Virus record (IMG/VR): IMGVR_UViG_3300042256_000025 | Length of the DNA: 64,000 bases | Direction: 5' to 3' (one strand) | From: a virus | Taxonomy: Duplodnaviria; Caudoviricetes | In this document: piece after piece, positions 1 to 64,000 of the stretch | How positions within the stretch are numbered: position 1 is the stretch's first letter | Layout: the number at the start of each line of letters is the position of its first letter | Made by a program: the position numbers and the translations under genes | The notes under the pieces: generated by a model | Told to the model about the DNA's origin: nothing | Databases searched by the model: none | The model's input: the letters and a program-made list of their open reading frames with translations, nothing else

Positions 1-889
1 CCTCCACAGTTGCACCCAAGCCAATGTTACCCTCCCATTGAATGTACAGGTCATTATGGTACCAGTCATCCAGATTGGAAAGATCCTTCACCCAGTGACC
101 TGAGAAGTAAAAGTCCTGGGTAAGGTAGCTGGTAATAAGGCTCGCCACCTCCTGCAACCGTGACATCACTTCATAGAAGGTTTTGCACAGAGTCGTGAAG
201 TAGGGGGCCGTACGACTATTGTACGACTCCACTATAGGCACGTCCCCTAATGCCAACTTAAAGGCAGTACGGATAACGTTGTGTGCGACCTTAGACGGTA
301 GGCGCGCATTATAGAGCGTCTGTGACTCCAGGAAGGGTACCGAGAAAGTACAGCGACGACGCTCTATCTTACCATCTCCTTCTACCCGCTCCAGCTGATA
401 CCGGATCATGGGATATTTTCCCACAAACCCCGTCAAAACTTTAGCCGGAATCCGACGCCAAGCATCCAGTGTGTTCGTACTGGTGGTCGGCATCTTGGAG
501 AGAATCTTCTCCATCGCGGCCTGTGGTACCTTAGCGTGTTTATCGGTATGGGCGGCCAGTGCAATGATGCTGTCCACCACATTCAGTGTCGCCATGTAAG
601 TACGACTGGATACCAGGTGAAGGAACTTGTTCAGTACCTCCGACTGACCACGAAAGACTGACTCTGCAGCCGGGTGGAAGAACACCCGCTTGCCGTCTTC
701 CTCCGCATTCACCCACTCATCGGTAGGTATGTACAGAGGCAGAGACACGGTACCGCGTCCCCGACGAACTTTTACCTTAAGGGGAGCGAGCTCCCCCTTG
801 TCGTTCGGATACTGGACCGCACCATCCTTTTCGATGGTGCAGCCGACGTCCTCCAGCAATGACTGGTAGAATTTTACAATCGGTTTCAT
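1..889 (-). CDS. Conserved chimallivirus core protein (phiKZ gp70-like by synteny); runs off the window start
   Basis: Absent from the ORF track because no stop is reached. My translation from ATG 889 (RBS AGGAG): MKPIVKFYQSLLEDVG...VFFHPAAESVFRGQSEVLNKF...; follows the gp68/gp69-like genes. Confidence 0.7.
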   Translation of the reverse strand, partial: MKPIVKFYQSLLEDVGCTIEKDGAVQYPNDKGELAPLKVKVRRGRGTVSLPLYIPTDEWVNAEEDGKRVFFHPAAESVFRGQSEVLNKFLHLVSSRTYMATLNVVDSIIALAAHTDKHAKVPQAAMEKILSKMPTTSTNTLDAWRRIPAKVLTGFVGKYPMIRYQLERVEGDGKIERRRCTFSVPFLESQTLYNARLPSKVAHNVIRTAFKLALGDVPIVESYNSRTAPYFTTLCKTFYEVMSRLQEVASLITSYLTQDFYFSGHWVKDLSNLDDWYHNDLYIQWEGNIGLGATVE

Positions 890-899
890 GCGCTACTCC

Positions 900-2327
900 T
901 TAACGATAAAGCGTATTAAGCATGTTGCCCAGGTCACCTGCAATGGCGGATAGGCTTTGTGTGGAGTCACCCACCACAGGACTGTAGAGGGCATCACAGT
1001 AACAGGGTGCCGCATAATCAACCGGCATACCGCCGTTGACACTCACTGAGACAGTGGTATTACCTACCATATTGTAGTACATGGTAATGTTGTACTCCCC
1101 TACCCCCATAGCCTGGACGGATGCCGCAATTGTACTGCGCAGAATCGCCTCGATGTTCTGGATACGCCGTACGTCATCCGAAACACCTACCATGAACTGA
1201 GCACCCAACGTTTTGACTGTCACCGAACCATCCGGTGCGGTTTGGTTTTCCATGTTAAAGCTGTAGCGTGCTACCAGATAAAGAGCCAGGTGTGCAGGCA
1301 CCGCTTGAATTAACATGTGTGCTATACGGGTTTCAACCTTAGGTGCACCCCAGTGATCAGTGTGGTCGGTCATGGAGGTGGGGGTACCGGTATCCAGATG
1401 GGCAATCTGAAGTACATGGTCAAACTCTTGGAATGCCGCGCGAACCTCCTGTACGGTTACGTAGAAGGTTTCCGTATACGCCGTCTGGTCACGCAGGCGT
1501 GCAAACACCATAGACGACATGCATACGTCGGCTTCTGCAATCTTAGAGCTGTCTGCCGCTGCACCCATGACGTAGTCAGGTGAGTCCACCATGTCATAAT
1601 TATTGACAATGCCTTCACGGTAGCCCTCGCATACCTTATGTAGGTAGCGACCGCCAATTACGTTGTCACGTGCACTGGCATTGATGCCGTACATGTTGGC
1701 CACCCTGGTATCCAGTACACCCGGCTGATTAAAGCCATGGTATTCACGTTGCTGGTACGTGATGGTGTCCACGGGACGCAACAGTGCCTCTGACTGATGT
1801 AGTTGATTATCCATGCCCAGGTAGGTCACCGGTGAAAGGATCTGCCGCGCGCCGACAGACGCATACTTCTGGAACCGATGGCCATGCTGCACTACATGGT
1901 CGACACGGGCCTCCGTATGGGAGTTAGTGAAGATAGGGATGTCCGGTGCCAAATGTCCACCGTAGGACATATCGGCATACCCCGTATAACCCGTAATGAC
2001 TTCACGGGTGGTGCCCATAGGGGTGGTTACTTCGAACTCCATCAGTACGGAGTAGCGCTGAGTATCCCAGCCATTGGCAATGGCTACGATGCCCTTAGAT
2101 TGTGAAGCCGGTGAGAGAATGCGACCCGAGATTGCCGAGAAGCGCTCGACGTTGGTATACTGGCCACCTTGGGTGACCTGATCCAACATATTTAGCGTCT
2201 CATTGTTGATATGTGACTCGTAGGGACGGAAGTGCATCTGATGTACTGTTGGTACGGCGATGAATACGGCTCGGACCAGACGGACACTGTTAGAAAGCAT
2301 AGTGTTTTCCTCTTGGTTAAAGGTCAA
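900..2327 (-). CDS. Probable phage-nucleus protein import factor PicA/Imp1 (phiKZ gp69-like)
   Basis: 475 aa; FRPYE and IANGWDTQRY segments resemble a chimallivirus core family; lies directly after the gp68-like gene. Identity is mainly from synteny. Confidence 0.55.
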   Translation of the reverse strand: MTFNQEENTMLSNSVRLVRAVFIAVPTVHQMHFRPYESHINNETLNMLDQVTQGGQYTNVERFSAISGRILSPASQSKGIVAIANGWDTQRYSVLMEFEVTTPMGTTREVITGYTGYADMSYGGHLAPDIPIFTNSHTEARVDHVVQHGHRFQKYASVGARQILSPVTYLGMDNQLHQSEALLRPVDTITYQQREYHGFNQPGVLDTRVANMYGINASARDNVIGGRYLHKVCEGYREGIVNNYDMVDSPDYVMGAAADSSKIAEADVCMSSMVFARLRDQTAYTETFYVTVQEVRAAFQEFDHVLQIAHLDTGTPTSMTDHTDHWGAPKVETRIAHMLIQAVPAHLALYLVARYSFNMENQTAPDGSVTVKTLGAQFMVGVSDDVRRIQNIEAILRSTIAASVQAMGVGEYNITMYYNMVGNTTVSVSVNGGMPVDYAAPCYCDALYSPVVGDSTQSLSAIAGDLGNMLNTLYR

Positions 2328-2332
2328 TATTG

Positions 2333-3793
2333 TTATGGGGTTGGCAACGCATACCCTTCGATCTGACAGATCAGTCGAGCGATGTCGTTGCGCAGTGTGG
2401 TCGGTACGGTGTCCTTATCAGGCCACTCGTACAAATTGATTTCAGAGACAATGTTGTCGATCAACATAATGCCAGGGTTTCCTTGACTGCGGCCCTGTAC
2501 ATCAATGCGTTGATGAGGGTAGATCTCCTCTAGTGGTCCAATGAACCCTTTGGACAGCGGCAGGAGCGCTACCCCGCCCACTGAATAGAGGTCAACGGTT
2601 GAAGGGTCCTTTTCGATGCGGCAGCTTAACATCATGTTTGCCAAGCCCTGATATCCATGGTCACTTAACCATGCAGCAGTTACACCGATCATGCGCAGAT
2701 ACGTATCTCGGCTTTTAACTAATTGACAGGTGCGCGGATAGATCACCCGCTTACACACGAGTCCTATTAAAGGTAGATGGTAAGCGCCTATAGAGAACTC
2801 CATGTTCTGCTGAATAGCATTGATGTACCCTAACGCCTTATCTACGTTCCCCTGTGGGTTAAGCCCCGTCACAAAGGCAGGCACGTTATCCACATACGCG
2901 GTCATGGCTACCACGGCGTAATCAGGAACCGATTGACTAATGCGGTAGCGCTCCACAACGGATTCAGTTTCATCTGACTCTGATTTCGTTATACGCTTAT
3001 CGCGTACGCCATTGGAAAGGTTCTTGGCTTTAGACTCCAGAAACTTGTACGCGATCTTAATCAGCGTCTTGTCTGGATCACGGAACTCACCAATGGAGAT
3101 TCGCCGTACGATCACCATAGCCAGATAGAACCTCGGTATCTCAGACGTCCCCATATGGGTACAGATAGCCGGAGTCAACGCCTTTGAGTCTTTCTCCGCT
3201 AACGCTTCACAGTAATCCTTCAGTCGATCCATGGCTGGAAGTCTGTGAACACACGACTCTTTGAGGAGATCGTACGTCACAAGCTCCTTAAAAGCCGGAT
3301 CCAGTGGCGGGGCTACGTACATGAACTTACCCCAGATAGGGGTAACCATTTTAAAGTACATGCTCAGTACAACCAGCTCATCATACTCATCCTTGAGATA
3401 GGTCTGGCGTCTAGGGTACTCCCCCGTATAATGCTCGTGGATATCGCTATTATAAGCGATTCGGCCATACTCCAATACCCACGACCGAAGGTGCTCGTGG
3501 TTTACCAGATTCAGTAATCGCGTTACCAATGAGCGCAGCTCTATCTGCAGCAGCTCGAATGAGGTCTCCATTTCAATAAGTTCAAAGGCCTCGGCGTAGA
3601 CCCGCTGATACTCATCTTGAAGGTCCATCGGCAACGTATGCCAATATTCGTTCAGTGGACCATACACGGACTCGGTATCAGTGCCTCCGCCACTGAGTTT
3701 CATCCACAACATCGTGGTGGGCCAGATCAACTCCTGCCCACGATGGGTAGTTCTAAGAACCGTCGTACCGGTGTTCGTTATCTCTATCTCCAT
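2333..3793 (-). CDS. Non-virion RNA polymerase promoter-specificity (sigma-like) subunit, phiKZ gp68-like
   Basis: 486 aa; LNEYWHTLPMDLQDEY motif; core-block synteny; early promoter at 3833-3842. Confidence 0.6.
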   Translation of the reverse strand: MEIEITNTGTTVLRTTHRGQELIWPTTMLWMKLSGGGTDTESVYGPLNEYWHTLPMDLQDEYQRVYAEAFELIEMETSFELLQIELRSLVTRLLNLVNHEHLRSWVLEYGRIAYNSDIHEHYTGEYPRRQTYLKDEYDELVVLSMYFKMVTPIWGKFMYVAPPLDPAFKELVTYDLLKESCVHRLPAMDRLKDYCEALAEKDSKALTPAICTHMGTSEIPRFYLAMVIVRRISIGEFRDPDKTLIKIAYKFLESKAKNLSNGVRDKRITKSESDETESVVERYRISQSVPDYAVVAMTAYVDNVPAFVTGLNPQGNVDKALGYINAIQQNMEFSIGAYHLPLIGLVCKRVIYPRTCQLVKSRDTYLRMIGVTAAWLSDHGYQGLANMMLSCRIEKDPSTVDLYSVGGVALLPLSKGFIGPLEEIYPHQRIDVQGRSQGNPGIMLIDNIVSEINLYEWPDKDTVPTTLRNDIARLICQIEGYALPTP

Positions 3794-3832
3794 ACTGCAC
3801 TCCTTGACCTACAAAAGGATACTGTCTTACCG

Positions 3833-3842
3833 GTAATATAGG
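3833..3842 (-). promoter_or_regulatory. Early (virion-RNAP) promoter CCTATATTAC
   Basis: Matches the phiKZ early motif TATATTAC; about 40 nt upstream of the 3793 start; one of 8 copies, all on the minus strand. Confidence 0.8.
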
Positions 3843-3947
3843 TTTTCATTCTCTCCGATAACGCCCTATTACATTGGTGGTGTCGCTGTATATAAAAAAA
3901 TAACATAGATACATACACAGTGCGCACTGCGCACTGTGTATAGGTAT

Positions 3948-4697
3948 TTATACGTCAGCAAATACGTCCGTAGAACGACCGTTACCTTCGTAACCGGTTT
4001 TCTTATAACCGCCACCACCGTTACCGGAGGACTTGTTGTAGCCGCCGCCGTTGCCGCCACGGTTACCACCACCGTAATTGCCGCGACCGCCACCCTGGCC
4101 CCCTTCACGCTTCTTAGCGTCTTGGGCTTCTTTCTTCTCATGGGTGTCAATGAGTACCGGACCCAGCACCTCACGCATGGCATCTACATAGCCTTCAACC
4201 ACACGCCTCGAGGTAACCGCCGGATCCAGCGGATTGCCGTTTTTATCTACCAGGGCATAGAAGAAATTAGGCATCATACGGAACACACAACGCGGTGCGT
4301 TCTTACACTCCACCATGATAGAGACTACGCCTTCTGCATCCCGACCAACGTAGACCTCTGACATGACCTCAAGTTTTTCAGATTTAACGCCACCAGACCA
4401 ATCATAGTTCTTGTTTTTGATCCCTTCAACAGTGAAGTCTGGGTTGGATGCTGCCTCCAGCAACATGCGCATGAAGATGTTGCCGATAACGGGATCCATG
4501 TTCGCATTTACCGGTGGGGTGTTATCCCCATCATCCGGGTGGTTAGGGTATACCGTAATACGGATGTTCCCGTTCACCACACGCAGTTTCATGTTGGGGC
4601 GCTTGCCTTTGATGTTTGGATCCCAAAGATCACCGACCAGGGAGAGCTTAGGGTTATCGGTGAAATTCTTGGGTGGGATAAATTTATTATCAGCCAT
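3948..4697 (-). CDS. Conserved core protein with Gly/Arg/Asn-rich tail (possible single-stranded nucleic-acid binder)
   Basis: 249 aa; C-terminal GGQGGGRGNYGGGNRGGNGGGY... ending TDVFADV. Confidence 0.6.
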   Translation of the reverse strand: MADNKFIPPKNFTDNPKLSLVGDLWDPNIKGKRPNMKLRVVNGNIRITVYPNHPDDGDNTPPVNANMDPVIGNIFMRMLLEAASNPDFTVEGIKNKNYDWSGGVKSEKLEVMSEVYVGRDAEGVVSIMVECKNAPRCVFRMMPNFFYALVDKNGNPLDPAVTSRRVVEGYVDAMREVLGPVLIDTHEKKEAQDAKKREGGQGGGRGNYGGGNRGGNGGGYNKSSGNGGGGYKKTGYEGNGRSTDVFADV

Positions 4698-4708
4698 GGG
4701 GTATACTC

Positions 4709-5509
4709 CTAGGGTAGTCGGACAGCTAACATTTTTGTAAACTGCTCTTGGATATCGGAATCGGTTATGGTACGTACATCACTGCGTACCTTCTCGCGGG
4801 TCGTGGTAGGTTTCCACTTACCGGCAGCAGCACAGGCTACCAATGCCTTTTTATGGGCGTGACTACCTGCGTAAAACAGGGTTCCACGGTCACCCAGCAC
4901 TTGCATGGTTAGAAGGTTAAATGGCAAATGATAGTAGCTTTCGTTGGTGGTTAATTTACGGATCCATTCTACGGGGGGACGAATGTGTCCCGTATGACTT
5001 TCTAGCAACTGCATGTCACTAAACTGATAGCGGGACAATAAATCAATAGCATGGTGAGTGAGTACCCATCCACGCCCACGCATCTCAGGTAACGTATGTT
5101 GCAGTTGTAGCACCGGAATGCCCTGCTGGCGTTTAAGGTTATCAATCGCCAATCGTTCCAGGTTTTTATACACTAGCTGGCGCTGGGTATGGGGGGTCTT
5201 TACTTTAGCCAGTGGTAGTCGATGTTTTAGGGCATCTACCGCGGTAATGTAAAAGTGGGTAGGTACCTCTGCATTGACGAACCCATGCAGGGTCGCTAGC
5301 TCCTCTGCAAAGCCTTGTATAAACTCCCCTCGGTCCACGAGCAAGGGATCTTCAAAACTCCCATGGTAGTTTCGAAAGAGGGTATAGATATTCATCCATA
5401 CATGGTCCACTTTCTTACCCAGGTCAGCTAAGTTCTCCTCCAGCGGTATAGCCGTAGGGACACTAAAAGCGAGCGTTTCTCCCATTGCTCGGTCTTGTAC
5501 GTTAGCCAT
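4709..5509 (-). CDS. Conserved jumbo-phage hypothetical protein
   Basis: 266 aa; RBS AGGAGG; co-oriented with the SbcD-like gene. Confidence 0.7.
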   Translation of the reverse strand: MANVQDRAMGETLAFSVPTAIPLEENLADLGKKVDHVWMNIYTLFRNYHGSFEDPLLVDRGEFIQGFAEELATLHGFVNAEVPTHFYITAVDALKHRLPLAKVKTPHTQRQLVYKNLERLAIDNLKRQQGIPVLQLQHTLPEMRGRGWVLTHHAIDLLSRYQFSDMQLLESHTGHIRPPVEWIRKLTTNESYYHLPFNLLTMQVLGDRGTLFYAGSHAHKKALVACAAAGKWKPTTTREKVRSDVRTITDSDIQEQFTKMLAVRLP

Positions 5510-5518
5510 ACAGCCTCC

Positions 5519-6655
5519 TTATAGATGGGTACGCAGTAGCGCTAAGGCGTCCTGAGACAGATGGGCCTCGACCCCTTTCTGTGCAAGACGATTAGCCATA
5601 AGTGCCTCTGCATCATTTCTACCCAACGGTGTAGGGGTGAATGTTTGACCCAGTACCGGTTTAAACTGTGCGGTCTCCTCTGACTTAAGGTACTTGAAGG
5701 TACAGTGTATAAGGGGCGCATTGTGTTTAAAGGCCTGTAGTAACGGCAACCACGCATCGTTTCGAGGTACGGTAAAGCGTACGTGAGATCCCGGTGGTAG
5801 ACTACCGGCTTCTTTCAACGTAGCCTCTATCTTGTCCTTACCCAGTGCATCCCCTTCGTATGTTACGAATCGAGTGGCATGTGGATTCTCGACAAAAACG
5901 ATTTCATCCCCAGCATGATCTTTACACCCATAATCCGTAACCCGTACGTGTCCCTTGGCACCCTCTTCACCATGTGCCAGTCGATCCAAGGACCCCTGTG
6001 CAAAAATACGCCCTTGAAACCGAGCAGCGTGGTGGTGTCCAATGGAAATGTATCGCTTAACGATTGACTGGTATCGTTCAGAGTCGTGACAGGGTAGCAA
6101 TACGTTAGTGGGTAGCTGAAATTCAAACATCCCATGCATGATGGCATAGTCTACTGAATCCAGACCGTGTTGTGTCAGTACCTCCCGTACATCCTGCCAA
6201 GTATCCTCAGGATCCATGCGCCATTCATCGGGCACATAGAGGACATCCAGACCCAGTGCCTCTATACGCTCTATAGAAAGCGTACTTACGTACTTACAGT
6301 CCGCCCCTATGCCTGTAATGGTGTTAATCGTCTCAAAGAGTACGGACTGTCCCCGGTCATGCGAGGGTGTCCCTTCGAGTACCCTAAGAATGATGTTCCA
6401 CCGTTTACAAACAGAGAGTAGATCAGCCATCCATAGTTCAATTGCCTGAACATCTGCATCTGAAAGATGTGCAACCTGATCAAACAAATCGCCCCCTATA
6501 AAGATGGCGTCCAGTGCACCCGTTTCACGGTTATCAGGAAACGCGGCTTTAAGGGATTTAAGGATGTTTTTTGATGATACCCGGCTATGGCACAGGTGTA
6601 TATCCGAGACAAAGGCAAGGTGCAGGGGTTTGTTACCCTTACCAGTCATCAGCAT
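5519..6655 (-). CDS. SbcD/Mre11-like metallophosphoesterase nuclease
   Basis: SDIH, GGDLFD, GTPSHD, MHG and GHHH calcineurin-like motifs. Confidence 0.85.
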   Translation of the reverse strand: MLMTGKGNKPLHLAFVSDIHLCHSRVSSKNILKSLKAAFPDNRETGALDAIFIGGDLFDQVAHLSDADVQAIELWMADLLSVCKRWNIILRVLEGTPSHDRGQSVLFETINTITGIGADCKYVSTLSIERIEALGLDVLYVPDEWRMDPEDTWQDVREVLTQHGLDSVDYAIMHGMFEFQLPTNVLLPCHDSERYQSIVKRYISIGHHHAARFQGRIFAQGSLDRLAHGEEGAKGHVRVTDYGCKDHAGDEIVFVENPHATRFVTYEGDALGKDKIEATLKEAGSLPPGSHVRFTVPRNDAWLPLLQAFKHNAPLIHCTFKYLKSEETAQFKPVLGQTFTPTPLGRNDAEALMANRLAQKGVEAHLSQDALALLRTHL

Positions 6656-7127
6656 CCTCCAAGGTTACTGCGGTTTCACTTACCACACCAGCGCCACCGA
6701 TATTGTAACGCGCCATGATCTCACGCCATGCACTGACGTCTTCTTCTGGCACAGTACCCAATACCAGGTCATCCGTAATGTGCTTTTCTGCAAAACGGGC
6801 ACCGTGCATGGGGCTGGCCTCTGTTCGAAGGGCCCATTCCTTTAAGAGCCCTGCAATGTTACGCCCAGTCAGCACCTGCGTCGTGTAGGTGATAGGCGGT
6901 ACACGGAATAGTCGATCCTTACCGTCTTCGGACATCACCCAGACAGACAAGCGAGGATCAATCGAGAGCTTCAGCCACTCTTCGCGTAGGCGAGTCTGTT
7001 CCTCAGCGGGGAGAGTCGTGGGTTCAAAGAACAGCGGTATAAACTGTCGAAAGAGGGACTCGGGTAGTTTAGGAAACCCGTTTTCTATTTCATCCAGTAA
7101 TTTTCCATAAGGGTTCGTGTTATCCAT
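6639..7127 (-). CDS. Conserved hypothetical protein (likely start MDNTNPY)
   Basis: Track ORF 6639-7250; the internal ATG after GGAG avoids a long overlap with the upstream gene. Confidence 0.6.
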   Translation of the reverse strand: MDNTNPYGKLLDEIENGFPKLPESLFRQFIPLFFEPTTLPAEEQTRLREEWLKLSIDPRLSVWVMSEDGKDRLFRVPPITYTTQVLTGRNIAGLLKEWALRTEASPMHGARFAEKHITDDLVLGTVPEEDVSAWREIMARYNIGGAGVVSETAVTLEDADDW

Positions 7128-7575
7128 GTAATTCTCCGTTCGCATCAAAGGCCTGTATAAACTGCAAGGTGCCGGTTGAGTTGTCCGCCTGTAAGAGGCG
7201 CTGCAGGTCATAGCGCTGCCCTTCCCAACTACCGCTGATGTGTAGGTCAAAGGTCATCTTACCCCCCACACTGGCACCGTCATTCAATGTAAAGCTCACA
7301 TCTACATTGGAGAAGTAACGACTATAGTAAAGCTTAACCGCTTTCTCAACTTCCGAGGTCAGTTCAGTTGGATTCTGACCGTGCTGGGACAGTACGTACT
7401 GCAAACTCGTGACGCTGCCGCGATACACGTTGGATTGTGAGTAGTCTGTTAAAAACATATGGGAAAAAAGTCGGGTCATAATGAGGGTTGGATCCTGTAA
7501 CCAGCCTTCACCCGACAACATAGGCAGTGTTGTGGTCATTGCAGTCAATCTCCTATTTATATAGCATCCATGCAC
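7120..7575 (-). CDS. Conserved jumbo-phage protein
   Basis: 151 aa; LPMLSGEGW...DYSQS...SLQY pattern; true start probably MTTTLP. Confidence 0.65.
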   Translation of the reverse strand: MHGCYINRRLTAMTTTLPMLSGEGWLQDPTLIMTRLFSHMFLTDYSQSNVYRGSVTSLQYVLSQHGQNPTELTSEVEKAVKLYYSRYFSNVDVSFTLNDGASVGGKMTFDLHISGSWEGQRYDLQRLLQADNSTGTLQFIQAFDANGELHG

Positions 7576-7598
7576 CGCCTCATTATTTACTACAAAAA

Positions 7599-7618
7599 AT
7601 AGCCCCCGAAAGGGCTAT
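7599..7618 (-). terminator. Rho-independent terminator
   Basis: ATAGCCC/GGGCTAT stem followed by a T-run on the minus strand. Confidence 0.7.
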
Positions 7619-7941
7619 CGTCGCTCCGTGTTTAAATGACCGAGCAACATAAAGAACGCATTTACCCGATAGTCCTCAACCGCTTCTTCAATGCCACGGT
7701 GAATACGCTCCGCATTCGCAACATAGAGACCCTTATAGTACGGATGGAATTCCGGTACGGGGTTCCCCCCGTAGTGGTTAGAGTAGGTCTCTAACCCTGT
7801 CCAAAGCTCACTGACAATCCCCTCTGTAATGCGCGATTCGATCGCCTGAAGAGGCGTGCCCTTAGGCACAACCTCTTCCCAGCTCACGGTTTTACATTCC
7901 ACTATTTCGTTTGACATACTTACCCCACAGTGGCATTCCAC
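7615..7941 (-). CDS. Hypothetical protein
   Basis: 108 aa ORF in a co-oriented run. Confidence 0.55.
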   Translation of the reverse strand: MECHCGVSMSNEIVECKTVSWEEVVPKGTPLQAIESRITEGIVSELWTGLETYSNHYGGNPVPEFHPYYKGLYVANAERIHRGIEEAVEDYRVNAFFMLLGHLNTERR

Positions 7942-8576
7942 TCAGACGTTGGATCGGACAGCCCTTCATCCAATGCATCCTCCGCAACCGCCCATGCCAT
8001 CTGGATAGCTGCCTTTTCGAGGTGCTGTAGGCGAGAGTCCATGCCGATCAGAGGCTCGTAGTAGTTTACGTAGCATTCCGGCACCTGCACAGGTGGGTTT
8101 TCCATCTCCTCTAATTGTCGCAGGGTATACTTAGGCATAATAATACCTTCAGTAGCCTGTCTATAATCGTAGAAGTCTCTCCCATTGGCATCCGGTGCAG
8201 GATCTACATACCGATTCCAGTACCCTTCAATGCGGTCATCCTGGTAATACTCCCGTACGGTTGGGTTGGCCATTACCCAACGCACCATACTGTTCGGGGC
8301 CTGCTGTAGAGACCCTACGTCCCAGATAGGACGAATGGAATCGTCCTGCCAGAAGTTACGGATTTTGTACCGGATTGCCTGTACGTGTCGACCGATCTCA
8401 GACTCTCTGAACTTTTCAAACCCCGTCATTACCCGGTCACGGATAAAGGACGGTGCATTCGGTATCGCAGCCATATAAGACTGGATTCCCGATTGAATGT
8501 AGTTCATGGCGTCATTGCTCGAGGGCGCAAATAGCGCCGAAGCCATGGTGTCAGGATCGGAGTATATTACTGCCAT
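7920..8576 (-). CDS. Conserved jumbo-phage protein
   Basis: 218 aa; MVRWVMANP and DPTSEWN segments; RBS AAGGAG; early promoter upstream. Confidence 0.7.
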   Translation of the reverse strand: MAVIYSDPDTMASALFAPSSNDAMNYIQSGIQSYMAAIPNAPSFIRDRVMTGFEKFRESEIGRHVQAIRYKIRNFWQDDSIRPIWDVGSLQQAPNSMVRWVMANPTVREYYQDDRIEGYWNRYVDPAPDANGRDFYDYRQATEGIIMPKYTLRQLEEMENPPVQVPECYVNYYEPLIGMDSRLQHLEKAAIQMAWAVAEDALDEGLSDPTSEWNATVG

Positions 8577-8607
8577 TGTGTTACTCCTTTGTTAAAGGTT
8601 CACTATA

Positions 8608-8617
8608 GTAATATAGG
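8608..8617 (-). promoter_or_regulatory. Early promoter CCTATATTAC
   Basis: Motif copy about 30 nt upstream of the 8576 start. Confidence 0.8.
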
Positions 8618-8618
8618 T

Positions 8619-9200
8619 TTACTCAGGGACTGGGTTTACCTTAATCGGATACCAAGCTAGCCCTTGCTCACCTACCATCCGTCGGTAGTGTACGAGTTTA
8701 ATTTCATCAGTATATAGGTCTACCGTACGCAAAATGCAGTCTTCTCCCGGTCTAGAGAGAGCCGCATCCAGTGTAATGCTCTGAATACCCTTTACGGTCG
8801 GTAGCTGAAATCGACCCTGCGCCCCTGCATCTGCATGGATACCCAGCGTTTGGCCCTGCAATTCCGTTACCTCAAAACACCGTACGTAATTACGAATAGC
8901 GCCATCATTTAACAGTGCCGTAAAGCAGCAGGTACCAATAGTGCCATCCTCACTGGCCGATAAGGAAATGTGTTCCCGCATAATGCGGTTACGATCAAAT
9001 CCCAATCCGTAGGGGTACAGTGTAACCGTACCCATGTCCGACGTGCGCCCCATAGCGATGCAGACCCCACCCTCTTCGATAGGGTGTATTACAATACCTG
9101 CCCCTGGGTGAAGCATAGACGACCCCCCATTGGCCGGACGAGGTACCCCACATACGCTGAGGTAGTTAAGATATTCCTCGGTATCATCAAAGAGCTTCAT
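8619..9200 (-). CDS. Hypothetical protein
   Basis: 193 aa; RBS AGGAGG; coupled to the upstream HTH gene. Confidence 0.65.
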   Translation of the reverse strand: MKLFDDTEEYLNYLSVCGVPRPANGGSSMLHPGAGIVIHPIEEGGVCIAMGRTSDMGTVTLYPYGLGFDRNRIMREHISLSASEDGTIGTCCFTALLNDGAIRNYVRCFEVTELQGQTLGIHADAGAQGRFQLPTVKGIQSITLDAALSRPGEDCILRTVDLYTDEIKLVHYRRMVGEQGLAWYPIKVNPVPE

Positions 9201-9526
9201 ACGACACCTCCTTTAGATACGTTGCGATCACTGCGCCTGGTCTTCGGGTCCTCCAGTCGCGCCAGCAGGTCTGTAACGGCCTTTTCACTCACCCGTACAG
9301 TAAACCCACCGTCCTTTAATTCCTTGCTGAAAGTGACCCCCATGTCCGCCAGTGACTCCTCCATGAGTTCAACTGTAGACAGCCTCATCTCCATCTCCAG
9401 TGTCTCATTGCGTGCAATCGTAGATTTAGCCAGCCCTAATAAATCTGCAAACTCTTGCTGGCCCATGGCGACAGCACTTCGCCCTACCCGCATCATTAAT
9501 GCGGCTCGTGCAGCAGAATGATTCAT
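9197..9526 (-). CDS. XRE/Cro-like helix-turn-helix DNA-binding protein
   Basis: RSAVAMGQQEFADLLGLAKSTIARNE, an HTH_3-like pattern; strong RBS. Confidence 0.75.
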   Translation of the reverse strand: MNHSAARAALMMRVGRSAVAMGQQEFADLLGLAKSTIARNETLEMEMRLSTVELMEESLADMGVTFSKELKDGGFTVRVSEKAVTDLLARLEDPKTRRSDRNVSKGGVV

Positions 9527-9562
9527 ATTAGTCCTCCTCCTACCTCTAGTAAAACGCAGCCC

Positions 9563-9769
9563 TTAAGAGGCTGCGTCCTTTATTGCATAGTCTTCTTCTT
9601 CCAGCCAGTTAGCCAGTACACCAACATCCACCTCAGGCAGACTCGATGCACCGTTAAACTCTCCAGGATCCGTATACGAATGAATACCGTAATGTGGACG
9701 GTAATACTCAAACGCATCGTGCTGCTGCTTCGAGAGCGCTATCATGCCACTGAGCTGATCCCCGTCGAA
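9563..9769 (-). CDS. nvRNAP beta' subunit, exon 2 (begins FDGD)
   Basis: TTC GAC GGG GAT follows the intron terminal G and completes NAD|FDGD with exon 1; 69 codons to the stop. Confidence 0.85.
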   Translation of the reverse strand, partial: FDGDQLSGMIALSKQQHDAFEYYRPHYGIHSYTDPGEFNGASSLPEVDVGVLANWLEEEDYAIKDAAS

Positions 9770-11231
9770 CCTTCTGTCCACTACAGACGCGACTCTGTAG
9801 CCGGTGTGCTTCGACACCCACCCCTGCTTTCACAGGGGAGCAGACCATATCACCTTCCTTCCACAGCGTGGTTAGGAAGCCTCCCGTATGGCAGGCGCTT
9901 GCCCGCTACTCCGCGCTACCGGATGGCCGTTGAACTCACTCCGTGTTACCCATAGGTAAGGTAGGAGCTTCGCTGCGTCGGTTGCCCAATCTCTAAGGGT
10001 TTTTACCATGCCTCTCACTTCCATTACTGGGAGAGGGATTACCCTACCTTTCGGTGGGTAAGGGGTACCTTAGAGCTATCAGGGGTTTCCCGCAGTTAGA
10101 GAGGATCCCTTAAACATCTCTGCCTAAGGGGACTTAGGATGTTTCCCTAGATAAGTGATGTGGTAGTGTTTCCATCTACCGTGGTTTTTCCATACGCTTC
10201 TTGCAACTGCCGCCTTGGTGGCGCCGACAGACGTAGCGAACTCTAAGATAGATTTGTATACCTCAGAAGTATCGGTCTTCAAGTTTATTACCCTTACAGG
10301 CAAAGGCTTCCGAACAGGGGCCGTAGGCTTTGGATTTTCCTTAGCCTCGACTTCCACAAACCCAGTAGTGTCAATACCGGCTGTGTGTAGATAAGTAAAC
10401 CAATAGCCATTTAAAATGTATTTTCTCCCCCGCTTTATGGCCTTATTGATCACCGCCCCACTGCGATTGAACGCCTCCGCACATGCGGTTAGTGTTGGGT
10501 AAATATACTTTACGTCGCCCTCATCTACCGGTATAGCCAGAACGGCTTTCGGTCGCCCACGTCTAGGGGTACCTATGTCTTCACGTGCTAAGCATGGCCA
10601 GGGCTCACCCTCAACGCGCAGACTAAAGAACTCCATAAAGGGCTCTTTTCTACCGCCCTTTAAATACCTATGGATGGCTTCGCCGTTCCGCTTAAAGTGT
10701 CGTGCTGCAGCCTGAAGGCTGTTAAAAGTAGTGACCGTACTATCACGTAGATCCATTACCTCAACCACCAAGTTATCAGTCCGCAACCCACTTTCGTAGG
10801 CGTGTCGAAGGTTACCGCTATAGCAAGTCCATTCTAAATTGCCAACAGATGAATCTGACTTGTCACCGTTGATGTGGTTTATAACAACCTCTTCCGGTTT
10901 TTTGGGCGAGGGTAGAAAGGTCTCACCCACTAGCCGGTGTATAAGGCGGGTACCATCTACTTTGTTATAGACTGCCGGATAACCAGACACAGTGGTCTGT
11001 GTCGCAGGTAAGTCAGTTAGAAGGTCATAAACCTCTCCAGCGGAATTAACAGCAAAGGTTTCACACCCAGCTGCCAAAACAAATCCATCCAAAGATTTAA
11101 TGCGCGTATGGTTGTCGGTAGGGTCAATCATCTTTATACCTCACATGTTATAGGTCCAAATGATTGTACCCATACTTTATTTTTTACCAGTAGTTACAAT
11201 CAACTTACTAGGGTTAACACTCCTAACGATT
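9770..11231 (-). mobile_element. Group I self-splicing intron with HNH homing endonuclease ORF
   Basis: 5' exon ends in U (GAT); intron ends in G. Core elements on the minus strand, about 9830-10100: P AACTGCGGGAAA, Q AACCGACGCAGC, R GTTCAACGGCCA, S GATATGGTCT. Confidence 0.88.
10124..11131 (-). CDS. Intron-encoded HNH homing endonuclease with NUMOD1-like repeats
   Basis: IHRLVGETF...INHINGDKSDSSVGNLEW; repeated FNSLQAAARHF / YPTLTACAEAF / YKSILEFA DNA-binding modules. Confidence 0.9.
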   Translation of the reverse strand: MIDPTDNHTRIKSLDGFVLAAGCETFAVNSAGEVYDLLTDLPATQTTVSGYPAVYNKVDGTRLIHRLVGETFLPSPKKPEEVVINHINGDKSDSSVGNLEWTCYSGNLRHAYESGLRTDNLVVEVMDLRDSTVTTFNSLQAAARHFKRNGEAIHRYLKGGRKEPFMEFFSLRVEGEPWPCLAREDIGTPRRGRPKAVLAIPVDEGDVKYIYPTLTACAEAFNRSGAVINKAIKRGRKYILNGYWFTYLHTAGIDTTGFVEVEAKENPKPTAPVRKPLPVRVINLKTDTSEVYKSILEFATSVGATKAAVARSVWKNHGRWKHYHITYLGKHPKSP

Positions 11232-12467
11232 ATCAGCGTTAGGAGCCTTCGTGCATAAAACTGACAACGTCGACACTCCTGAGGTCAGAGCATGTATATG
11301 CATGCACTGAATACTTCCCCTCGCAAGGGTCGGATAGCGGACCCACAGACAGCGTACGCCTTTACCCCCTGGGGCCTCTTGGAAGATCTCATAGAGTAGC
11401 TCCTCTAGCAGTGCATTGCGTGTGATGGTGTGACGATCGATGTATTCCCAGGCTTCTCGATGACTATAGCCCTTCTTGTAGAGTTTATTCAACAAGTGAA
11501 CTTTAAACATCGTAACCGCTTGAGAGTACGGGATCTTTATTTGCTCATAGTCATGTACCCCTGATTCCGAGACAATCACAGACCGGAATGCAAACGGTGT
11601 GCGTCCACCAAAGACGGTGTTACGCAGGAGACCTTCCTTTTTGGAGAAGGGGTCACCGAACATGTCGCTGTAGTAGCTAGCCAGCGAGTTAATGATGGAG
11701 GTAATCTTGCCTTCTAAGCGGCGTACGTTTGCATAGGTCTCCTCGTCGATAGACGTAATAGTGCGGGCCGCGTCTAGCGCTTCACGAATAGCGGTATCGG
11801 CATAGGTACCCGTAGCCGTGTTCTCCATGACGAATGCGATCTTATTCGGCATGGGGAGGTGTTGTGGAAAGAAGCGGTCCCGGTAGACGGTGAAAAACGT
11901 CTGCATGGACTCGCGTTCGTGTCTGGGCAATAGGGTTAAAATGGCCTCAGCGATATCATCAAAGTGGGCAATGAAATTATTCAGGCCTCTTGGGATGCCT
12001 GTTTTCATTAACCTATGTTTAATCATCGAGGCTTTCTTATTTGACTCAGGGGGATCTTCCATGAGTGGTGCACAGAACCACTGTAGTACATTAAAGCGTG
12101 ATCCAGTCATTATTGGAGATAGAATCATCCACAGCATTGGATTTACAAGGCTATAGATGCCTTGAGGGGCACGGAACCATACATTAGAGACGATCTCTTG
12201 GTCACCGGCTGCCTCTACACGGGTATTGCACTTAGGACAGAGTTGCCCTAGGTTATAGCCATAGGAGAGGTGACCACAGCTGCAGGAGGGAATCGATTCC
12301 AGTGTATCGGTGTGGTCATAAGTTGTCATGATCATAGCGTTCAATGCATCCCGCTCTTCCTTCGTTCGGGCCGGAACATCATTCAGGATGATCGGTGTGA
12401 AAGGGAGGGAGTGGAAGGCCCGATCGTGGTCATGGATAGAGAAAGCAATCATTTCATTCTCGTGCAT
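11232..12467 (-). CDS. nvRNAP beta' subunit (phiKZ gp55-like), exon 1
   Basis: Zinc finger CSCG...CPKC; KKEGLLRNTVFGGR, RSVIV and RYPTL motifs; ends APNAD at the splice site. Spliced product is 480 aa. Confidence 0.88.
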
Positions 12468-12664
12468 GGTTTTATCCCTCTATATGTAATGGAATTATGA
12501 AAAAAATAATAACTATAGATAAAGGACTACTTTACAGTAAACCCTTATCTACTACAATGTAAGGTTAGAATTTAACTTAGACGCCTACCACACAAAACAT
12601 TATGTCTATGTGGTAACTTCTCCCTACATTGGCATTCTACAGCATTAGAATGCAACAATAGACT

Positions 12665-13216
12665 TTAAACTGTAATTCTCTTAAAAGGAATTACCCAGTA
12701 ACTGCTGGTCTTGTTGGCGTAGTACCAATTCCCACCGCTGAAGTTAAGCACCCAGGCGTTGTAGGAACTGAACTCGGAAGAGGACCAGACGATCGCCGTG
12801 GGTAGACTGCCACTACTATCTAACGCATCTATCTGAGTCCTATTATTATAAATAAGCTGTAAATCGGATGCATTGGGCAGGTCATACCCTAGACTACGAC
12901 AATATTCTGCTGCAGGGCATCCAATGTTACCATACGAATCAGAGATAGAATTGTAAGTAGGACTAACCAATACACTAGTATTGTACACGGAAGAGTTTGG
13001 ATCAGTAGGGGTAGTGGGTGAGCCATTAGTACCACTTGCATTAGGCAGATTAGTATCAGTACCGTATAAACCCCAATCTTTAGTAGTACGTAGGCTAGCT
13101 GGAGCTACTACTAACCAGTCTCCATTATCCTGTCCAAAGATAATCCCTCCATACGGAAGGGTTGTACCAATCTTTATATCACTCATAGCTATACCTTCTT
13201 TTTTGCTAATGTACAT
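12665..13216 (-). CDS. Stand-alone CLec/DUF1566-type ligand-binding protein; remote DGR target C
   Basis: Homologous to the C-terminal domain of 36524-37819 (GGIIFGQDNGDWLVVAPAS, AAEYCRSLGYDLPN, VWSSSE, WVIPFKR); carries a 3' VR. Confidence 0.85.
   Translation of the reverse strand: MYISKKEGIAMSDIKIGTTLPYGGIIFGQDNGDWLVVAPASLRTTKDWGLYGTDTNLPNASGTNGSPTTPTDPNSSVYNTSVLVSPTYNSISDSYGNIGCPAAEYCRSLGYDLPNASDLQLIYNNRTQIDALDSSGSLPTAIVWSSSEFSSYNAWVLNFSGGNWYYANKTSSYWVIPFKRITV
12677..12802 (-). repeat. DGR variable repeat VR-C
   Basis: 126-nt ungapped match to the TR; by hand 19 mismatches at TR adenines and 9 at other bases. Confidence 0.8.
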
Positions 13217-13803
13217 TAGTTTTGTATATGAATTCTCTTAAATGGCACTACCCAGCAGATGCTGTGTTTGTAGCTGTAGTACCAATTCCCATTGCTGAAA
13301 TAAAGCATCCAGGCACTATAGGAATTGTACTCGGAAGAGGTCCAGACGCGCGTCGTGCCATACTCTGGCATATTCCCAAACTCAATAACCGATAGTGTGG
13401 GCCCTTCGGTGGTATCTGTAGCATCAATAGCTACCCTATTATCGTAGATTAGCTGCAAATCAGATGCATTGGGTAGGTCGTACCCTAGAGTACGACAGTA
13501 TTCTGCAGCGGGGCAGCCTACGTTGCCAAATGCATCGATAGTAGCACTATACTCATTACTAGTCAATGTACTAGTATTGTACTTACTACTATTCATATCG
13601 TTTGGTTTAGTAGGTGAGCCAACACTGCCACTCGTATTTGGAAGACTAGTATCTGTAGCGTATAATCCCCATGGCTTAATGATACGCTTACTAGCTGGAG
13701 CTACCACCAGCCAATCCCCACCATCTTCTCCGAATACAACCCCTCCGTCCTCTAATACACTACCTACCTTTAAGCCGCTCATGGCTTTAGTACCCTTTGA
13801 CAT
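13216..13803 (-). CDS. Stand-alone CLec/DUF1566-type protein; remote DGR target B (most drifted)
   Basis: Paralog of both neighbours; VWTSSE...AWMLYFSNGNW...WVVPFKR. Confidence 0.85.
   Translation of the reverse strand: MSKGTKAMSGLKVGSVLEDGGVVFGEDGGDWLVVAPASKRIIKPWGLYATDTSLPNTSGSVGSPTKPNDMNSSKYNTSTLTSNEYSATIDAFGNVGCPAAEYCRTLGYDLPNASDLQLIYDNRVAIDATDTTEGPTLSVIEFGNMPEYGTTRVWTSSEYNSYSAWMLYFSNGNWYYSYKHSICWVVPFKRIHIQN
13234..13359 (-). repeat. DGR variable repeat VR-B (degenerate)
   Basis: Colinear with the TR; many adenine-site changes plus about 16 non-A differences. Confidence 0.6.
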
Positions 13804-13809
13804 TGTACA

Positions 13810-14376
13810 TTAGTTTTGTATATGAATTCTCTTAAAAGGAATTACCCAGCGACTGCCGAGCTTGTTGGTGCAGTTCCAATACCCATAGCTGAAGAGAAGA
13901 CTCCAGGCGTTGTAGGAACTGTACTCGGAAGAGGACCAGACGCTCGACGTGGTGGAGCCAGGGGCAGTACCAGAGGAAATAGCCGATAACGTAGCTCCAC
14001 CGCTAGTGTCCAATGCATCAATCTGAGTCCTATTATTATAAATAAGCTGTAAATCAGATGCATTGGGTAGGTCGTACCCTAGACTACGACAATACTCTGC
14101 TGCAGTAGCCCCTACATTACCCTGTCCATCATTGATGGAATTGTAAGTAGGGCTAGTAAGTACATCCGTATTGTATTCTGATGAGTTAGGGTCAGTAGGG
14201 GTAGTAGTAGTCCCACTGCCACTCGTCCAGTTTGGAAGACTAGTATCAGTACCGTATAAACCCCAATCTTTAGTAGTACGTAGGCTAGCTGGAGCTACTA
14301 CAAGCCAATCTCCATTATCTTCTCCAAATACAACTCCACCATCAGGAAGAATTGTACCAATCTTTAAATCAGTCAT
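13810..14376 (-). CDS. Stand-alone CLec/DUF1566-type protein; remote DGR target A
   Basis: RBS GGAGG; paralog of the DGR target C-terminal domain. Confidence 0.85.
   Translation of the reverse strand: MTDLKIGTILPDGGVVFGEDNGDWLVVAPASLRTTKDWGLYGTDTSLPNWTSGSGTTTTPTDPNSSEYNTDVLTSPTYNSINDGQGNVGATAAEYCRSLGYDLPNASDLQLIYNNRTQIDALDTSGGATLSAISSGTAPGSTTSSVWSSSEYSSYNAWSLLFSYGYWNCTNKLGSRWVIPFKRIHIQN
13828..13953 (-). repeat. DGR variable repeat VR-A
   Basis: 126-nt ungapped match to the TR; by hand 20 adenine-site mismatches and 9 non-A mismatches at the same positions as in VR-C. Confidence 0.8.
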
Positions 14377-14438
14377 TTGTACCCTCCATATGTAATAACA
14401 GTAGTTTATTACAGTAAATTATAATTAAAGTGGCATAG

Positions 14439-14470
14439 TAATAAGGAGACCCCGAAGGGTCTCCTTATTA
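14439..14470 (-). terminator. Terminator hairpin after chmA
   Basis: TAATAAGGAGACCC-CGAA-GGGTCTCCTTATTA (TTCG loop on the minus strand). Confidence 0.8.
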
Positions 14471-14475
14471 TGGTT

Positions 14476-16431
14476 TCATCGGTTAAAGGGCTTGTTGAAT
14501 ACGGGGTTGATGTAGCTACCACGCATCTGCTCACCCATCGGGCCGGTCTGACCGTACGGAGACTGGTAGAAACCAGCTGCGTTGTAGGTACCACCGAAGT
14601 TCGGGTCGATACCCTGACGCTGCATGCCCTGATCGTAAGCGACCATGTCATCGGAGATGATACGGACGTCATTGTTGATCAGTGCCTGTACCAGACAGGG
14701 AATGAAGTTCGGTGAGAAGTACACCCGAGTGGCCATGCCGTTGATGTTACAGTCACCGGCAACGGACATCAGGCAGCGACGACGATCGGACAGGTTAATG
14801 TTGTTAGCGATACCCGGAGTCATTGCTGCGGTAGCCTGGGCTACGAACTGCAAGTCTTTCGGAGATGCTGCCAGCATGGTCAGATAATCGATAGTGCGCA
14901 GGTCACGAGCGCGACCGTCCTTATCGGTGTAGGTACCGAGGTGGACAGTAACAGTATCGTGGTGCATCACCGCAGCCTTAGCGTTACCGCTGTTAGCCTG
15001 TGCCCACACCTGGGAGAAGGCTCCGCCAGTCAGTGCATCGCATTCAGCGATGATGTCATCATTGGCGCCAGAGCGCGGGTTCTGCGCTGCAGCAATGAAT
15101 ACAGACTGTACCCACTCCAGACGACCGCCCTGCTCCACGTCCAGTGCAACAGCAACATTCTGCGTGCACCACTTATTGGCCATGCTGAACGGGGTTTCCT
15201 TACCTTCCTCCGGTACCTTGTTCAGGGAGACGGATTCAACCGGCACCTTACCCAACGCTTCCGGACCACGACCATAGGGATCGTATTCCAGACCCAGCAG
15301 ACCGATGGACTGCTTCTGTGTCTTCTGACCCGGGTAGGTTTCGAAGACACGAACCCAACCATGGTTAGCGGTCATGGCCAGCGTTGCAACCAGACCCATC
15401 AGCTGGGTGCGCAGGTCTTCAATTGAACGTCCGGAGTTAGCCAGACCGGCCACCTCGGTCAATATCACGACCGGCATGTAACCCGGCTTCGGTACCTGCG
15501 GCTGCTGCAGCTGGGCGTACGGGGACGACTGCTGCTGGGTTATGATATTGAAGTCTATGTAACCGGACACTTCGGCCAAGTTATGCTCCTGAGTACCAGT
15601 GTGTACCTGGTACATGTCACCCTGCTTCTGATTCACACGGGTCAGTTTGATGGATGTATTAAAGTCAGCTGCAATCGGCTGGCCAATACGGTTCAAACGA
15701 CACTCACCCGGAGTGATTGTAGTGCGCTGACGCACTGCAACCTGTGGGTTACGCAGGTGCTTGGCGGTTACACGACCCACGCCCTGACCACCAGCAGCAT
15801 CGATGATCGCCAGATGTGCAGAGTCAAAGTACACTCGAGTCACCTCAGCAGAGGACAGGTCCGCTGCTTTCGGTACCACACAGTGGCCGATATGAACCAC
15901 ATCAGCCGGATTCACCTTGTACTGGCTAGCCACGAAGGTGGAGACCACTTCACGCAGCTTGCTATCGAAGCAGCGGGTGGTTGGTCGATCAGTGATGATG
16001 TCCTTCTGACCCGAATAATCTCGGATTGTCTCCACGATCGGTTCCAGCTTAGAGGACATCATGCCCTCAATCAACAGGTTGTACACTACGACCTGCTTGG
16101 TGGCGCTGGAAACCGCACACAGTGCCAACACCGGCAGATACAATTGCTGACTTGAAACGGAGACCACCTCCAGTTTCAGCATGTTGCTGATCTCTGGCAG
16201 TCCTGCCAGTCGCTTCATCTCTTCACTGAAGGCTGCGAAGCCTTCAGTATCCATACCACCGGACAGGGTGGTGACACCCAGGCCATCGAAAGGATCTGTA
16301 CCGTCATACTCGTTATAACGAGTATTGTTACTATACCCCTGTTGTGGCTGGGGCTGATGTGTCTGCTGTGCAGCCTGCGGCTGTGCAGTCTGGTCCGCAG
16401 TTTTGTTCTGAGAGTTGTCATTCACACGCAT
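14476..16431 (-). CDS. chmA: Chimallin, major phage nuclear shell protein
   Basis: 651 aa; Q-rich disordered N-terminus; RLNRIGQPIAADF, VSGYIDF, HLGTYTDKDGRARDLRTIDYL and GMATRVYF segments; sits between the DNA polymerase and gp55-like genes; early promoter. Confidence 0.85.
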   Translation of the reverse strand: MRVNDNSQNKTADQTAQPQAAQQTHQPQPQQGYSNNTRYNEYDGTDPFDGLGVTTLSGGMDTEGFAAFSEEMKRLAGLPEISNMLKLEVVSVSSQQLYLPVLALCAVSSATKQVVVYNLLIEGMMSSKLEPIVETIRDYSGQKDIITDRPTTRCFDSKLREVVSTFVASQYKVNPADVVHIGHCVVPKAADLSSAEVTRVYFDSAHLAIIDAAGGQGVGRVTAKHLRNPQVAVRQRTTITPGECRLNRIGQPIAADFNTSIKLTRVNQKQGDMYQVHTGTQEHNLAEVSGYIDFNIITQQQSSPYAQLQQPQVPKPGYMPVVILTEVAGLANSGRSIEDLRTQLMGLVATLAMTANHGWVRVFETYPGQKTQKQSIGLLGLEYDPYGRGPEALGKVPVESVSLNKVPEEGKETPFSMANKWCTQNVAVALDVEQGGRLEWVQSVFIAAAQNPRSGANDDIIAECDALTGGAFSQVWAQANSGNAKAAVMHHDTVTVHLGTYTDKDGRARDLRTIDYLTMLAASPKDLQFVAQATAAMTPGIANNINLSDRRRCLMSVAGDCNINGMATRVYFSPNFIPCLVQALINNDVRIISDDMVAYDQGMQRQGIDPNFGGTYNAAGFYQSPYGQTGPMGEQMRGSYINPVFNKPFNR

Positions 16432-16508
16432 GATTTCTTCCTTTTCATGAAAGTGTAGGGATCGCGGTTAAACTATTCGAATAGCCTAACAGATGCTAGA
16501 CCACTATT

Positions 16509-16518
16509 GTAATATAGG
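16509..16518 (-). promoter_or_regulatory. Early promoter CCTATATTAC of chmA
   Basis: Motif copy about 80 nt upstream of the chmA start. Confidence 0.8.
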
Positions 16519-16782
16519 TCTTGAATCCGCTTGAATTGCCAGTTTTACACCGATTAGGTGAACTAGACGTCAGTCTGCACCCATCCAATCGGGTTAGAGG
16601 GTGAAAATTAATACATCTAGAACTCGCGCACCGCGTATTTCTGGTCGTACACCAATGCCTTGCGGCACTGGCGAGTTCTTTGTATATAATAGTGTCACTG
16701 TGATTATTTTTTACAATTCACACATTCTAATAATGATTATCGACTGGAATCCTATAGACACCCCCGTACTCATGGAGCTAAT

Positions 16783-17856
16783 ATGCACGCTATACTTAAA
16801 CCCTCGCATACTAACCGGGGGCAAATCAGTCAGTCTAAATTAAACCGCGTCTCTGGTTTAATGCGCACACAGATTACCAGGGTGCAGGACCACTACCGCA
16901 CTCGGCTAGAGGCCGCAGACGGTAACCACCCCCTCGTTCGACTCGTGTACTCCTTCTTAACCTCACCTCATCAAGAACCTATGGCAGTATATGAGTGGGC
17001 GGTTGAGAATGAGGTTGAACTGGCACAGGCGGTGGGATTCAGTAACAGTATAGAACACCGTAAGCCATTAGAGTCAGTATGTTATCCAGACTGTGATGAG
17101 TATTGGGTGACCCATCGACCTAGTCACATCCGTATGACCTTTAATGGTGCAGATGAGATCCTACTCAACACGACACCCGTTACAGTGCTATATCAGCCCT
17201 ACATTCTACCCGTTCACTATATCCCTAAGGGGGGAAAGGGCAGGAATCATTGGGCGGTTATCGGAGTCGATATCCCTGCACTGGCACTGATGTATCAAGC
17301 CTGGATGCAGTATAATGAAACCCTACCGGCTGGACAGAAGCAATCCATTGAGCAGTTCGTAGGTAGTTACGTGCTACCGGGTATGTTGGTCAGTCAGGCA
17401 AACAGTGTACGGTTGAATATGTTAACCCACTATATGGACGACACTGTACCTAAATTGGACACTCGATCCAATATCGGTATGACGGATCACACGGATGAAC
17501 TGCAATCGATACTACACGACATCATTGTCGACAGCGACAGCCGTAATTATCCGTTAGGGTATCTCTATTACCTTATTGGCGCTATCCAAGAAGGACAATC
17601 GTTACTGGATAACTTCCCCCATATAGCCGCCCCTGAGGTATTCCCACTCTATACCTGCCGGTACCTTGCCGCCATTGCATGGGTACACACTGCGGCAATG
17701 TTGGAGCTATCTCCCTCTGATGGGCGGGAATACGGACAACGCGTACGCGCCATGTCGCGTCAAGTACGGGCCCGTTTCACGCATCAGCAGTTAGGTAAGG
17801 GGTACGTGGATAAGGTAGAGAGCTGGCACAGTGACATTGTGAACCTACTGACATAA
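16783..17856 (+). CDS. Conserved jumbo-phage protein, probably virion structural
   Basis: 357 aa; HPLVRL, VIGVDIPALALMY and FVGSYVLPGML; opposite strand between chmA and the polymerase. Confidence 0.65.
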   Translation: MHAILKPSHTNRGQISQSKLNRVSGLMRTQITRVQDHYRTRLEAADGNHPLVRLVYSFLTSPHQEPMAVYEWAVENEVELAQAVGFSNSIEHRKPLESVCYPDCDEYWVTHRPSHIRMTFNGADEILLNTTPVTVLYQPYILPVHYIPKGGKGRNHWAVIGVDIPALALMYQAWMQYNETLPAGQKQSIEQFVGSYVLPGMLVSQANSVRLNMLTHYMDDTVPKLDTRSNIGMTDHTDELQSILHDIIVDSDSRNYPLGYLYYLIGAIQEGQSLLDNFPHIAAPEVFPLYTCRYLAAIAWVHTAAMLELSPSDGREYGQRVRAMSRQVRARFTHQQLGKGYVDKVESWHSDIVNLLT

Positions 17857-17861
17857 GAAAG

Positions 17862-17887
17862 ACAGGACTGGCCTTAGCCAGTCCTGT
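17862..17887. terminator. Bidirectional terminator
   Basis: ACAGGACTGGC-CTTA-GCCAGTCCTGT between convergent genes. Confidence 0.75.
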
Positions 17888-17890
17888 ACT

Positions 17891-20092
17891 TTATGCTGTG
17901 TTATAGATATTAACGTCAACCTCTTTCGAAAGTAGACGCGTTTTCTTTTTGTTTCTAAGGTAGATACCCATGGTTTCAAGTATAATCAAGAACCCGGCCA
18001 TCATCTCAGACTCAATGTGCTCGACGTTAATTACCTTCAGTATCTCCTCAGGTACCTTACCCCTTTGTAACCGCGAGCGAGGGATCAAAAAGTTACTGAA
18101 GCTGTTACGGCCCGTTGCCTTCGTGCCGCAGGTCGGACAGACGACATCCTTCTCTGACGTCTCCTCACACTGACAGCTATACGAAGCCGCTAGCCATTCG
18201 CGTAACCCCTCCTGCATCTCAGGCTCCAACGTCTCCATCCACTCTTTAAGCTTAACGGGTGAACCTAAGTCCACCGGGACCTTCACTGCCGCGTAAGGAG
18301 GGGGGTCAGCCACACCATAACGACAGGCAAAGACCTTATTCCAAAGATCATAGTGAACGTGGTTCGATTTCGATGCATTCTTATACGCCTTGGCGGCCTT
18401 TATCTGCATAGAGGCTAGATACGTGGACTCACCGGCCAGGATCGAGCGGTTAACCTCATGGGCGAGTGTAACGGGCACCCGAAGGGCCTCATACATCGTA
18501 GGGCGATTATTCGCCATAATGGAGTCCATGATCCATTTGATATAGTTACCCAGTGTATCGGTAATGATACTCGGAAGACGAGAGTTCTTAAGGTTCACGC
18601 CCTTCGAGTCAAACTCAGGTTCTGGGTAGACGTTACCCTCACAGGCACGAATGTATGAAAAGTAATGCTTCGCCATATTCGTAACGCCCAGTACCGGCTG
18701 ATAGAACTCAGACTTCATCGCCAGTCTAAAGAGCTTATCGTCTTTGACCCCTAAGTGTCTGGACAAGTGTGCCAGTACATGTTTAAGTACCTGAGAGTCA
18801 ATGTACGCCATTGCCCCCGCTACCGACATTCCTCGACGGGTAAAGTCATTTTGCCCGATGTACCAGACCACCCAGTCTTCGGTGGTAAAGATTGTGGAGT
18901 CGGTATCCGAGACCACTGCACAGTCCCTTAGGATCGTGGGTATGCTGTGTACACCATGCGGCATGTGGTCTGACTTAAGAAACGCATCGATGTAGAGCTG
19001 ATAATTAGTTAATGCCTCCTGTGTTTGTTTAATGGCCGCGCCATAGAGTTTATAACCCTCAGGGTTGTCCTTGGCCATATCGCCCACGGTTTTACCACTA
19101 AGCTCTTCGGACATCACCAAACCAATCATGGCGACCAAATCAGGATGTGCACCCTGTACATACGTATCAGGGTCCTCTACCCCCTCTAGAGGCTTCTCTA
19201 CCAACTGGCCGATGAAGGCGCGCATAAATCCTTCATTCACATCCCGCATGGCCCTAAGGTCATAGGTAAAGGCGACCACCGCCCGGTGCCAATCCTCCAT
19301 TTTATCAATAAAGACACTGACCTGTTCTATACCCTTAGGGGAGCGCCAGTAGCGACGACAGCTTTTAAAGATATGTGCCTTAAGATAGTCAGGGGTGGGG
19401 GCACTGAGTTTGTACGTGGCAAGTGCTTCCTTAACCAGTGTCTCATCAGCCAAACGAATCGAAGCGGCCATCTCAGATAAGGTAACCTCACTGCTATAAT
19501 AGTGGCGGTTCCCCATGAGCAGGCGTTCAGCTACCGCATTGGAGTAACTGGTTGCGCAGCGACAAATGGAGGTTAGGGTAGTATGTGCCGAGGCATTGTA
19601 AATCGGGTTATGTGGACTGGCGTGGGCACCCGAGATAGAGTTGTTCAGAATCTTGATGGTAGACTGCTGGTTGTTACAGAAGGTGGCCAGCTCCATGTTA
19701 CCCTCCATCTTGGCCTTTTGCCCTTCTTTCTTCACCTTAGAGCGCCGCTGAAGACCTTGATCGATAAAGTCAGGTAAGAACCCTAGTTTCTTATCAGGGT
19801 TTGAATACATGATGAGGTTAGGGCCCAGGATCCGGCCGGTGTGTTCGATCTCATTCAAGTAATTGGTTAACGGCTGCTTCTCTTTACGTCGATCTGGCGA
19901 ACCGTCTCTGCGGGCTAGGGTCTTGAGTACCGGCTCTTGAAACTGACTATTAGACTTTAACCACTCTAAAGCAACGTCCTTAGGCTTGCCCGACATGATG
20001 CTTAAATATTGCGCCATGTTTTCATGGTAGTTATTCAGTATATTAATGTCGCGCGTGTATTCTGACGGTGCGCGTACAAACGGATCTTTCAT
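17891..20092 (-). CDS. Divergent family-B DNA polymerase, polymerase subunit (phiKZ gp50-like)
   Basis: QSTIKILNNSISG (motif B), VSDTDSTIF (motif C), AKHYF and KGV motifs. Confidence 0.85.
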   Translation of the reverse strand: MKDPFVRAPSEYTRDINILNNYHENMAQYLSIMSGKPKDVALEWLKSNSQFQEPVLKTLARRDGSPDRRKEKQPLTNYLNEIEHTGRILGPNLIMYSNPDKKLGFLPDFIDQGLQRRSKVKKEGQKAKMEGNMELATFCNNQQSTIKILNNSISGAHASPHNPIYNASAHTTLTSICRCATSYSNAVAERLLMGNRHYYSSEVTLSEMAASIRLADETLVKEALATYKLSAPTPDYLKAHIFKSCRRYWRSPKGIEQVSVFIDKMEDWHRAVVAFTYDLRAMRDVNEGFMRAFIGQLVEKPLEGVEDPDTYVQGAHPDLVAMIGLVMSEELSGKTVGDMAKDNPEGYKLYGAAIKQTQEALTNYQLYIDAFLKSDHMPHGVHSIPTILRDCAVVSDTDSTIFTTEDWVVWYIGQNDFTRRGMSVAGAMAYIDSQVLKHVLAHLSRHLGVKDDKLFRLAMKSEFYQPVLGVTNMAKHYFSYIRACEGNVYPEPEFDSKGVNLKNSRLPSIITDTLGNYIKWIMDSIMANNRPTMYEALRVPVTLAHEVNRSILAGESTYLASMQIKAAKAYKNASKSNHVHYDLWNKVFACRYGVADPPPYAAVKVPVDLGSPVKLKEWMETLEPEMQEGLREWLAASYSCQCEETSEKDVVCPTCGTKATGRNSFSNFLIPRSRLQRGKVPEEILKVINVEHIESEMMAGFLIILETMGIYLRNKKKTRLLSKEVDVNIYNTA

Positions 20093-20290
20093 TAGACTTA
20101 CTCCAGACGTAAGGGTCGAGCAATCAATTCTACTACCCTATAGGGGCTACCAATCTAAATAGAAAAAAAAATAACCCCACTCCCGAAGGAGTGAGGGCGC
20201 CTAATATTAACGGCTAACCCACCGAGGTGGGACCTTTAACCAAGGGGTAAAGCATGTACATCTTCCACATGAGATAGGGATGGTGAGTAT

Positions 20291-20758
20291 TTATTCACTG
20301 ACTTCAATTCTATCGATCTTGTATCCGTTTGACAGTAGAAGGGCACGAATAGCTGTCGTATCAGGATCTCGAAAATCAGTCAGGGTAATGGTAGCTTTGG
20401 ACACTGTATTGACATACAGGGCGGATTCAATGATCCAAGCCTCTCCGACATACAGAATAGCGCCGTCGTTTGCCTTAATCATAAGGTAATTATAGGCGGT
20501 CCAGTCATCCGGATAAATAGCTTTAACGTTATCCGGCAAATGTCGATAGATATTGGCGTGATGAGTAGCTGCATCGGCGGATGGGGGGACTCCGTCACTG
20601 TTTAGACGGGCCAGTATCTTGCCTTCAATCTCAACACGACCCGACATAGTGCTGTACAGTGACATATGTACGTTGTCGTTAAGGGTGAGTTGGTGTATTG
20701 TGACGGCGTTTAACATGTTGTAATCTCCGTGTTCGCGCGGCGTAGGTACCGAGCGCAT
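20291..20758 (-). CDS. Conserved hypothetical protein
   Basis: HANIYRHLP and VGEAWI segments; directly upstream of the polymerase. Confidence 0.65.
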   Translation of the reverse strand: MRSVPTPREHGDYNMLNAVTIHQLTLNDNVHMSLYSTMSGRVEIEGKILARLNSDGVPPSADAATHHANIYRHLPDNVKAIYPDDWTAYNYLMIKANDGAILYVGEAWIIESALYVNTVSKATITLTDFRDPDTTAIRALLLSNGYKIDRIEVSE

Positions 20759-21023
20759 CGATGAACTTTAAAGTAGATAGATCAAGTTCAGCTTGATTCC
20801 ACTGATCAATGATCTCAATTAGGGGCTCTTGAAGGGAAAGTGGAAGAGCCTCTAGGGGCTCTAAATCACCATCATCCAAAGCTAGGACAATGTCCGTCAG
20901 TCGCTCTAACCCCTGTGCGATGATAAGGGGTGTGATGGGGATGTCAGGTGAGTCCTCTATTATCCACATCATAATGAGGGGCAGTATCTCGACCCGACGG
21001 TCTATTATAATTGTAGCCATCAT
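20679..21023 (-). CDS. Hypothetical protein
   Basis: 114 aa; part of an overlapping gene chain. Confidence 0.55.
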   Translation of the reverse strand: MMATIIIDRRVEILPLIMMWIIEDSPDIPITPLIIAQGLERLTDIVLALDDGDLEPLEALPLSLQEPLIEIIDQWNQAELDLSTLKFIDALGTYAARTRRLQHVKRRHNTPTHP

Positions 21024-21435
21024 CCGTCCTTATTAACAGACTATTGCCACCCAAGAGCTCTACCTGTAAAATAGGGGTCAGGTATATGGGGTGGTGTGGC
21101 GGTATCAGCTTGAGCTGCTCATATAACTCCGAGCAGAGTGTATGCAGGCAGTAGTATATCATCTCCTCCAAGTCACTGCGCCAGCCTTTATCGAGAAATG
21201 ACATTATATCATCGACATACGTATCCGATAAAATGGTGTCTACGACATCACCCACAATATCCTCATCCCACCCATGACTAATCGCCGCGGCTAAGTGCTC
21301 AACTGCACCGGGGAGGGGTTTAAATAAGTAATGGTACCAGCGATGGATGGTCGCGGGGTTAATACTTACCTCAGCTTGTAGTGGATATAGAAGATGATAG
21401 AGATGGGGTATGGATATAATTACAATTGTGCCCAT
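20944..21435 (-). CDS. Hypothetical protein
   Basis: 163 aa; RBS GGAGG. Confidence 0.6.
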   Translation of the reverse strand: MGTIVIISIPHLYHLLYPLQAEVSINPATIHRWYHYLFKPLPGAVEHLAAAISHGWDEDIVGDVVDTILSDTYVDDIMSFLDKGWRSDLEEMIYYCLHTLCSELYEQLKLIPPHHPIYLTPILQVELLGGNSLLIRTDDGYNYNRPSGRDTAPHYDVDNRGLT

Positions 21436-21449
21436 GGTAGCGCCCTCCG

Positions 21450-21878
21450 CTAAATGAATGACACGATGACAGTATTAGGCCCGATAATGGTTGCACGGGT
21501 AACGGGTTTACCTAAATACGGCATAATTAACGCCTCTTGCGGGTACTCAAACCCGGCAATTAGCTCCATTAACCATTCCTGTATAACGTCATAGTCTAAC
21601 ATAAAAAGGGCCTCACGAATAACCCTGCCCTGGTCTGACTCTAAAAGATGGGTGGCGAGTATATCAGTTGACTGCAGTCCGTTTGGACGCCATCGACCGA
21701 TAACGTCTACTGATAAAAGGTGGTTATAAAGGATAGGTAATATACCCCCCACTACCGGATGGTAGTGGGGGTCTATGGTGTTTTCCTCTATACCGTAATG
21801 CGTGAGTATCAGGCTATGGTAGCCTCTCATTGGACCCTCCTGCCCAATACGGGTTATCAACTGTAAGGTTTGGCACAA
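21450..21878 (-). CDS. Hypothetical protein
   Basis: Likely start MRGYH after GGAGG. Confidence 0.6.
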   Translation of the reverse strand: MCQTLQLITRIGQEGPMRGYHSLILTHYGIEENTIDPHYHPVVGGILPILYNHLLSVDVIGRWRPNGLQSTDILATHLLESDQGRVIREALFMLDYDVIQEWLMELIAGFEYPQEALIMPYLGKPVTRATIIGPNTVIVSFI

Positions 21879-22257
21879 TGTTAATAGCTACTGTAGATGG
21901 CGGCACTAACGAGACACTTTGTTCCTCATGTATATAAATCGACATAGGGACTGGTACGATGCTGTTTTTAACCGCCTCCAGTATCTCGTAGGCCACCGAC
22001 TCCCATTGGTAGGCACGGGTACAAACGTCACAGTCATGACACCCGCACTCTAGCGTCGGCATGTGACCCATCCAATCGCTGTCCAGTACGTACGTAACCA
22101 CATCGTCCATCCGTGCATCCGGATCCTGCTCAGCCAAATAAAAGAGCGCATACAGGTCTTCGGCCAATGCCATGAAGTCGGTACCCGCCTGCAAGACTTG
22201 TGGCGGTATGGGCTGGCGATGTATTATTAGTCGTGCCATATTCATGCGTGCCCCCAA
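21814..22257 (-). CDS. Hypothetical protein with CxCxxCxxC cluster
   Basis: ECGCHDCDVC. Confidence 0.6.
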   Translation of the reverse strand: MGARMNMARLIIHRQPIPPQVLQAGTDFMALAEDLYALFYLAEQDPDARMDDVVTYVLDSDWMGHMPTLECGCHDCDVCTRAYQWESVAYEILEAVKNSIVPVPMSIYIHEEQSVSLVPPSTVAINIVPNLTVDNPYWAGGSNERLP

Positions 22258-22649
22258 CCGGTATTATGGGTAGGTACAATAGGCTGTCGAATAGGGGGGT
22301 CTGGCCACCATTTAATGACACCTGTCCCCTGCGATAGCCACTCGACCACATAAGTATGGTTCCACTGAGGAGCACCTACGGTGGACTGCAACAATGCATC
22401 TACCGCATCATAGAGTCGCTTCTCTATATAGCTTCGGTAATCTGTTGGTACGGACAGTGTGATCATTACATCCGTAAGGGGATCATTACAATGGGTACGG
22501 AACATAGAACCGTAAAGCTGACAATCCACCTCATGACGTACGATGTCACAGGTATCGACCACCGAAGCAGCTGTATCGAACTGAATAAGCCAATCTGACA
22601 AAGCCTTAGCTGTAGGCACTACACCTATTATTCCGCACCCTTCACTCAT
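22242..22649 (-). CDS. Hypothetical protein
   Basis: TAATG coupling to the upstream gene. Confidence 0.6.
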   Translation of the reverse strand: MSEGCGIIGVVPTAKALSDWLIQFDTAASVVDTCDIVRHEVDCQLYGSMFRTHCNDPLTDVMITLSVPTDYRSYIEKRLYDAVDALLQSTVGAPQWNHTYVVEWLSQGTGVIKWWPDPPIRQPIVPTHNTGWGHA

Positions 22650-23305
22650 TACTCACCTCGCATTCGATGCCAGTCCTGTATGCGATAGTCCCCATCGTAA
22701 ATTAATACGTGGAGCTTGCCCGCTAGATGCAGGCTCCACACGTCGTATGGATTCTCACTACGCACACGGTGTAAGGCACCGTTCAAATGGTAGATTGGCT
22801 CAATGTCGTCAAAGAAACACAGGATTTCTTCTATCTGACGGACAATGTCCTCTTCTGATTCGGAAGGTTTGTTAAAGTTAATATCCTCACCCGACAACTG
22901 TCGAACCAGTTCTGCCATTTGAACAGGGCTGACCTTCGCTTTCGAGAGCACCTGTTGTAAACCAAAGCTGGGACCATTTTGAATATAGTCCTCTATGGCC
23001 GCCAGGAGAATGGCGTCCTCCATTACATTGCGGTAGGTGCCGGTCTCCACATAGCTCTTCGCCAATGCCCCCCGTACCTTAGCCACCACATGGTCACGGG
23101 TGTATTCTGGTACGGTCCACCCCATCACTCGGGCGAGCGGTGCCTCGATGACATCACGTACATGGGCAACGACGAGGTTATAGCAGAAGACTTTATCGTA
23201 GTTAAGGTTCGGGATGAGACCCGCTTTAGCGCCCCCCACAAAATAGCTGTGTAACAGGGCGCCATAGCGGTTAAGGTCTAAAATAACACGTTTGTTCTCA
23301 GACAT
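22649..23305 (-). CDS. Conserved hypothetical protein
   Basis: 218 aa; C-terminal GDYRIQDW. Confidence 0.65.
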   Translation of the reverse strand: MSENKRVILDLNRYGALLHSYFVGGAKAGLIPNLNYDKVFCYNLVVAHVRDVIEAPLARVMGWTVPEYTRDHVVAKVRGALAKSYVETGTYRNVMEDAILLAAIEDYIQNGPSFGLQQVLSKAKVSPVQMAELVRQLSGEDINFNKPSESEEDIVRQIEEILCFFDDIEPIYHLNGALHRVRSENPYDVWSLHLAGKLHVLIYDGDYRIQDWHRMRGE

Positions 23306-23327
23306 ACGTCTATCCTTGATACGTCAC

Positions 23328-23741
23328 TCATCGTCGAATGATTGCAGTGGGTGAATGGGCTAGGATCAATGCAACGTCGCCTGGTCCTAGGATCTCAACA
23401 TCAAATCCTAGACTAGCCGCGGCCTCGCCGAACTCAGGAGTAGGCGAGAGTGCACGATAGAGGTCGCTGGAGTATTCCTCCAAAGCACGGTTAATGGATA
23501 CTTCCATCTCCAGACAAGGTGGGCGATAGCGGGTCGGTAAGTAGGTAAGCAAGAACATGTCTTCTAATCTACGCCCCAGCCAGTACCGGTAGAGGTCCAT
23601 AACACTATTACCTCGATCATCCTGAGGCTCTACCATCGTAAAGTCTCTAACCTGCAAACAGGCATGGATGATTTCCCGTATGTCCCGATCTACACTGCGA
23701 TCAAAATGATGAATAATCGTAGTAAAGGGAAGCTTACTCAC
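23328..23741 (-). CDS. Hypothetical protein
   Basis: GTG start with RBS AAGGAG. Confidence 0.6.
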   Translation of the reverse strand: MSKLPFTTIIHHFDRSVDRDIREIIHACLQVRDFTMVEPQDDRGNSVMDLYRYWLGRRLEDMFLLTYLPTRYRPPCLEMEVSINRALEEYSSDLYRALSPTPEFGEAAASLGFDVEILGPGDVALILAHSPTAIIRR

Positions 23742-23789
23742 ACCAAGCTCCTTCGTTAAAGAGGGGGAGAGACTCCCCCTGCACCCTAT

Positions 23790-24851
23790 TTAGAACACCA
23801 TACCACTGTCGTCCGTAGTACGGTCACCCTTATCCATTACCTGATGAACCCCAACGGGTGTAGCACTGGCCAGTGACGCCCGCACACTGTCGTAGCCACG
23901 GATTGCCATTTCGACGCCCCCCATAATTTGACCAATGCGACTGGCAGAGGTTGCGAAATGGAAGTTAGGCATATCCTTAGTGCCCCAGACTTTACCGTCG
24001 TAGTATCCGACACAACTATACGGCTGACCCAATGACGGAATCTCATCCCCATCACTGTTGAGCAATGACGCTGTCGAAATAACGGCACCGTCCAAGGCCG
24101 TAATATCGATACCCTGCCATTCGGGTTTACCACCAAATGTCTGTTTAAAGGGCAAAACCTCAATCAACTGAGATGGGATGTCCGCATGGTTGCGGCTATG
24201 GTCCAACCAGTTTACCAGGTCAGTGTGGTCCAGCTCATGGTGACTGCCACAGAACAAGAGACCCAGCTGACGTACGATCTCCTCGACACGATTATCGATA
24301 TCAGGACGAGAGCCCAGGTACCCATCATTGCCGCGATTATCACTGGCCGCGTTTTCCTGATAGATCATCATAATCGGCCGATTGTTGGTAGCCTTACCCA
24401 TGGCCATAGACTGCAAGGTTTCCAGGGTACGCAGGGTATTCTTGGCCTCAATACCTGAATAGGTACTGCCCACCACCAGCGTAATGACGTTAGCGCCACG
24501 ACGCAGTAGTTCAGCTGTCACCAAAGGACCTACCACAGAACCGCTGCCACCTGATGCAGAGAACATAACCAGGTTGTAATCAGACGGTTTGTGCTCCACC
24601 AACATGTTGTTGACGTGATCGTTCACGCCCTCGAAAGCTTGCTGGCGCTTCTTACCCGCGCCACGCAGACCCGGTACCAAGAAGGTTTTAATATCATCAC
24701 CCAGATCACGGATGTTTGAATCCGAGGTATCCAGCGCATATTTTCGCACAGTGGGATAGTAAGACACCTCAGTATCCTGAGGCAGACGAACAAAATCTTT
24801 GAGTAAGTTAATACCTGCACCGCCGCAGGCATAGATTGACATTGTGGACAT
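23790..24851 (-). CDS. phuZ: Phage tubulin PhuZ
   Basis: IYACGGAGINL, LDTSDSN, GAGKKR and SGGSGSVVGP tubulin/FtsZ signatures; ELDHTDL T7 loop. Confidence 0.93.
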   Translation of the reverse strand: MSTMSIYACGGAGINLLKDFVRLPQDTEVSYYPTVRKYALDTSDSNIRDLGDDIKTFLVPGLRGAGKKRQQAFEGVNDHVNNMLVEHKPSDYNLVMFSASGGSGSVVGPLVTAELLRRGANVITLVVGSTYSGIEAKNTLRTLETLQSMAMGKATNNRPIMMIYQENAASDNRGNDGYLGSRPDIDNRVEEIVRQLGLLFCGSHHELDHTDLVNWLDHSRNHADIPSQLIEVLPFKQTFGGKPEWQGIDITALDGAVISTASLLNSDGDEIPSLGQPYSCVGYYDGKVWGTKDMPNFHFATSASRIGQIMGGVEMAIRGYDSVRASLASATPVGVHQVMDKGDRTTDDSGMVF

Positions 24852-24910
24852 GTGTTTTCCTCTTGGTTAATGGTTACAGGGCTCCGCCCTTATACGATAA
24901 GGGTAGGCCC

Positions 24911-25201
24911 TTATTTTTTAGACGTTTTCGTTACCCAGCCCAAAGGCATACGAGATGCCTCGATATCCGCCAATCGTGTACGGTAGGCGGCCAGCAAATT
25001 GCCTACTGGATACAGGTACCGATTGGCCTGTAGGCTCTTAATCTGACGGTTACTGTCCGTATACAGATTGAGGTAATTGTTGCGCTCCAGAATGCGCTCT
25101 ACTACCAGTGCCATACGACTGTCGTCTTTAAACTTCTGAAGATGTGCCAGACACTCCTCATAGGTTTCCAGTCGTTTGTCGCCTGCAATATTCAAGTACA
25201 T
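24911..25201 (-). CDS. Hypothetical early protein
   Basis: 96 aa; behind the promoter at 25267. Confidence 0.6.
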   Translation of the reverse strand: MYLNIAGDKRLETYEECLAHLQKFKDDSRMALVVERILERNNYLNLYTDSNRQIKSLQANRYLYPVGNLLAAYRTRLADIEASRMPLGWVTKTSKK

Positions 25202-25266
25202 AGTCTCTTCCTTCTGTCTACATTGAATAGGTGGTTATTGCGTAGATTAATTCTACTGGCTTAAGG

Positions 25267-25276
25267 GTAATATAGG
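25267..25276 (-). promoter_or_regulatory. Early promoter CCTATATTAC (phuZ operon)
   Basis: Motif copy. Confidence 0.8.
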
Positions 25277-25339
25277 TTTTCCTTAGAAACCATTGACCTG
25301 AGTCGATCCTATGACACGTGACAATATTAAGGGACCCTT

Positions 25340-26077
25340 ATGGCAAACATGGTAACATATGCGGTAAGCCGCATCATGCGAGAGATTCCGCACGAGGTGC
25401 TCTATCAGGCCTTTGGCTCGAATGAGTGGTATAACTACCTTAACCAACTCAGTATTGAAGAGCGTATTCGACGAGAAGTGATTAACGGCATCGTACTGCC
25501 TGATTGCAATATTGTAGGCGGTGAGTCCTACGTTGTGAACTTGGGTGGACTGGTATGGCAATGGTTAGAGAACGGTGCACGTATTGAAATTCCAATGTCA
25601 ATGACATTGAATCGCCCTATTTCGTCCGTATTGTCAATTGAGACGACCTATCGTAACTCTGAGCCCTATGGCAGCATGCCTGGACAACCCGGGCCAACCG
25701 GTCTGAACGAAGTGTACCTCGTGGGCCCTAACGTTATCTTTACACCGATTAACCCCGGTAACCTCAATTGCTTCTTGCGCTGTATACTCGAAAACGACGA
25801 ACAATTGACAAACATTAGCCAGAAGGCAATGTATGTATTTGGGGACCTCGCTGTATTGGCTGCAAAGATGTATGTTTATAATAAGTTATCGGTTAGTACC
25901 ACAATCACGGCGATGACCGGCGGTCAAGTGGATGGTCGGCTGCGGGGTATTATCGATGGGTATAGTGATGCGGCGCAGATGTACGGTGAGCTGCTACAGC
26001 GACGTATTAAAAAGATCTCGATGATGCAGGATCGAAAATGGCACCATCGCTTTATTGGCATGGGGCTAAACGATTAA
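25340..26077 (+). CDS. Conserved jumbo-phage protein, probably virion structural
   Basis: REIPHEVL, VLPDCNIVGG and LAAKMYVYN segments. Confidence 0.65.
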   Translation: MANMVTYAVSRIMREIPHEVLYQAFGSNEWYNYLNQLSIEERIRREVINGIVLPDCNIVGGESYVVNLGGLVWQWLENGARIEIPMSMTLNRPISSVLSIETTYRNSEPYGSMPGQPGPTGLNEVYLVGPNVIFTPINPGNLNCFLRCILENDEQLTNISQKAMYVFGDLAVLAAKMYVYNKLSVSTTITAMTGGQVDGRLRGIIDGYSDAAQMYGELLQRRIKKISMMQDRKWHHRFIGMGLND

Positions 26078-26080
26078 GGA

Positions 26081-27175
26081 TTGACTATGTACAGTTCAGA
26101 TGTTGAATTTAACCGTTGTGTAGATGAGTTGACGTGGTTAACGGATACTTTACCAGGTCTTGTGGAGTTAGGCATAAAGGGTGATGCTGACTCTCCGGTG
26201 GTACGTGCCGTGGAGACCAGCTTAGGGATAGAGGGACTTAAAGATTGGCTGGAGGATGCCGCAGATGCAATCATTGCCCTACTGCGTCGATTAAAGGAGT
26301 GGTTTCTAAAGCTGGTAGATCATGCATTGGGTAGAGCCTCCCGTAACAGACGTAAACAAAAGACACAGGAAGCGGACCTCAATAAACGGGACGAGACGAT
26401 CACTGCAAGGGCCACGACGGACAGTGGAGAAACGCAGGATATCGATGACGTCCGTAAGACCATTGAGGCGATGGAAGCTGAGATTGATCTACTTAAAGAG
26501 GCCCAGGCACTTCAGTCGGACATTATTGTGGAGATGACTAAAGACCTTAAACTGGCTATGGAGGACATTAAGCGCACAGGCCATCCGGTTGTACGGGATA
26601 AAGCTAAGGCACTTACGTCTGAGCGAGTTGAGCGTATGATGGACCGTGACCTCTTGAGGGGTAAGAAGCCTTATCGTGTACAAAAACATGCCAATGGGCT
26701 AGTAACCGAGTTTATTATACTTTACGGCATGGGTAAGAAGTTTAAGGTTGCATTGATCACACGTGATGGCCCTTATCTTGTGAAGTATGAAGAGAAATGG
26801 GTGAGTCGGGACATGGATCCCAAGTTACCAGAGCCGGTAGGCTATGCAACAAACACTGTAATGGCGCTTAAACGCTGTAACAGGGCCATAGAGCGCTATC
26901 TAAAGGCAGCTGAGCGTGCTGGTGTAAATGAGGACACACGTCGTCAAATGGAAGCACATACCAAAGTAGTGGAGGAGCTGACCGAGCGCTTTAAACAGTT
27001 AGCGAAAGACTATGAACTGGATGGTGAGGTGCGGACACAATTTAACGCTAAACTAAATGAAGTCAGCACTAGAATTACCGAACTTGCACAGCGCGCAGCC
27101 ACCCACGTCGATGGCGATCAGAAAGCTATTGCTGAAGTACTGCGTACAATAGACGAGTTAGCGGAAGTATATTAA
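26081..27175 (+). CDS. Putative internal head protein
   Basis: Helical/coiled-coil; SLGIE|GLKDW resembles the S/A/G-X-E prohead-protease sites of phiKZ head proteins. Confidence 0.5.
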   Translation: MTMYSSDVEFNRCVDELTWLTDTLPGLVELGIKGDADSPVVRAVETSLGIEGLKDWLEDAADAIIALLRRLKEWFLKLVDHALGRASRNRRKQKTQEADLNKRDETITARATTDSGETQDIDDVRKTIEAMEAEIDLLKEAQALQSDIIVEMTKDLKLAMEDIKRTGHPVVRDKAKALTSERVERMMDRDLLRGKKPYRVQKHANGLVTEFIILYGMGKKFKVALITRDGPYLVKYEEKWVSRDMDPKLPEPVGYATNTVMALKRCNRAIERYLKAAERAGVNEDTRRQMEAHTKVVEELTERFKQLAKDYELDGEVRTQFNAKLNEVSTRITELAQRAATHVDGDQKAIAEVLRTIDELAEVY

Positions 27176-27210
27176 AGCCCACACTCCCTCCGATCGGAGG
27201 GAGTGTGTCT

Positions 27211-27609
27211 TTATGCGGTGAACATAGTGATGGGGCGTAATGCGTAGTCTAGCCCTGCCCTGCTAACGAGTCCAGGATAGTAGACAGGGTGAAGCCAGTT
27301 AACCGAGGTCGTGTCAGTGGGCCACTCGACGACGTAGTGGCTAGTGACCCCACTGGGGTAGATATATTTCGTTATGCGCTTAGGGGCAAGGCGATTACCC
27401 GGTGGTTCACCCCTTCGCGTTGCCTTCTCCATCATGATTAGCCTACGGTTCACCCAGACGTGTTTACGGATAGCCTGTCTCCGGTACCGCCTAACATAGT
27501 AGGTGACTATAACCGCATCCAGTGTAAACCGATGCCGTAATAAGAACGCACCGTCCGCTAAGAGGTACCGAAGGGCGAGAATGAGGCGATTAAAAATCAA
27601 ACCCATCAT
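27211..27609 (-). CDS. Hypothetical basic protein
   Basis: 132 aa; overlaps the end of nrdB. Confidence 0.45.
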   Translation of the reverse strand: MMGLIFNRLILALRYLLADGAFLLRHRFTLDAVIVTYYVRRYRRQAIRKHVWVNRRLIMMEKATRRGEPPGNRLAPKRITKYIYPSGVTSHYVVEWPTDTTSVNWLHPVYYPGLVSRAGLDYALRPITMFTA

Positions 27610-28831
27610 CGAAGTTACCCAAACTACCCACGTCTACACTGCTGTCGATTTGACCAACCAGATAAGACGACAACTCTGTTTCCTGTGGAGCGGGTTGTAC
27701 CGCATCAGAGGTTACCCAGCTACGCATCCAGGGTAGGGGGTTTGACTTCAGATGCCCTACGATGGGCCCCCAGCCCAGGTTATCGGATGCCTCATCGGCA
27801 ACCCATTCTAGGTACTCATTCAGGATACGGGCATTAAGGCCGATCATGCTTCCGTCTTTAAAGAGATATTCAATCCATTCAGACTCCTGATCCTTACAGT
27901 CCACCAGAATCTGTTTAAACTCAGCTTGATGGGTTTTAAAGATCTCCTGCATCACAGGATCATTTTCACGCGACCCAATCAGTAGATTCAAAATCTGTTT
28001 GGTGCCTGTCTTATGCAAGAGCTCGTCCCTGCATATGAAACGTACAATCTTAGCGTTACCTTCCATTACACCGCGTTCGGCAAAGGCAAAGGAGCAAGCA
28101 AAGGACACGTAGAAGCGAATAGCCTCCAGTGCATAAACCGATACCATTGCCCGCGCCAGGTGGTACTTCATATTGCGTTCACTGCAGTCGTAGGTAATAC
28201 CAGCGACAGTGTGCTGTCCAAAGGACCCTACCACTGAGTAGATATTAACTAGCTCAATAAAGCGGTCATACTCTTCTGTAACGGCGGTTGCTCGCTTGAT
28301 GATCTCAGGCGTCACCATGATTTCATCCAGTACCGCACTGGGGTCATTAAAGACATTTCGCACGATATGGGTATATGAACGAGAATGCACAGTCTCCGAA
28401 TACGACCAGTTCTCAAGCCAGTTTTCCAATTCGGGTAGAGAACATACTGGTAAGAAAGCAATCGTTGGTGAGCGACCTTGTACAGAGTCCAGCAGAATCT
28501 GGTATTTTAGGTTCGAGATAAAAATGTGCTGCTCATGCGGATCCAGGTTTGCGAAGTCTTTACGATCTCCGGTAACATCAACCTCTTCTGGACGCCAGAA
28601 GTACGAGAGCTGCTTCTCGGATAGCTTTTCAAAGATCTCGTACTTACGTCGATCAAACCGTGCAACATTAATACACTCGCCAAAGAACATCGGCTGTGTA
28701 GTCGCATCCACCGCTTTCTTATTAAAGGTTGAAAACGGCTTATGGGTAACCGGCGCAGCTTTTACACTATCGTCCAGAAAAGCAACGTGGTCTTCTACAT
28801 AGGTAGGCATTGGGGTAGATTTACTATTCAT
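27590..28831 (-). CDS. nrdB: Ribonucleotide reductase class Ia, beta subunit
   Basis: FWRPEEV, LDSVQGR, ETVHSRSYTH, LEAIRFYVSF, RDELLH and APQETE..SY. Confidence 0.97.
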   Translation of the reverse strand: MNSKSTPMPTYVEDHVAFLDDSVKAAPVTHKPFSTFNKKAVDATTQPMFFGECINVARFDRRKYEIFEKLSEKQLSYFWRPEEVDVTGDRKDFANLDPHEQHIFISNLKYQILLDSVQGRSPTIAFLPVCSLPELENWLENWSYSETVHSRSYTHIVRNVFNDPSAVLDEIMVTPEIIKRATAVTEEYDRFIELVNIYSVVGSFGQHTVAGITYDCSERNMKYHLARAMVSVYALEAIRFYVSFACSFAFAERGVMEGNAKIVRFICRDELLHKTGTKQILNLLIGSRENDPVMQEIFKTHQAEFKQILVDCKDQESEWIEYLFKDGSMIGLNARILNEYLEWVADEASDNLGWGPIVGHLKSNPLPWMRSWVTSDAVQPAPQETELSSYLVGQIDSSVDVGSLGNFDDGFDF

Positions 28832-28876
28832 TTTACATCCTTTAAACGTAGGGGAGGCTACCCTCCCCGGTTTACA

Positions 28877-31141
28877 TTAAAGCTTACAGGCACCGCCTTC
28901 ACAACCATCATCCATCTTCGCAATGGCATCAGCGTCGTTACCATCACGGGTATTATGGTAATAAAGGGTCTTGATACCAATGTGGTGGGCATACACCATT
29001 TCCTTCAGTACCGTTTGAATGGGCACCTTGCCATTAGGGTAACGAGCCGGGTCATGGTTGGTGTTAGCAGAGATTGCCTGATCGACAAACTTCTGCATGA
29101 TGGCCACTAGGTTCAGATAGCCTCGGTTAGATTTAATGTCCCATACGCACTCGTAAATGTCTTTCAGGTTTTCATAGTCGGCTACTACCTGTGCCATAAT
29201 CGCGTCTTTATTGGTCTTGTACATGACCAGACCACGCGGTGGCTCAATGCCATTGATGGAGTTGGTAACCGCTGATGACGTCTCACACGGCATGATCGCG
29301 GTGACTGTAGAGTTACGTAGACCATGTGCAAGAATGTCCTTACGCAATCCCTCCCAGTCGCACAGGTAATCGAAGACACCTAGTTTGTCAACATTCTTAC
29401 AGTAACGGTCGATCGGAAGTACACCTTGACTGTACGTAGTTTCATTAAACTTAGGACAGGGGCCAAATTCCTGTGCTAGTTTATTCGAGGCTTTGAGCAG
29501 CCAATACTGCATAGCCTCAAACAGATTGTGCGTCACCTCTAAACCACTGTCATCGCTATACCGCTTACCATGCTTAGCCAAGTATGTGGCAAAGCCAGTT
29601 ACACCAACGCCTAGGGCACGTCGATCCAGCCCACCACGCTGTCCAGCTGGCACTGGGTAATTCTGGTAATCGAGCAGTGCATCGAGTAAACGAATGATGA
29701 GTTCGGAAAGTTCCTCCAACTCACTCAGGTCCTCTAGTGCACCGACGTTGAATGCGGCCAAGGTACAAAGTGCAATTTCACCTTGATCGCCGTTGACGTC
29801 ATTCATTGGTTTTGTGGGCAAGCACACCTCCAGGCAGAGGTTAACGAGGTAGATTGCAGCGACTTTAGGATCGAAGGGACCATTGTTTACGTGATCGACG
29901 TTCATCACATAAATGCGGCCCGTAGCCGCACGTTCCATCCCCACTAAGCCGAATAGATCAACCGCCTTTACGGTTTTCTTACGTACAGAAGGATCCGCTT
30001 CGTACTTTTCATATAGCTCTGCAAAGCGTACTTGGTCTTGGAAGAAGGCATCATAGAGGCCGGGTACATCAGAGGGACTGAAGAGCGTAATGTTCCCACC
30101 GGTCTTTAGCCGGGTATAGAGGAAGTCATTAATCTGTACCCCATAGTCTAAACCACGACAGCGACTTTCTTCAGTACCTTTATTGTTCTTCAGTACCACG
30201 AGGTCTTCCACCTCATAGTGCCAGAGTGGGAAGAAGAGTGTGGCAGAGCCATCACGTACAGCCCCCTGCGAGCACGACTTAACAGCGCTGTGGAAATGTT
30301 TAATAAAGGGAATGAGTCCTGTGTGCTCTGCTTCCCCATTACGGATGGACGATCCCTTCGCACGAATACGACCTGCGTTTATACCGATGCCGGAGCGTTG
30401 GGAAATGTATTTTACGATAGCTGAAGCTGTAGCGTTAATAGAGTCGAGGGAATCTCCACTGTCTACCTTAACACAGGAGCTAAATTGACGGGTTGGGGTA
30501 CGGGCACCCGCCATAATTGGAGTGGGCAGAGAAATCTTACCGTTAGACAATGCTGTATAAAAGCGTTTAATCAAATCCATACGCTGTTCTTTAGGGTAAC
30601 CCGAGTACAGGGCCATGGGGATAAGCATGAACGCTTGCTGTGGACTTTCGAATAGCTGACCCGTTACACGGTTCTGTAGAAGATACTTCTTCTGCAGCTG
30701 ACGGGCTGCAATATACGCAAGGTCCAGATCCTTAGTGTGGTCCAGTACGGAGTTCAGTTCTTGATACTCCTCCCAGCTATAGGTGTTCAGTAGATCTGGG
30801 TCATAGCGACCGGCTTCAACCTGGGTCTTCACATGGTCATACAGATGTGGTGGCTCAAACTGCCCAAAGGCCCGCTTACGCATCTGAAAGATCAGGAGGC
30901 GACCAGCGGCATACTGCGTATCAGGGTATTCTTCTGAGATTAAACCAGCGGCTGCGTTAATGAGTTCTTCGTGCAGTGCATCGGAGGTAATGCCATCGTA
31001 GATGCTTCGGCTGGCGGACATAAGAATCTGTGACGGGTAGGCAGTCTTCAGTCCTTCACAGGCCCACTGGACGGGCTTATTGACTTTATCCGCTTGGTAA
31101 CTTTCCAATCGGCCATCACGCTTGAGTATTTTAATATCCAT
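28877..31141 (-). CDS. nrdA: Ribonucleotide reductase class Ia, alpha subunit
   Basis: N-terminal ATP cone; PTPIMAG, QFSSC, NLCLE, KTLYY and C-terminal CEGGAC. Confidence 0.97.
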   Translation of the reverse strand: MDIKILKRDGRLESYQADKVNKPVQWACEGLKTAYPSQILMSASRSIYDGITSDALHEELINAAAGLISEEYPDTQYAAGRLLIFQMRKRAFGQFEPPHLYDHVKTQVEAGRYDPDLLNTYSWEEYQELNSVLDHTKDLDLAYIAARQLQKKYLLQNRVTGQLFESPQQAFMLIPMALYSGYPKEQRMDLIKRFYTALSNGKISLPTPIMAGARTPTRQFSSCVKVDSGDSLDSINATASAIVKYISQRSGIGINAGRIRAKGSSIRNGEAEHTGLIPFIKHFHSAVKSCSQGAVRDGSATLFFPLWHYEVEDLVVLKNNKGTEESRCRGLDYGVQINDFLYTRLKTGGNITLFSPSDVPGLYDAFFQDQVRFAELYEKYEADPSVRKKTVKAVDLFGLVGMERAATGRIYVMNVDHVNNGPFDPKVAAIYLVNLCLEVCLPTKPMNDVNGDQGEIALCTLAAFNVGALEDLSELEELSELIIRLLDALLDYQNYPVPAGQRGGLDRRALGVGVTGFATYLAKHGKRYSDDSGLEVTHNLFEAMQYWLLKASNKLAQEFGPCPKFNETTYSQGVLPIDRYCKNVDKLGVFDYLCDWEGLRKDILAHGLRNSTVTAIMPCETSSAVTNSINGIEPPRGLVMYKTNKDAIMAQVVADYENLKDIYECVWDIKSNRGYLNLVAIMQKFVDQAISANTNHDPARYPNGKVPIQTVLKEMVYAHHIGIKTLYYHNTRDGNDADAIAKMDDGCEGGACKL

Positions 31142-31349
31142 CTATACAACCTTAATGGTGGTCAGGTGAGAGCAATAAGGGCCTCTATAGCCAATCGCTA
31201 TAGAGACTCCTAGTAAAGGGGTGTGGGAATCGTTTTGGTCTTCCCTGTGACACATGATTCGGTCTGGAATCTCCTCGTACAGGATCAGGGGAGAGGATAA
31301 AAGAAAAAATAAAGAGAGGTGCCCCAGCCCGAAGGCTGGGGGCTGTAGG

Positions 31350-32024
31350 TTAAGCGGCGAGTGTGCTAAGGATTACCTTAGCACTGGCCTCGTTCTGTAC
31401 ATACCGTATTTCGTCCCCAATGATGGGAGTGTACTCCTCCCATCCATATTTGACATCATTAAGGATAATTTCACCATCCTCAACTTTAATTCCCACTGCC
31501 TTGCCGTGACGCTTAGCGCCTACCACAAGACCCTTTTCGATAAGGGCCTTGGCCACATTGGTGGGTAGTGTAACCGAGGCAACCTCCCCCCGGCACACGC
31601 GTATGCTCTCTGCAGCAACATCCAAGAATGCGCTGCCGTCTTTGGAGAAGGCATCTTTTGCCATCTTTTCGAACTCAGTGCCGATGGCACCGTTCATAAG
31701 TTCAATGGCGTTGGCGATCACGCCTGCATCGGCTGTGATATCGCCCTGGAGGCATGCCGCCCGGCGGACTTCCGGCGCCTCATTAGAGACGATTACGTTA
31801 CCTCCAGCGTAGCGCTGGAAGATTACAACGTTAGCCGGCGACTTCGCCAGCAGAAGGGGAAGAATTACCCCCTTCCGGCCAGCATTGTCTTCGAACTTAA
31901 CCGGTTCAGAGACCGGCTCCCAAACGGCATTATCCATGTAACCGGTGCTGTTTGCCCATTCGCTATTGAACTCTACCTGATTATCGATGTTTTCGAATAC
32001 GTCGTTAAAGTCGATGTAGTACAT
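31350..32024 (-). CDS. Hypothetical early protein
   Basis: 224 aa; strong RBS; promoter at 32120 and terminator at 31322-31342. Confidence 0.75.
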   Translation of the reverse strand: MYYIDFNDVFENIDNQVEFNSEWANSTGYMDNAVWEPVSEPVKFEDNAGRKGVILPLLLAKSPANVVIFQRYAGGNVIVSNEAPEVRRAACLQGDITADAGVIANAIELMNGAIGTEFEKMAKDAFSKDGSAFLDVAAESIRVCRGEVASVTLPTNVAKALIEKGLVVGAKRHGKAVGIKVEDGEIILNDVKYGWEEYTPIIGDEIRYVQNEASAKVILSTLAA

Positions 32025-32119
32025 TGTAATTCCCTCCTTAGGGATTTGCGGTGGTCAGCGTCACCGTTAGGTATAATAGAATGCTGACGGAGACTGTTTA
32101 TTCACGTATCTCCATTAAA

Positions 32120-32129
32120 GTGATATAGG
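32120..32129 (-). promoter_or_regulatory. Early promoter variant CCTATATCAC
   Basis: One-base variant of the motif. Confidence 0.7.
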
Positions 32130-32153
32130 CCTTAAATATCACTGGATCGCTAA

Positions 32154-32711
32154 TTACAGGGCCTTTACCTTCGGAATAACACGAACGTGATAGCCCGTAT
32201 CAAACTGACCCTTACATTCAATACCAGGTGTTCCCTCTATAAGGCCCCATGCCTCGGCTGAGATCAGTGCCTCTTTCTCTTCGAAGACGTACTCTAGGGC
32301 TAACATACGTTGGGTATCTCGATACCCTTCATCATCAGGGGTAAGGTCCACCAACGCATCTATACCCAATGCATTGAAGATGCGTTTCTTGGATCTCTGA
32401 ATCCACCCGCTATCGGGTATGCGAGTGCCTCGACGGGCAGACGAAATCTGTCGCTCCTCGTGGGAGCCCAGTAGTAGGCGCAGCGGGTACATGTGCCCAT
32501 TGCCAGTGTGTATAGCCCCCTTAGGGACAAGTGCCCTGTGGTAGAACCCACTGGGCTTATGTTTAATATTCAGAATGTCCTCGATTAGGATAGTCTGGAT
32601 GAAGGGGGAGTTATCATTCTCCCCTAACAATATTTGGTAATAGACGTTTTCTTCGTCCTTACCTGAGGCGCGCATGTACAGCACGCCGTTTTTTTCTGCA
32701 AAGATAGCCAT
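32154..32711 (-). CDS. Hypothetical protein
   Basis: 185 aa; RBS AAGGAGG. Confidence 0.7.
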   Translation of the reverse strand: MAIFAEKNGVLYMRASGKDEENVYYQILLGENDNSPFIQTILIEDILNIKHKPSGFYHRALVPKGAIHTGNGHMYPLRLLLGSHEERQISSARRGTRIPDSGWIQRSKKRIFNALGIDALVDLTPDDEGYRDTQRMLALEYVFEEKEALISAEAWGLIEGTPGIECKGQFDTGYHVRVIPKVKAL

Positions 32712-32740
32712 AACTGTGTCCTCCTTAGGACGTGGTATAA

Positions 32741-33196
32741 TTATTTAATGTCTTTTAGAAAGGTGTGGCCACCATAGGTCAGCACAACTTTCTTAGGATC
32801 GTACCACGACATGTCCGTCGCAGTACGGGTATTCAGGTAATGAAGCGTGTTTTTAGGTAACATACGCTTCGGGTTTTCATACAGGTAGGTATACACTACC
32901 TGCGCTGCAGCACGCTCCTCTTCAAGCGTATACACACGACGCTTATCAGCCGGCGTACTGGTCCACGAGAACTGTTTGTGGTCGTGGATGATTGTGCATG
33001 AGGTGTCCTTGTACCGGTAACCGGCTTCCAGACGGTTAAGGGCAACCTCTGTGGCCAGGGCCATGCCCTTAGGTCCCTGATCAGCCGCCTCGTAGATGGC
33101 GTTCTCGATCAGACACTTATGCTCCAGAGACACACGTGCGTCTGTGTGTCCGGACATCAATTCAATAACCAAAGCCATTTCCATTAATGGGATCAT
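32741..33196 (-). CDS. SleB-like cell wall hydrolase (Hydrolase_2)
   Basis: CLIENAIYEA, EVALNR, KQFSWT and GGHTF. Confidence 0.85.
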   Translation of the reverse strand: MIPLMEMALVIELMSGHTDARVSLEHKCLIENAIYEAADQGPKGMALATEVALNRLEAGYRYKDTSCTIIHDHKQFSWTSTPADKRRVYTLEEERAAAQVVYTYLYENPKRMLPKNTLHYLNTRTATDMSWYDPKKVVLTYGGHTFLKDIK

Positions 33197-33233
33197 GGTG
33201 TCCTCCTTAGGACTCGGTATTTGTAAGTAGGTG

Positions 33234-33578
33234 TTACTTGTTTACGTGCTTACGGATACGCGCTTTAACGTCATCTAACGACCCGTACTCACCATTCTCT
33301 TCAATAAATGGTTTAATAATCGCCAGTGAATCTTTGCGCACCTTAACGATCAACTTACGTTGGGTCAAATTATTGACGATCTCGGTCAAGAAGGCGCTGC
33401 GCAGGCGCTCTCGGCCCATCATGTCTTTAAGCTCTGAAAAGCTGAGATTCAAGGTGGGGGATAAGTCGGTCAGGGCATGTCGGTTATCAGTCTGTAAGTT
33501 GCGTTTACCAATCGCTTGCAGAATGGTAAGTTGTTCTTCAATATCAGCCAATACGGCCAATTCCATTTTCTTCATCAT
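33234..33578 (-). CDS. Hypothetical protein
   Basis: RBS AAGGAG. Confidence 0.65.
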   Translation of the reverse strand: MMKKMELAVLADIEEQLTILQAIGKRNLQTDNRHALTDLSPTLNLSFSELKDMMGRERLRSAFLTEIVNNLTQRKLIVKVRKDSLAIIKPFIEENGEYGSLDDVKARIRKHVNK

Positions 33579-33587
33579 CTTATCTCC

Positions 33588-34145
33588 TTAGGCCTTACCG
33601 GCCCACTCTATCTTACGCGCCAACAGCATGTTTTTGCCATGCTCTTTGTCATAGCAGTTCTTCGCTTCGAATAGTCGAACGAACGCCTCCTCGGCGTCGT
33701 CGTCAATCTCAACCTCGTCAGACGGGATTGCGATCCACCCATAGGAACATAGGTTGACGTTATCTCCGTCTTTTACAAACTGATCCACCATCGGGGTTAG
33801 ATGGCAATCAATGTCTTTAGACGTACCATAGAGGGGTTCGAACAGAGCCGAACTGTACTGGGTAACTCCGGTAGGCTTATCCTTATAAAAGACTGCACAC
33901 CAGAACTGCCAGTTCCGGGGGTAGGTCTTATAGTGATTAAGGACGAACTGGATAGCTTCCGCTCGCTTTTGAGTACCATTTACATAATTGCCAATGGCCT
34001 CACACCCATACACCTCTACGCGTTGGGTAAGTAGGCCTCCGACAATAAGAACCTTACGGGCCATGTTATTGACCAGAGAGCGCTGGAAGGACGTAAGTGC
34101 CTTACCTTTTATGGAGGTAAGTTTAACGCTATGTTTATTACTCAT
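33588..34145 (-). CDS. Hypothetical phage protein
   Basis: 185 aa; TAATG coupling. Confidence 0.65.
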   Translation of the reverse strand: MSNKHSVKLTSIKGKALTSFQRSLVNNMARKVLIVGGLLTQRVEVYGCEAIGNYVNGTQKRAEAIQFVLNHYKTYPRNWQFWCAVFYKDKPTGVTQYSSALFEPLYGTSKDIDCHLTPMVDQFVKDGDNVNLCSYGWIAIPSDEVEIDDDAEEAFVRLFEAKNCYDKEHGKNMLLARKIEWAGKA

Positions 34146-34369
34146 TAGAAATGTACTCCTACCTGGCGCAGTGAGAGGGCACGGTTAATTTCCTTGACTC
34201 GGGCAAGCCAAGGCTCCAGATCAACCTCGGCCTTAATTAAATCTCGCCCCTCTTTAAGGAGGGCAGAAACTAGACAATCTTCCTCATTGAGGTGGCGCTT
34301 GTCGCCTACCATAAGCTCGAGTGAGCGGATGGCATGTTGGACATTGAAAGTAGGGGATTGAATGTTCAT
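34145..34369 (-). CDS. Small early protein
   Basis: RBS AAGGAG; promoter at 34406. Confidence 0.65.
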   Translation of the reverse strand: MNIQSPTFNVQHAIRSLELMVGDKRHLNEEDCLVSALLKEGRDLIKAEVDLEPWLARVKEINRALSLRQVGVHF

Positions 34370-34405
34370 GGTAGTCTCCTTAGACTGTTGGGTGTATCCA
34401 TTAAG

Positions 34406-34415
34406 GTGATATAGG
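34406..34415 (-). promoter_or_regulatory. Early promoter variant CCTATATCAC
   Basis: Motif copy. Confidence 0.7.
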
Positions 34416-34466
34416 TGTAAAATTGAAATGAAAGCATAAATCCCATTACCCCAGAATGGGTAATGG

Positions 34467-35600
34467 TTATAGCTTTATTAAACGGGTGCAGTTTGAATCG
34501 GTAGTAAAAAAGCCAGGGATAGTGTGTTGCTCTACTAAACGTCTACGGACATTAAATGAAGTAGAGTGCACCATGTGCCCTAAGTAGCTATTAATCGTTG
34601 ACTGTACACGATCCCGCTCTGTCCAAAAATCACTGTAGTCGACTACAATTGAATTAGCTGTAGTCAATATACAATTCCGCGTATATCGTCTCCATGGTTT
34701 ATGGACGTATCCTACGAAATTAATGCCTTGTGAGGCCGGCGTAATGGTACATTTATCTGGATGGACAGTTAACTCAAGTCGTTGTTTCAAGTATTGTCCG
34801 ATTTGTACTTTCCATTCTTCCAGCTCGCTGCGGTTGGTTGAGAGAATAACCGCGTCGTCTACGTAGCGAACGTAGGCTTTCACGCCTAAAACATGCTTGA
34901 CAAATTTATCAAAGTCATCTAGATACACGTTACTTGCAACTTGACTCAACAGATTTCCGATCGGTAAGCCATAGTTATACGGTACGTTCCAAAGTGACTT
35001 GTGTTTAGGTACGAGCTCAAACTGGCTATTCGGTTTTATAATCGGATTTACCGTAGGGTCGTTCCACAGTACCAGGTAAAGTAGATTAGATGTGAGGGAC
35101 GATGAAGGTTCACCCACATGTCGTTCAAACTTATCCCACAGTATGTACTTGTTTATAGATACGAAAAAGTTCTTTATATCAAACTGTAGAACGAAGCAGT
35201 CAGTTGCGTAGTTACGGGTTACCCTGCGATGTAGCGCGGTGACCCTATTCGAGGCGGCTAGTGTACCCCTACCCTTAATGCAGCTGTAGGTATCCTCAAT
35301 AAAGCGTTCCTCTAAGTATCGGCCAATATCTGCGTAGATAAGGTGGTGTACGATACGATCCCTAAACTGTGCCGCCCATATCTCCCGAGGTTTAGGTCGC
35401 GTTACTACGAAGACCTCGGATCGACCTATCTCATAATTGCCGTTGTTCACCTCGTCTAATAGAGTTAAAAGATTGTCCTCGAACCTTAGCTCAAATTCAA
35501 GGGCTGAACGCTTGTTGCGCTTCAAACGCCTACAGTCTAGATAGGCATAAAGTATATCTTCGTACGTGTACCGGTCCCGAAGGACTATCGGTGTAGACAC
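34467..35600 (-). CDS. DGR reverse transcriptase
   Basis: AYLDCRRLKR, KPREIWAAQFRDRIVHH, GLPIGNLLSQ (DGR-type SQ), YVRYVDD and GINFVGY. Confidence 0.97.
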   Translation of the reverse strand: MSTPIVLRDRYTYEDILYAYLDCRRLKRNKRSALEFELRFEDNLLTLLDEVNNGNYEIGRSEVFVVTRPKPREIWAAQFRDRIVHHLIYADIGRYLEERFIEDTYSCIKGRGTLAASNRVTALHRRVTRNYATDCFVLQFDIKNFFVSINKYILWDKFERHVGEPSSSLTSNLLYLVLWNDPTVNPIIKPNSQFELVPKHKSLWNVPYNYGLPIGNLLSQVASNVYLDDFDKFVKHVLGVKAYVRYVDDAVILSTNRSELEEWKVQIGQYLKQRLELTVHPDKCTITPASQGINFVGYVHKPWRRYTRNCILTTANSIVVDYSDFWTERDRVQSTINSYLGHMVHSTSFNVRRRLVEQHTIPGFFTTDSNCTRLIKL

Positions 35601-35608
35601 TTGCTTTA

Positions 35609-35734
35609 TCTCCGGAAAGGCACTACCCAGTTACTGTTGTTCTTGTTGTTGTTGTTCCAATTCCCATTGCCAAAGTTCAGGTTCCAGGCGTTGTTGGAAT
35701 TGTTCTCGGTAGAGGACCAGACGTTCGTCGTGGT
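35609..35734 (-). repeat. DGR template repeat (TR)
   Basis: 126 nt, 43 adenines, 16 AAY codons; reads TTTNVWSSTENNSNNAWNLNFGNGNWNNNNKNNSNWVVPFRR. Confidence 0.97.
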
Positions 35735-35892
35735 GTTAGACCATAGACTCGAATCACACCGACATGTCGCCACCTCGGTTAGACGCTTTTAGCCTTTTAC
35801 CGCATGGGTGCTATGGTCCGAGATAGTGGACGTCTACGCCGACCTTGGTCTAAGCGCACTCTGTCTGTGTCTCCGATAGTCCATTCGTAATG

Positions 35893-36297
35893 TTAAATTC
35901 TGGCGTCGGTTATAATTGCACCAGCCCACTGTTTTTGCTGTACTGTACAGGCAACGAGTCGTTGGACTTGTTTACCAAACCCAATTTGTCCGCGCTCTCC
36001 AGTCGACACCGCACGCACATCATAGGCAATACGATATGATAAGAGCAATGCTTGGAGGTGGTGATTTATCTCCTTTACTAGTTGCAATTTTCTATTTCTG
36101 TCATTAACCTCCTCGTAGGCTAAGAATATTGAAAGAGTCAGACTAGTGGCCTGATCGATTAGCTTCGTACCTAAGGTAAATTTAAACTGCTTAGGCATTC
36201 GTGATACTAAAATGTGGGTGTCTTTGAGTATACTCCTTGCCAGCTGATATAATTTTGTACGTTCGTGAGGTTGAATTTGATGCTCTAGATTTGTCAT
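35893..36297 (-). CDS. avd: Accessory variability determinant (Avd, four-helix bundle)
   Basis: Basic helical protein with RMPKQFKFTLGTKL, between target and TR; start taken at MTNLEH (track ORF begins at 36348). Confidence 0.85.
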   Translation of the reverse strand: MTNLEHQIQPHERTKLYQLARSILKDTHILVSRMPKQFKFTLGTKLIDQATSLTLSIFLAYEEVNDRNRKLQLVKEINHHLQALLLSYRIAYDVRAVSTGERGQIGFGKQVQRLVACTVQQKQWAGAIITDARI

Positions 36298-36332
36298 ACA
36301 AAATACAGTGGGTTGGTAAATAAAAAAAAACA

Positions 36333-36362
36333 CCCTGTAACCGCCCACGCGCGGTTACAGGG
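36333..36362 (-). terminator. Terminator-like hairpin between target gene and avd
   Basis: CCCTGTAACCGC/GCGGTTACAGGG stem followed by a T-run on the minus strand. Confidence 0.7.
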
Positions 36363-36513
36363 GGCATACATTTTGGACCCAGTCCCTACAAAGGGGCTGG
36401 GTAGCCTGTAGGGCTTTTAAATGGAGTAAGGGTAGTAAGGGCAGCCCTACAAAGGGCAAGCCCTAAAAGCAGTGTCCTTTAAAGGACACTCACAGTGACA
36501 GAGTATTGAAAGT

Positions 36514-36537
36514 GAATACCCGTTTAAACGGGTATTC
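36514..36537. promoter_or_regulatory. Perfect 24-bp palindrome at the VR 3' end (candidate retrohoming cruciform)
   Basis: GAATACCCGTTTAAACGGGTATTC; absent after the TR. Confidence 0.7.
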
Positions 36538-37819
36538 TCCGGAAAGGCACTACCCAGTAACTGTTGCCCTTGCTGCTGCTGTACCAATTCCCATTGCCAA
36601 AGGCCAGGTACCAGGCGCTGTAGGAATTGCTCTCGGTAGAGGACCAGACGTACGACGTGGGTAGGTTACCGGTAGCGTCCGCTGCATTAATCTGAGTCCG
36701 ATTATTGTAGATAAGCTGCAGATCCTTAGCATTGGGTAAGTCGTACCCTAGACTACGGCAGTATTCTGCAGCGGTAGCGCCGTTGTAGTTATTAACCAGT
36801 ACGTCCGTATTGTACTCTGAGGAGTTAGGGTCATTCGGTGGGGCCCCGGACCCTACGTTGGGAAGGCTCGTATCGGTACCGTAGAGACCCCATGCTTTAG
36901 TCTGATGCTGTGAAGCGGGTGCAACGACCAGCCAGTCGCCTCCCTCCTGACCGAAAACGATACCGCCATCGGGCAGCGTAGTGCCTACCCCGATCAGCGT
37001 TTCAGTTTTAAACCCAATATAGGCACTCCAGGCTGACCAGTCACCCGTACTATCCTTATAACGTACGCGGGCGTAATACTGGGTACCTTCTGCCAGATTA
37101 CTACTAGGCTGCCAGCTACTCACGGCACCCAATTCACCACTGTTTACCAGTCCAGTCGTAAAACCGGTGTTGGTTGCTAATTGAAACTGGGTGCCACTAT
37201 GGACCTCATTGTTCTCAATTGCAAACGCAGATGCACTGAGTGTAGGACGCAATACTACATCGGTAGAGCCATTTGTAGGGCCTGTCACAGAGGGCGTACT
37301 GGGTGCAATCGACGTGGTCGTGAAGGTGGTTAGGGGAGAGGTAGCTGTTCCGCCGGTACTGCCTTCATAAATAACCTCTACATACACAGCGGTGCTCGCT
37401 GCGAATGCGTAAAACCCTTCAACATCAAAGGTTGTCAACGCGGTGGTGGTGCGACCACTGGTAAACAAAAGGTTAGTTTTATTAACATCCCCATAGAAAT
37501 TCCAGATAGATGCAACGTGGGTATCCTGAGTACCGTCTGCCAGCACCCCATTAAAACTGGAGGCCGTAATGATAGGGCGAATAGTTACCCCAGTCGCACC
37601 GTTCAAAGGAGAAATAATTGTGGGGCGCGCGATGCCCTCGAAGGACACGTCCATTGACATTGCCACGCCACCGGGGGTAACACCGTCACAGATGTGAAGT
37701 GTGGGTACGCCTGTGCGCAGGTCAATAATCGGTTCACCCGGGGTCCCTAGATATTGTTCAATCGCATTGGACGTAAACCGTTTCCAGAGCCAAGGCTCTC
37801 GCATGATTTTTGTAGCCAT
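36524..37819 (-). CDS. DGR target, putative receptor-binding fibre: Mtd_N-like head, two Ig/FN3-like domains, CLec (DUF1566-like) tip
   Basis: GTPGEPIIDL...LHICDGVTPGG; PTIISPLNGATGV and PSVTGPTNGSTDV repeats; YYARVRYKD..WSAWS; C-terminal VR. Confidence 0.88.
   Translation of the reverse strand: MATKIMREPWLWKRFTSNAIEQYLGTPGEPIIDLRTGVPTLHICDGVTPGGVAMSMDVSFEGIARPTIISPLNGATGVTIRPIITASSFNGVLADGTQDTHVASIWNFYGDVNKTNLLFTSGRTTTALTTFDVEGFYAFAASTAVYVEVIYEGSTGGTATSPLTTFTTTSIAPSTPSVTGPTNGSTDVVLRPTLSASAFAIENNEVHSGTQFQLATNTGFTTGLVNSGELGAVSSWQPSSNLAEGTQYYARVRYKDSTGDWSAWSAYIGFKTETLIGVGTTLPDGGIVFGQEGGDWLVVAPASQHQTKAWGLYGTDTSLPNVGSGAPPNDPNSSEYNTDVLVNNYNGATAAEYCRSLGYDLPNAKDLQLIYNNRTQINAADATGNLPTSYVWSSTESNSYSAWYLAFGNGNWYSSSKGNSYWVVPFRRIPV
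36536..36661 (-). repeat. DGR variable repeat VR1
   Basis: 110/126 identical to the TR; all 16 mismatches are at TR adenines. Confidence 0.97.
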
Positions 37820-37962
37820 AATAAGCCTCTATAAACTGATATCGATATCGATGTGCCATGCACAGAGGATTCGGTTTAACAGCATAGTCTACCACTCCTA
37901 AATGGAGTGGGAGACTACTATTCAATATGGTGGGTCTTACGTGATTAGACCCCTACCTTACA

Positions 37963-38047
37963 TGGTGCGGAATGGGAGACTCGAACCCGCACACCATAAG
38001 GCAGGTGAACTTAAAACACCAATGTCTACCAATTCCATCATCCGGGC
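37963..38047 (-). tRNA. tRNA-Leu(UAA)-like gene, probably a chimeric pseudo-tRNA
   Basis: GCCCGGATGATGGAATTGGTAGAC D-arm, TAA anticodon region, long variable arm, GGTTCGAGT and CCA end; acceptor and T stems pair poorly. Confidence 0.65.
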
Positions 38048-38083
38048 ACTGTTTCTACAAACTATATAGTGCGCATGTAGAAA

Positions 38084-38401
38084 TTAATCAGACGCCGTAT
38101 ACACCTTTCCCATAGCGCGACAGACTGCACGTTCAAATTCCATCCGTTGACACGCACCGGCCTCCATGAGCCGTATACGGGAGTATGCCTCAGCTAACGT
38201 ACTACAGTTCTCTACTATAGTTGAACATAGTCCTAACCAGAAACCCCCTACCGCTATGACGCCTTCTGACAAGTGTATTTCTAGCGTAGAGTGCGGGGTT
38301 AGCCCCATATGGCATGCGAGATGTTCACCCTGGGTACGTGTCATTAAGGGTCGACCGACCCACTCACATCCCAGTGCAAGTTTTTTAACTGACCCATCCA
38401 T
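38084..38401 (-). CDS. Hypothetical protein
   Basis: TAATG coupling. Confidence 0.55.
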   Translation of the reverse strand: MDGSVKKLALGCEWVGRPLMTRTQGEHLACHMGLTPHSTLEIHLSEGVIAVGGFWLGLCSTIVENCSTLAEAYSRIRLMEAGACQRMEFERAVCRAMGKVYTASD

Positions 38402-38964
38402 TACACTTCATCCAGCCATTCGATAGTAGTATCAGTAGGGTATATAAAGTACCCTCTCCTCGGCGTGTTGTACGCCTCACTCTGCTCAAACCCCCTAGGG
38501 CGATACACCTTCACTCGACCATTGTGCACCATTTTAACAGGTTCCAATATCCAGTGCTCCCCTGTAATGTGGGCGGTTGCGACATGTGAGCATTGTGTTA
38601 AAACGTCGCTTGTAAGCAGGTGCGTATCCGAAACCCCTAAGGGTCTGTATACATGAAAGATAAGGTATTCTAAAGCTGGGTAATTTTTAAAGAAACGACC
38701 CAGGCCTGGATACATAGACTGGACACATTGTTCGATGGTGGGGCATACTGAGATATGGGCAGGTTCACCTATTACCTCCTTGCGGGGGTACCATAGTGTC
38801 TCCAGGGTGCGGTCGAACGAAAGGTGCCACAGCTGTAGATGCGGTTCAGTTACTGACATGTGGAAATGCCTTAGCCTCTGGGTTGGTTTCAATGAGTGAT
38901 CGGTCTGGATCCAATCCACGTTCGTTGTTAGGGTCACGACCAGTACCCTCACCCTGCGTAACAA
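38401..38964 (-). CDS. Hypothetical phage protein (start probably MSVTEP)
   Basis: HISVCPTIEQC and ITGEHWILEP segments. Confidence 0.6.
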   Translation of the reverse strand: MLRRVRVLVVTLTTNVDWIQTDHSLKPTQRLRHFHMSVTEPHLQLWHLSFDRTLETLWYPRKEVIGEPAHISVCPTIEQCVQSMYPGLGRFFKNYPALEYLIFHVYRPLGVSDTHLLTSDVLTQCSHVATAHITGEHWILEPVKMVHNGRVKVYRPRGFEQSEAYNTPRRGYFIYPTDTTIEWLDEV

Positions 38965-39058
38965 TAGTACGTAACATGCTCAGGTGATAACGATACAACG
39001 TCTCTACCTTACACAGTCGCTCATATTCAGCCTGTGTGATCTCGATCGTATCTTCCAT
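38846..39058 (-). CDS. Small hypothetical protein
   Basis: RBS GGAGG; 70 aa. Confidence 0.5.
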   Translation of the reverse strand: MEDTIEITQAEYERLCKVETLYRYHLSMLRTIVTQGEGTGRDPNNERGLDPDRSLIETNPEAKAFPHVSN

Positions 39059-39159
39059 ATTTCCTCCCCCGCTACCATAGAAACCAATCGTCCCTTCGGT
39101 ATGTTTGAGTAACCGTTTTCTAGCCGCTGCTTTTGTTAAGTACGTCTATACGATCGTCC

Positions 39160-39804
39160 CTACCCTAACAAACGCCACTGCTTATCAGACAGGTTTACTA
39201 ATGTAGGAGTGACGACTCCGTCGGGACTATGTAAGTATACCGTTTTATCATCCGCACTGCGACACTGATAGTAGGTGCCTTCTTCTGTTACCTTCGTACG
39301 GTGCATCATAAACGGTCGGACACCTACATCAAGTGTCTTACCAGTAGGGGTAAAGCTAAACCCCACTACGTCCACCATCGGTATACGTACGTAGGTCGAT
39401 GTGACCACTAACAGAATGTTACACTCGTCCACACGGTGCAGTGTAACACCCTGTATTTCAGTTTTATACATAGCCGTTTCACTGTAACCGGTTACCAGAG
39501 ACTCCGTATCACCGCAAAACCATTGTGCGTATACCCCCAACATATCGCCCTGCTCGACTGAACGCAGTAAAGGACGAACCACAACCACCCCGGCACTATG
39601 GTTCAGCCCCTCCTCAAACAATACCCGCCCTTCGCAGACCGTGGTGGAGCATAACAGGTGACGTTTACGTACCTTTAGCCAGGCACCGTTTTCTTTATAA
39701 CTATACTCTAAATAATCCATACTGCCCCTCAATGTCGTATCTGAATAAAACTTAATGCGCCCGTACTGCCCGCACGTCTCACTGTAAAGGCACTGCCTTT
39801 CCAC
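39160..39804 (-). CDS. Hypothetical protein (start probably MDYLEY)
   Basis: Beta-rich ORF in a co-oriented run. Confidence 0.55.
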   Translation of the reverse strand: MERQCLYSETCGQYGRIKFYSDTTLRGSMDYLEYSYKENGAWLKVRKRHLLCSTTVCEGRVLFEEGLNHSAGVVVVRPLLRSVEQGDMLGVYAQWFCGDTESLVTGYSETAMYKTEIQGVTLHRVDECNILLVVTSTYVRIPMVDVVGFSFTPTGKTLDVGVRPFMMHRTKVTEEGTYYQCRSADDKTVYLHSPDGVVTPTLVNLSDKQWRLLG

Positions 39805-40160
39805 GTAAAGGTATGGAGCGCCTCGTCACCTATAACGTGGGTAGGGCCACGTTCCCCCCGTGCAACCACTATAGTGCCTTCTTCCACACTGAAGACCATT
39901 AACTCCAAAACATGATCCTTAGTATAATGTCCAATGTAGAACCCTGCCATATCGTACGCCAGTGCCGGTAAACTCTTTAGGCTCACTATCCCTAGCGGAA
40001 TACGTACGCTATAGTTTTCATCCCCCATTACACCTATAACCCGAAGATACCCACAGACCTCGTCCACGGCATCCTTCGCCTGCTCGATGCAGTACTCTAA
40101 TCGCCCCAGAGGCGTTTCTATCGCCTTTATCGTAACATCCATGCCTACACCCCTCTTCAT
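39729..40160 (-). CDS. Hypothetical protein
   Basis: 143 aa. Confidence 0.55.
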   Translation of the reverse strand: MKRGVGMDVTIKAIETPLGRLEYCIEQAKDAVDEVCGYLRVIGVMGDENYSVRIPLGIVSLKSLPALAYDMAGFYIGHYTKDHVLELMVFSVEEGTIVVARGERGPTHVIGDEALHTFTWKGSAFTVRRAGSTGALSFIQIRH

Positions 40161-40172
40161 TACCTTTATCCC

Positions 40173-40799
40173 TTAGACCGCCTCTGGAGTCGCCTCCGGT
40201 GCATTGACCCGCAATGTATACCGATCCCCTAAACAACCGACCAAAAGATCGCGCGCTTCTTCGCCCTCAATGGTAAAGTCCACCTCAATCGAACCAATGT
40301 GCGTAATATCCGAAACCACCCCTTCGTGTAACTCCCCTCGATTGGATATCAGGTAAATATCCGGTATAACCTCATCCTCACAGACTATCATTAGGTAGGT
40401 ATCCAGTCCGGGCTTACTAATATCTACGATCTGGGGTGGCGACTGGGATTCGATTGCAGTACTGGTAACCGACAGTGTGTAGTTATGCACTGCTGTATCT
40501 AGATCCACTTGTGTAATGCGTTGACCGTGACGTTTATCGTAGCTGTATATAGAGAACTGGCCACGGCTATACCAGTAGTGCATATAACGATCGTCCTCAC
40601 ACTCGACCAAGGGTACCTCTATAGGGGTCATGAAGATACGGCGCAGTGTACGTGTAAACCAGTTGCCCCCTATCATGGCTGGTTCGATTCGAAGTACAAA
40701 TCGTTGGATTAAAGGATCTTTAGGTCCTTCTACTGTCTCAGAATAGATAATAGCTAGACCCTTCTCTGGAGTACCGATCTCTAAAATGACACTGCGCAT
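40173..40799 (-). CDS. Hypothetical protein
   Basis: 208 aa; RBS AAGGA. Confidence 0.65.
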   Translation of the reverse strand: MRSVILEIGTPEKGLAIIYSETVEGPKDPLIQRFVLRIEPAMIGGNWFTRTLRRIFMTPIEVPLVECEDDRYMHYWYSRGQFSIYSYDKRHGQRITQVDLDTAVHNYTLSVTSTAIESQSPPQIVDISKPGLDTYLMIVCEDEVIPDIYLISNRGELHEGVVSDITHIGSIEVDFTIEGEEARDLLVGCLGDRYTLRVNAPEATPEAV

Positions 40800-41390
40800 G
40801 GTTACATTTCCTTTATTAAAGACTCTATCTGATTCTTACCATGTACACTTTTTAACCAGAATATAGAGCATATACCCCAAACCCCAATGTTTACAGGGGT
40901 CTGGTTTCTTAAGTGCTTGATTTTAAAGGGATTTTCGAAAATCCAGAGTTGTAAGGCCCCTCTCCCCCTTCCGGTCGTCTCTCCTGGTTCGTGTCTCGCT
41001 TTCCAGCTCGCCCCTCCCAGGGCGAGCCTGGAAGTGGTAGAGGTCTTTTTTTCTCTCAAATTATTAGTAGAGTCTTGTGAATTTTCACAAGACTTGTAAA
41101 ATAGTCAATAAAATCAGAGGTAGGAGGAACGACTACCGATAACAGTAATTAGCCCTACACCCTTTTAGGGGGTGTAGGGTTTTACAGGTTTGAATAGAGG
41201 GTACTCTGTAGTAGAGTACACTGTAGAGTAAAGTTTATCAGATACAGGTAGCAATACATTAGCGAAGCGTTACACCTAACCCAGCATAAGCTAAATTGGC
41301 CTTACCGGCCTGAGGTCACAAAAATGGGTGGCGCTCGCGGCCCCGATTATTTTACTATAGTAAGAATGTACAATAAAAAAAAAATAGATA

Positions 41391-41426
41391 CGATACTCTC
41401 CCTGATCTAGATCAGGGAGAGTATCG
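41391..41426 (-). terminator. Perfect 36-bp palindrome / terminator
   Basis: CGATACTCTCCCTGATCTAGATCAGGGAGAGTATCG followed by a T-run on the minus strand. Confidence 0.75.
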
Positions 41427-41434
41427 GCTTAAGT

Positions 41435-41923
41435 CTATGGGTTCGGTACAATAGGCGGCATGTCTAAGTCGGCTAAGGCGGTGTTGACCTTAGTCCACAC
41501 CTCATGGTCAGGATTCTGAACGGCCTGGTACTGTGTCTCCGATAACTCACCCACGTCCCGCATGTACCGTACAACGGTATTGATCTGCCTAGGGTCCTGA
41601 AGTACAGAGTGCCATTGTCGATACGTCGCATAATCCAAATACATTTGGTCGCGAACGCGATCCATCGACCCCGATTCCTCCTCTAAACCGCAGAGACATT
41701 TTAATTGGTGGATCGCCAATCCAACGGCGACATGTGCCGTTAACTCAGAACGTACCTTGTATTTAGAAGTGATGGCCCTCACAGTATAGTTAAGTGACGA
41801 GTCGCGCCCATTAGCCAGTCGTATGACCCACCCCACCACCGTGTAACCGGCGCGAGTTGGCAATGTGATAAGCCAGGCGTTATGGTAACACAACTTGTGA
41901 ATCAAGTAGCTAAAGTACTTCAT
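41435..41923 (-). CDS. Hypothetical protein
   Basis: 162 aa; RBS GAGG. Confidence 0.6.
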   Translation of the reverse strand: MKYFSYLIHKLCYHNAWLITLPTRAGYTVVGWVIRLANGRDSSLNYTVRAITSKYKVRSELTAHVAVGLAIHQLKCLCGLEEESGSMDRVRDQMYLDYATYRQWHSVLQDPRQINTVVRYMRDVGELSETQYQAVQNPDHEVWTKVNTALADLDMPPIVPNP

Positions 41924-42026
41924 GCTGCAATGTCCTCATTATTCCGATCAGCGTATTTAACGATCTCAGTAGTCATAGTGCCTTCCATACGGTATAACCC
42001 CCTGACCCTAAGGGTCAGGGGTGCTA

Positions 42027-42800
42027 TTAGCGTTCTTCAAACCACTCTTTAAGGGTCAGCTCACCACCGTACAAATTGTTTTGGTAACGGTAGTCCTGAT
42101 ACTGTTTCTTGTGGTAAAGGTAGTCCTCCAACAGGATCTCAGTCCAACGTTCGCAGTCGTACTCATTCAGGATATCCTGAGGCTCCATGAAGCCAATGAA
42201 CACCAGTTCCTCTTCAGCGGTTGTCCACTCCTCAGTCGTTACTGAGATAAGGATAGGGCATCCCAGGTGCACGGCTTCTACACCACCTTCAGCTGCAATC
42301 TTGCAGTGCATGTGAATGGATTTGTCCTTAAAATCCAACACTGATGCAATCTGAGTATCCCAACCAACGGCTGTCTTCTGATATTGGCCGAACGCACCCT
42401 CTACAACTTCACCTGTGCCAATTTCTGCTGTTGGCACCAGCTCCTCAAGCAACTCACGCATAATGGCCTGATGGTAGGTGGTGTCCCAGTATAGCCGCTC
42501 AGGACGACCATTACTCCAGGCCAAATCGGACATATCAATGTGGCCACCCAGGCCCACCGAGTGTTTACCCAGTAAACGGTTCTCACCAATACCTTTGGTG
42601 CGCTGGTAACAGAACAGTTTACCATTACATTCTACCAGTACGTAGGGGAGGACCTGTCGGTAGTTAGGATTAACCTCTAGCCCGGCCCGCTGCCCGATAA
42701 AAATATCACCTCCTTCTACAGTAAAGGGAACCAGGTTACTATTGTCCGCCTTAGGGACAATGTTAGCTGGTACTGCGAAAATATGTTCTTGATGTTTCAT
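42027..42800 (-). CDS. NUDIX-family phosphoesterase-like protein
   Basis: YRQVLPY, GENRLLGKHSVGLGGHI, MRELLEEL and AVHLG. Confidence 0.8.
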   Translation of the reverse strand: MKHQEHIFAVPANIVPKADNSNLVPFTVEGGDIFIGQRAGLEVNPNYRQVLPYVLVECNGKLFCYQRTKGIGENRLLGKHSVGLGGHIDMSDLAWSNGRPERLYWDTTYHQAIMRELLEELVPTAEIGTGEVVEGAFGQYQKTAVGWDTQIASVLDFKDKSIHMHCKIAAEGGVEAVHLGCPILISVTTEEWTTAEEELVFIGFMEPQDILNEYDCERWTEILLEDYLYHKKQYQDYRYQNNLYGGELTLKEWFEER

Positions 42801-43294
42801 GTATTACTCCTTCGGTTAGCTAGATCTTCACAATTGACCCAGGCATCCACAGCGTCTCTATTGTAATCAACCCAATGTTGACGTATATCCCCGCTACTCA
42901 ATAGCCATTTCAAAATGATGGGTCGCATCAGCATAGGGTCTGCACACGCCCTACTGTTAGATAACTCCTCTAGAAAGGGAATCGTGATTGTGGTGCGAAA
43001 CTCCACATCATCTACATACCCGTCAGCGCACCGCACCAGGTCCATCACGATGAGGAAGTTATTCTCAATGCTTCTTCCAGTGATTTTGCGCAAGGCTTCC
43101 GTGTTGCTCACAATGAGCATTGCGTCGGGGGTTGTGGGTAAAACGGGAGGTATTATTTTATTTACATGGTATTTCACTACTGCGTCCTTACCCTGTGTCC
43201 ACAAAATCCATTTACATATTAAGTCCTCTTTAGCTTTATAGAGCATTACTGTTATTCGGCCAACTATTGTCGCTAAATTCATGACTAGATCCAA
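42797..43294 (-). CDS. Hypothetical protein
   Basis: ATGA overlap with the NUDIX gene. Confidence 0.55.
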   Translation of the reverse strand: MDLVMNLATIVGRITVMLYKAKEDLICKWILWTQGKDAVVKYHVNKIIPPVLPTTPDAMLIVSNTEALRKITGRSIENNFLIVMDLVRCADGYVDDVEFRTTITIPFLEELSNSRACADPMLMRPIILKWLLSSGDIRQHWVDYNRDAVDAWVNCEDLANRRSNT

Positions 43295-43337
43295 ACTATG
43301 TTATTTGTCGATTATACGCATGGTCGACTTGACACTG

Positions 43338-43937
43338 TCATACTGGTATGCGGTCGCTAATAGTCTTGATGATTTTATCTCTTGCCTTTTTAGTCAGTTT
43401 ATAGTGACGCTTTATATGGCCGGTTTCCATGGTCCAGGCGTCTACAGGTGGGCCGCTAGAATCTGGATCCACCGAACACACCGCGAACACCGACGCAACG
43501 GCGTCCAAGTCATCAGGCAGCCGCAGCATTCTAAACACATGTGTCCCACTACCCATGGTCAAAGTCGAATGATGACTATATTTTTTACACTCCATACGCT
43601 CGGCCCATGACAGTCTATAGACTCTTTTATTAGTCACAAAAATGCCACCAAAGGAGGGCCGTTCGAATGTGTTGGCAATAAGTGCACTAATCGATTTAGA
43701 TACATCGTAGCCGTTATGAGCTTTATCGAAAATTGTTGACGCAAACCTATCAATGCCACCACAGTGACCTGCAAACCCGGCAGCCAGTACAAATTCTTCA
43801 GCTTCACTGTTCCATGGAACGTTTTGCTGATTGAAAATATGCAGTTTGCAGACGGTCAGGTTTGGCCACTTACGGCTGATGCTTGTCCTTAGAGAGTCTG
43901 CGGCCAATACGCCGTCCTTCCAAATAATCGTGGTCAT
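43338..43937 (-). CDS. Ntn-hydrolase / HslV-like peptidase
   Basis: N-terminal MTTII..G.LAADS, GFAG, MGSG and DPDSSG. Confidence 0.7.
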   Translation of the reverse strand: MTTIIWKDGVLAADSLRTSISRKWPNLTVCKLHIFNQQNVPWNSEAEEFVLAAGFAGHCGGIDRFASTIFDKAHNGYDVSKSISALIANTFERPSFGGIFVTNKRVYRLSWAERMECKKYSHHSTLTMGSGTHVFRMLRLPDDLDAVASVFAVCSVDPDSSGPPVDAWTMETGHIKRHYKLTKKARDKIIKTISDRIPV

Positions 43938-44003
43938 ATATAGCCCTATGTATAATTAAGTCCATAGCCGACCCCTATATCCGTTCTAGGATATATGGGT
44001 CGG

Positions 44004-44531
44004 TTAAATGAATGGGTATTGCGTTATTTGTTGCAAGTCCAGTATTACAGTATGGCGACCAAGTGGCTCAGCGTTTATATCCAGGTCGCGATATACGTTA
44101 ACCTCCAGACGCAGTGAGCTCTCATGCCGCTCAACATCCACGATGGTCACTACCATTGCGTCTTCCGGTAGAATGGCACTTCTGGGTAAACGCCATGACC
44201 CCTCTGCATCCTCTTGGGGGTAAGTGACTGTTTTAAAAAGCTGCGAGGTGTAGAGTTCGACGACATGGCGTGCGGTTGGAATGCGTGGATATGGCATGTC
44301 GCACATATACAGTGTCTCCTCAGGGGACCCTGTGTTCAATATGTCACAACTACTACCCTTGCCCTCACTGTAAAATTCACTCAGGAATGTCCAGTTTTTG
44401 AGGCTGTATTTACACTGTAGCTCGGCACCCAGGGCCTTTAGCAGAAAAGATTTGCCTGAGTTTGACTGGCCGGCAACAACGACGCGGTTGCCCAGTTGAT
44501 CAATCAGTTCTTTAGGAATTGAGCTAGTCAT
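44004..44531 (-). CDS. Small P-loop-containing protein
   Basis: Walker A motif VVVAGQSNSGKS. Confidence 0.55.
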   Translation of the reverse strand: MTSSIPKELIDQLGNRVVVAGQSNSGKSFLLKALGAELQCKYSLKNWTFLSEFYSEGKGSSCDILNTGSPEETLYMCDMPYPRIPTARHVVELYTSQLFKTVTYPQEDAEGSWRLPRSAILPEDAMVVTIVDVERHESSLRLEVNVYRDLDINAEPLGRHTVILDLQQITQYPFI

Positions 44532-44545
44532 TGTCTTTTTCCTTT

Positions 44546-44986
44546 TTAGTAAGGGAGGCCGTGTTTAACGGCAGATAATTTAACGATCATGGCTAACAGT
44601 GCCAGCTCAACATCTTTCTCATCGGCATCGTCGCATCCATAATAAAGAACGTGGTTATTTATAGCGAGTGGCACGATGACGTGGAAGCGATTCATCTGGT
44701 CGTCCGGCGCGGCCATTGCATTCCAATTGTGAGTAAAGGCAAATTTGCAAGTACCCTCTTTAAGGTATAGTGTATCTTCTACGCTGCTGCCCATGTAGGC
44801 TACGCCGTAGTGCACGGCATCTGGCTTATCCAGAACACCTGCCTTCGAAAACCAGTCGATCAGCCCGTCTACGGTACCGTCGCTAAGTTTCCCTACGTGT
44901 GCATGAAAACTTTTTACTGCATTAGATAAACTCATGACATATCTCCTTATGGATTTGTGGACATTGCGTCCCTCTTTGATGTACAT
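44546..44986 (-). CDS. Hypothetical protein (start probably MSLSNA)
   Basis: RBS AAGGAG before the internal ATG. Confidence 0.6.
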   Translation of the reverse strand: MYIKEGRNVHKSIRRYVMSLSNAVKSFHAHVGKLSDGTVDGLIDWFSKAGVLDKPDAVHYGVAYMGSSVEDTLYLKEGTCKFAFTHNWNAMAAPDDQMNRFHVIVPLAINNHVLYYGCDDADEKDVELALLAMIVKLSAVKHGLPY

Positions 44987-45221
44987 ACTAACCCCCTTAT
45001 AATGGAAGGCGATCTACGGCATCTGCCAGGCCGTACATTGCAATTATAAAGAGTAAGACAAACAGTGCCTTGACAAATTCCGGGACACGTGAAACGAGTC
45101 GTTTAACGTTCATTCGTCTCTCCTTTAACAATCCTGCGCTGCATGCGCTTTAAACGAAAGCACAGGTCGGAATGTGACCCCTGTGCCATTAACACCTCAC
45201 GCGCTTCCCGCAGGAGGGCGA

Positions 45222-45425
45222 TCAGTTCTTTTTGGTCCTTCGGCATTTTGCAGCCTCCTCTAAATTGTCTAACCACCAGTCATAGCGCAGCTGTAGCAAA
45301 TCCATCTCATGCTGTACCATTGAGGTGACGTCACCACCTAAATAAATAACTCTGTCACCGTCCACTCCACAATGTAAGCGGTGGAGGTCTTCTTTTAACG
45401 TGACAGGTAGATCTACGTTACGCAC
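45222..45425 (-). CDS. Small early protein
   Basis: GTG start with RBS AAGGAG. Confidence 0.55.
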   Translation of the reverse strand: MRNVDLPVTLKEDLHRLHCGVDGDRVIYLGGDVTSMVQHEMDLLQLRYDWWLDNLEEAAKCRRTKKN

Positions 45426-45682
45426 ACCCTATCTCCTTAATCTATATCCTATGTTACTCCATTAGTGACCTGCTGACCGTATAGTCATTACGGTAAGCTC
45501 CTTGATCCGTCCGCCCCCGGCCAAGGGGCGGACCCCTATGCCCTTCGCGATACCCTATGTAAGTGTCTTGCATCATTTACATCTCCTTTTCGTTTGGAGG
45601 ACATGTCGTTGAGATGTCCTCTCTTTTTATATACCTCACTGGCGTCCGTTAGGGACGCGCTTTATGCCGTCTATACGTATCG

Positions 45683-45692
45683 GTAATATAGG
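45683..45692 (-). promoter_or_regulatory. Early promoter CCTATATTAC
   Basis: Motif copy heading a cluster of small ORFs. Confidence 0.8.
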
Positions 45693-45761
45693 TTTACGTT
45701 AATATTCAAAAGCAGTTACTTAGGCCGATGCTATAGATCCCTTTACGTACCAAGGTAGACT

Positions 45762-47549
45762 ATGAACACATTACTTATGCAAAATGACGCTGTCGCCCAG
45801 GCGAAGTCTACACTGTCTAGGCTCCACGCGGCAGTAGGTCGTACCAGTACCCTATCCCTCAGTGGCGCGTTAGTACCACGCGTGGTACTGGCAAAACTGG
45901 TATCCCGACTCAAAGGGTTAAAGCTTTTACCCTGCCCTGAACTCGAAACCCATTTGGTCGCCATCGGCAATGGCATCGATAAAGAAGCCCTTTATACCGT
46001 ACCCTATACTGGTACCCGTGTTACAGTAGAGCTCTATGGCGTACTGGAAATCAGTGAGCGCATTGAGGGCCTACTGGCTAATAAAATGTCCGCTACCGAT
46101 AACCGATGGTATTTGCCCATTGGCCGACTCCACCCGCTATCCGTTGAGGTGTGGATCTACACAGGCGACGAGAACCGTGTACACGTAGAGTACGTAGACG
46201 GGGATACACGTACGCCGTTTAATGGGACTTTAGGTGACTGGTGTAAGACCATTTCACCGGCACCACCCACGACATCCAGTGTACTGCCGGTTCACCCGAC
46301 TCCTTTACCTGCGATGGAAGCACGGGGTGAGTCCACCTATGTGAACATAAAAGCGGTGTACGATGACTACTGTAAGTCGGCAACCTTCGACCGACGATGG
46401 AGTAAGCTTACCCTAACGATGGTTCGGGCCTTTGAAGGTCGTGATGAAGAGCACATTAATTTCCTAGGGGGGAATCTGGTAGGCGTATATCGGTTACACT
46501 GGCGTGCCGATGATGCATCAGAGTGGTACGAGCGACTGCGTATCGATGACGTCCGGAGTCTGAAGCAGGATTTCCATGACCTTCCGACCATTAACCCTGA
46601 CTTCCATGTCGTGGGGAACCCGATAAACGCAAGTTTCTTATATGCAGTGCACCGGGTACTGACCGGCGATCTACCTGAACGCGAGCGTACAGAGGTTGCC
46701 GTAGCAATCCTTGCACACATGCATTACCAGTTCCTGTCCTCCCTACTGTACCACCAATTCCCGTACCGGGCACAAGAGGCGATTGCACTGGCACTGTATG
46801 ACTCTTTGAGTCGTAAATCTATGCTGAAGCAGTACCATACCTGGGGTAACCTTGTACGGGCGCGGTCGGAAGACATTATCAGTAAGGGTAGCATTCATTA
46901 CCAGACCCTAATTGACTTTTCAGATGACGAGAAGATCATTTACGCCATCAGTGACATCCAGTCTCGTATCCGTGAGGTCGTTAAGAAGTTAAAGTCTGAG
47001 TACATGCGTTTACGGGATCAGGATGCTCGTGTCATGTCACAAGGCACTACCTTAGTGACCCGAGAGGGTGAAACGGTGTTGCGGGAGTTTGAGAATAAAG
47101 CCGCAGGGCTGCAACGTGCGCTTAAGGACATCATACGCGACCCCCAGGACCTTATTCGCAATGAGGTGCTAGAGAGTACCTTGAAGATGGTCACTACCGC
47201 AGATGAACGGTATCTGCGCACCGCACTCCTTTATCTATCCGACGCGATGGGTAACAAGGAACGGGCCTCCGTTGAGGCCTTGGTCGATGCGTTAGTAATC
47301 TTTATCCAGGGGTATTTACGTCGTGCACCGGCTAGTGAACGTACCCTTATTCATGTGGTCATGAAAGTACGTAACCTGATGCGCTCCTCACAGCTTGCCG
47401 CCTCGGACGCCATTGCCTTACGTAGCCTAACAGCCGATCTTATAGAAAAGGCATTGGAAAAACGTAACACTACGGTGCAGGCCTCTACCCGCATTGCAGT
47501 CTTAGTGTACCTAACCATTCGCCTACTTACCCTTAATCATTTCAAATAA
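45762..47549 (+). CDS. Conserved jumbo-phage virion structural protein
   Basis: EHINFLGGNLVGV and DIQSRIRE segments; possible AME processing site after a Pro-rich linker. Confidence 0.65.
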   Translation: MNTLLMQNDAVAQAKSTLSRLHAAVGRTSTLSLSGALVPRVVLAKLVSRLKGLKLLPCPELETHLVAIGNGIDKEALYTVPYTGTRVTVELYGVLEISERIEGLLANKMSATDNRWYLPIGRLHPLSVEVWIYTGDENRVHVEYVDGDTRTPFNGTLGDWCKTISPAPPTTSSVLPVHPTPLPAMEARGESTYVNIKAVYDDYCKSATFDRRWSKLTLTMVRAFEGRDEEHINFLGGNLVGVYRLHWRADDASEWYERLRIDDVRSLKQDFHDLPTINPDFHVVGNPINASFLYAVHRVLTGDLPERERTEVAVAILAHMHYQFLSSLLYHQFPYRAQEAIALALYDSLSRKSMLKQYHTWGNLVRARSEDIISKGSIHYQTLIDFSDDEKIIYAISDIQSRIREVVKKLKSEYMRLRDQDARVMSQGTTLVTREGETVLREFENKAAGLQRALKDIIRDPQDLIRNEVLESTLKMVTTADERYLRTALLYLSDAMGNKERASVEALVDALVIFIQGYLRRAPASERTLIHVVMKVRNLMRSSQLAASDAIALRSLTADLIEKALEKRNTTVQASTRIAVLVYLTIRLLTLNHFK

Positions 47550-47560
47550 GAGTATCCCTC

Positions 47561-47932
47561 ATGAGTTGTTTACCGGATAAATGTCTCTGTAATAAGACCT
47601 CCCTTACGGCACTGCTGGATCCCGGCAAGATCGACAGTGAAAACTTCGCCTATACCCTGACCTGTGCCTTAACTGACTTCAATAACACCATCATGGAAGT
47701 GAAGCCGCTACCCCAGTCGGTGAATGAGGCGAATCTTCATACCACAATTGTAGAGCTGTTGAAACCCACGCTGAATGCCCATAACTGGGACATCAGTGTG
47801 GAAGTGGCAGGCCCGTATAGCTGGGCTGTAACCACTTGGCCTCTTCAGGCCGTTACGGAGGAAGGGTGCCTGTGCCAGCTTTCGTGGGACGTTAACCTTA
47901 TCTGCATCAAACGGGTGAAGAAAAATACATGA
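47561..47932 (+). CDS. Hypothetical protein
   Basis: ATGA coupling to the deaminase gene. Confidence 0.6.
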   Translation: MSCLPDKCLCNKTSLTALLDPGKIDSENFAYTLTCALTDFNNTIMEVKPLPQSVNEANLHTTIVELLKPTLNAHNWDISVEVAGPYSWAVTTWPLQAVTEEGCLCQLSWDVNLICIKRVKKNT

Positions 47933-48399
47933 TCTCGACTAAATGGACAGAGCGATTTGTGGAGCTAAGTCGTCACGTCGCTACCTGGTCAAAGGACCCC
48001 TCAACGCAGGTAGGCGCACTGTTAGTGAACATGGATAAGAATGTACTGGCGTTGGGGTATAATGGATTCCCACGGGGGATGGATGATACTCCAGCCCTCT
48101 ACCATGACCGACCCTTTAAATACAAACACATCTTGCATGCAGAAACGAATGCCTGTTTAAATGCACTTTCCAGTGGCAGTCGGGTAGAGGAAAGTATCCT
48201 GTTTGTAACCCACCCGCCGTGTACCCATTGTACAGGGGTAATCAAACAGGCCGGTGTCGTTGCCTGCATATTTCCAATGCCCGATGATGACTTCCTCAGT
48301 CGCTGGCCGTTAGACGACACGATTGATCACTTCAAGCGCGTGAAGTTAGGGCTGGCAATGTGGGATGGCGATAACTTGGTATGGCTACACAACGTATAA
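47929..48399 (+). CDS. dCMP deaminase
   Basis: SKDPSTQVGA, GYNGFPRG, HAE and PCTHC zinc motifs. Confidence 0.93.
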   Translation: MISTKWTERFVELSRHVATWSKDPSTQVGALLVNMDKNVLALGYNGFPRGMDDTPALYHDRPFKYKHILHAETNACLNALSSGSRVEESILFVTHPPCTHCTGVIKQAGVVACIFPMPDDDFLSRWPLDDTIDHFKRVKLGLAMWDGDNLVWLHNV

Positions 48400-48441
48400 C
48401 ACGAATACTCCACTCCCCACACGGGGAGTGGAGTATTACTA

Positions 48442-50580
48442 TTAATAACCTCTATTTCGCAACAGCGCCCCACGTAAGCTGTTTGTCTTACGTTTGGACT
48501 CTTTGACTTGCTCTAAGATACTGTCCATGGACATGGCGCTACCGCCATCCACCTCCGTACGCGCGACCAACCGTTTAAGGTTAGCTTCAATACGAATGCG
48601 TTCCGCTGGACTGTCCGCTTCCTTAAGTTGCTCCTTAAGGTCCTCAATCTCTAATCTAAGTTTAGCCTGCTCACCCCGTTTAACGGCATCCTCTTCTGAC
48701 AGAGTTGCCCCGTCGTCCGATACCAATGACATTACGTCCCGGGTGTCCAAGCCGTACTCATCCAAGTGACGACCATGGGATAGGAACCAATGTCCCAATA
48801 GCCACCCCATGACCAAATCATCGTGTCCTCCCTCTGGATGGTCCACCCGCCCATTGCGGGTAACCAGTCCACGGATTTCAGAGGACAGGGTGCGGTCTCG
48901 TACTTTATGGGCGGTGGTCTTCGCCGCTTGCTGGAGGACCGTATCGTACAGAAAGGCTCTGCGGTTACCCGTGGTCATAAAGCCAAACTTACCCTTATGA
49001 CGTAAGTAGAACTCCTCCTTACGCTGGCTCAAGGGACGACACAGCTCCTTGTAGTCTTCGGGGTACTCAGCCTTATTGTCAATCAGTCGATTGTAAATGC
49101 GGCGGAAGGGGTCTACACCGTAGGTGGGTAGCTTCGCAATCAAATAGTCCAGGATACCCTGTGCTGAGGATTTGTTCTCAATCATCAGGATGGTTTTGGG
49201 GAACCGTACCATAAGTTGTAACAGCCATTCTGCATAACGGTACAGGTTAGCCTCTGAAATATCCGACGCTGCCGTAATTGAAAGATCACGACTATCGAGT
49301 ATGGCAAGTCCATTGCTGTCGCGCCCTACGGCGTTCGAGCTATCCAGTGATAAGATGTGCCAGTGGCTTTCCATCACCCGTGTAATGTCCGCATGTGGAT
49401 GGTACCATCGCAGTATGTAGTTATTAGTGCTGCGCTCAATATAGAGAGGATCCATCTCAGATAGGGCGATGGCTTGGTTTAGCTGTATGGAGAGAGGTGA
49501 ACTCTCTGTACCGCTGGTCCAGATATTAAAGAAGTCACGGTTCGCCAAGTCCTCAGAGGCACGGGCGTTATCGATCGCTTCTCGTAACCAGTCATCCGTT
49601 TTACCCAATTGACGGTGACTAAAGGTACCGTTGATCATGGGGCTGTTTGAGGTAGAGTTAGCTTTAATAACCCGCACCAAATCCTCAATGTTTACACAAT
49701 CGTACAAACATTCATTCCAGTACATGCCATTGTGTACCAGGTTATATGCAAAGCGCCCCTCTTTCGTATCCTTACGTCCAGCTGTAGTCGTAAAGATGTT
49801 ACCATAGAGCCCTCGTGCCATCTTCGCGTTCTCACGCGCCGCTGTAGCCGCCGCCAGCGCCACTGGCAAGGAGATGTGGATGTTCGGGATATAGGGTAGC
49901 TCGTCCGCCTGCAATATGGCTGCGGTTAAACCACGACCTAGGTTATCTGCACCCTCACGTGACTTCTGACCCACTGCGGTAAGATATTCATTAGAACGCT
50001 CAACCATGGTAACAATTTCGGTATTATCCGCATCATTACGGGTGGTCGGATTCAGGTAATTCGGTAGCTGATCCCGTATCGCTTTAATGCGGGCGACGTT
50101 CTGACGGCGTAGGGGATGGTCTTTGGTTATAAGCTGTACTTTGGTACTCCACGCCATCATGGTCAGAATAATCACCATGAGTACGTCGGTTGATGCCGAT
50201 TTACCGGTCTGACGGGGCTGTATCAATGCGTAATCAATGTGGTTAAAGAAGCACCACATCATGGAGATATTACCCCGGTTCGCTTTAAAGGGAATGGGTG
50301 CGGGACCACCCTGTGGCGGTAGGCGAATCACTTCTCGAACAACATACCAGGGATTCCATTGACACTCGGTGGCGATGGCGACCTTCGTTTCAAAATCCAA
50401 ATTAGGGTCGTGTGGATCAATGCCCTGTAGTGCGGGGTTTAGCAGTGATAGGTGAAACGCATGGTTTTCAACACCCATCTCACGGTAGACTGCTGCCAGA
50501 CGTAAGAAGGACTCGTTTGTCGTGCGGGTATCCGCAATGGCGGTGCCGTATCGGTTCCAATCAGACTTGAACAAAATCAT
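48442..50580 (-). CDS. Terminase large subunit (phiKZ gp25-like)
   Basis: NPWYVVRE, Walker A PRQTGKS, Walker B LQADE, TTTAG, nuclease LDSS and HDDLV. Confidence 0.92.
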   Translation of the reverse strand: MILFKSDWNRYGTAIADTRTTNESFLRLAAVYREMGVENHAFHLSLLNPALQGIDPHDPNLDFETKVAIATECQWNPWYVVREVIRLPPQGGPAPIPFKANRGNISMMWCFFNHIDYALIQPRQTGKSASTDVLMVIILTMMAWSTKVQLITKDHPLRRQNVARIKAIRDQLPNYLNPTTRNDADNTEIVTMVERSNEYLTAVGQKSREGADNLGRGLTAAILQADELPYIPNIHISLPVALAAATAARENAKMARGLYGNIFTTTAGRKDTKEGRFAYNLVHNGMYWNECLYDCVNIEDLVRVIKANSTSNSPMINGTFSHRQLGKTDDWLREAIDNARASEDLANRDFFNIWTSGTESSPLSIQLNQAIALSEMDPLYIERSTNNYILRWYHPHADITRVMESHWHILSLDSSNAVGRDSNGLAILDSRDLSITAASDISEANLYRYAEWLLQLMVRFPKTILMIENKSSAQGILDYLIAKLPTYGVDPFRRIYNRLIDNKAEYPEDYKELCRPLSQRKEEFYLRHKGKFGFMTTGNRRAFLYDTVLQQAAKTTAHKVRDRTLSSEIRGLVTRNGRVDHPEGGHDDLVMGWLLGHWFLSHGRHLDEYGLDTRDVMSLVSDDGATLSEEDAVKRGEQAKLRLEIEDLKEQLKEADSPAERIRIEANLKRLVARTEVDGGSAMSMDSILEQVKESKRKTNSLRGALLRNRGY

Positions 50581-50681
50581 ACCGACTATCCTTAAAGGTA
50601 AAATTAACTAATAGATTCAACATTAATATTATTGGGAACAATCCCACCATTACTATCACGACTACCACTAGGATCACTAAC

Positions 50682-50978
50682 ATGAATCAGAACTTCACCA
50701 TCAAGGCATATAAGCCCCTTAAAAATGCAACCGTAGAATGTCGCGTCTATAGCTGCCGCTCATATCGGTTTGAATGGTGCACCAATGACGGTATAATTTT
50801 AACTGCGTGTGGGCTGTCTGGGACAGATGAGGATGTAATATTTATGATACCTCCCAGCAGTGCAGCTCCTACGGAGAATGATTTTACAAAGATCATTGTT
50901 GAGAACATGGCAGGTAAAACGGTTGACTACCATAAATACAAAGGCGATAAGTTAGTTACGTTTACGACTTCAACCTAA
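50682..50978 (+). CDS. Small hypothetical protein
   Basis: 98 aa; IIVENMAGKTV; RBS AGGA; inverted relative to its neighbours. Confidence 0.6.
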   Translation: MNQNFTIKAYKPLKNATVECRVYSCRSYRFEWCTNDGIILTACGLSGTDEDVIFMIPPSSAAPTENDFTKIIVENMAGKTVDYHKYKGDKLVTFTTST

Positions 50979-51051
50979 GGACACCAATACCTGACCATAG
51001 GTCTTTAAAGATACTCTCCCTATCCCCATTGGGGATAGGGAGAGTATGGTG

Positions 51052-52719
51052 TTAAATGTCGTTCTCAATCGAGAGGGGTGTTATGCCGACAACCTTTTCG
51101 CGACCGTTCGCAATAACCAACCATACAATGTTCAGTGGCCATGCACGGTCCCATTCACGGTCCAGACCTAACCGGAAGGTTTGGTTCCAGTCCTCTACAG
51201 CATAGGTACCAATCTCCCAGTCACCGTTATCGCCACCGTTCTCTAAACGGAAATGGGTTGGGGTTGGCGCAGCATCCAGGAGTTCAGGGTCAAAGATCGG
51301 ATCCATGCTACTATAGAGCACCGACAGCCAGTCGTACACCACCACCTGGTTACAGCTGATGTTGAACGGCTTCTCATCCAAGGAACTTGCAACCGCATAC
51401 ACATCATGTCCAAATTGCGTATACCCATCACCCAGATAGTCAATGATCCAGTTATCTACCTCAGTGGCATTGGGTGGGTTCAAGGTCAGGGTAACCTGCT
51501 GTGTATGGATGTGACCAGGGTATGCACCTGGCAGTACGCTATCCAGATCCAGTGTAAGGTTAAGGATTTGAGTAATGCCAAATGAGAGTCCGTTAAAGTC
51601 CCACCCATTACTTTGCTTAACCAGCACCTGCTCTGTGACGTCCAGGTTCAATGTATACTCCACATCGGTCAGACGTATCCGTAGTTCGTACTGGGTTCCA
51701 GTCCAATACGGAATGACGTAGAGCTTAAACGCAAAGCTCTGACTGGTGGGTACGTTCGCCAGCTTATACGTTTTACTGATCGAAGGAATCGGTGTACCCG
51801 ACAGGTTAATTGACTGCTCTTGAGCACTCGGATAGTAGGTTAATACCACGTGTGTGGTTGGTCCCAACAAACTGGTATTGAAATTACTTAACCCATGGAG
51901 CTTTACCCGCACCCCGTCAATCGCATGGTCCTGATAGTTCCCATCACTGTAGTGTACCCGACAGGTTAACATGGACGTGTTAAAGGGCACGTTAAGCTGG
52001 TTCTCAATCAGTAGCGGGTCATGGTCAGAGAGCAGGTGGGAAATAAGCTCTACGTCCTCTACATAGACGTTGGACGCAGTAGGTCCAGCTATCATGTTCG
52101 CATTGCGTACAATAAAACTGTGTTCCCCACAGGCTCGCCCTGCGGCATTGTAAATAATAGCGGTGACAATCTCACCGTCCTGCAGATCCTGACTGGTATG
52201 ACAGCGTGCAGGGCGTTTGAGCGTAGCGTTACCCTGAAACAAAGGTACAAGGTCTACAGACTCTGAAATGACCGCACCCCGACTGTCAACGGATTGTGAG
52301 ACAACGGTACCTTCCGGTGAGGTATCGGTACCCAGATAAAGCTTCATCTGAGTAGCCTCACTCCCGTATACCCGATACCGACTGTCGATTGACAGGGTAA
52401 AGGGCTTCGTCATCTTATCGATAAAGATACGGGTTGCGATATGGGGCTGATAGAGTTTGAGTCCCTCGTGTAAGTTGTCAGGGTCTTTAATTTCATTCTC
52501 GAATCGAGCAGCTGGGTTAAAGGGCACCAGGGTCGGAATTGCCGTTACCGCATCTACTGCATCAACTCGATAGAATAAATCAAACCCGTCAAATACAATG
52601 TCCCCAACGTTAGGCACATATAGCGTATCTGACGTGTCAATGTTTTCACCCGTATACACCTCTCGCAAGGTCCATACGCGAAACCCGCGTTCCGGGTCCC
52701 GTCTATATACAACTGACAT
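51052..52719 (-). CDS. Virion structural (tail/baseplate) protein, phiKZ gp26-like
   Basis: RDPERGFRVW..EVYTG, YVPNVGD and APTPTHF; synteny between terminase and sheath. Confidence 0.7.
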   Translation of the reverse strand: MSVVYRRDPERGFRVWTLREVYTGENIDTSDTLYVPNVGDIVFDGFDLFYRVDAVDAVTAIPTLVPFNPAARFENEIKDPDNLHEGLKLYQPHIATRIFIDKMTKPFTLSIDSRYRVYGSEATQMKLYLGTDTSPEGTVVSQSVDSRGAVISESVDLVPLFQGNATLKRPARCHTSQDLQDGEIVTAIIYNAAGRACGEHSFIVRNANMIAGPTASNVYVEDVELISHLLSDHDPLLIENQLNVPFNTSMLTCRVHYSDGNYQDHAIDGVRVKLHGLSNFNTSLLGPTTHVVLTYYPSAQEQSINLSGTPIPSISKTYKLANVPTSQSFAFKLYVIPYWTGTQYELRIRLTDVEYTLNLDVTEQVLVKQSNGWDFNGLSFGITQILNLTLDLDSVLPGAYPGHIHTQQVTLTLNPPNATEVDNWIIDYLGDGYTQFGHDVYAVASSLDEKPFNISCNQVVVYDWLSVLYSSMDPIFDPELLDAAPTPTHFRLENGGDNGDWEIGTYAVEDWNQTFRLGLDREWDRAWPLNIVWLVIANGREKVVGITPLSIENDI

Positions 52720-52728
52720 AGTGTCACC

Positions 52729-55299
52729 TTATGCTTTTACTACATTGAAGTAGGTATTAAAGACCAGTCGCTTATGGAAGTAAAGCTCGTTCAATATCCG
52801 TAAGAACATAAATTCGTCCTCCGTTACTTGTATCTGCTCATTCGCAGGGCACGGATGCACATCGATCATGTTCCATTCCAGGTCTTCTGATAGAACGTCC
52901 CCTTCAAGCTCACCTAAATAGTCGTGCATGGCTACAACGGCCGCCCCTCGACTCAGCCCAATGCGCGCTACGTCAATGACCTTGTCCCGTATACGCTGTA
53001 CAGTACGGTATACGAATGGACTGTGGATAGCATGGGCGTGCGTAATAAAGACAGGCGCATCTACGTATGGTCGCTCCAAGATAGGGTATAGCAGTCGACT
53101 GGCGTCTGACTCTGTCTCTTGTACTAAACCATAACGTTCCATTACCCACTCTGATAGGGAGCGGACAGGGGTTTCTCGATAGTACAGCCCCCCTTCACGT
53201 ATGGAAGCCGCAAGACTCTGCTCTGGTCGCTCTGTCAAATCCCAGTCATCCACTGAAGATAGTTTCCCATCTACCACTAGAGTATGGAAACGAAGATCAC
53301 TAAAGCGGGTCGTTTTCCCATCCACCATCCTACGGTTACGGACAAACCCTGACTCAGCCCAATAATCGGTTTGATCGGGTAACCCATAATGGAATACCTG
53401 TACCCGTACACGGTCATTTAAATGCCCTAGGTGATATTCCTTCGTATAGAGTTGAATGTTGGGGTAATCGACTTTAAAGTCTATACCCTCTACTAGACGG
53501 CGACCATCTAGATAGATCTCTAGATGGGAGAGACGCAGCAGTGTGGCGGGACCCTCATCGCTATAGATTGAAAACGGATGGTAGAGGAGCTCAGGGTCCA
53601 CCGAAAGGTCACGATATATGCTATCACGGATCGTGCGACGCATTCGCTCATCCGTTTTGTGGTGATCCAACCACGTCAGAGTACCTGTACTCTGGTCCAC
53701 TGTATAGTCTACCCCGTGGAAAGCCGGATGCCAGTTCTCACTCGGCACTGCCCGCCAGTAGTATTGGTCACCAAACCAATCAGCCTCGGTAATGTAATCG
53801 GTATCCCGATCCATCCCATCACCTGTCTCACGACCATCACCAGGAATGCACCGTACTCGTTTAACGAACTCACTTAACTGAACGGTGGACCCATAACTGC
53901 CCTCAGGTACCCTCACGACTTCAATCAGGATGCCCTCCACATCGTACCCAAGTACCAAACAGCCAATGCTTGAAATCCAAGGCAATCGGTAATTCCATTT
54001 TTGTATACCGGCATTCCATAGAAAATGTGACTCAGGATAATGGCCTTCCAGTACACGACGGTTTACCTCATCGTAGCTATACAGACCTGCAAGTGCCTCC
54101 AGTGAGAGTGTACCTGCAACGGCGTTCTGCCACTGCATGTAGGCGGATTGCTCCAACTGCGTCGGCTGCCAGCAGGTAAAGGTACTGCCTGTCCCCACCA
54201 TTAGGCTACGTCGGTAAGCTTCATCTACCCGATACAAGTCCAATGTATGCTGCCCATCGACCTGAGGGAAGCGCTTTACCGCATCTGTGGTTTTACGGAA
54301 GAAGATTCGGAAGAAAGGCTCCGTTAACGGTAGGGTTTCCCAGTGTTCCTGGATAAGCGCCTCTACGCGGCGACTGTCTACCCCAAAATCCTGATGTGTT
54401 AACTGGCGGATATCGGCATCCTGAATACGGCTAAAGAAGATACCCTTAAATCGAGGATAATCCCCTACATTCGCCTGTCGACCTACAAGGTAGATGTCCA
54501 ACTCATCAGCCGGTACCGCCTGTTCCGGGTCGTCCAGGTTTAAAGATACTAGCCACTTATTTGCCTGATCTAGCTCAGAATAATAGTGCATAAGGTCATT
54601 GATGGGTAGATCTATATATCCCATTCCAGACTTATCCACATGTAAAGCTAGCGTATCGCCTGCCTGCAGCTCACTGGCACTGATGTCATTGACATAATAG
54701 CCGTTATGGAATAGGAGCTTATGTCCCTCTTCTTCTAGGCGCCAACGGGTAATAACCGGCCCAGCCTCATCGACTGTATTCAGATAACCACCTACATAGT
54801 CGATGGGTGTGTCCAGGTGCTGTCCCTGTTCCTGTAACCAGTCATTCGAGAATACACGCAGGTACAATGCCTGCTCAGTTTCCAGTAATATCTCGTTTAC
54901 CTGTGCGTTAACAGCCAGTGTTATCTGCATGCGCTCATTGCGGCGAATATAGATACTGGATAGCGGGAGCTGACGCTGCGCAATGTGAACATTAACCACC
55001 ATCTCATTTTCACGGGCAACTTCGTCCAGTCGAATCCAGCGTAACATTTCCAAGCGACTGTATTCTAGTCCCAGAAAGACACTGCTTTGTTGACCAAGCC
55101 CATAAACAACGTACCGGTTGGTACTGTCCGGCAAGTAGTGGTCGGTGTACCCTAGGTTAACGCGCACACGGTCGCCCCGCAGGCGGTTAAACCGTGCGGG
55201 TACGATGGTGAAGTGTCGGTCATCGTGTGGGTCAAACCACATTTCCTCTGCAGCGGCCTTAATAAGGTCCTGCTCAAACTGGTTCGTCGGCATTTTCAA
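52729..55299 (-). CDS. Virion structural protein, phiKZ gp27-like
   Basis: 856 aa; IRQLTHQDF and YLDGRRLVEGIDF; synteny. Confidence 0.7.
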   Translation of the reverse strand: MKMPTNQFEQDLIKAAAEEMWFDPHDDRHFTIVPARFNRLRGDRVRVNLGYTDHYLPDSTNRYVVYGLGQQSSVFLGLEYSRLEMLRWIRLDEVARENEMVVNVHIAQRQLPLSSIYIRRNERMQITLAVNAQVNEILLETEQALYLRVFSNDWLQEQGQHLDTPIDYVGGYLNTVDEAGPVITRWRLEEEGHKLLFHNGYYVNDISASELQAGDTLALHVDKSGMGYIDLPINDLMHYYSELDQANKWLVSLNLDDPEQAVPADELDIYLVGRQANVGDYPRFKGIFFSRIQDADIRQLTHQDFGVDSRRVEALIQEHWETLPLTEPFFRIFFRKTTDAVKRFPQVDGQHTLDLYRVDEAYRRSLMVGTGSTFTCWQPTQLEQSAYMQWQNAVAGTLSLEALAGLYSYDEVNRRVLEGHYPESHFLWNAGIQKWNYRLPWISSIGCLVLGYDVEGILIEVVRVPEGSYGSTVQLSEFVKRVRCIPGDGRETGDGMDRDTDYITEADWFGDQYYWRAVPSENWHPAFHGVDYTVDQSTGTLTWLDHHKTDERMRRTIRDSIYRDLSVDPELLYHPFSIYSDEGPATLLRLSHLEIYLDGRRLVEGIDFKVDYPNIQLYTKEYHLGHLNDRVRVQVFHYGLPDQTDYWAESGFVRNRRMVDGKTTRFSDLRFHTLVVDGKLSSVDDWDLTERPEQSLAASIREGGLYYRETPVRSLSEWVMERYGLVQETESDASRLLYPILERPYVDAPVFITHAHAIHSPFVYRTVQRIRDKVIDVARIGLSRGAAVVAMHDYLGELEGDVLSEDLEWNMIDVHPCPANEQIQVTEDEFMFLRILNELYFHKRLVFNTYFNVVKA

Positions 55300-56203
55300 T
55301 ATCCCCTAAAAAGGACACGACTGCCTTCAAGTTAGCGGTGCGCTGCATTGAAGCACAGGTACGCCCGATGCGAGTTTTGGATTTGTACATGTTTGTGGTT
55401 TCCGCCAGGGCAACCATTTGTGATAATACCGGCGGGTACTCCAGCGCCATAATCGACAGGCTTACCGCCTCATAGCCAATCCAGCTCCCGCTGCCCATTA
55501 ACTGAATCATGGTGTTGGAATTAAACTGACCCATATGGGTGGTAACACTCTGTCGGATCGCCAAGCATAGGCCTTCTAAATTAGAGGGGCGCTCTTTCAG
55601 CCATTCCTGTACCTCTGCATTTTCTAAGGTATCAATGACCATCTGTGGCGGTACCCAGCCACCGCGTGCACCCAACAGTCGAATCGCCATCGCGGTGAGC
55701 TCTTCAGGATCGACACGGTAATCTTTACGCGCCTTATGACCACTGGCCTCTAGGTAGAGTGCCAGATAGTAGACCGCTGCAAGGATACGGATAGTGGCAC
55801 CATCTGTGGCTGGCATGGCAAAGCGGCTGGCTAAGCCATTAGAGATCCACTGGCTGAATACTAACGCTGTAGGGCGCATCACGGCATCGTACGCATCGGG
55901 ATTTGTCTGCCAGAGGTACTCAAGGTATCCCCGCTGCACGAGGTTACGGTACTCTGGCATATTGCGAATGCCACCGGCTTTGTTATAAAAAGGACGACCA
56001 TCCAGGAACACCTTACCGTCGTGAAAGATCGGATGACTCCAGTGGTCCAATTTCTCGTTTTCACCAGTCGTAATGTAAATGTGTTTCGATACAGGCTTGA
56101 GTTGCCCCTCTCCCCCCAAGGCCAACTGCTCATCAATACCTTGTTTAATCTGCTGGATGCGTCCTGCAAACTGACGTCCAATTGTAGTGCTGTATGGTCC
56201 CAT
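55274..56203 (-). CDS. Virion structural protein, phiKZ gp28-like
   Basis: HPIF..DGRPF and ALEYPP; synteny. Confidence 0.7.
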   Translation of the reverse strand: MGPYSTTIGRQFAGRIQQIKQGIDEQLALGGEGQLKPVSKHIYITTGENEKLDHWSHPIFHDGKVFLDGRPFYNKAGGIRNMPEYRNLVQRGYLEYLWQTNPDAYDAVMRPTALVFSQWISNGLASRFAMPATDGATIRILAAVYYLALYLEASGHKARKDYRVDPEELTAMAIRLLGARGGWVPPQMVIDTLENAEVQEWLKERPSNLEGLCLAIRQSVTTHMGQFNSNTMIQLMGSGSWIGYEAVSLSIMALEYPPVLSQMVALAETTNMYKSKTRIGRTCASMQRTANLKAVVSFLGDIENADEPV

Positions 56204-56546
56204 GGCGGGTACTCCTGTTATCGGTTAAATCGTATAGGCCTGTTAAAAATTATCGTAGCAGTATATAGAGCCAATTCTTACTATTCGCCTTTGGCTCTAC
56301 TAAACATACGATTCCACCGGCTTGCCTGTGGTTAATAGGCATCCCGCTCGCATTACGTATCTCACTTATGTCGGTGAATTGATCACTCATCGCATAGTGT
56401 CGTTGGGACTGGATTCTATGTGTACTCTGCCTTGTATTTATGTATATGGCTGGTCATGTGGAGTCCATGCCACTCATAACTTTGCAAAGTTAAAAGGTTA
56501 AAAATATGCGCATACATAAACCTAGCATTTTGGGAGGTAACCTCCA

Positions 56547-58586
56547 ATGGCTACAATGATTAAGAACGCATCCCCTCGTCCGATCCTCACTGGTATTCGG
56601 GACGAATCGGGTCGCGCCTTACCCGTTATCCGGGAACAGATCCCTCAGCACCTCCCACTCTTCTACATCCAGACCCAACGTGGTCCCATTGACCCTCAGC
56701 TGGTGTCTGGCGGCGACATGCTGGAAATGTACGGCCGTAAGTCGTTTGAAGAGCGGTCTAAGTACTTCTCTCACCAGACCATGGGTGTCACCACCTGTAA
56801 TGGTGCGGGCAATGCGGTCTTCATTAAGCGTGTACTGGCAGACAATGCTGCCCGTGCAGGTATGGTCTTCTTCCTGGAACTGGTGCCTGATGATGTCCCT
56901 CAGTACCAGCGTGATCCTGATGGTGAGGTCATTCGTGATCCGTCTGGCGTTAAGCTGATTGACGGTAGCGTCACCGTAGACGGTTACAAGATGCGTTGGG
57001 TGGTTGAGCCAGTAACGGACATCAACAACCTGCGCGGTGAATTTAAAACCAACGGTACCTTGGTTGGTCGTGCAGGTGAAACCGCACAACGTTTCCCGAT
57101 CTTTGCCTTCGGTATGTACTACGGTGAATACGGCAACAACATCGGCATCCGCTTCTCCTTCCCGGGACCGGCCACCAGCGATCCGGCTGACCTGTCTCTG
57201 GTTGACTCTGAGCGTGCCATGATTTACCGTGCCCAGTGGGTAGAGCGCGATGATGCCTTCTCTCTGCCGCGCACCACATACAGCATGAACGCTGAGCCAT
57301 TCGTTGACTTTACGTTGAAGGAGGGCGTGGTAAACCCGAAGACGGATCAAGAACTGGCGATCGGTCGTATCAAGTCCGATTACGAGAACATTGAGCCGAC
57401 CTCTGGTTTTATTCCCAAGCACGGTCCGATTCAGGACATGCATATCTACCAGGAGAACATCGAAGAGATCCTGGAGATGCTGTTTGAGAAAGAAGTTGCA
57501 GCCGGTGGCCCTGTCGTTGACAAGCATCAGCTGAACATCTTCAACTGCCTGGATTACAACGGTAACGACCATTACAGTTTTGTACTGGATGCGTCTACCG
57601 CGACAATGTCCGGTTCCACTGTTCACTATGGTCAGGGCGGTTCTGATGGTGATGTGAATGAAACGGTACTGGATGAGCTGGTACGGGATGAATGTTTGTA
57701 CAACTGGGAGAACATTGACTACCCGTTGCTGGACTCTGCACGCTACCCGTTGAGCGTGGTTTACGATACCGGTTTTAGCCTGGAAACCAAGAAAGCTATC
57801 ATCAACGTTCTGGCGTATCGTAAGGATATTTCAGTCGGCATCTGTACGCAGGATGTCCTGAACCGTCCGAACAGCATTTCGGAAGAAACTTCCGTGATGA
57901 CCGCCCTGCGCGCGTACGCACGTCTCATTCCGGAATCAACCATTCACGGTACTCCGGTCTGCCGCATGGTGTGCATTGGACATGTAGGACGTAAGCAGTA
58001 CAGCAACTACAAGTACAAGGTACCGTTGATTCACGATCTGATCGAGAAGCGTGCCAAGTACATGGGTGCGGGTGAAGGTCGCTATAAGACGCGTTTTGCG
58101 TATGATGTCGCTCCGGCGAACCGCGTGGAAACCATGTCTGAAATCAACCACCCGTGGAAGCCTGAGATCGTACGCTCACGTGATTGGGAACTGGGCCTGA
58201 ACTGGGTGCAGTTTGCTGACCGTCAGAGCCTCTTCTATCCGGCACTGCAGACCATCTACGATGACGATACCTCTGTACTGAACTCTGACATCAACATGCT
58301 GATCGCAGTCGATGTTGTGAAACAGTCCGAAGAAGTCTGGCGTCGTATGACCGGTAACACCACCTATACCGACGAGCAGTTCATCGAACGGTGTAACCGT
58401 GAACTCTTGTCCCTGGTAGAAGGTCGTTACGACAACCGTGTTACCATTGTACCGAACACCTACTTCACTGAAGCGGATGAGGCACGCGGATACTCGTGGA
58501 CCATGGACGTAGCGATTTACGCTAACAACATGCGTACTGTGGGTATCATTAACGTTATTACTCGCCGTAGCAGCGATTTGGACTAA
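56547..58586 (+). CDS. Tail sheath protein (phiKZ gp29-like)
   Basis: NASP..GIRDES, PQHLPLFY, YDTGFSLETK and FYPALQTIYDDDTSVL. Confidence 0.88.
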   Translation: MATMIKNASPRPILTGIRDESGRALPVIREQIPQHLPLFYIQTQRGPIDPQLVSGGDMLEMYGRKSFEERSKYFSHQTMGVTTCNGAGNAVFIKRVLADNAARAGMVFFLELVPDDVPQYQRDPDGEVIRDPSGVKLIDGSVTVDGYKMRWVVEPVTDINNLRGEFKTNGTLVGRAGETAQRFPIFAFGMYYGEYGNNIGIRFSFPGPATSDPADLSLVDSERAMIYRAQWVERDDAFSLPRTTYSMNAEPFVDFTLKEGVVNPKTDQELAIGRIKSDYENIEPTSGFIPKHGPIQDMHIYQENIEEILEMLFEKEVAAGGPVVDKHQLNIFNCLDYNGNDHYSFVLDASTATMSGSTVHYGQGGSDGDVNETVLDELVRDECLYNWENIDYPLLDSARYPLSVVYDTGFSLETKKAIINVLAYRKDISVGICTQDVLNRPNSISEETSVMTALRAYARLIPESTIHGTPVCRMVCIGHVGRKQYSNYKYKVPLIHDLIEKRAKYMGAGEGRYKTRFAYDVAPANRVETMSEINHPWKPEIVRSRDWELGLNWVQFADRQSLFYPALQTIYDDDTSVLNSDINMLIAVDVVKQSEEVWRRMTGNTTYTDEQFIERCNRELLSLVEGRYDNRVTIVPNTYFTEADEARGYSWTMDVAIYANNMRTVGIINVITRRSSDLD

Positions 58587-58598
58587 AGGGGATAAACA

Positions 58599-59465
58599 AT
58601 GAGTAACATTCTTGTAGCCGAAGACCATTCCCTGTCGGCTGGTCGTACACGCGCCTTGAATGGCGCTGTCGGCGGCCAGCAGGGCGCCATGTCGGACCCC
58701 CGTAACTGGATGTCCAGTGCCACGTACGTCAAGCAGAAGCTGATTCCGGTACTGATTGAGGCCCCTGGTCACATGGTGTACATGGACAATGGTGCGGATC
58801 GCATCAAGATCCTGAAGGCTCTGGTTGAGTTGATGGCCACCTCCATTACAGGTCTGACCAGCACACTGGAAGTGGAATATGGTGAGCACCGCGTGTCTAA
58901 TGCTGGTGAGTTCCATGAGACCATGACCAACGTGAACCGTGCTCGTTCAGTGCCGTCCTTCGTATGGCCTGAGAAAGAGGGTATGGCGGTTTACAACTTC
59001 TTCAACGACTGGATCGTTGAGTTGTTGGCTGATCCTGAAACCATGCACCCTGGGCTGGTAAACAAAACCACGTATCAGGAAGCGGGTTATCCGGAGTTCT
59101 TGCCGGACGCGATCTCTATGACCGTATTGTTCATTGAACCGTCTCGTGACCTCAAGCGCATCACCAATGCGTGGCTGTGCACCAACATGATGCCAAAGTC
59201 TTCTGGTACTAACGAAGGCTCCCGTGTTATTGGTGAGGCGAACGAAACGGTTGAACAGACCATCGGGTTCACGGCAACCACTCAGATAGGTAAAGAAGTA
59301 ATCCGTCTGGCTCAGACGTACCTGGATGAGCTGAACAAAACTGGCTTCCAGCCGGCTGCGCTGCCTGCTGCGTATGAGGAAATCTCAGCCGACGTTAATG
59401 TCGACTCTGAGGACTACAAACGCAAGCTAGATGCGGTCGGCACCGCTGCAGTGTCTCAAGGTTAA
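58599..59465 (+). CDS. Tail tube / major virion protein (phiKZ gp30-like)
   Basis: Follows the sheath gene; TVLFIEP and AWLCTNMMPK. Confidence 0.8.
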   Translation: MSNILVAEDHSLSAGRTRALNGAVGGQQGAMSDPRNWMSSATYVKQKLIPVLIEAPGHMVYMDNGADRIKILKALVELMATSITGLTSTLEVEYGEHRVSNAGEFHETMTNVNRARSVPSFVWPEKEGMAVYNFFNDWIVELLADPETMHPGLVNKTTYQEAGYPEFLPDAISMTVLFIEPSRDLKRITNAWLCTNMMPKSSGTNEGSRVIGEANETVEQTIGFTATTQIGKEVIRLAQTYLDELNKTGFQPAALPAAYEEISADVNVDSEDYKRKLDAVGTAAVSQG

Positions 59466-59474
59466 GCATAGTGC

Positions 59475-59504
59475 AATCCCCATGGGCTTCGGCCCATGGG
59501 GATT
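59475..59504. terminator. Bidirectional terminator
   Basis: AATCCCCATGGGC-TTCG-GCCCATGGGGATT. Confidence 0.8.
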
Positions 59505-59511
59505 TATGCGG

Positions 59512-59895
59512 TCATTCAGTTTTAGCGCCACTTTCATTGTCAAGGGGATAGTCTTTTAACTTCTCCAGTCCATTTTGAATAAGTAAATCGGCCAGTGAAT
59601 CTTCACGCATGCCTTCGGGCGACATTAGATATACGTCTGCTACATAACGCCCATAAACACCAAGTTTATGTGTTACAATAATAACGTCTTTACCTTCGAT
59701 AAGGCTACGAACAAAGTCAGTGGCTTCCTTACCGTGTGTCCGTTCTGCCTCACAGGAAGGGCGATAGGTTTCAGGGGTATCCACACCGTTTAATCGAAAG
59801 GTGTGTTCAATTGTAATGGAGAAGCCAACGTCCACCGAAAGTACATAAGTGTCTCCATCAATGGTTCTCAACACCTTAGCTTTATACTCATACAT
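59512..59895 (-). CDS. Thermonuclease (SNase-like)
   Basis: MYEYKAKV.RTIDGDT, FRLNGVDTPE and YGRYVADV; start placed after GAGG. Confidence 0.88.
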   Translation of the reverse strand: MYEYKAKVLRTIDGDTYVLSVDVGFSITIEHTFRLNGVDTPETYRPSCEAERTHGKEATDFVRSLIEGKDVIIVTHKLGVYGRYVADVYLMSPEGMREDSLADLLIQNGLEKLKDYPLDNESGAKTE

Positions 59896-59977
59896 GTTAA
59901 AATCCTCAGTTAGGTACAGAGGATCTAAAGAAAAAAAAAAGAACCGTATCCACCCACCCGAAGGCGGGTGAATTAAA

Positions 59978-60127
59978 TCAGTCGTCATCGGGTCCATTGT
60001 TGTAATAGGCTATATCCTCATCTTGAGCCTCTACATCAAGCTCATCTTCGTCTTCCATTTCTTCCTCATCATCAAATGGGAAACAACCCTTACGCAGGGT
60101 AAGGTATTCTTTTTCAAAGTCTTTCAT
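59978..60127 (-). CDS. 49-aa highly acidic miniprotein (below the ORF-track cutoff)
   Basis: RBS AAGGAGG; MKDFEKEYLTLRKGCFPFDDEEEMEDEDELDVEAQDEDIAYYNNGPDDD; flanked by hairpins. Confidence 0.7.
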   Translation of the reverse strand: MKDFEKEYLTLRKGCFPFDDEEEMEDEDELDVEAQDEDIAYYNNGPDDD

Positions 60128-60187
60128 TACTATCCTCCTTATGTGTTTAAAGAGTGCCCACCCCCCTGAAGGGAGTGGGGGTATAGT

Positions 60188-60589
60188 TTACCCTACCAGC
60201 ATACGGCTGATTTCAGCCTGAGCTTCAGAGAGGAGTTCCTCACCGGTCAGGGTACGCTCTACACCGCTAACCATGGACCATTCGCCGTCCTCGGTGTTCT
60301 TATGGAGGGAGTGGTTGACTTCCACTCCGGGACCCATGTGAAAAGTACCGGTCACAAGGTCCGCATCCGGATTATCCTTAAGGTAGGACTCGGTTGCTGT
60401 ACCCAGCGCTTTTGCACTGGATACGATGTAGTCTGACTCGTACTGGCGTACGGCAGTCACCACTTCAGGGGTAACGTCTTCAGGGGCATTGGACCAGAAT
60501 GCCCCTTCATCAATCTCAACACTACCGTCAGTAACGGTGGTAAGTTCGGTCAGGGCGGCTGTCAGGTTCTTAATGGTATCGTTAGACAT
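60188..60589 (-). CDS. Acidic early protein
   Basis: 133 aa; RBS GGAG; promoter at 60647. Confidence 0.7.
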   Translation of the reverse strand: MSNDTIKNLTAALTELTTVTDGSVEIDEGAFWSNAPEDVTPEVVTAVRQYESDYIVSSAKALGTATESYLKDNPDADLVTGTFHMGPGVEVNHSLHKNTEDGEWSMVSGVERTLTGEELLSEAQAEISRMLVG

Positions 60590-60646
60590 TGTTTTCTCCG
60601 TTAAATGTCATTGGTGAGAAGAGTATAGTGCACTGTACTCCCCTAA

Positions 60647-60656
60647 GTAATATAGG
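60647..60656 (-). promoter_or_regulatory. Early promoter CCTATATTAC
   Basis: Motif copy. Confidence 0.8.
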
Positions 60657-60673
60657 GGTGAACTATTATTGAA

Positions 60674-61141
60674 TTACGATAGGCAGCCGGCACGGCGCAC
60701 TTGAACAAGGGTCAGGTGCTCCAGTAGTAGCAGTATCACCAGATACGGTGCGGCCTTTAACTCTTCCAGGATTTGGCGACTGAGGGTAGGCCCTGGGTTG
60801 GTGTAGTGGATTACGGAGGCCTCTGCAAATTGCTCTGCGATTACCTGTAAACCTTTACTGCCAACCCTGACACTCAATCGACCATAGAGCAATCTAAGGT
60901 CTTGGATAGTGTCGTCGGTTAGTCCAGATAAGAAACGGCCATAGAGTACCTCATCCCCTAGGATCGCGAGGAGGGAGGGTGTACCGGCCGCCAGGGCATA
61001 AAGGCTACGGACATGTGTTTGTAGGGGTGTGGTCTTTAGTTTACGAAGTGTGGCCCTGGATGCAAACGCAGCCTCTAATATCTCCGTCAGTATCTCGGTT
61101 ACCTGGTTGAGGTCAACGTCGACGTCATTACGTTTAATCAT
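60674..61141 (-). CDS. Hypothetical protein
   Basis: 155 aa. Confidence 0.6.
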   Translation of the reverse strand: MIKRNDVDVDLNQVTEILTEILEAAFASRATLRKLKTTPLQTHVRSLYALAAGTPSLLAILGDEVLYGRFLSGLTDDTIQDLRLLYGRLSVRVGSKGLQVIAEQFAEASVIHYTNPGPTLSRQILEELKAAPYLVILLLLEHLTLVQVRRAGCLS

Positions 61142-61650
61142 GGTGGGACTCAGGTGAGTTACGGTGACGTAAAAGGAAGCGTTGCTGCTGGTGTATTAAA
61201 GCAGGGGCACCCGTTACAACGATTGAGGCTAGACACCCAAGCTGTAATATCATAAGTGGCCAGTAGTAGCTGAAATCCTTTGCTAGAAGGGACAGGGTAG
61301 GCAACATCGTGATCGTAAATAGACTTACAATCAGATACTCATAAAGACACCCCTTCACCGTATCCTGAATGGGTTCACGCTCGCCAATGGAGAGCACAAA
61401 ATACGGGTTAACCAATACCAGTACCGATAGTGCGATGACGTAGACTGGATGCGTAATGCCGGGTATATAAAGCATCGCCATTGCCAAGAAAAAGGAATTG
61501 ACCAATACGTTGGTTAACAATAGTCCCATATGTGGCTTTAAACCAGGGTGTGCGACATCTTTAGGGGCGTAGATGTACGCAAGTCCCCAACCAATGACGT
61601 TAAAATAGATAAGCAGCTGTATAGCGGCCGTTGTTTCAATTGCGCTCATA
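61134..61650 (-). CDS. Multi-pass membrane protein (start about MSAIETT)
   Basis: About five hydrophobic segments; RBS GAGG; track ORF extends to 61751. Confidence 0.6.
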
Positions 61651-61656
61651 TGCACC

Positions 61657-64000
61657 TCAATAGTAGCGAAGGGTGGCGTGGTTGTTATAGTCTCTAGGTA
61701 CCACGATGTTTTGGGGTGATAAAACCAAGGTATCGGCATTGGCCAATCCACCGTATTCAGATGAGAAGTGATTTACCATGAAAAGCTGTTCACATTGCCG
61801 GGTGTCCAGCATATGTTTAACATACTGCATAAACCGGCCTCGGTGTGTATGGTCAAATGCTGCACCGACCTCATCCAGAAATAAAGGATATTGGCTCAGC
61901 CCTTTATATGCCAGCAGGACAACCGTGAAGGCAAAATTAATCACTTCTTGTTGTCCCTTTGAGGTTAACCCTATATCCGGTACAACCTCATCCTCGACAC
62001 GGACAGGGAACTTATAATCCAGTTTTCCCTTTTCGATGCCGCAGGGCAGGACCGACAGATCGTACTCCCAGATTGCACCGATCACTCGATTCATTTGGGA
62101 GACAAAGTCATTAATAAAGCCCTGCATCTGCTCAGCGATAAAACCATCCTTAGGTGAAAGCTCGTTCAGTAGCAGACTATACGCTTCCCGTTTACCCCTG
62201 AGCTCCTTTACATCCCCCTCGAGACGACTGATATGGTCCTCTAAATGCTTGGCTTTATTTACCCGCTCCGATATGCCATACAGTTCAGCCTCTAGTGTTT
62301 TAAGTTGCTCCTCCACACCTTGATAGCCAATGGCATTGCCATAGTCTGCAAAGGCTTCTCCCGCCTCTCCGACTGCGGCCTCAATCTCCGTGTGTAACGC
62401 CGTGAGCGTTTTAAATGTCGTAATCAGGGATTTAGTTTCATTCAGTTCAGCCTGTAACGTACGCTGTAATTTGAGAATATCCTCATACCGCGCTTCTAGA
62501 GCAGTGGCTTGTTCCTGTACATCCAGTCGACCCGCATCCTCAATCGTTTTAAGGGTCCCCTCAATATCGAGCTTACGTTTAATCAGCGTCTGATAATTAG
62601 CCTGTACCTCTAGCGTACGTCGATCACTGTCCAAGCGATCTACCACGGTACGTAGGTCGGCCTCAATATCCACCAATGACACGTATCCCAGTGTTTGGAG
62701 ATAGTCCATTACTGCAGGCTCTGCATCCAGTACCCGTTTAATACGGTTAACGACCTGTACGTAGTTACGGTAACCGGTCAATACGGATTCCTGCTCAGCA
62801 AGCTGCATGGAGAGGGTCTCCGCACGCTTACCCAAGGCTTCCACAGCATCCACCAATGCACTGAACCCAGCATCATCTAGTGCCCGTGCCGGATATACCT
62901 TTGTACTGCAATTTGGACAGGTTAGTGCACCTGAGCGATGATGCTCCGCATGAACCAAACGTTCCTGCTCCACCTTAAGTTGCTCACCTGTCTTTAGGTG
63001 TTCAGCCGCCAGTGCACGGCAGGTATCCTGTTGTGCGAGTAAGGTCGGGCGATCGCAGGGTTGATACTGATCGGGATAATCGATTGCAATGTCGTAGAGG
63101 GCCTTAGCGACATAATGTATCGGTCGGATAAGGTCTACAGAAACGTCTAGGGCTTTGGGTGTCCCCATTTTCTCCAGTGACGTTTCAATTTCCTTAAGCT
63201 CACGTCGAAGTCGATCGGTACCCGCATCGGTATTCTCCACCATCGCCTTATGTTTGTTCAGCTCATCCAGTTGCATCAGCACAGAGCGTGCTTCACCTTC
63301 TAACTGATGGTACTGTTCGGTAAGTCCAGACCGTCTTTCCAGTGCAGCGCCATAACTGCGTAGTCCGCCATTGGTGATGGACTTAACATCCTTCGCCTGT
63401 CGGATATACGCCAACAGCTCATCCCGTACCCTCAGTACCCGTTCACTGTACCTGGACATATCCACTTTCACATTTAAAGAATGAGGACGCAGGGCGAAGA
63501 TCGCTTGCTCTAAAACTGTATAGCGTTGAGCGGCCATTTCTCGATCTTCAATTAAACCGAGTTCCCGATGCAGTGATTCGATTTTGGTCTCTAGATGCTT
63601 GATGGCTCCAGTGGTGTCTCTCTGCCCCGTACGCAGGCGATCGTACAAACCTAGGGCGTATGTTAGGTCTAGATGTGAAATCGACATGAGGACGTCCTGA
63701 CGCTGTGCAGGCCCCATCTGTGTAAAGTGGGTTTCCTGTAGGAGCAGCTTCTGTAGCTCCGCTGTGTACTGTAGCTCCCGTTCCATGTGTTCTTTATAGA
63801 CAGGCGCTACCGCATCTTCACACAAGGGTTGTCCATCACAGATAAAGGTATGCTTAGCACTGCGGCTGTGTATCTTAGAGATACCAATATACTGCTTTCC
63901 CTGATGCTCCATATGAATCTCTTTATAGCCATCTTTGGTAAAATCACCCGGTGAAATCGGCATAGGGTTAAGTTGTCTAAGAAGGCTACTTTTACCTGAC
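61657..64000 (-). CDS. SbcC/Rad50-like SMC ATPase; 5' end lies beyond the window
   Basis: Frame stays open to the edge (SGKSSLLRQLNPMP, Walker A end); CPNC zinc hook, coiled coils, SKGQ signature, FLDEVGAAFD and VNH. Confidence 0.9.
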   Translation of the reverse strand, partial: SGKSSLLRQLNPMPISPGDFTKDGYKEIHMEHQGKQYIGISKIHSRSAKHTFICDGQPLCEDAVAPVYKEHMERELQYTAELQKLLLQETHFTQMGPAQRQDVLMSISHLDLTYALGLYDRLRTGQRDTTGAIKHLETKIESLHRELGLIEDREMAAQRYTVLEQAIFALRPHSLNVKVDMSRYSERVLRVRDELLAYIRQAKDVKSITNGGLRSYGAALERRSGLTEQYHQLEGEARSVLMQLDELNKHKAMVENTDAGTDRLRRELKEIETSLEKMGTPKALDVSVDLIRPIHYVAKALYDIAIDYPDQYQPCDRPTLLAQQDTCRALAAEHLKTGEQLKVEQERLVHAEHHRSGALTCPNCSTKVYPARALDDAGFSALVDAVEALGKRAETLSMQLAEQESVLTGYRNYVQVVNRIKRVLDAEPAVMDYLQTLGYVSLVDIEADLRTVVDRLDSDRRTLEVQANYQTLIKRKLDIEGTLKTIEDAGRLDVQEQATALEARYEDILKLQRTLQAELNETKSLITTFKTLTALHTEIEAAVGEAGEAFADYGNAIGYQGVEEQLKTLEAELYGISERVNKAKHLEDHISRLEGDVKELRGKREAYSLLLNELSPKDGFIAEQMQGFINDFVSQMNRVIGAIWEYDLSVLPCGIEKGKLDYKFPVRVEDEVVPDIGLTSKGQQEVINFAFTVVLLAYKGLSQYPLFLDEVGAAFDHTHRGRFMQYVKHMLDTRQCEQLFMVNHFSSEYGGLANADTLVLSPQNIVVPRDYNNHATLRYY

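Follow-up and report, generated by a model that had tools for sequence, protein, structure and literature searches.

Three stand-alone lectin-fold genes beside the chimallin gene of a jumbo phage: probable fixed alleles of DGR-written fibre-tip paralogues

Described systems and the resident DGR

DGRs with several targets, some of them not adjacent to the reverse transcriptase (RT), are already known from Treponema denticola and from phage-associated elements (Wu et al. 2018, PMC5758913), and the targets of the latter can sit tens of kb away within the same genome. Short DUF1566-only targets are likewise on record as 'category d', the Legionella LdtA class, about half of which are the domain alone (PMC5758913). 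The genome described here resembles the DGRs of Wu et al. 2018 in having one RT/TR cassette and several targets, with the VR at the 3' end of a CLec-type domain, but differs from them in that the DGR is hosted by a chimallin (nucleus-forming) jumbo phage. In the literature library searched, no paper combines DGRs with chimallin. Characterised chimallin phages enclose their DNA in a phage nucleus.

The DNA analysed (hereafter, the window) is a stretch of 64 kb from a genome of 199.5 kb. Its resident DGR comprises the following features.

35609..35733, minus strand: resident TR, 125 nt with 42 adenines
34467..35600, minus strand: DGR reverse transcriptase (RVT_1, E 1.7e-18)
36536..36660, minus strand: fibre VR, the active comparator, with 15/15 mismatches at TR adenines
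36514..36537, minus strand: hairpin at the end of the fibre VR, with a 10-bp stem and a 4-nt loop (fold z -3.9)

As in BPP-1 (Guo et al. 2011, PMC3240598; PMC12875486), the order is target, avd, TR and RT, the changes are adenine-specific, and a stem-loop with a 4-nt loop stands immediately after the fibre VR. The same hairpin is also present directly 3' of the fibre VR in strain L012. The TR and the fibre VR differ at 15 of the 42 A-sites and at none of the 83 non-A sites, and all of the differences between the fibre VR and that of L012 (99.4% identical over 7.3 kb) fall at TR adenines (13/13). In the protein cluster of the fibre, three variants differ solely at AAC codons. By these comparisons the resident DGR is active on the fibre VR. 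Segments of 125 nt in the register of the TR occur five times in the window, against none expected from shuffles.

The three genes and their surroundings

The original prediction described three tandem paralogs of 183-195 aa that separate chmA from the nvRNAP beta' gene, two genes that are normally adjacent in phiKZ-like phages. The locus is laid out as follows.

12665..13216, minus strand: gene A, an ORF for a stand-alone CLec paralogue, 183 aa from the first ATG
13216..13803, minus strand: gene B, an ORF for a stand-alone CLec paralogue, 195 aa from the first ATG
13810..14376, minus strand: gene C, an ORF for a stand-alone CLec protein (Lcl_C/DUF1566-like) of 188 aa, the first gene of the trio
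14476-16431: chmA (PF25677, E 3e-18; tblastn matches to annotated nuclear shell proteins)
11223-12467: nvRNAP beta' gene (phrog_2987, E 9e-114)
14443..14466, minus strand: terminator-like hairpin predicted from the sequence, with a 10-bp stem and a TTCG loop, just past the chmA stop
14382..14396, minus strand: 15-nt motif ATTACATATGGAGGG upstream of gene C, including an RBS-like GGAGGG

The ORFs bear out the arrangement, and the expected pairing is seen in Klebsiella phage Eowyn, in which chmA is followed by a directly adjoining RNAP subunit gene; compared with that order, the trio insertion appears to split the pair. The flanking chimallin and non-virion RNAP genes give the trio the setting of a chimallin-encoding jumbo phage, whose chimallin is only 22-27% identical to those of known phages. 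Among GenBank phages, neither megablast with 11000-16600 nor tblastn with gene C returned a match. In IMG/VR the sole relative found was L001, whose contig stops at the fibre VR and contains nothing resembling the TR, and searches there with chimallin patterns and a 40-nt VR pattern gave no match.

The trio starts after the terminator-like hairpin. The motif ATTACATATGGAGGG recurs upstream of the nvRNAP gene (12476-12490), these being its only two matches in the window, and the likeness of the regions upstream of gene C and nvRNAP is confined to it. A sigma-70 promoter scan performed no better than on shuffles. The relatives and the RBS-like motifs GAAGG and AAGGG suggest that the probable real starts of genes A and B are internal, at ATG 13186 (173 aa, as in relatives) and ATG 13782 (188 aa), respectively.

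Alignment of the trio proteins to the fibre (431 aa) is confined to its final ~160 residues. Their best family match is Pfam Lcl_C (PF07603), with scores of 20.6-25.3 bits that lie under the gathering cut-off of 34.9 bits (for gene C, E 5.5e-4, below cut-off), and a family-profile sequence search of the PDB gave no significant match. The AF2 model of gene C, at a pLDDT of 88.5, has the same fold as several adhesin domains at sequence identities of 11-26%: the C-terminal domain of Lcl (PDB code: 8q4e; Z 11.6, rmsd 2.2, 112 aligned residues, 26% identity), a Bacteroides fimbrial adhesin tip (4eps; Z 12.4, 166 aligned) and the C-terminal domain of Bdellovibrio Bd2740 (8oks; Z 9.3, 100 aligned). 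C-type lectins come next among the fold matches (Z 6-8). The alignment and the fold agree with the view that each protein consists of the CLec tip domain of the fibre alone. Also as proposed, inspection by eye found neither an N-terminal stalk nor a hydrophobic leader in any of the three.

The trio is in these respects like the LdtA class, being a DUF1566 domain alone with Lcl_C as best match, though below cut-off; LdtA, however, is a cell-surface lipoprotein, whereas the trio proteins lack both a signal and a lipobox. The domains of Lcl 8q4e, 4eps and 8oks cap long stalks or fibres, while that of the trio stands alone, and the single target of BPP-1 is anchored in the tail fibre, whereas the trio has no fibre anchor and lacks a clear stem-loop. 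With a dN/dS of 0.1-0.3 (0.1-0.2 for the part of gene C preceding the VR), the three are intact genes under purifying selection. These ratios, together with the confident CLec model, argue that the trio is functional, and its proteins would be ligand binders. The fold common to gene C and adhesin tips does not show a common ligand.

Variable regions and their templates

Each gene of the trio carries a VR.

12677..12801, minus strand: VR_A, 125 nt; mismatches to the TR at 18/42 A-sites and 9/83 non-A sites
13234..13358, minus strand: VR_B, the most decayed copy; mismatches to the TR at 16/42 A-sites and 16/83 non-A sites
13828..13952, minus strand: VR_C, 125 nt; mismatches to the TR at 20/42 A-sites and 9/83 non-A sites

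The three VRs had been described as colinear with the TR about 21 kb away. The register is indeed ungapped over 125 nt, at 74-78% identity, but the adenine-only pattern does not hold, given 9, 16 and 9 non-A mismatches. Mismatches to the TR are enriched at adenines in A (p 1.3e-4) and C (p 1e-5) and weakly so in B (p 0.03). Non-A mismatches are common to A, B and C at positions 53, 56, 62, 63 and 119-121, and to A and C at 111 and 113; the resident TR has C53, G56, T62, G63, G111 and G113. At the 3' end of the VR, A and C have GTAATTCC in place of GTAGTGCC, positions 119-121 being changed from CCG to TAA. VR_B carries at least nine core non-A differences from every other VR. Because the fixed non-A differences from the TR number six internal ones in A and C and twelve in the core of B, TR 35609-35733 is not the template of VR_A, VR_B or VR_C.

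The count of three target genes is correct for the window and an undercount for the genome, which has at least four further stand-alone VR-bearing paralogues outside it: P0005, P0012 and two more on L003. P0005, assigned to the same contig as the window, agrees with the resident TR at every core non-A site, and on the available evidence the resident DGR probably serves at least this one stand-alone paralogue besides the fibre. The tail of P0005 is TTTTAAGAGA, the same as in the trio. VR_B and VR_C have no 3' hairpin, and a weak 8-bp hairpin lies 24 nt past VR_A (z -1.15); P0005 has no 3' hairpin either and fits the resident TR, so the absence of a hairpin is a weak discriminator. The change at 119-121 and the missing hairpin were considered as a joint cause of inactivity and dropped, since P0005 shares both yet fits the TR.

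That TR 35609-35733 currently acts on the three VRs as remote targets is quite unlikely. They do match it in register and length, with the adenine enrichment noted for A and C; the DGR is active and appears able to serve P0005, hairpin-less and with a TTTTAAGAGA tail; and BPP-1 has no strict need of the stem-loop (PMC12875486). A homing event from this TR would, however, reset positions 53, 56, 62, 63, 111 and 113, none of which has been reset in the window, in L004, in L009-L011 or in four wastewater runs, and the GTAATTCC ends of A and C also speak against it. The assignment of a non-adjacent target calls for A-to-N differences with minor exceptions (Wu et al. 2018, PMC5758913), a relation that does not describe the trio VRs; unlike the A-only targets of that study, they have 9-16 non-A mismatches and appear keyed to another template version.

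A different relation emerges between VR_A and VR_C. They differ at 18 of the 42 A-sites versus 2 of the 83 non-A sites (Fisher p 1.7e-8), at 1 of 71 core non-A sites and at 1 of 40 non-A third-codon (silent) sites, whereas upstream of the VR genes A and C differ at 80 of 385 positions (21%; pS 0.46, dS 0.72). Selection or gene conversion cannot yield such a pattern, which therefore argues for homing from a shared template: both VRs were rewritten from one template, here called T2, after the genes had diverged. The non-A bases predicted for T2 include T56, C62, A63, A111 and T113. That the trio comprises ordinary diverged duplicates, shaped by point mutation and diversifying selection without a DGR history, might be read from the weak adenine bias of B, but is extremely unlikely, and was rejected for A and C because their adenine-specific differences, set against the nearly unchanged silent sites within the VR and the diverged flank, cannot arise in that way. 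The proposal of a multi-target system acting in trans is consequently supported in part: the A/C adenine pattern and the fit of P0005 to the TR point to multi-target action in this genome, but not to action of the resident TR on the trio.

T2 was not found in the window, which covers 64 of the genome's 199.5 kb, nor in the relatives' loci retrieved, the viral contigs or the metagenome contigs, and a pattern scan of metagenomes returned four loci, with T2 in none. Among the best 120 RT relatives in the protein collection there was no RT of 62-91% identity to pair with a T2 element. The TRs of more distant DGRs, at an RT identity of 58-60%, show 23-33 non-A differences and are not T2. The approach of reading templates from VRs is nevertheless validated by L017 (RT 91% identical), whose true TR (42/42 A) carries C62/A63 and is the exact variant predicted from the VRs of L003 g3 (a paralogue of this genome), L005 and L007b. 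VRs in this genome are keyed to at least three template versions. TRs themselves change slowly, with 1 change in 125 positions in L008 (~93% genome identity) and 2 in L017 (91% RT identity). A fossil series T2 to T3 to T1 within a single lineage was ruled out by these rates, since with TRs this slow and only 1-2 non-A differences since the A/C homing, six TR changes cannot fall in one lineage.

VR_A and VR_B show no other letters in the contigs of four wastewater runs, nor does VR_C in the main contigs of runs X1-X3, the fourth run barely covering it; these are assembled contigs (Logan), which drop rare variants, from a handful of 2025 wastewater samples of maybe one campaign, and the fibre VR control comes from L012 and the protein cluster. 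An assembly from another sample, L004, is 100% identical, and the 90% clusters of B and C consist of a single sequence each, B being seen on 4 contigs. A-like genes in other contexts (L009, L010, L011) keep the VR_A allele, with 3 A-site and 0 non-A differences, though their 5' gene half is 9-19% diverged; these three A-site-only differences could trace low-level adenine mutagenesis (chance about 4%). According to the original prediction, VRs invariant across populations and relatives, with non-A divergence equal to A-site divergence, would indicate fossil duplicates. The invariance was found, but A-site divergence still exceeds non-A divergence.

P0005 is likewise invariant in its few contigs, so invariance is a weak discriminator. 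Other letters at 13943-13947 and 14092-14344 are explained by cross-mapping of paralogues, as is a loose end at 12752, which belongs to the L003 g3 VR. A low-depth joint from 13256 to 13903 in run X3 may represent a relative with a different gene number.

The trio could conceivably be live targets of T2, held elsewhere in the genome with the same RT or supplied by a co-infecting relative. The near-identity of A and C at core non-A sites implies that the last homing was relatively recent, and the limits of the homogenised tract, both 5' and 3', equal those of TR/fibre-VR homology. The several template versions recorded in this genome are also in keeping with live rewriting, and in phage L011 the C-like orthologues have a VR keyed to a different template, which implies that C-type genes are rewritten in resident genomes. 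Weighed against the invariance of the trio VRs in every assembly examined, the absence of a second RT from this contig among the best 120 RT relatives and the absence of T2 from all collections searched, this reading is possible but doubtful. Were it correct, the system would be a two-template, many-target DGR, and supply by co-infection would take place inside a shared phage nucleus.

Origin and role of the trio

The three genes had been noted as AT-richer than their neighbours, and the composition confirms it: their GC is 0.43-0.45 and their GC3 0.37-0.43, whereas GC3 is 0.63 in chmA, 0.56 in nvRNAP, 0.605 in the lectin domain of the fibre and 0.555 in the C-terminus of P0005. The contigs carrying A-like genes have a GC of 0.38-0.42. 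One of them, L009, shares more than the gene.

12376..12664, minus strand: intergenic region and first 92 nt of the nvRNAP gene, which accompany the A-like gene in contig L009

Identity to L009 in this region is 100% at 12560-12664, 96.7% at 12468-12559 and 88% at 12376-12467, and the sequences are unrelated beyond. The GC3, the low-GC contigs of A-like genes, the mosaic identity to L009 and the splitting of a pair adjacent in Eowyn together lend the trio a foreign flavour, from which we infer a horizontal origin. Which way the transfer went is ambiguous: the 5'-end fragment of nvRNAP in L009 suggests movement outward from a window-like locus, whereas composition points the opposite way.

The explanation that we favour, and consider probable, is that the trio consists of DGR-written genes that are now off-template and static, as fixed alleles imported by recombination. 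The three would form a small operon of anchor-less binding proteins of C-type-lectin fold, copied from the DGR fibre tip. The VRs of A and C would have been written by mutagenic homing from T2, which would differ from the TR at six internal non-A positions, and gene B would be an older, more decayed copy. Already diversified, the cassettes would most likely have come in through recombination with a related phage whose TR version differed, landing in the chmA-nvRNAP junction. The resident DGR would now serve the fibre VR and P0005 without overwriting A, B or C, which would thus be presently inactive as targets and persist as fixed alleles, three frozen binding specificities.

The original prediction had also offered three roles for the trio. 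One is a donor library, with tips recombining into the fibre gene by cassette switching. The ~480 nt of homology between the trio and the fibre tip would suit such a role, and recombination clearly moves these cassettes among genomes. The known fibre VR variants, however, differ at TR adenines alone, keep all TR non-A bases and never carry trio-type bases; pre-VR identity to the fibre is 62-69%, poor for homologous exchange; and GC3 is strongly different between trio and fibre. The library thus finds no support here and is very unlikely.

The other two, interchangeable adhesin tips and intracellular hypervariable binders, are putative. In a wider form of the latter idea, which we consider rather unlikely, some 8-12 anchor-less lectin paralogues would make up a repertoire written from templates that belong to several co-circulating phages. 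The route could be the exchange of pre-diversified cassettes, or DGR RNA or cDNA acting in trans between co-infecting genomes in one nucleus. The proteins have no virion anchor or secretion signal, and putative targets would include host defence proteins.

The locus shows a DGR family in a jumbo phage that encodes chimallin. The DNA of this phage is presumably enclosed in a nucleus, so that RT and Avd would have to work on shielded DNA. The non-A positions of a VR record which template version wrote it last, and one such version was found again as a genuine TR in a relative; this record gives a simple means of separating live targets from those that are retired or imported. The trio further suggests that phages trade binding modules which are already diversified. 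Should the anchor-less proteins act in the cell, they would represent a new use for DGR products.

Three lectin-fold genes between chmA and the polymerase gene

Three tandem genes had been predicted between the chimallin gene chmA and the beta' gene of the non-virion RNA polymerase (nvRNAP), and three open reading frames (C, B and A) are indeed found there:

14476-16431, minus strand, chimallin gene chmA (PF25677, E 3e-18)
13810-14376, minus strand, gene C (ORF)
13216-13803, minus strand, gene B (ORF)
12665-13216, minus strand, gene A (ORF)
11223-12467, minus strand, nvRNAP beta' gene (phrog_2987, E 9e-114)

In the Klebsiella phage Eowyn the nuclear-shell gene and an RNAP subunit gene are separated by 94 nt, and the trio is therefore regarded as an insertion into a conserved gene pair. 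A strong hairpin can be read from the sequence 3' of the chmA stop codon, a GGAGGG ribosome site lies upstream of C, and within the trio C and B are 6 nt apart and B and A overlap. The alignment of relatives, together with RBS-like motifs, suggests internal ATG starts for A and B, with products of 173 and 188 aa. The 15-mer ATTACATATRGAGGG is present at just two places in the 64 kb, 12476-12490 and 14382-14396 (minus strand), immediately preceding the start codons of nvRNAP and C, and may be a common promoter or RBS element of these genes. The nvRNAP beta' gene is followed immediately by a homing-endonuclease-type gene (HNH and NUMOD1; 10124-11131, minus strand). As the beta' gene aligns from position 2 to 418 only of phrog_2987, a profile 478 positions long, an interruption of the polymerase gene at this point is possible.

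The A, B and C proteins can be aligned only to the final ~160 residues of the 431-aa fibre protein targeted by the diversity-generating retroelement (DGR), and inspection of their sequences reveals neither a stalk nor a hydrophobic leader; this agrees with their description as the CLec tip domain of the fibre, lacking stalk and signal peptide. The best Pfam match, to Lcl_C (DUF1566), is under the cut-off. AlphaFold models C with confidence (pLDDT 88.5). Structure comparison of this predicted model returned 4eps, a fimbrial adhesin tip from Bacteroides, at Z 12.4; 8q4e, the C-terminal domain of Legionella Lcl, at Z 11.6 with an rmsd of 2.2 for 112 residues; and 8oks, a C-terminal domain from Bdellovibrio, at Z 9.3. 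Ordinary C-type lectins came next at Z 6-8. Ahead of the variable regions (VRs), dN/dS is 0.1-0.3 in all comparisons, which argues that A, B and C are working genes.

The resident retroelement and its fit to each variable region

The window carries a complete DGR, with the following components:

36524-37819, minus strand, DGR fibre target gene
35893-36348, minus strand, Avd-like gene
35609-35733, minus strand, template repeat (TR)
34467-35600, minus strand, reverse transcriptase (RT) gene

The fibre VR has 15 mismatches to the TR, every one at a TR adenine (15/15). A hairpin with a 10-bp stem and a 4-nt loop begins where the homology between the two ends, the same layout as the stem-loop at the VR end in BPP-1 (PMC3240598); such a stem-loop helps homing and is not strictly required (PMC3240598, PMC12875486). 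The GC3 values of RT (0.46) and Avd (0.38; 34467-36348, minus strand) compare with 0.53 for the fibre that they serve, and the AT-richness of these two genes raises the possibility that the DGR core itself may have been imported.

The VRs of the trio had been described as colinear with this TR, about 21 kb away. The register is exact over a 125-nt segment at the 3' end of each gene, but the mismatches extend beyond adenines: 18, 16 and 20 of the 42 adenine sites differ in A, B and C, as do 9, 16 and 9 of the 83 other sites. The non-adenine mismatches at 53, 56, 62, 63 and 119-121 are common to all three, and those at 111 and 113 to A and C. Since non-adjacent DGR targets are recognized by A-to-N differences only (PMC5758913), A, B and C are not targets of the resident TR. 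Multi-target and non-adjacent DGR targets are otherwise documented, including phage cases within 50 kb, as are short DUF1566-only targets (PMC5758913).

A different picture emerges for P0005, a 214-aa stand-alone paralogue with a short Ig-like remnant, which lies outside the window and is assigned to the same 199.5-kb contig. Its C-terminus corresponds letter for letter to a gene on a sister contig (L002 g0, L002:1-330), from which the nucleotides are known. Compared with the resident TR, its VR differs at 0 of 71 core non-adenine and 19 of 36 adenine positions, and has a TTTTAAGAGA tail without a hairpin. The adenine-only core differences suggest that the resident DGR serves this stand-alone remote target, and not the trio; P0005 is thus a candidate live remote target. 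Counting P0005, at least four VR-bearing paralogues of this genome were recovered outside the window.

A separate template for A and C

Between VR_A and VR_C, 18 of the 42 adenine sites and 2 of 83 others are different (Fisher p 1.7e-8), with a change at 1 of 40 non-adenine third-codon positions. Directly upstream, 80 of 385 positions differ between the genes (pS 0.46, dS 0.72). Synonymous changes are out of reach of purifying selection, and under gene conversion the differences at adenines would have been lost as well; both processes were rejected as causes of the pattern. Conserved silent sites beside divergent adenine sites show instead that VR_A and VR_C were both replaced by cDNA of one template, T2, after the genes had diverged. 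The deduced T2 departs from the resident TR only at 53, 56, 62, 63, 111 and 113, and its tract ends coincide with those of the TR/fibre-VR homology. VR_B has at least 9 core non-adenine differences to every other copy compared and a weak adenine bias; judged by its sequence, B is an older, decayed copy.

In a pairwise matrix over 19 VR and TR copies, groups were defined by identity at non-adenine sites. The T1 group holds the resident TR, the fibre VRs and L002 g0; T2 holds A, C and the A-like genes of the contigs L009 and L011; T3, defined by C62/A63, holds L003 g3, L005 and L007b. L017 (RT 91% identical), which diverges most within the RT's 90% cluster, has a TR (890-1014) that keeps 42/42 adenines and carries exactly C62/A63, in agreement with its own VR, and T3 is therefore the real TR of a relative. 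As L003 g3 (2434-2557), a paralogue of the window's genome, fits T3 better than the resident TR, one genome has VRs keyed to several template versions.

The TR of L008 (~93% genome identity) has a single change in its 125 positions, and a TR at 91% RT identity has 2. A fossil series of templates within one lineage was rejected, as six TR changes would stand against 1-2 non-adenine differences between A and C since homing. The slow TR and the near-equality of A and C at non-adenines argue that T2 is, now or recently, a separate template, which on this reasoning must reside in another part of this genome or in a different phage. The T2 sequence was not found in the window, the fetched loci of relatives, or viral or metagenome contig collections, and the best 120 RT relatives include no other RT from the window's own contig.

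Variation, composition and movement of the cassettes

Strain L012 matches the window at 99.4% identity along 7.3 kb; 13 of its 43 differences fall in the fibre VR, 13/13 at TR adenines, and the three proteins of the fibre's 90% cluster differ at AAC codons only. Outside the fibre VR, the L012 differences cluster upstream of the fibre gene in 39334-39540 and 40503-40714, which may be additional variable or recombining segments. The L001 and L008 contigs stop precisely within the fibre VR, in keeping with assembly breaking at a hypervariable stretch; the small contig L004 terminates within VR_A, at window position 12739. In L008, the 93% relative, 3 nt are inserted in the fibre VR (L008:1-125) compared with its TR (CTCACCAAG for AACAAG), which is unusual for a DGR VR.

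The adenine-specific variation anticipated for the trio was not seen: contigs of four wastewater runs (VR_A, VR_B) or three (VR_C) hold 0 other letters. These are assembled contigs of few samples, and P0005 is just as invariant. L004, from another sample, is identical to the window, and the 90% clusters of B and C comprise one sequence each. In three contigs where the neighbouring genes are different, A-like genes retain the VR_A allele (3 changes at adenine sites, 0 elsewhere), with 9-19% divergence in the 5' gene half. That the trio are current DGR targets is probably wrong. In one of the wastewater runs (X3), a low-depth contig joins VR_B to VR_C (13256 to 13903, skipping 646 nt) and may derive from a relative with fewer paralogues; in L011 a C-like gene is followed directly by an A-like gene, without B.

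The trio is AT-richer than its neighbours, as had been noted, with GC3 of 0.37-0.43 versus 0.63 for chmA, 0.56 for nvRNAP and 0.605 for the homologous fibre domain; the P0005 C-terminus has 0.555. Contigs bearing A-like genes have a GC of 0.38-0.42. The match to L009 is a mosaic: the VR and 200 nt of spacer beyond it are 96-100% identical, the 5' gene half is 81-83% identical, and similarity stops 92 nt into the nvRNAP gene. There (L009:10001-10813, window 12376-13181) the A-like gene sits amid unrelated neighbours (Band_7, DHFR; GC 0.38), accompanied by the spacer and the 92-nt nvRNAP 5' fragment, called as a 40-aa ORF, in what looks like an illegitimate-recombination footprint. Cassettes of this family are clearly mobile through recombination, and in this instance the direction is ambiguous.

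The original prediction was thus largely right in what it observed in the trio. Its interpretation, a multi-target DGR acting in trans, is right in kind; the VRs are, from their mismatch patterns, DGR-written from a template other than the resident TR, so that it erred on the template and probably on present activity. DGRs and chimallin are not treated together in any paper of the library searched, and a broader search that included phage-nucleus terms gave no such paper among the matches listed. In a nucleus-forming phage, the DGR proteins would need access to DNA within the shell.

Follow-up and report, generated by a model that had tools for sequence, protein, structure and literature searches.

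Which template wrote the repeats of a gene array whose non-adenine bases disagree with the only template found nearby is the question raised by the DNA analysed here. The window, a stretch of 64,000 nt from the genome (~199.5 kb; 199,512 bp) of an uncultured chimallin-encoding jumbo phage, contains one complete and active DGR, comprising a target with its VR1, Avd, a template repeat (TR) and a reverse transcriptase (RT) at 34.4-37.8 kb on the minus strand, as well as a remote tandem array of three genes, A, B and C, each of which has the same repeat, 125 nt in length, at its end. The remote copies, VR-A, VR-B and VR-C, all depart from the resident TR at non-adenine positions.

The chimallin of the window shares only ~24% identity with those of cultured phages, and a divergent family-B DNA polymerase and split RNAP genes are also encoded. 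The DGR cassette and the three-gene array returned no match by megablast among 50,697 cultured phage records. It is unusual for a jumbo phage that encodes chimallin to carry, as here, a DGR whose many CLec genes stand alone and are dispersed across more than 100 kb: when 224 jumbo phages were compared in 2021, no FGS (C-type-lectin-fold) domain of the type that error-prone RTs diversify was reported (PMC7824862). The resident cassette is organized as follows.

34467-35600, minus strand: DGR reverse transcriptase of 377 aa (PF00078, E 1.7e-18; phrog_1423, E 9.9e-92)
35609-35733, minus strand: TR, haplotype H1 (A50, C79, G82, T88, G89)
35893-36348, minus strand: Avd-type accessory gene, between target and TR (JGI call of 134 aa, 35893-36297)
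36514-36537, minus strand: 10-bp hairpin directly 3' of VR1
36524-37819, minus strand: main, cassette-adjacent target of 431 aa, with VR1 at 36536-36660

The RT shares ~44% identity with proteins annotated as reverse transcriptases in cultured phages of Burkholderia, Shewanella and Pseudomonas. The product of the Avd-type gene matches phrog_3206 ('Avd protein of DGR') with an E of 1.1e-7, and its match to PF22296 (bAvd; E 7e-4, 20.4 bits) lies below the curated cut-off of 40. The TR, in which 42 of the 125 nt are adenine and AAC occurs four times in a row, (AAC)4, is 100% identical in L016 and L026-L029, and differs by one substitution in L012, a 93%-identical relative. L016, L017 and L020 derive from a sibling strain (JGI 3300042272, 95,238 bp), in which TR, Avd and RT are identical to those of the window; one indel column (36330, outside the RT gene) is the only difference in the 2069 nt of the Avd-TR-RT stretch between the window and L016.

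In an ungapped alignment, all 15 differences between VR1 and TR fall at TR adenines, with none elsewhere in the repeat, and the same holds for the 14 of 14 differences found in L016. The two VR1 copies differ from one another at 13 adenine sites while the remainder of the target gene is free of mismatches (0/1159), so that the rewriting of VR1 outpaces point mutation. The main target protein occurs in three variants that differ only within residues 395-418, and diversification of VR1 is thus an ongoing process. The hairpin that follows VR1 folds, as DNA, with -11.7 kcal/mol (z -4.7; 0 of 200 shuffles were as stable), and L025, a contig considered further below, carries a hairpin of other sequence at the equivalent place after its VR (z -6.0).

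The remote array occupies an insertion in another part of the window.

11223-12467: RNAP beta-type gene
12470-14439, no strand assigned: array-bearing, strain-specific insertion between the chimallin and RNAP beta-type genes
12665-13216, minus strand: remote target gene A, 183 aa, with VR-A at 12677-12801, the diagnostic patch at 12739-12749 and the 3' flank differences at 12681-12691
13216-13803, minus strand: remote target gene B, 195 aa, with VR-B at 13234-13358
13810-14376, minus strand: remote target gene C, 188 aa, with VR-C at 13828-13952 and the diagnostic patch at 13890-13900
14476-16431: chimallin-type nuclear-shell gene (PF25677, E 3e-18)

Genes A-C are genuine DGR targets. Matches of the remote targets to Lcl_C range from E 1.9e-5, obtained for gene A, to 5.5e-4, and lie below the cut-off. 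The AF2 model of gene A (pLDDT 89.4) finds its best PDB match in the C-terminal domain of Legionella Lcl (8q4e_A, probability 1.00, E 2.2e-3), with C-type lectins ranking next. On the strength of the Lcl_C matches and this model, the three products are assigned a C-type-lectin-fold (CLec/Lcl_C) domain with the VR at its C-terminus. No stable hairpin was found after VR-B or VR-C, where the folds are no better than those of shuffles, and VR-A is followed ~25 nt downstream by a moderate one (z -2.1).

The minus strand of the TR (35609-35733) was aligned without gaps with VR1, VR-A, VR-B and VR-C. VR-A differs from it at 18 adenine sites and nine non-adenine sites, and VR-C at 20 adenine sites and at the very nine non-adenine positions of VR-A.

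35681, 35678, 35672, 35671, 35623, 35621 and 35615-35613, minus strand: the nine positions, TR index 79, 82, 88, 89, 137, 139, 145, 146 and 147

The first-pass annotation of this DNA had listed these shared differences as codon changes and had stated that, apart from adenine sites, VR-A and VR-C are set apart by a single base; the alignment returns exactly the listed codons and places that base at index 79 (G in VR-A, T in VR-C). Over index 37-136 the two repeats agree at 63 of 64 non-adenine sites but at only 20 of 36 adenine sites, and upstream of the VR genes A and C are 78.7% identical; for these reasons, the shared positions are a templated signature and not the product of paralogue divergence. 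Gene conversion between genes A and C was discarded as an origin, as it would have homogenized the adenine sites too. VR-B has 15 non-adenine differences from TR. Seven of them fall at positions shared with VR-A and VR-C (79, 82, 88, 89 and 145-147) and eight (index 44, 67, 70, 85, 118, 126, 127 and 142) are private to it, which makes it look like a decaying VR; 137-139 still reads GTG.

The nine positions do not form a single unit. The group in the middle of the VR (79, 82, 88 and 89; CTG>CTT and TTT GGC>TTC AGC) has mutated adenine sites to either side of it in the remote VRs. Its T82/C88/A89 core, two of whose changes are synonymous, is found again in VR-B, in VR-E (from a sibling assembly, L013), in the L014 copy of VR-A and in L025, giving six patch-bearing VRs in three genomic contexts, and adenine sites 50 and 56 read T in all six. 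The five differences at the 3' terminus (GTG>ATT and TTC CGG>TTT AAG) vary independently of this patch: VR-D, also in L013, agrees with the resident TR at each non-adenine site through index 144 and then reads TAA at 145-147, VR-E has the patch together with GTG at 137-139 and private non-adenine changes, as VR-B does, and in the VR of L025 the patch is accompanied by a 3' end like that of the TR. The protein end encoded by VR-D is the same as that of P0005 of the window's genome. Owing to this independence, the 3'-terminal differences are best regarded as target-side flank, and among the nine positions the mid-VR patch alone looks template-derived. In the Bordetella phage BPP-1, information transfer from the cDNA ends in the equivalent zone, and the five differences (137, 139 and 145-147) may likewise be each target's own flank, in an IMH-like zone past the end of cDNA transfer. 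The VRs and TRs compared can be sorted into three haplotypes.

H1: the resident TR
H2: L010 and L011a/b, in which only 88/89 differ
H3: VR-A, VR-B, VR-C, VR-E and the VR of L025

Since the patch lies in the middle of the repeat and recurs in other VRs, full-length retrohoming from the resident TR is excluded for the remote VRs, as the first-pass annotation had maintained. Patchy or partial conversion by that TR, or non-adenine mutagenesis by the RT, could in principle have produced the 79-89 patch with no other template involved. Non-A-to-N differences do occur in 23% of surveyed DGRs (PMC5758913), and there is no diagnostic position at index 90-136, so that the resident TR could have rewritten the 3' half of VR-A and VR-C. 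Random errors, however, would not give rise to three identical substitutions, of which two are synonymous, in six VRs from three contexts; the differences between VR-A and its copy in L014 (index 57, 60 and 69) lie 5' of the patch, the opposite of what partial homing anchored at the 3' end predicts; and VR-D demonstrates that the resident TR overwrites the 79-89 stretch when it homes. Such an origin of the patch is therefore very improbable.

Because the resident TR cannot have written the remote VRs in full, a distinct template with T82/C88/A89, here termed TR', must, on the evidence of the aligned repeats, have existed. Read from these VRs, the copied portion of TR' departs from the resident TR at index 82 (G>T), 88 (T>C) and 89 (G>A), and probably also at 79; the T found in all six patch-bearing VRs at index 50 and 56 suggests that TR' itself had T at both (A>T). 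The TR' sequence predicted in the first-pass annotation is thus probably right in its middle part and probably wrong at its 3' end (GTA ATT CCT TTT AAG AGA), which sorts independently.

An AAC-rich hit near a second RT, which the same annotation had named as support for TR', was not found in the sequences searched. The 64-kb window holds five known repeat copies only and no TR', a result that concerns this part of the ~199.5-kb genome, with ~135 kb (roughly 1-96 and 160-199.5 kb) outside the search. Exact and degenerate patterns retrieved no TR' from viral_contigs, genome_contigs or metagenome_contigs, collections that do not include the window's own record, and returned relatives only (L004 and L010-L012). 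Four cassettes with an identical Avd from other samples all carry the resident TR (0/4 with TR'), and no TR' is present in the terminal 11 kb of the sibling record (L013), where VR-D, VR-E and a paralogue X are found, none of which can be TR'; paralogue X (adenine-rich, 134 aa, L013 978-1382) is ruled out by 20 non-adenine differences. No second RT from the window's 199,512-bp genome occurs among the best 120 RT relatives.

These results bear on the idea that a second template, with or without an RT of its own, lies elsewhere in the ~199.5-kb genome and still services the TTC AGC VRs in trans. At least four VRs of the genome or of the sibling assembly (A, B, C and E) share the patch, and two thirds of the genome fall outside the searched sequence. 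A 356-aa target of the window's genome reads F-S in its protein sequence, where otherwise identical proteins of sibling strains read F-G, and an AGC-type template was therefore in use not long ago. A similar mismatch between TR and VR is seen in an independent relative, ERZ1673962, which pairs a resident-type TR (L012) with two remote VRs (L011) that both read TTC AGC; this may mean that a second template is conserved, although the degenerate pattern gave only one TR in that assembly, which has ~4x coverage. VR-A and VR-C are without non-adenine decay, as would suit targets that are still serviced, and index 79 (G/G/T/G/G/C) is poorly explained by any single base of TR'. Besides the missing TR' and RT in the sequences searched, the private non-adenine decay of VR-B and VR-E, which is expected of targets that have ceased to be refreshed, and the lack of rewriting of VR-A described below speak against continued servicing, and an active second template is in our view unlikely. 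Its particular form in which an RT-less second TR elsewhere in the genome is used in trans by the single RT and Avd, the dozen-odd targets then falling into two or three template classes, is doubtful too; if true, it would constitute a multi-template DGR in a nucleus-forming phage.

Comparison with the sibling strain revealed that the genome is a mosaic. The window and L020 are 99.96% identical over 24547-29107 and 90.4% identical over 14440-24545, the change occurring at a sharp boundary.

24546-24547, no strand assigned: mosaic breakpoint

The DGR cassette lies inside a block of high identity to the sibling strain (24547-41390, 99.5-99.96%). The three-gene array is absent from L020, which has ~280 unrelated bp at the site, with no TR-like match. 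Given the difference between 99.96% and 90.4% identity, together with the absence of the array in the sibling, cassette and array belong to blocks of different ancestry.

A second comparison informs on the present state of the array. L014 (JGI 3300042268), from another phage, contains, in an unrelated gene context, a copy of the 3' half of gene A with its VR and 300 nt downstream. VR-A differs from this copy at 3 of 125 positions and shares 33 of its 36 adenine-site states, and the adjoining 3' gene half and downstream flank differ by ~2.5%. Since the VR has diverged no more than its flank, neither lineage has rewritten VR-A during this period, and it is not currently hypervariable. VR-A, VR-B and VR-C are each found as one sequence on 3-4 contigs, possibly all of one strain; these contig counts were dropped as evidence of dormancy, since VR1 of that strain, too, is represented by a single sequence on four contigs.

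Because the genome is a mosaic and VR-A is dormant, a turnover of the template is favoured over a second template in use, and we regard it as the reasonably probable explanation that an allele of TR' wrote the array, that mosaic recombination parted array and template and that the remote VRs are now dormant. An earlier or variant cassette carrying TR', circulating now or at one time in related phages that co-occur with this one, would have written the remote VRs; recombination, in which either the cassette was replaced or the array imported, would then have joined the array to the present cassette; where TR' lies, and which way the exchange went, are points that we infer. The remote VRs of today may accordingly be viewed as dormant imprints. 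The lack of TR' in the window and the resident TR beside the four identical Avd genes agree with this explanation, and of the two possibilities raised in the first-pass annotation, that TR' lies elsewhere or was lost by a cassette swap, the swap fits the mosaic genome, while a second template was not found in the sequences searched. On the other hand, the pairing of TR and VRs in ERZ1673962, the F-S of the 356-aa target and the uneven index 79 also weigh against template turnover, and the undecayed state of VR-A and VR-C is mildly unexpected for old relics.

Separation of array and template could also have come about by drift in place, the resident TR having once read as TR' and VR1, VR-D and other frequently homed targets having since been updated, with rarely homed ones keeping the old state and no recombination required. 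The graded haplotypes H3, H2 and H1 look like a series, and the remote targets, being without a strong post-VR hairpin, may indeed be homed rarely. Against this, the H1 TR is common to cassettes that have diverged by 7% (L012), which makes the change an old one, yet VR-A, VR-C and L011b are undecayed; moreover, with array and cassette in blocks of different ancestry, recombination is the simpler cause. Drift of the TR in place would thus be a less likely cause of the separation than recombination, and as an overall explanation it is rather improbable.

A place where TR' may persist can be named. L025 (JGI 3300042257, Ga0451647_044412), from a related strain and the same sample as a 198,546-bp sibling record, encodes a target of 376 aa whose N-terminus is 80% identical to that of the window's main target and which shares with it a downstream intergenic motif. 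The contig is chimeric, its C-terminal domain resembling those of genes A and C and its 3' flank resembling L012, and it is the sole match to a main target reading F-S with IPFKR. It ends 57 nt past the gene, short of the TR. Since each cassette-adjacent VR seen (in the window, L016 and L012) matches its own TR, L025 probably adjoins a TR' allele.

A VR retains the non-adenine bases of the template that last wrote it, and mismatched VRs can therefore be used to date or trace template turnover and the exchange of modules among co-circulating phages. Here, the logic of retained bases tells an active target (VR1) from dormant ones (A-C). It also follows that a VR-like repeat near a DGR need not be diversifying, a caveat for automated counts of targets.

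The cassette resembles that of BPP-1 (mtd-avd-TR-brt) in the order of a target with a C-terminal CLec-fold VR, Avd, TR and RT, in the restriction of VR1 differences to adenines and in the hairpin directly after the VR. BPP-1, however, is a temperate phage of ~42 kb with one target, whereas about a dozen targets are spread here over more than 100 kb of a jumbo phage, and the target domain is Mtd in the former and of Lcl_C/DUF1566 type in the latter. Unlike in BPP-1, there is no IMH/IMH* mismatch at the main target, TR and VR1 being equal, adenine sites aside, through the end of the repeat.

In their survey of DGRs, Wu et al. (2018) described non-adjacent targets used in trans, noted that targets belonging to the same DGR vary in their mismatch patterns, a single target having as many as 11 non-adenine differences, did not settle whether RT infidelity or independent mutation explains the mismatches, and did not expect phage DGR targets more than 100 kb away (PMC5758913). 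In contrast to those cases, the mismatches reported here are shared, partly synonymous and found across genomes, and so point to a different template allele. In Thiohalocapsa PB-PSB1 (Doré et al., 2024), some VRs match a TR elsewhere at their non-adenine sites, others have no perfectly matching TR in that genome, and one target does not diversify; structural variation and cassettes that had been duplicated or had diverged were put forward to explain this (PMC10907252). That system resides on a bacterial chromosome with several RT-bearing loci and has been shaped by transposons, unlike the present one, which resides in a lytic-type jumbo phage where only one cassette is visible and strains are mosaic through homologous recombination. 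Non-adjacent targets, target-specific non-A-to-N mismatches, unmatched VRs and non-diversifying targets have thus already been described for DGRs (PMC5758913; PMC10907252); what is added here, and is modestly novel, is a well resolved case in which shared and partly synonymous mismatches identify another template allele and are tied to genome mosaicism.

Two targets of the window's genome that lie outside the window, of 356 and 328 amino acids (P0167 and P0171), have seven cluster members each, across samples. Because approximately half of these members differ from the window genome's copy only in the last 45 residues, both targets look actively diversified. The 356-aa target carries Phe-Ser (F-S, the reading of TTC AGC in the orphan-VR patch) in the window genome's copy, whereas most other cluster members carry Phe-Gly (F-G, the reading of TTT GGC in the resident template repeat, TR).

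A paralogue encoded close to the contig end in a sibling record retains nearly all of the template adenines in its VR-equivalent (AAC TTC AGC AAT GGG AAT TGG CAC AAC AAC AAC AAG), which differs from the TR at 20 non-adenine positions. It may represent a variable region (VR) that was reset and later decayed, or an old TR-like copy within a coding gene.

L013:978-1382, + strand: 134-aa paralogue (JGI 3300042257)

In one ORF of a relative, which has two tandem CLec domains, each domain terminates in a VR (3731-3855 and 4136-4260) and an additional C-terminal domain follows the second, so that both VRs are protein-internal. The orthologous places in a further contig and in the window are occupied as follows.

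L011:3507-4829, + strand: 440-aa ORF with two tandem CLec domains (relative ERZ1673962)
L004:2085-2492, - strand: single VR, joined in frame with the ORF that follows it (IMG/VR contig 3300042280_000081)
Window 42027-42800: unrelated 257-aa ORF

Cassette-adjacent targets from two strains share a strong hairpin at the same position, beginning right at the VR end, although its sequence differs between them; among the remote targets, B, C, D and E lack such a hairpin.

Window 36514-36537, - strand: post-VR hairpin (z -4.7)
L025:1270-1307, + strand: post-VR hairpin (z -6.0)

Remote gene A recurs in a contig of another record, together with the intergenic stretch downstream of it and ~120 nt from the start of the RNAP beta-type gene, among unrelated neighbours (Band_7, DHFR and SprT-like genes). 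This copy is a recombination footprint between different large phages. In the window, the split RNAP beta-type gene (11223-12467) is adjoined by a homing-endonuclease ORF.

L014:10001-10850: copy of remote gene A (JGI 3300042268, 30.7-kb contig)
Window 10124-11131, - strand: HNH/NUMOD1 homing-endonuclease ORF

In the relative with a 93%-identical cassette, VR1, the VR of the cassette-adjacent main target (L012:1-124, + strand), carries an additional codon where its TR has the (AAC)4 run; in-frame indels of this type at AAC repeats have been reported in other DGRs.

What the first reader, a model, noticed from the sequence alone, without database searches (positions are those of the whole stretch)
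34467..37819. Complete, apparently active DGR in a nucleus-forming jumbo phage
Seen: RT (YVDD, GNLLSQ), Avd-like gene, a 126-nt TR (35609-35734; 43 A, 16 AAY codons) and VR1 (36536-36661). All 16 VR1 mismatches fall on TR adenines with no other drift, so retrohoming looks recent. The target is an Mtd_N-like/Ig/CLec fibre, and the same window encodes ChmA, PhuZ and nvRNAP. Known: phage DGRs are best characterised in temperate phages such as BPP-1. Inference: a presumably lytic chimallivirus hypermutates its receptor-binding tip. The cytoplasm-made RT-Avd complex or its cDNA would have to reach DNA inside the chimallin shell. I cannot confirm novelty without a search.
Basis: partly seen in the sequence, partly recalled or inferred. 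Interest (0 to 1): 0.93.

Follow-up and report, generated by a model that had tools for sequence, protein, structure and literature searches.

The report
Active mutagenic retroelement in nucleus-forming phage
A roughly 200-kb phage that builds a protein "nucleus" around its DNA carries a complete diversity-generating retroelement that is visibly rewriting the lectin-like tips of three fibre-type proteins in natural populations, so its reverse-transcription products must somehow reach DNA inside that shell.

Summary
On the minus strand lie a 431-aa target gene, an Avd gene, a 126-nt template repeat (TR) and a DGR-type reverse transcriptase (RT). All 16 TR/VR1 mismatches sit on TR adenines (P = 3.7e-9).

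The window also encodes chimallin, PhuZ and a phiKZ-type RNA polymerase subunit, so the host genome is a divergent, uncultured chimallivirus.

The element is active. Three alleles of the target are identical over residues 1-389 and differ only in the variable region. Two paralogous targets (328 and 356 aa) on the same 199.5-kb contig, outside the window, show the same pattern. Of 206 amino-acid differences from the TR-encoded peptide, 201 are reachable by adenine-only changes.

Three small lectin genes at 12.7-14.4 kb carry an altered 3' end and look frozen.

The cassette resembles those of 24-94 kb phages. The nearest full-length chimallivirus relative has no RT, which suggests horizontal acquisition.

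The anatomy is canonical (BPP-1-like). The new part is the setting. I found no paper or GenBank phage record with a DGR in a nucleus-forming or jumbo phage. Earlier follow-ups of this scan reached the same reading from other windows of this genome.

The tail-fibre role, the lytic lifestyle and the route into the nucleus are all inferred.

The parts
36524..37819 (-). Target gene, 431 aa. It has a short N-terminal anchor (about 1-60), two FN3/Ig-like domains (about 61-275) and a C-terminal Lcl_C/DUF1566-type C-type-lectin-fold domain (about 276-431) that carries VR1.
   Evidence: Pfam gives Lcl_C E 7e-7 and Ig_Rha78A_N E 1.5e-6. In the AF2 model the C-terminal domain has pLDDT above 90. VIA-align gives Z 14.0 to 4eps (residues 276-429), Z 13.4 to the Legionella Lcl C-terminal domain 8q4e, and Z about 10 to FN3 domains for residues 61-275.
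36536..36661 (-). VR1, the last 42 codons of the target. It ends in the stretch TGGGTAGTGCCTTTCCGGAGA that it shares exactly with TR (the IMH-like end).
   Evidence: There are 16 mismatches to TR and all lie at TR adenines. Alleles P0001, P0026 and P0027 differ only here.
36514..36537 (-). Perfect 10-bp-stem hairpin (AATACCCGTT TAAA..) that starts right after the shared TR/VR end and overlaps the target stop codon. A second 8-bp hairpin lies at 36471-36490.
   Evidence: The DNA fold gives -17.4 kcal/mol, z -4.4, and 0 of 200 shuffles fold as well. Its position matches the hairpin/cruciform reported downstream of the BPP-1 VR. That comparison is from my own knowledge and was not tested here.
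35893..36297 (-). Avd accessory gene, 134 aa from the ATG at 36297. An upstream GTG at 36348 would give 151 aa.
   Evidence: Pfam bAvd is sub-threshold (E 5e-4) but matches all 6 of 6 orthologues, best 3e-8. The AF2 four-helix bundle has pLDDT 83. Foldseek finds 2gsc (E 7e-5), 4dwl_D 'Avd from Bordetella bacteriophage DGR' (TMt 0.85, rmsd 2.5) and 8ub7_E. The exact 134-aa protein is on 11 contigs.
35609..35734 (-). Template repeat (TR). It has 43 A and 16 AAY codons in the VR frame. It lies 158 nt after the Avd stop and 8 nt before the RT start. Its GGAGA end serves as the RT ribosome-binding site.
   Evidence: The same layout, with TR abutting the RT, occurs in L001-L003.
34467..35600 (-). 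DGR reverse transcriptase, 377 aa, with a GTG start.
   Evidence: RVT_1 E 1.7e-18. The best solved relative is the BPP-1 DGR RT, 8ub7_A, at E 7.5e-31, and IGNLLSQ/YVDD align to IGSLTSQ/YMDD. The closest homologues (52-60% identity) sit in target-Avd-TR-RT cassettes.
12665..14376 (-). Three tandem small lectin-fold genes (183, 195 and 188 aa) with VR-like 3' ends: VRc 12668-12813, VRb 13225-13370 and VRa 13819-13964. They are related to the DGR but not written by the present TR.
   Evidence: They carry 17-20 mismatches at TR adenines plus 9-16 at non-adenines, and share an altered 3' end (..CCTTTTAAGAGA). In the VRc cluster the gene body drifts (88-90% identity) while the VR stays almost fixed. 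VRa and VRb have no allelic variants.
14476..16431 (-). Chimallin (ChmA), the nuclear shell protein. It is context that defines the phage type.
   Evidence: phrog_4795 E 8.9e-53. PDB 8fne phiPA3 PhuN E 9e-10. Pfam PF25677 is precomputed on all 13 relatives. Identity to cultured phages is only about 24%.
23790..24851 (-). PhuZ tubulin (context).
   Evidence: phrog_4733 E 3e-60. PDB PhuZ201 and phiKZ039 at E about 6e-20.

Best explanation
This is a canonical diversity-generating retroelement (target - Avd - TR - RT, all on one strand) resident in the genome of an uncultured phiKZ-like, chimallin-encoding phage of about 200 kb. It is currently active.

Proposed mechanism, by homology with Bordetella phage BPP-1:
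1. An avd-TR-RT transcript supplies the template RNA.
2. RT together with the Avd four-helix-bundle protein copies TR into cDNA and misincorporates opposite adenines.
3. The cDNA replaces the last 42 codons of genes that end in the same 3' stretch (TGGGTAGTGCCTTTCCGGAGA), which at VR1 is followed by a hairpin.

Three genes are being rewritten. One is the adjacent 431-aa gene. The other two are paralogues of 356 and 328 aa elsewhere on the same contig. I verified only that they lie outside this 64-kb window, which puts them at least about 28 kb from TR.

Each target has an N-terminal anchor, FN3/Ig domain(s) and a C-type-lectin-fold (Lcl_C/DUF1566) tip. Its ligand-binding face is randomised at up to 16 AAY codons, which alone gives 15^16, about 7e18, possible variants.

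The most likely role is diversification of host-adsorption fibres. Three small lectin genes with a mutated 3' recognition stretch are former targets or targets of a foreign element, and are now frozen.

Shown here:
- the anatomy of the cassette
- the adenine specificity of the TR/VR1 differences
- population hypervariation confined to TR-adenine positions in three genes
- conservation of RT and Avd
- the chimallivirus context

Inferred:
- the biochemical steps
- virion location and receptor binding
- lytic lifestyle
- that RT-Avd (or an RNP or cDNA made in the cytoplasm) has to be admitted into the chimallin shell, where the phage DNA resides
For: Anatomy and adenine specificity:
- Cassette layout and TR/VR1 pattern: (16 of 16 mismatches at A, P 3.7e-9, codon positions 1-2 only).
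- The RT is closest to the BPP-1 RT among solved structures.
- The Avd fold matches 4dwl and 8ub7 Avd chains, and bAvd hits appear in all 6 of 6 orthologues.
- The target tip has a lectin fold, Z 13-14 to 4eps and Lcl_C.

Activity:
- In the target cluster, three alleles seen on 4, 3 and 1 contigs are identical over aa 1-389 and differ only in the VR.
- The 328-aa and 356-aa paralogue clusters have invariant bodies and hypervariable VRs ending WVVPFRRIPV.
- P0029 and P0037 share the 199,512-bp contig with P0001 and are absent from the window.
- Of 206 residue differences from the TR peptide, 201 are reachable by A-only changes, against 8, 3 and 1 for C, G and T.
- Internal control: the small lectin genes with an altered 3' end show the opposite pattern, with a drifting body and a fixed VR.

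Not an assembly chimera:
- A relative's 155,597-bp contig holds the target, Avd and both paralogue targets.
- IMG/VR contigs L007 and L008 join the target's 5' part to the phage backbone.

Phage type.

Fibre reading:
- The homologous cassette in L001 directly follows tail-fibre genes.
- The N-terminal anchor plus FN3 module recurs in at least 8 paralogues, one of 2185 aa, with FG-GAP propeller tips in a related 202-kb chimallivirus.
Against:
- TR invariance among relatives was not checked.
- hhalign of the Avd alignment against BPP-1 Avd found nothing, and the Pfam bAvd score is below the curated cut-off.
- The cassette sits among small genes of unknown function, not in a recognisable tail module.
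- No PHROG annotates the target as a tail protein.
- There is no Mtd_N hit on the target itself.
- Five of the 206 differences need non-adenine changes.
- No difference between the VR-side and TR-side 3' ends (IMH versus IMH*) lies within the repeat, so the basis of directionality is unclear.
- Nucleus formation is inferred from gene content alone.
Confidence: 0.86

Rival explanations
1. The DGR is real and active, but its targets are not adsorption fibres. They would be non-virion binders, for example secreted, cell-surface or intracellular lectin-fold proteins used against host defences or competitors.
For: - The cassette is not in a tail module, and its neighbours are unknown small genes plus an endolysin-like gene.
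- No tail PHROG hit exists for the target.
- The same phage keeps anchor-less small lectin genes next to chmA.
Against: - The target has an N-terminal anchor plus FN3 architecture shared with a large multi-gene family, including a 2185-aa protein, with alternative binding tips in a related chimallivirus.
- The homologous cassette in an 83-kb phage directly follows tail-fibre genes, and its target N-terminus is 54% identical.
- Viral DGR targets are mostly tail proteins (PMC8144416).
Confidence: 0.2
2. The cassette belongs to a co-occurring mid-sized phage and was joined to the jumbo-phage contig by misassembly at repeats.
For: - The closest RT, Avd and target relatives are in 24-94 kb phages.
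- IMG/VR contigs L007 and L008 break 70-100 nt before VR1.
- L009 carries an orphan VR-like piece at an odd junction.
Against: - The target's 5' 1.1 kb is contiguous with the phage backbone in three assemblies.
- A diverged relative's 155.6-kb contig carries the target, Avd and both remote targets.
- The exact Avd protein is on 11 contigs.
- GC content across the cassette (0.46-0.49) matches the window.
- The remote targets on the same contig end in the same 3' stretch as TR.
Confidence: 0.03
3. The VR differences among alleles come from recombination or gene conversion among the paralogous lectin tips, not from reverse transcription. On this view the DGR is a relic.
For: - P0028 combines the N-terminal part of the 431-type gene with a C-terminal part and VR identical to the 356-type allele P0040, so exchange between paralogues (or hybrid assembly) does occur.
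Against: - 201 of 206 differences from the TR peptide are adenine-reachable. Nearly every allele has a unique VR, apart from P0028 and P0040, which share one, while the gene bodies are identical.
- RT and Avd are intact and conserved at 91-98% in relatives.
- The paralogues with a mutated 3' end do not vary.
Confidence: 0.03

Closest known systems
Bordetella phage BPP-1 DGR (mtd-avd-TR-brt)
   Same: - The gene order target-Avd-TR-RT is the same (for the BPP-1 layout).
- Its RT is the best solved relative of this RT (8ub7_A, E 7.5e-31).
- The Avd fold matches.
- The VR lies at the 3' end of a lectin-fold tip.
- Mutagenesis is adenine-specific.
- A hairpin lies just past the VR.
   Different: - RT identity is only about 29%.
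- The Avd has no detectable sequence similarity to bAvd.
- TR abuts the RT start, where BPP-1 has a spacer of about 140 nt.
- There are three live targets, two of them remote, against one in BPP-1.
- The tip is of Lcl_C/DUF1566 type rather than Mtd type.
- The carrier is a chimallivirus of about 200 kb, not a 42-kb temperate podovirus.
DGR cassettes of uncultured 24-94 kb phages (IMG/VR L001-L005) and Burkholderia, Pseudomonas and Shewanella phages such as Magia
   Same: - These are the closest relatives of all three proteins: RT 44-60%, Avd 25-43%, and the target N-terminus 54% in L001.
- They share the TR-abutting-RT layout and have TR/VR pairs.
   Different: - Their genomes are mid-sized and have no chimallin hit. 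That negative is weak, because the control for that search did not ring.
- Each has a single adjacent target, as far as I looked.
Chimalliviridae (phiKZ, 201phi2-1, PhiPA3, Goslar, Eowyn)
   Same: - ChmA, PhuZ, a multisubunit RNAP subunit, tail sheath and terminase families are shared.
   Different: - ChmA is only about 24% identical to any cultured member.
- None of the 80 or so of 116 GenBank phage records I could list with an RT relative exceeds 137 kb.
- A 224-genome jumbo-phage survey found no DGR-type FGS lectin domains (PMC7824862).
- The 2025 review of nucleus-forming phages does not mention DGRs (PMC12908238).
Multi-target or remote-target DGRs of bacteria (from my own knowledge: for example Treponema, cyanobacteria, Bacteroides)
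   Same: One TR serves several VRs at a distance, and each VR is marked by the same 3' recognition stretch.
   Different: Those are cellular elements. Here the multi-target arrangement is in a virus, and the DNA is presumably enclosed in a protein shell during replication.

Membership tests
Diversity-generating retroelement (DGR) | Reverse transcriptase of the DGR clade with the [LIV]GxxxSQ motif and YxDD | tested here: met
   IGNLLSQ and YVDD are present. They align to IGSLTSQ and YMDD of the BPP-1 RT 8ub7_A, E 7.5e-31. RVT_1 E 1.7e-18.
Diversity-generating retroelement (DGR) | A TR/VR repeat pair whose differences fall on TR adenines | tested here: met
   The 126-nt pair has 16 of 16 mismatches at A, P 3.7e-9.
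Diversity-generating retroelement (DGR) | VR at the 3' end of a target ORF, within a C-type-lectin-fold domain | tested here: met
   The VR is the last 42 codons. Lcl_C E 7e-7. The model matches 4eps at Z 14.0 and the Lcl C-terminal domain at Z 13.4.
Diversity-generating retroelement (DGR) | Accessory variability determinant (Avd) next to TR | tested here: met
   The 134-aa ORF lies between target and TR. The predicted four-helix bundle matches Avd chains 4dwl_D and 8ub7_E and also 2gsc. Pfam bAvd hits are sub-threshold in all 6 of 6 orthologues. Sequence-profile comparison to bAvd was negative.
Diversity-generating retroelement (DGR) | IMH/IMH* pair and a downstream hairpin that direct homing | tested here: inconclusive
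   TR, VR1 and the two remote targets share an exact 21-nt 3' stretch, and a 10-bp hairpin lies just past VR1. No VR-versus-TR difference was seen within the repeat, and function could not be tested.
Diversity-generating retroelement (DGR) | Ongoing adenine-directed diversification in populations | tested here: met
   There are 18 alleles of three genes (17 scored; P0032 was set aside for an indel). The gene bodies are invariant within clusters. 201 of 206 VR differences are A-reachable. This is at protein level only.
Chimalliviridae (nucleus-forming phages) | Chimallin (ChmA) shell protein | tested here: met
   phrog_4795 E 8.9e-53. PDB phiPA3 PhuN E 9e-10. PF25677 is found on the cluster.
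Chimalliviridae (nucleus-forming phages) | PhuZ tubulin and phiKZ-type multisubunit RNA polymerases | tested here: met
   PhuZ E 3e-60 plus PDB PhuZ hits. RNAP beta-type subunit phrog_2987 E 9e-114. Virion versus non-virion RNAP sets were not told apart.
Chimalliviridae (nucleus-forming phages) | A proteinaceous nucleus that encloses phage DNA during infection, and PicA-type import | not testable with these tools
   This needs microscopy of an isolate. PicA was not searched for.
Chimalliviridae (nucleus-forming phages) | Strictly lytic lifestyle | not tested
   Only 64 kb of about 200 kb was readable, and no whole genome was held.

The most novel reading that the evidence does not exclude
This would be the first DGR documented in a nucleus-forming (chimallin) phage. 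Because it is demonstrably active on three genes, mutagenic retrohoming would have to take place on DNA enclosed by the chimallin shell. That implies selective import of RT-Avd (or of an RNA-cDNA-protein complex) into the phage nucleus, which is a natural reverse-transcription pathway operating inside a viral compartment that separates transcription from translation.
Probability: 0.5. Interest if true: 0.78.

Novelty: new member of a known kind. Interest (0 to 1): 0.68.

Why it matters
Why it matters:
- **For DGR biology:** this extends active, multi-target mutagenic retrohoming to large phiKZ-like phages. It also offers a clean natural contrast between live and frozen targets that differ in the 3' recognition stretch.
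- **For phage-nucleus biology:** it poses a concrete, testable question. RT and Avd are made in the cytoplasm, while TR RNA and the target DNA are in the nucleus. Either the proteins are PicA-type cargo, or a cDNA-bearing complex crosses the shell.
- **In practice:** it suggests that some jumbo phages can re-aim several adsorption proteins at once.

Tried and rejected
- **Megablast against GenBank phages:** the cassette had no match.
- **Whole genome:** As a result I could not fetch DNA of the allelic VRs, the remote targets or the relatives' TR.
- **Chimallin in IMG/VR:** a single-protein scan found nothing. An alignment-based scan found one 202-kb relative.
- **Exact 21/22-nt 3' stretch:** it retrieved only an orphan VR-like piece in IMG/VR (L009). 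In the metagenome collection it found two distant contigs with tandem small lectin genes (L010 and L011). None helped with allele DNA.
- **hhalign of the Avd alignment against BPP-1 Avd:** no similarity. The fold comparison was needed instead.
- **phmmer against PDB:** no useful hits for Avd or the target.
- **Foldseek on the whole 431-aa model:** noisy. VIA-align resolved the domains.
- **phrog_4795 search of the RT-relative records:** nothing rang, but its control did not ring either, so that negative is weak.
- **Rejected readings:** misassembly, gene conversion alone, and the present TR writing the three small lectin genes.


Full report
**1. Observation**

ORF listing and repeat finding show the following on the minus strand of 34.4-37.9 kb:
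- a 431-aa ORF (36524-37819)
- a 134/151-aa ORF (35893-36297 or to 36348)
- a 126-nt repeat copy (35609-35734)
- a 377-aa ORF (34467-35600)

The second repeat copy (36536-36661) forms the last 42 codons of the 431-aa ORF. Read in the coding sense, the downstream copy (TR) has 43 adenines and 16 AAY codons. The two copies differ at 16 positions, and all 16 are TR adenines. All fall at codon positions 1-2, and 14 amino acids change. The chance that 16 random mismatches all fall on A is 3.7e-9. The flanks are unrelated at 23-29% identity.

**2. The parts**

*Reverse transcriptase.* The RT matches RVT_1 (E 1.7e-18). Its best solved relative is the BPP-1 DGR reverse transcriptase (8ub7_A, E 7.5e-31). 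The DGR-typical IGNLLSQ and the catalytic YVDD align to IGSLTSQ and YMDD.

*Avd.* The small ORF reaches Pfam bAvd only below threshold (20.9 bits against a 40-bit cut-off), but all six orthologues I collected hit the same family (best 3e-8). A profile comparison with BPP-1 Avd found nothing. The AlphaFold model (pLDDT 83) is a four-helix bundle. Its best structural matches are 2gsc and the Avd chains of 4dwl and 8ub7 (TMt 0.82-0.85, rmsd 2.4-2.5). I accept it as Avd on position, size and fold.

*Target.* The target has a confidently modelled C-terminal domain (residues 276-429). It matches the lectin-fold tip of 4eps (Z 14.0) and the Legionella Lcl C-terminal domain (Z 13.4). An FN3-like domain gives the Z ~10 matches spanning residues 61-275, of which 136-240 are poorly modelled; a second FN3/Ig domain there is suggested only by the Ig_Rha78A_N hit at 222-273. 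'Mtd_N-like' is only hinted at by a sub-threshold hit of a paralogue.

*Cis elements.* Immediately after the shared 3' stretch, a perfect 10-bp hairpin overlaps the stop codon, and a second hairpin follows. TR ends 8 nt before the RT start codon, so its GGAGA end doubles as the ribosome-binding site. The same layout occurs in relatives L001-L003. BPP-1 has a spacer of about 140 nt at this point.

**3. The carrier**

The window encodes:
- chimallin (phrog_4795 E 9e-53; PDB phiPA3 PhuN E 9e-10; PF25677)
- PhuZ
- a phiKZ-type RNAP subunit
- tail sheath, terminase and DNA polymerase

Chimallin is only about 24% identical to any cultured phage. Thirteen uncultured relatives at 39-100% identity exist. 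The target, Avd and chimallin all occur on a 199,512-bp contig.

**4. Is it active?**

The protein collection holds three alleles of the target, seen on 4, 3 and 1 contigs. They are identical over residues 1-389 and differ only in the VR.

Two further clusters, of 328 and 356 aa, have the same domain plan and the same C-terminus WVVPFRRIPV. Members of both lie on the same 199.5-kb contig (P0029, P0037) but are not in my window. Within each cluster the bodies are invariant or nearly so, and the VRs are hypervariable.

I asked, for 17 alleles, whether each residue that differs from the TR-encoded peptide can be reached from the window's TR codon by changing only one kind of base. The results out of 206 differences were:
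- adenine: 201
- cytosine: 8
- guanine: 3
- thymine: 1

This is population-level evidence for continuing mutagenic retrohoming into three genes, although only at protein level.

A diverged relative (88% target identity) carries the target, Avd and both paralogues on one 155.6-kb contig, and its VRs also differ at adenine positions. This also argues against a chimeric assembly. So does contiguity of the target's 5' part with the phage backbone in IMG/VR contigs L007 and L008. Both of those contigs stop 70-100 nt before VR1, as expected for a repeat or hypervariable site.

**5. The VR-like copies at 12.7-14.4 kb**

A TR scan of the window finds three more copies, at the 3' ends of three small lectin genes. 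They carry 17-20 adenine-site mismatches but also 9-16 non-adenine ones. Several of those are shared, including a changed 3' end (..CCTTTTAAGAGA).

In relatives, the body of one of these genes has drifted to 88-90% identity while its VR is almost unchanged. The other two have no allelic variants. That is the opposite of the live targets.

I read them as frozen copies written by an earlier or different template. This agrees with earlier notes of this scan (e1-5748967, e1-5748937). They serve as an internal control: only genes with the intact 3' stretch vary.

**6. Origin**

The closest RT, Avd and target relatives form the same cassette in phage contigs of 24-94 kb (one of them complete). RT identity is 52-60%, Avd 25-43%, and the target N-terminus 54% in L001. 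Each of the three I checked (L001-L003) has its own TR/VR pair. In L001 the cassette directly follows tail-fibre genes.

The nearest full-length chimallivirus relative I could reach is 202,179 bp with terminal repeats and a ChmA 52% identical. It has no RVT_1 domain, and positive controls rang in the same search. It does have at least 8 paralogues that share the target's N-terminal anchor plus FN3 module but end in FG-GAP propellers, and one ORF is 2185 aa.

So the target belongs to a modular 'anchor-FN3-binding tip' family native to this phage clade. The DGR with its lectin tip looks like a lineage-specific acquisition.

**7. Mechanism and what is inferred**

By homology with BPP-1, RT-Avd copies TR RNA with adenine-specific errors, and the cDNA replaces VRs marked by the shared 3' stretch. 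In chimalliviruses, DNA replication and transcription occur inside the ChmA shell, translation occurs outside it, and import is selective and PicA-dependent (PMC12908238).

If this phage behaves like its cultured relatives, there are two routes. RT and Avd could be imported cargo, or a cytoplasmic RNP or cDNA could cross the shell. The demonstrated activity says that one of these routes works. Nothing here shows which one.

The virion location of the targets, receptor binding and lytic lifestyle are also inferred.

**8. Novelty**

Literature:
- Full-text searches found no paper that combines DGRs with chimalliviruses, the phage nucleus or phiKZ-like phages.
- A survey of 224 jumbo phages reported no DGR-type lectin domains (PMC7824862).
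- The Staphylococcus jumbo-phage RT is explicitly not a DGR.
- The large DGR census does not mention jumbo phages (PMC8144416).

GenBank phage records: 116 have an RT relative. The 80 or so I could list are all 137 kb or smaller.

The element itself is an ordinary DGR, so I class it as a new member of a known kind in an unreported and mechanistically interesting setting.

This scan had already reached the same reading from other windows of this genome (e1-5748937, e1-5748955, e1-5748938). I reproduced the key points independently, except for the 94-kb distance of the remote targets, which I could not check.

Noticed in passing
L009:2359-2478 (IMGVR_UViG_3300042280_000081): An orphan VR-like segment with the exact 21-nt 3' stretch but no lectin gene body. 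It is joined on one side to DNA homologous to window 42.7-44.0 kb and on the other to unrelated genes (a DHFR-like gene). It is either a deletion remnant or an assembly join through the repeat.
   Followed up: partly
proteins P0028 and P0040 (clusters of the 431/445-aa and 356-aa targets): P0028 (459 aa) has the N-terminal part of the 431-type target, but its C-terminal stretch and VR are identical to the 356-type allele P0040. This indicates recombination between paralogous targets or a hybrid assembly.
   Followed up: no
L013-L021 (IMGVR_UViG_3300048591_000242, about 28-51 kb of that record): A related 202-kb chimallivirus without any RT has a cluster of at least 8 genes that share the target's N-terminal anchor plus FN3 module. 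They are tipped by FG-GAP beta-propellers, and one ORF is 2185 aa. This is a modular family of putative adsorption proteins.
   Followed up: partly
window 36731 / about 36797 (ends of L007 and L008): Two independent IMG/VR contigs of this phage lineage stop 70-140 nt upstream of VR1. This is consistent with assemblers breaking at the repeat or hypervariable region.
   Followed up: no
window 35600-35612: TR ends 8 nt before the RT GTG start, so any priming or spacer RNA element must overlap the RT coding sequence. The arrangement is conserved in L001-L003.
   Followed up: partly
L010:9597-11190 and L011:3513-4265: Two ENA metagenome contigs from much more distant phages carry tandem small lectin genes with the identical 21-nt 3' stretch. 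No RT lies within the stretch I held.
   Followed up: partly
window 10124-11131: An HNH endonuclease ORF (phrog_59 E 7e-28) lies just downstream of the RNAP beta-type gene at 11223-12467. Another note of this scan calls it a group I intron in the RNAP gene.
   Followed up: no
protein P0075: An RT 57% identical to this one lies on a 340-kb ENA contig. It could be a prophage in a bacterial contig or another very large phage with a DGR.
   Followed up: no
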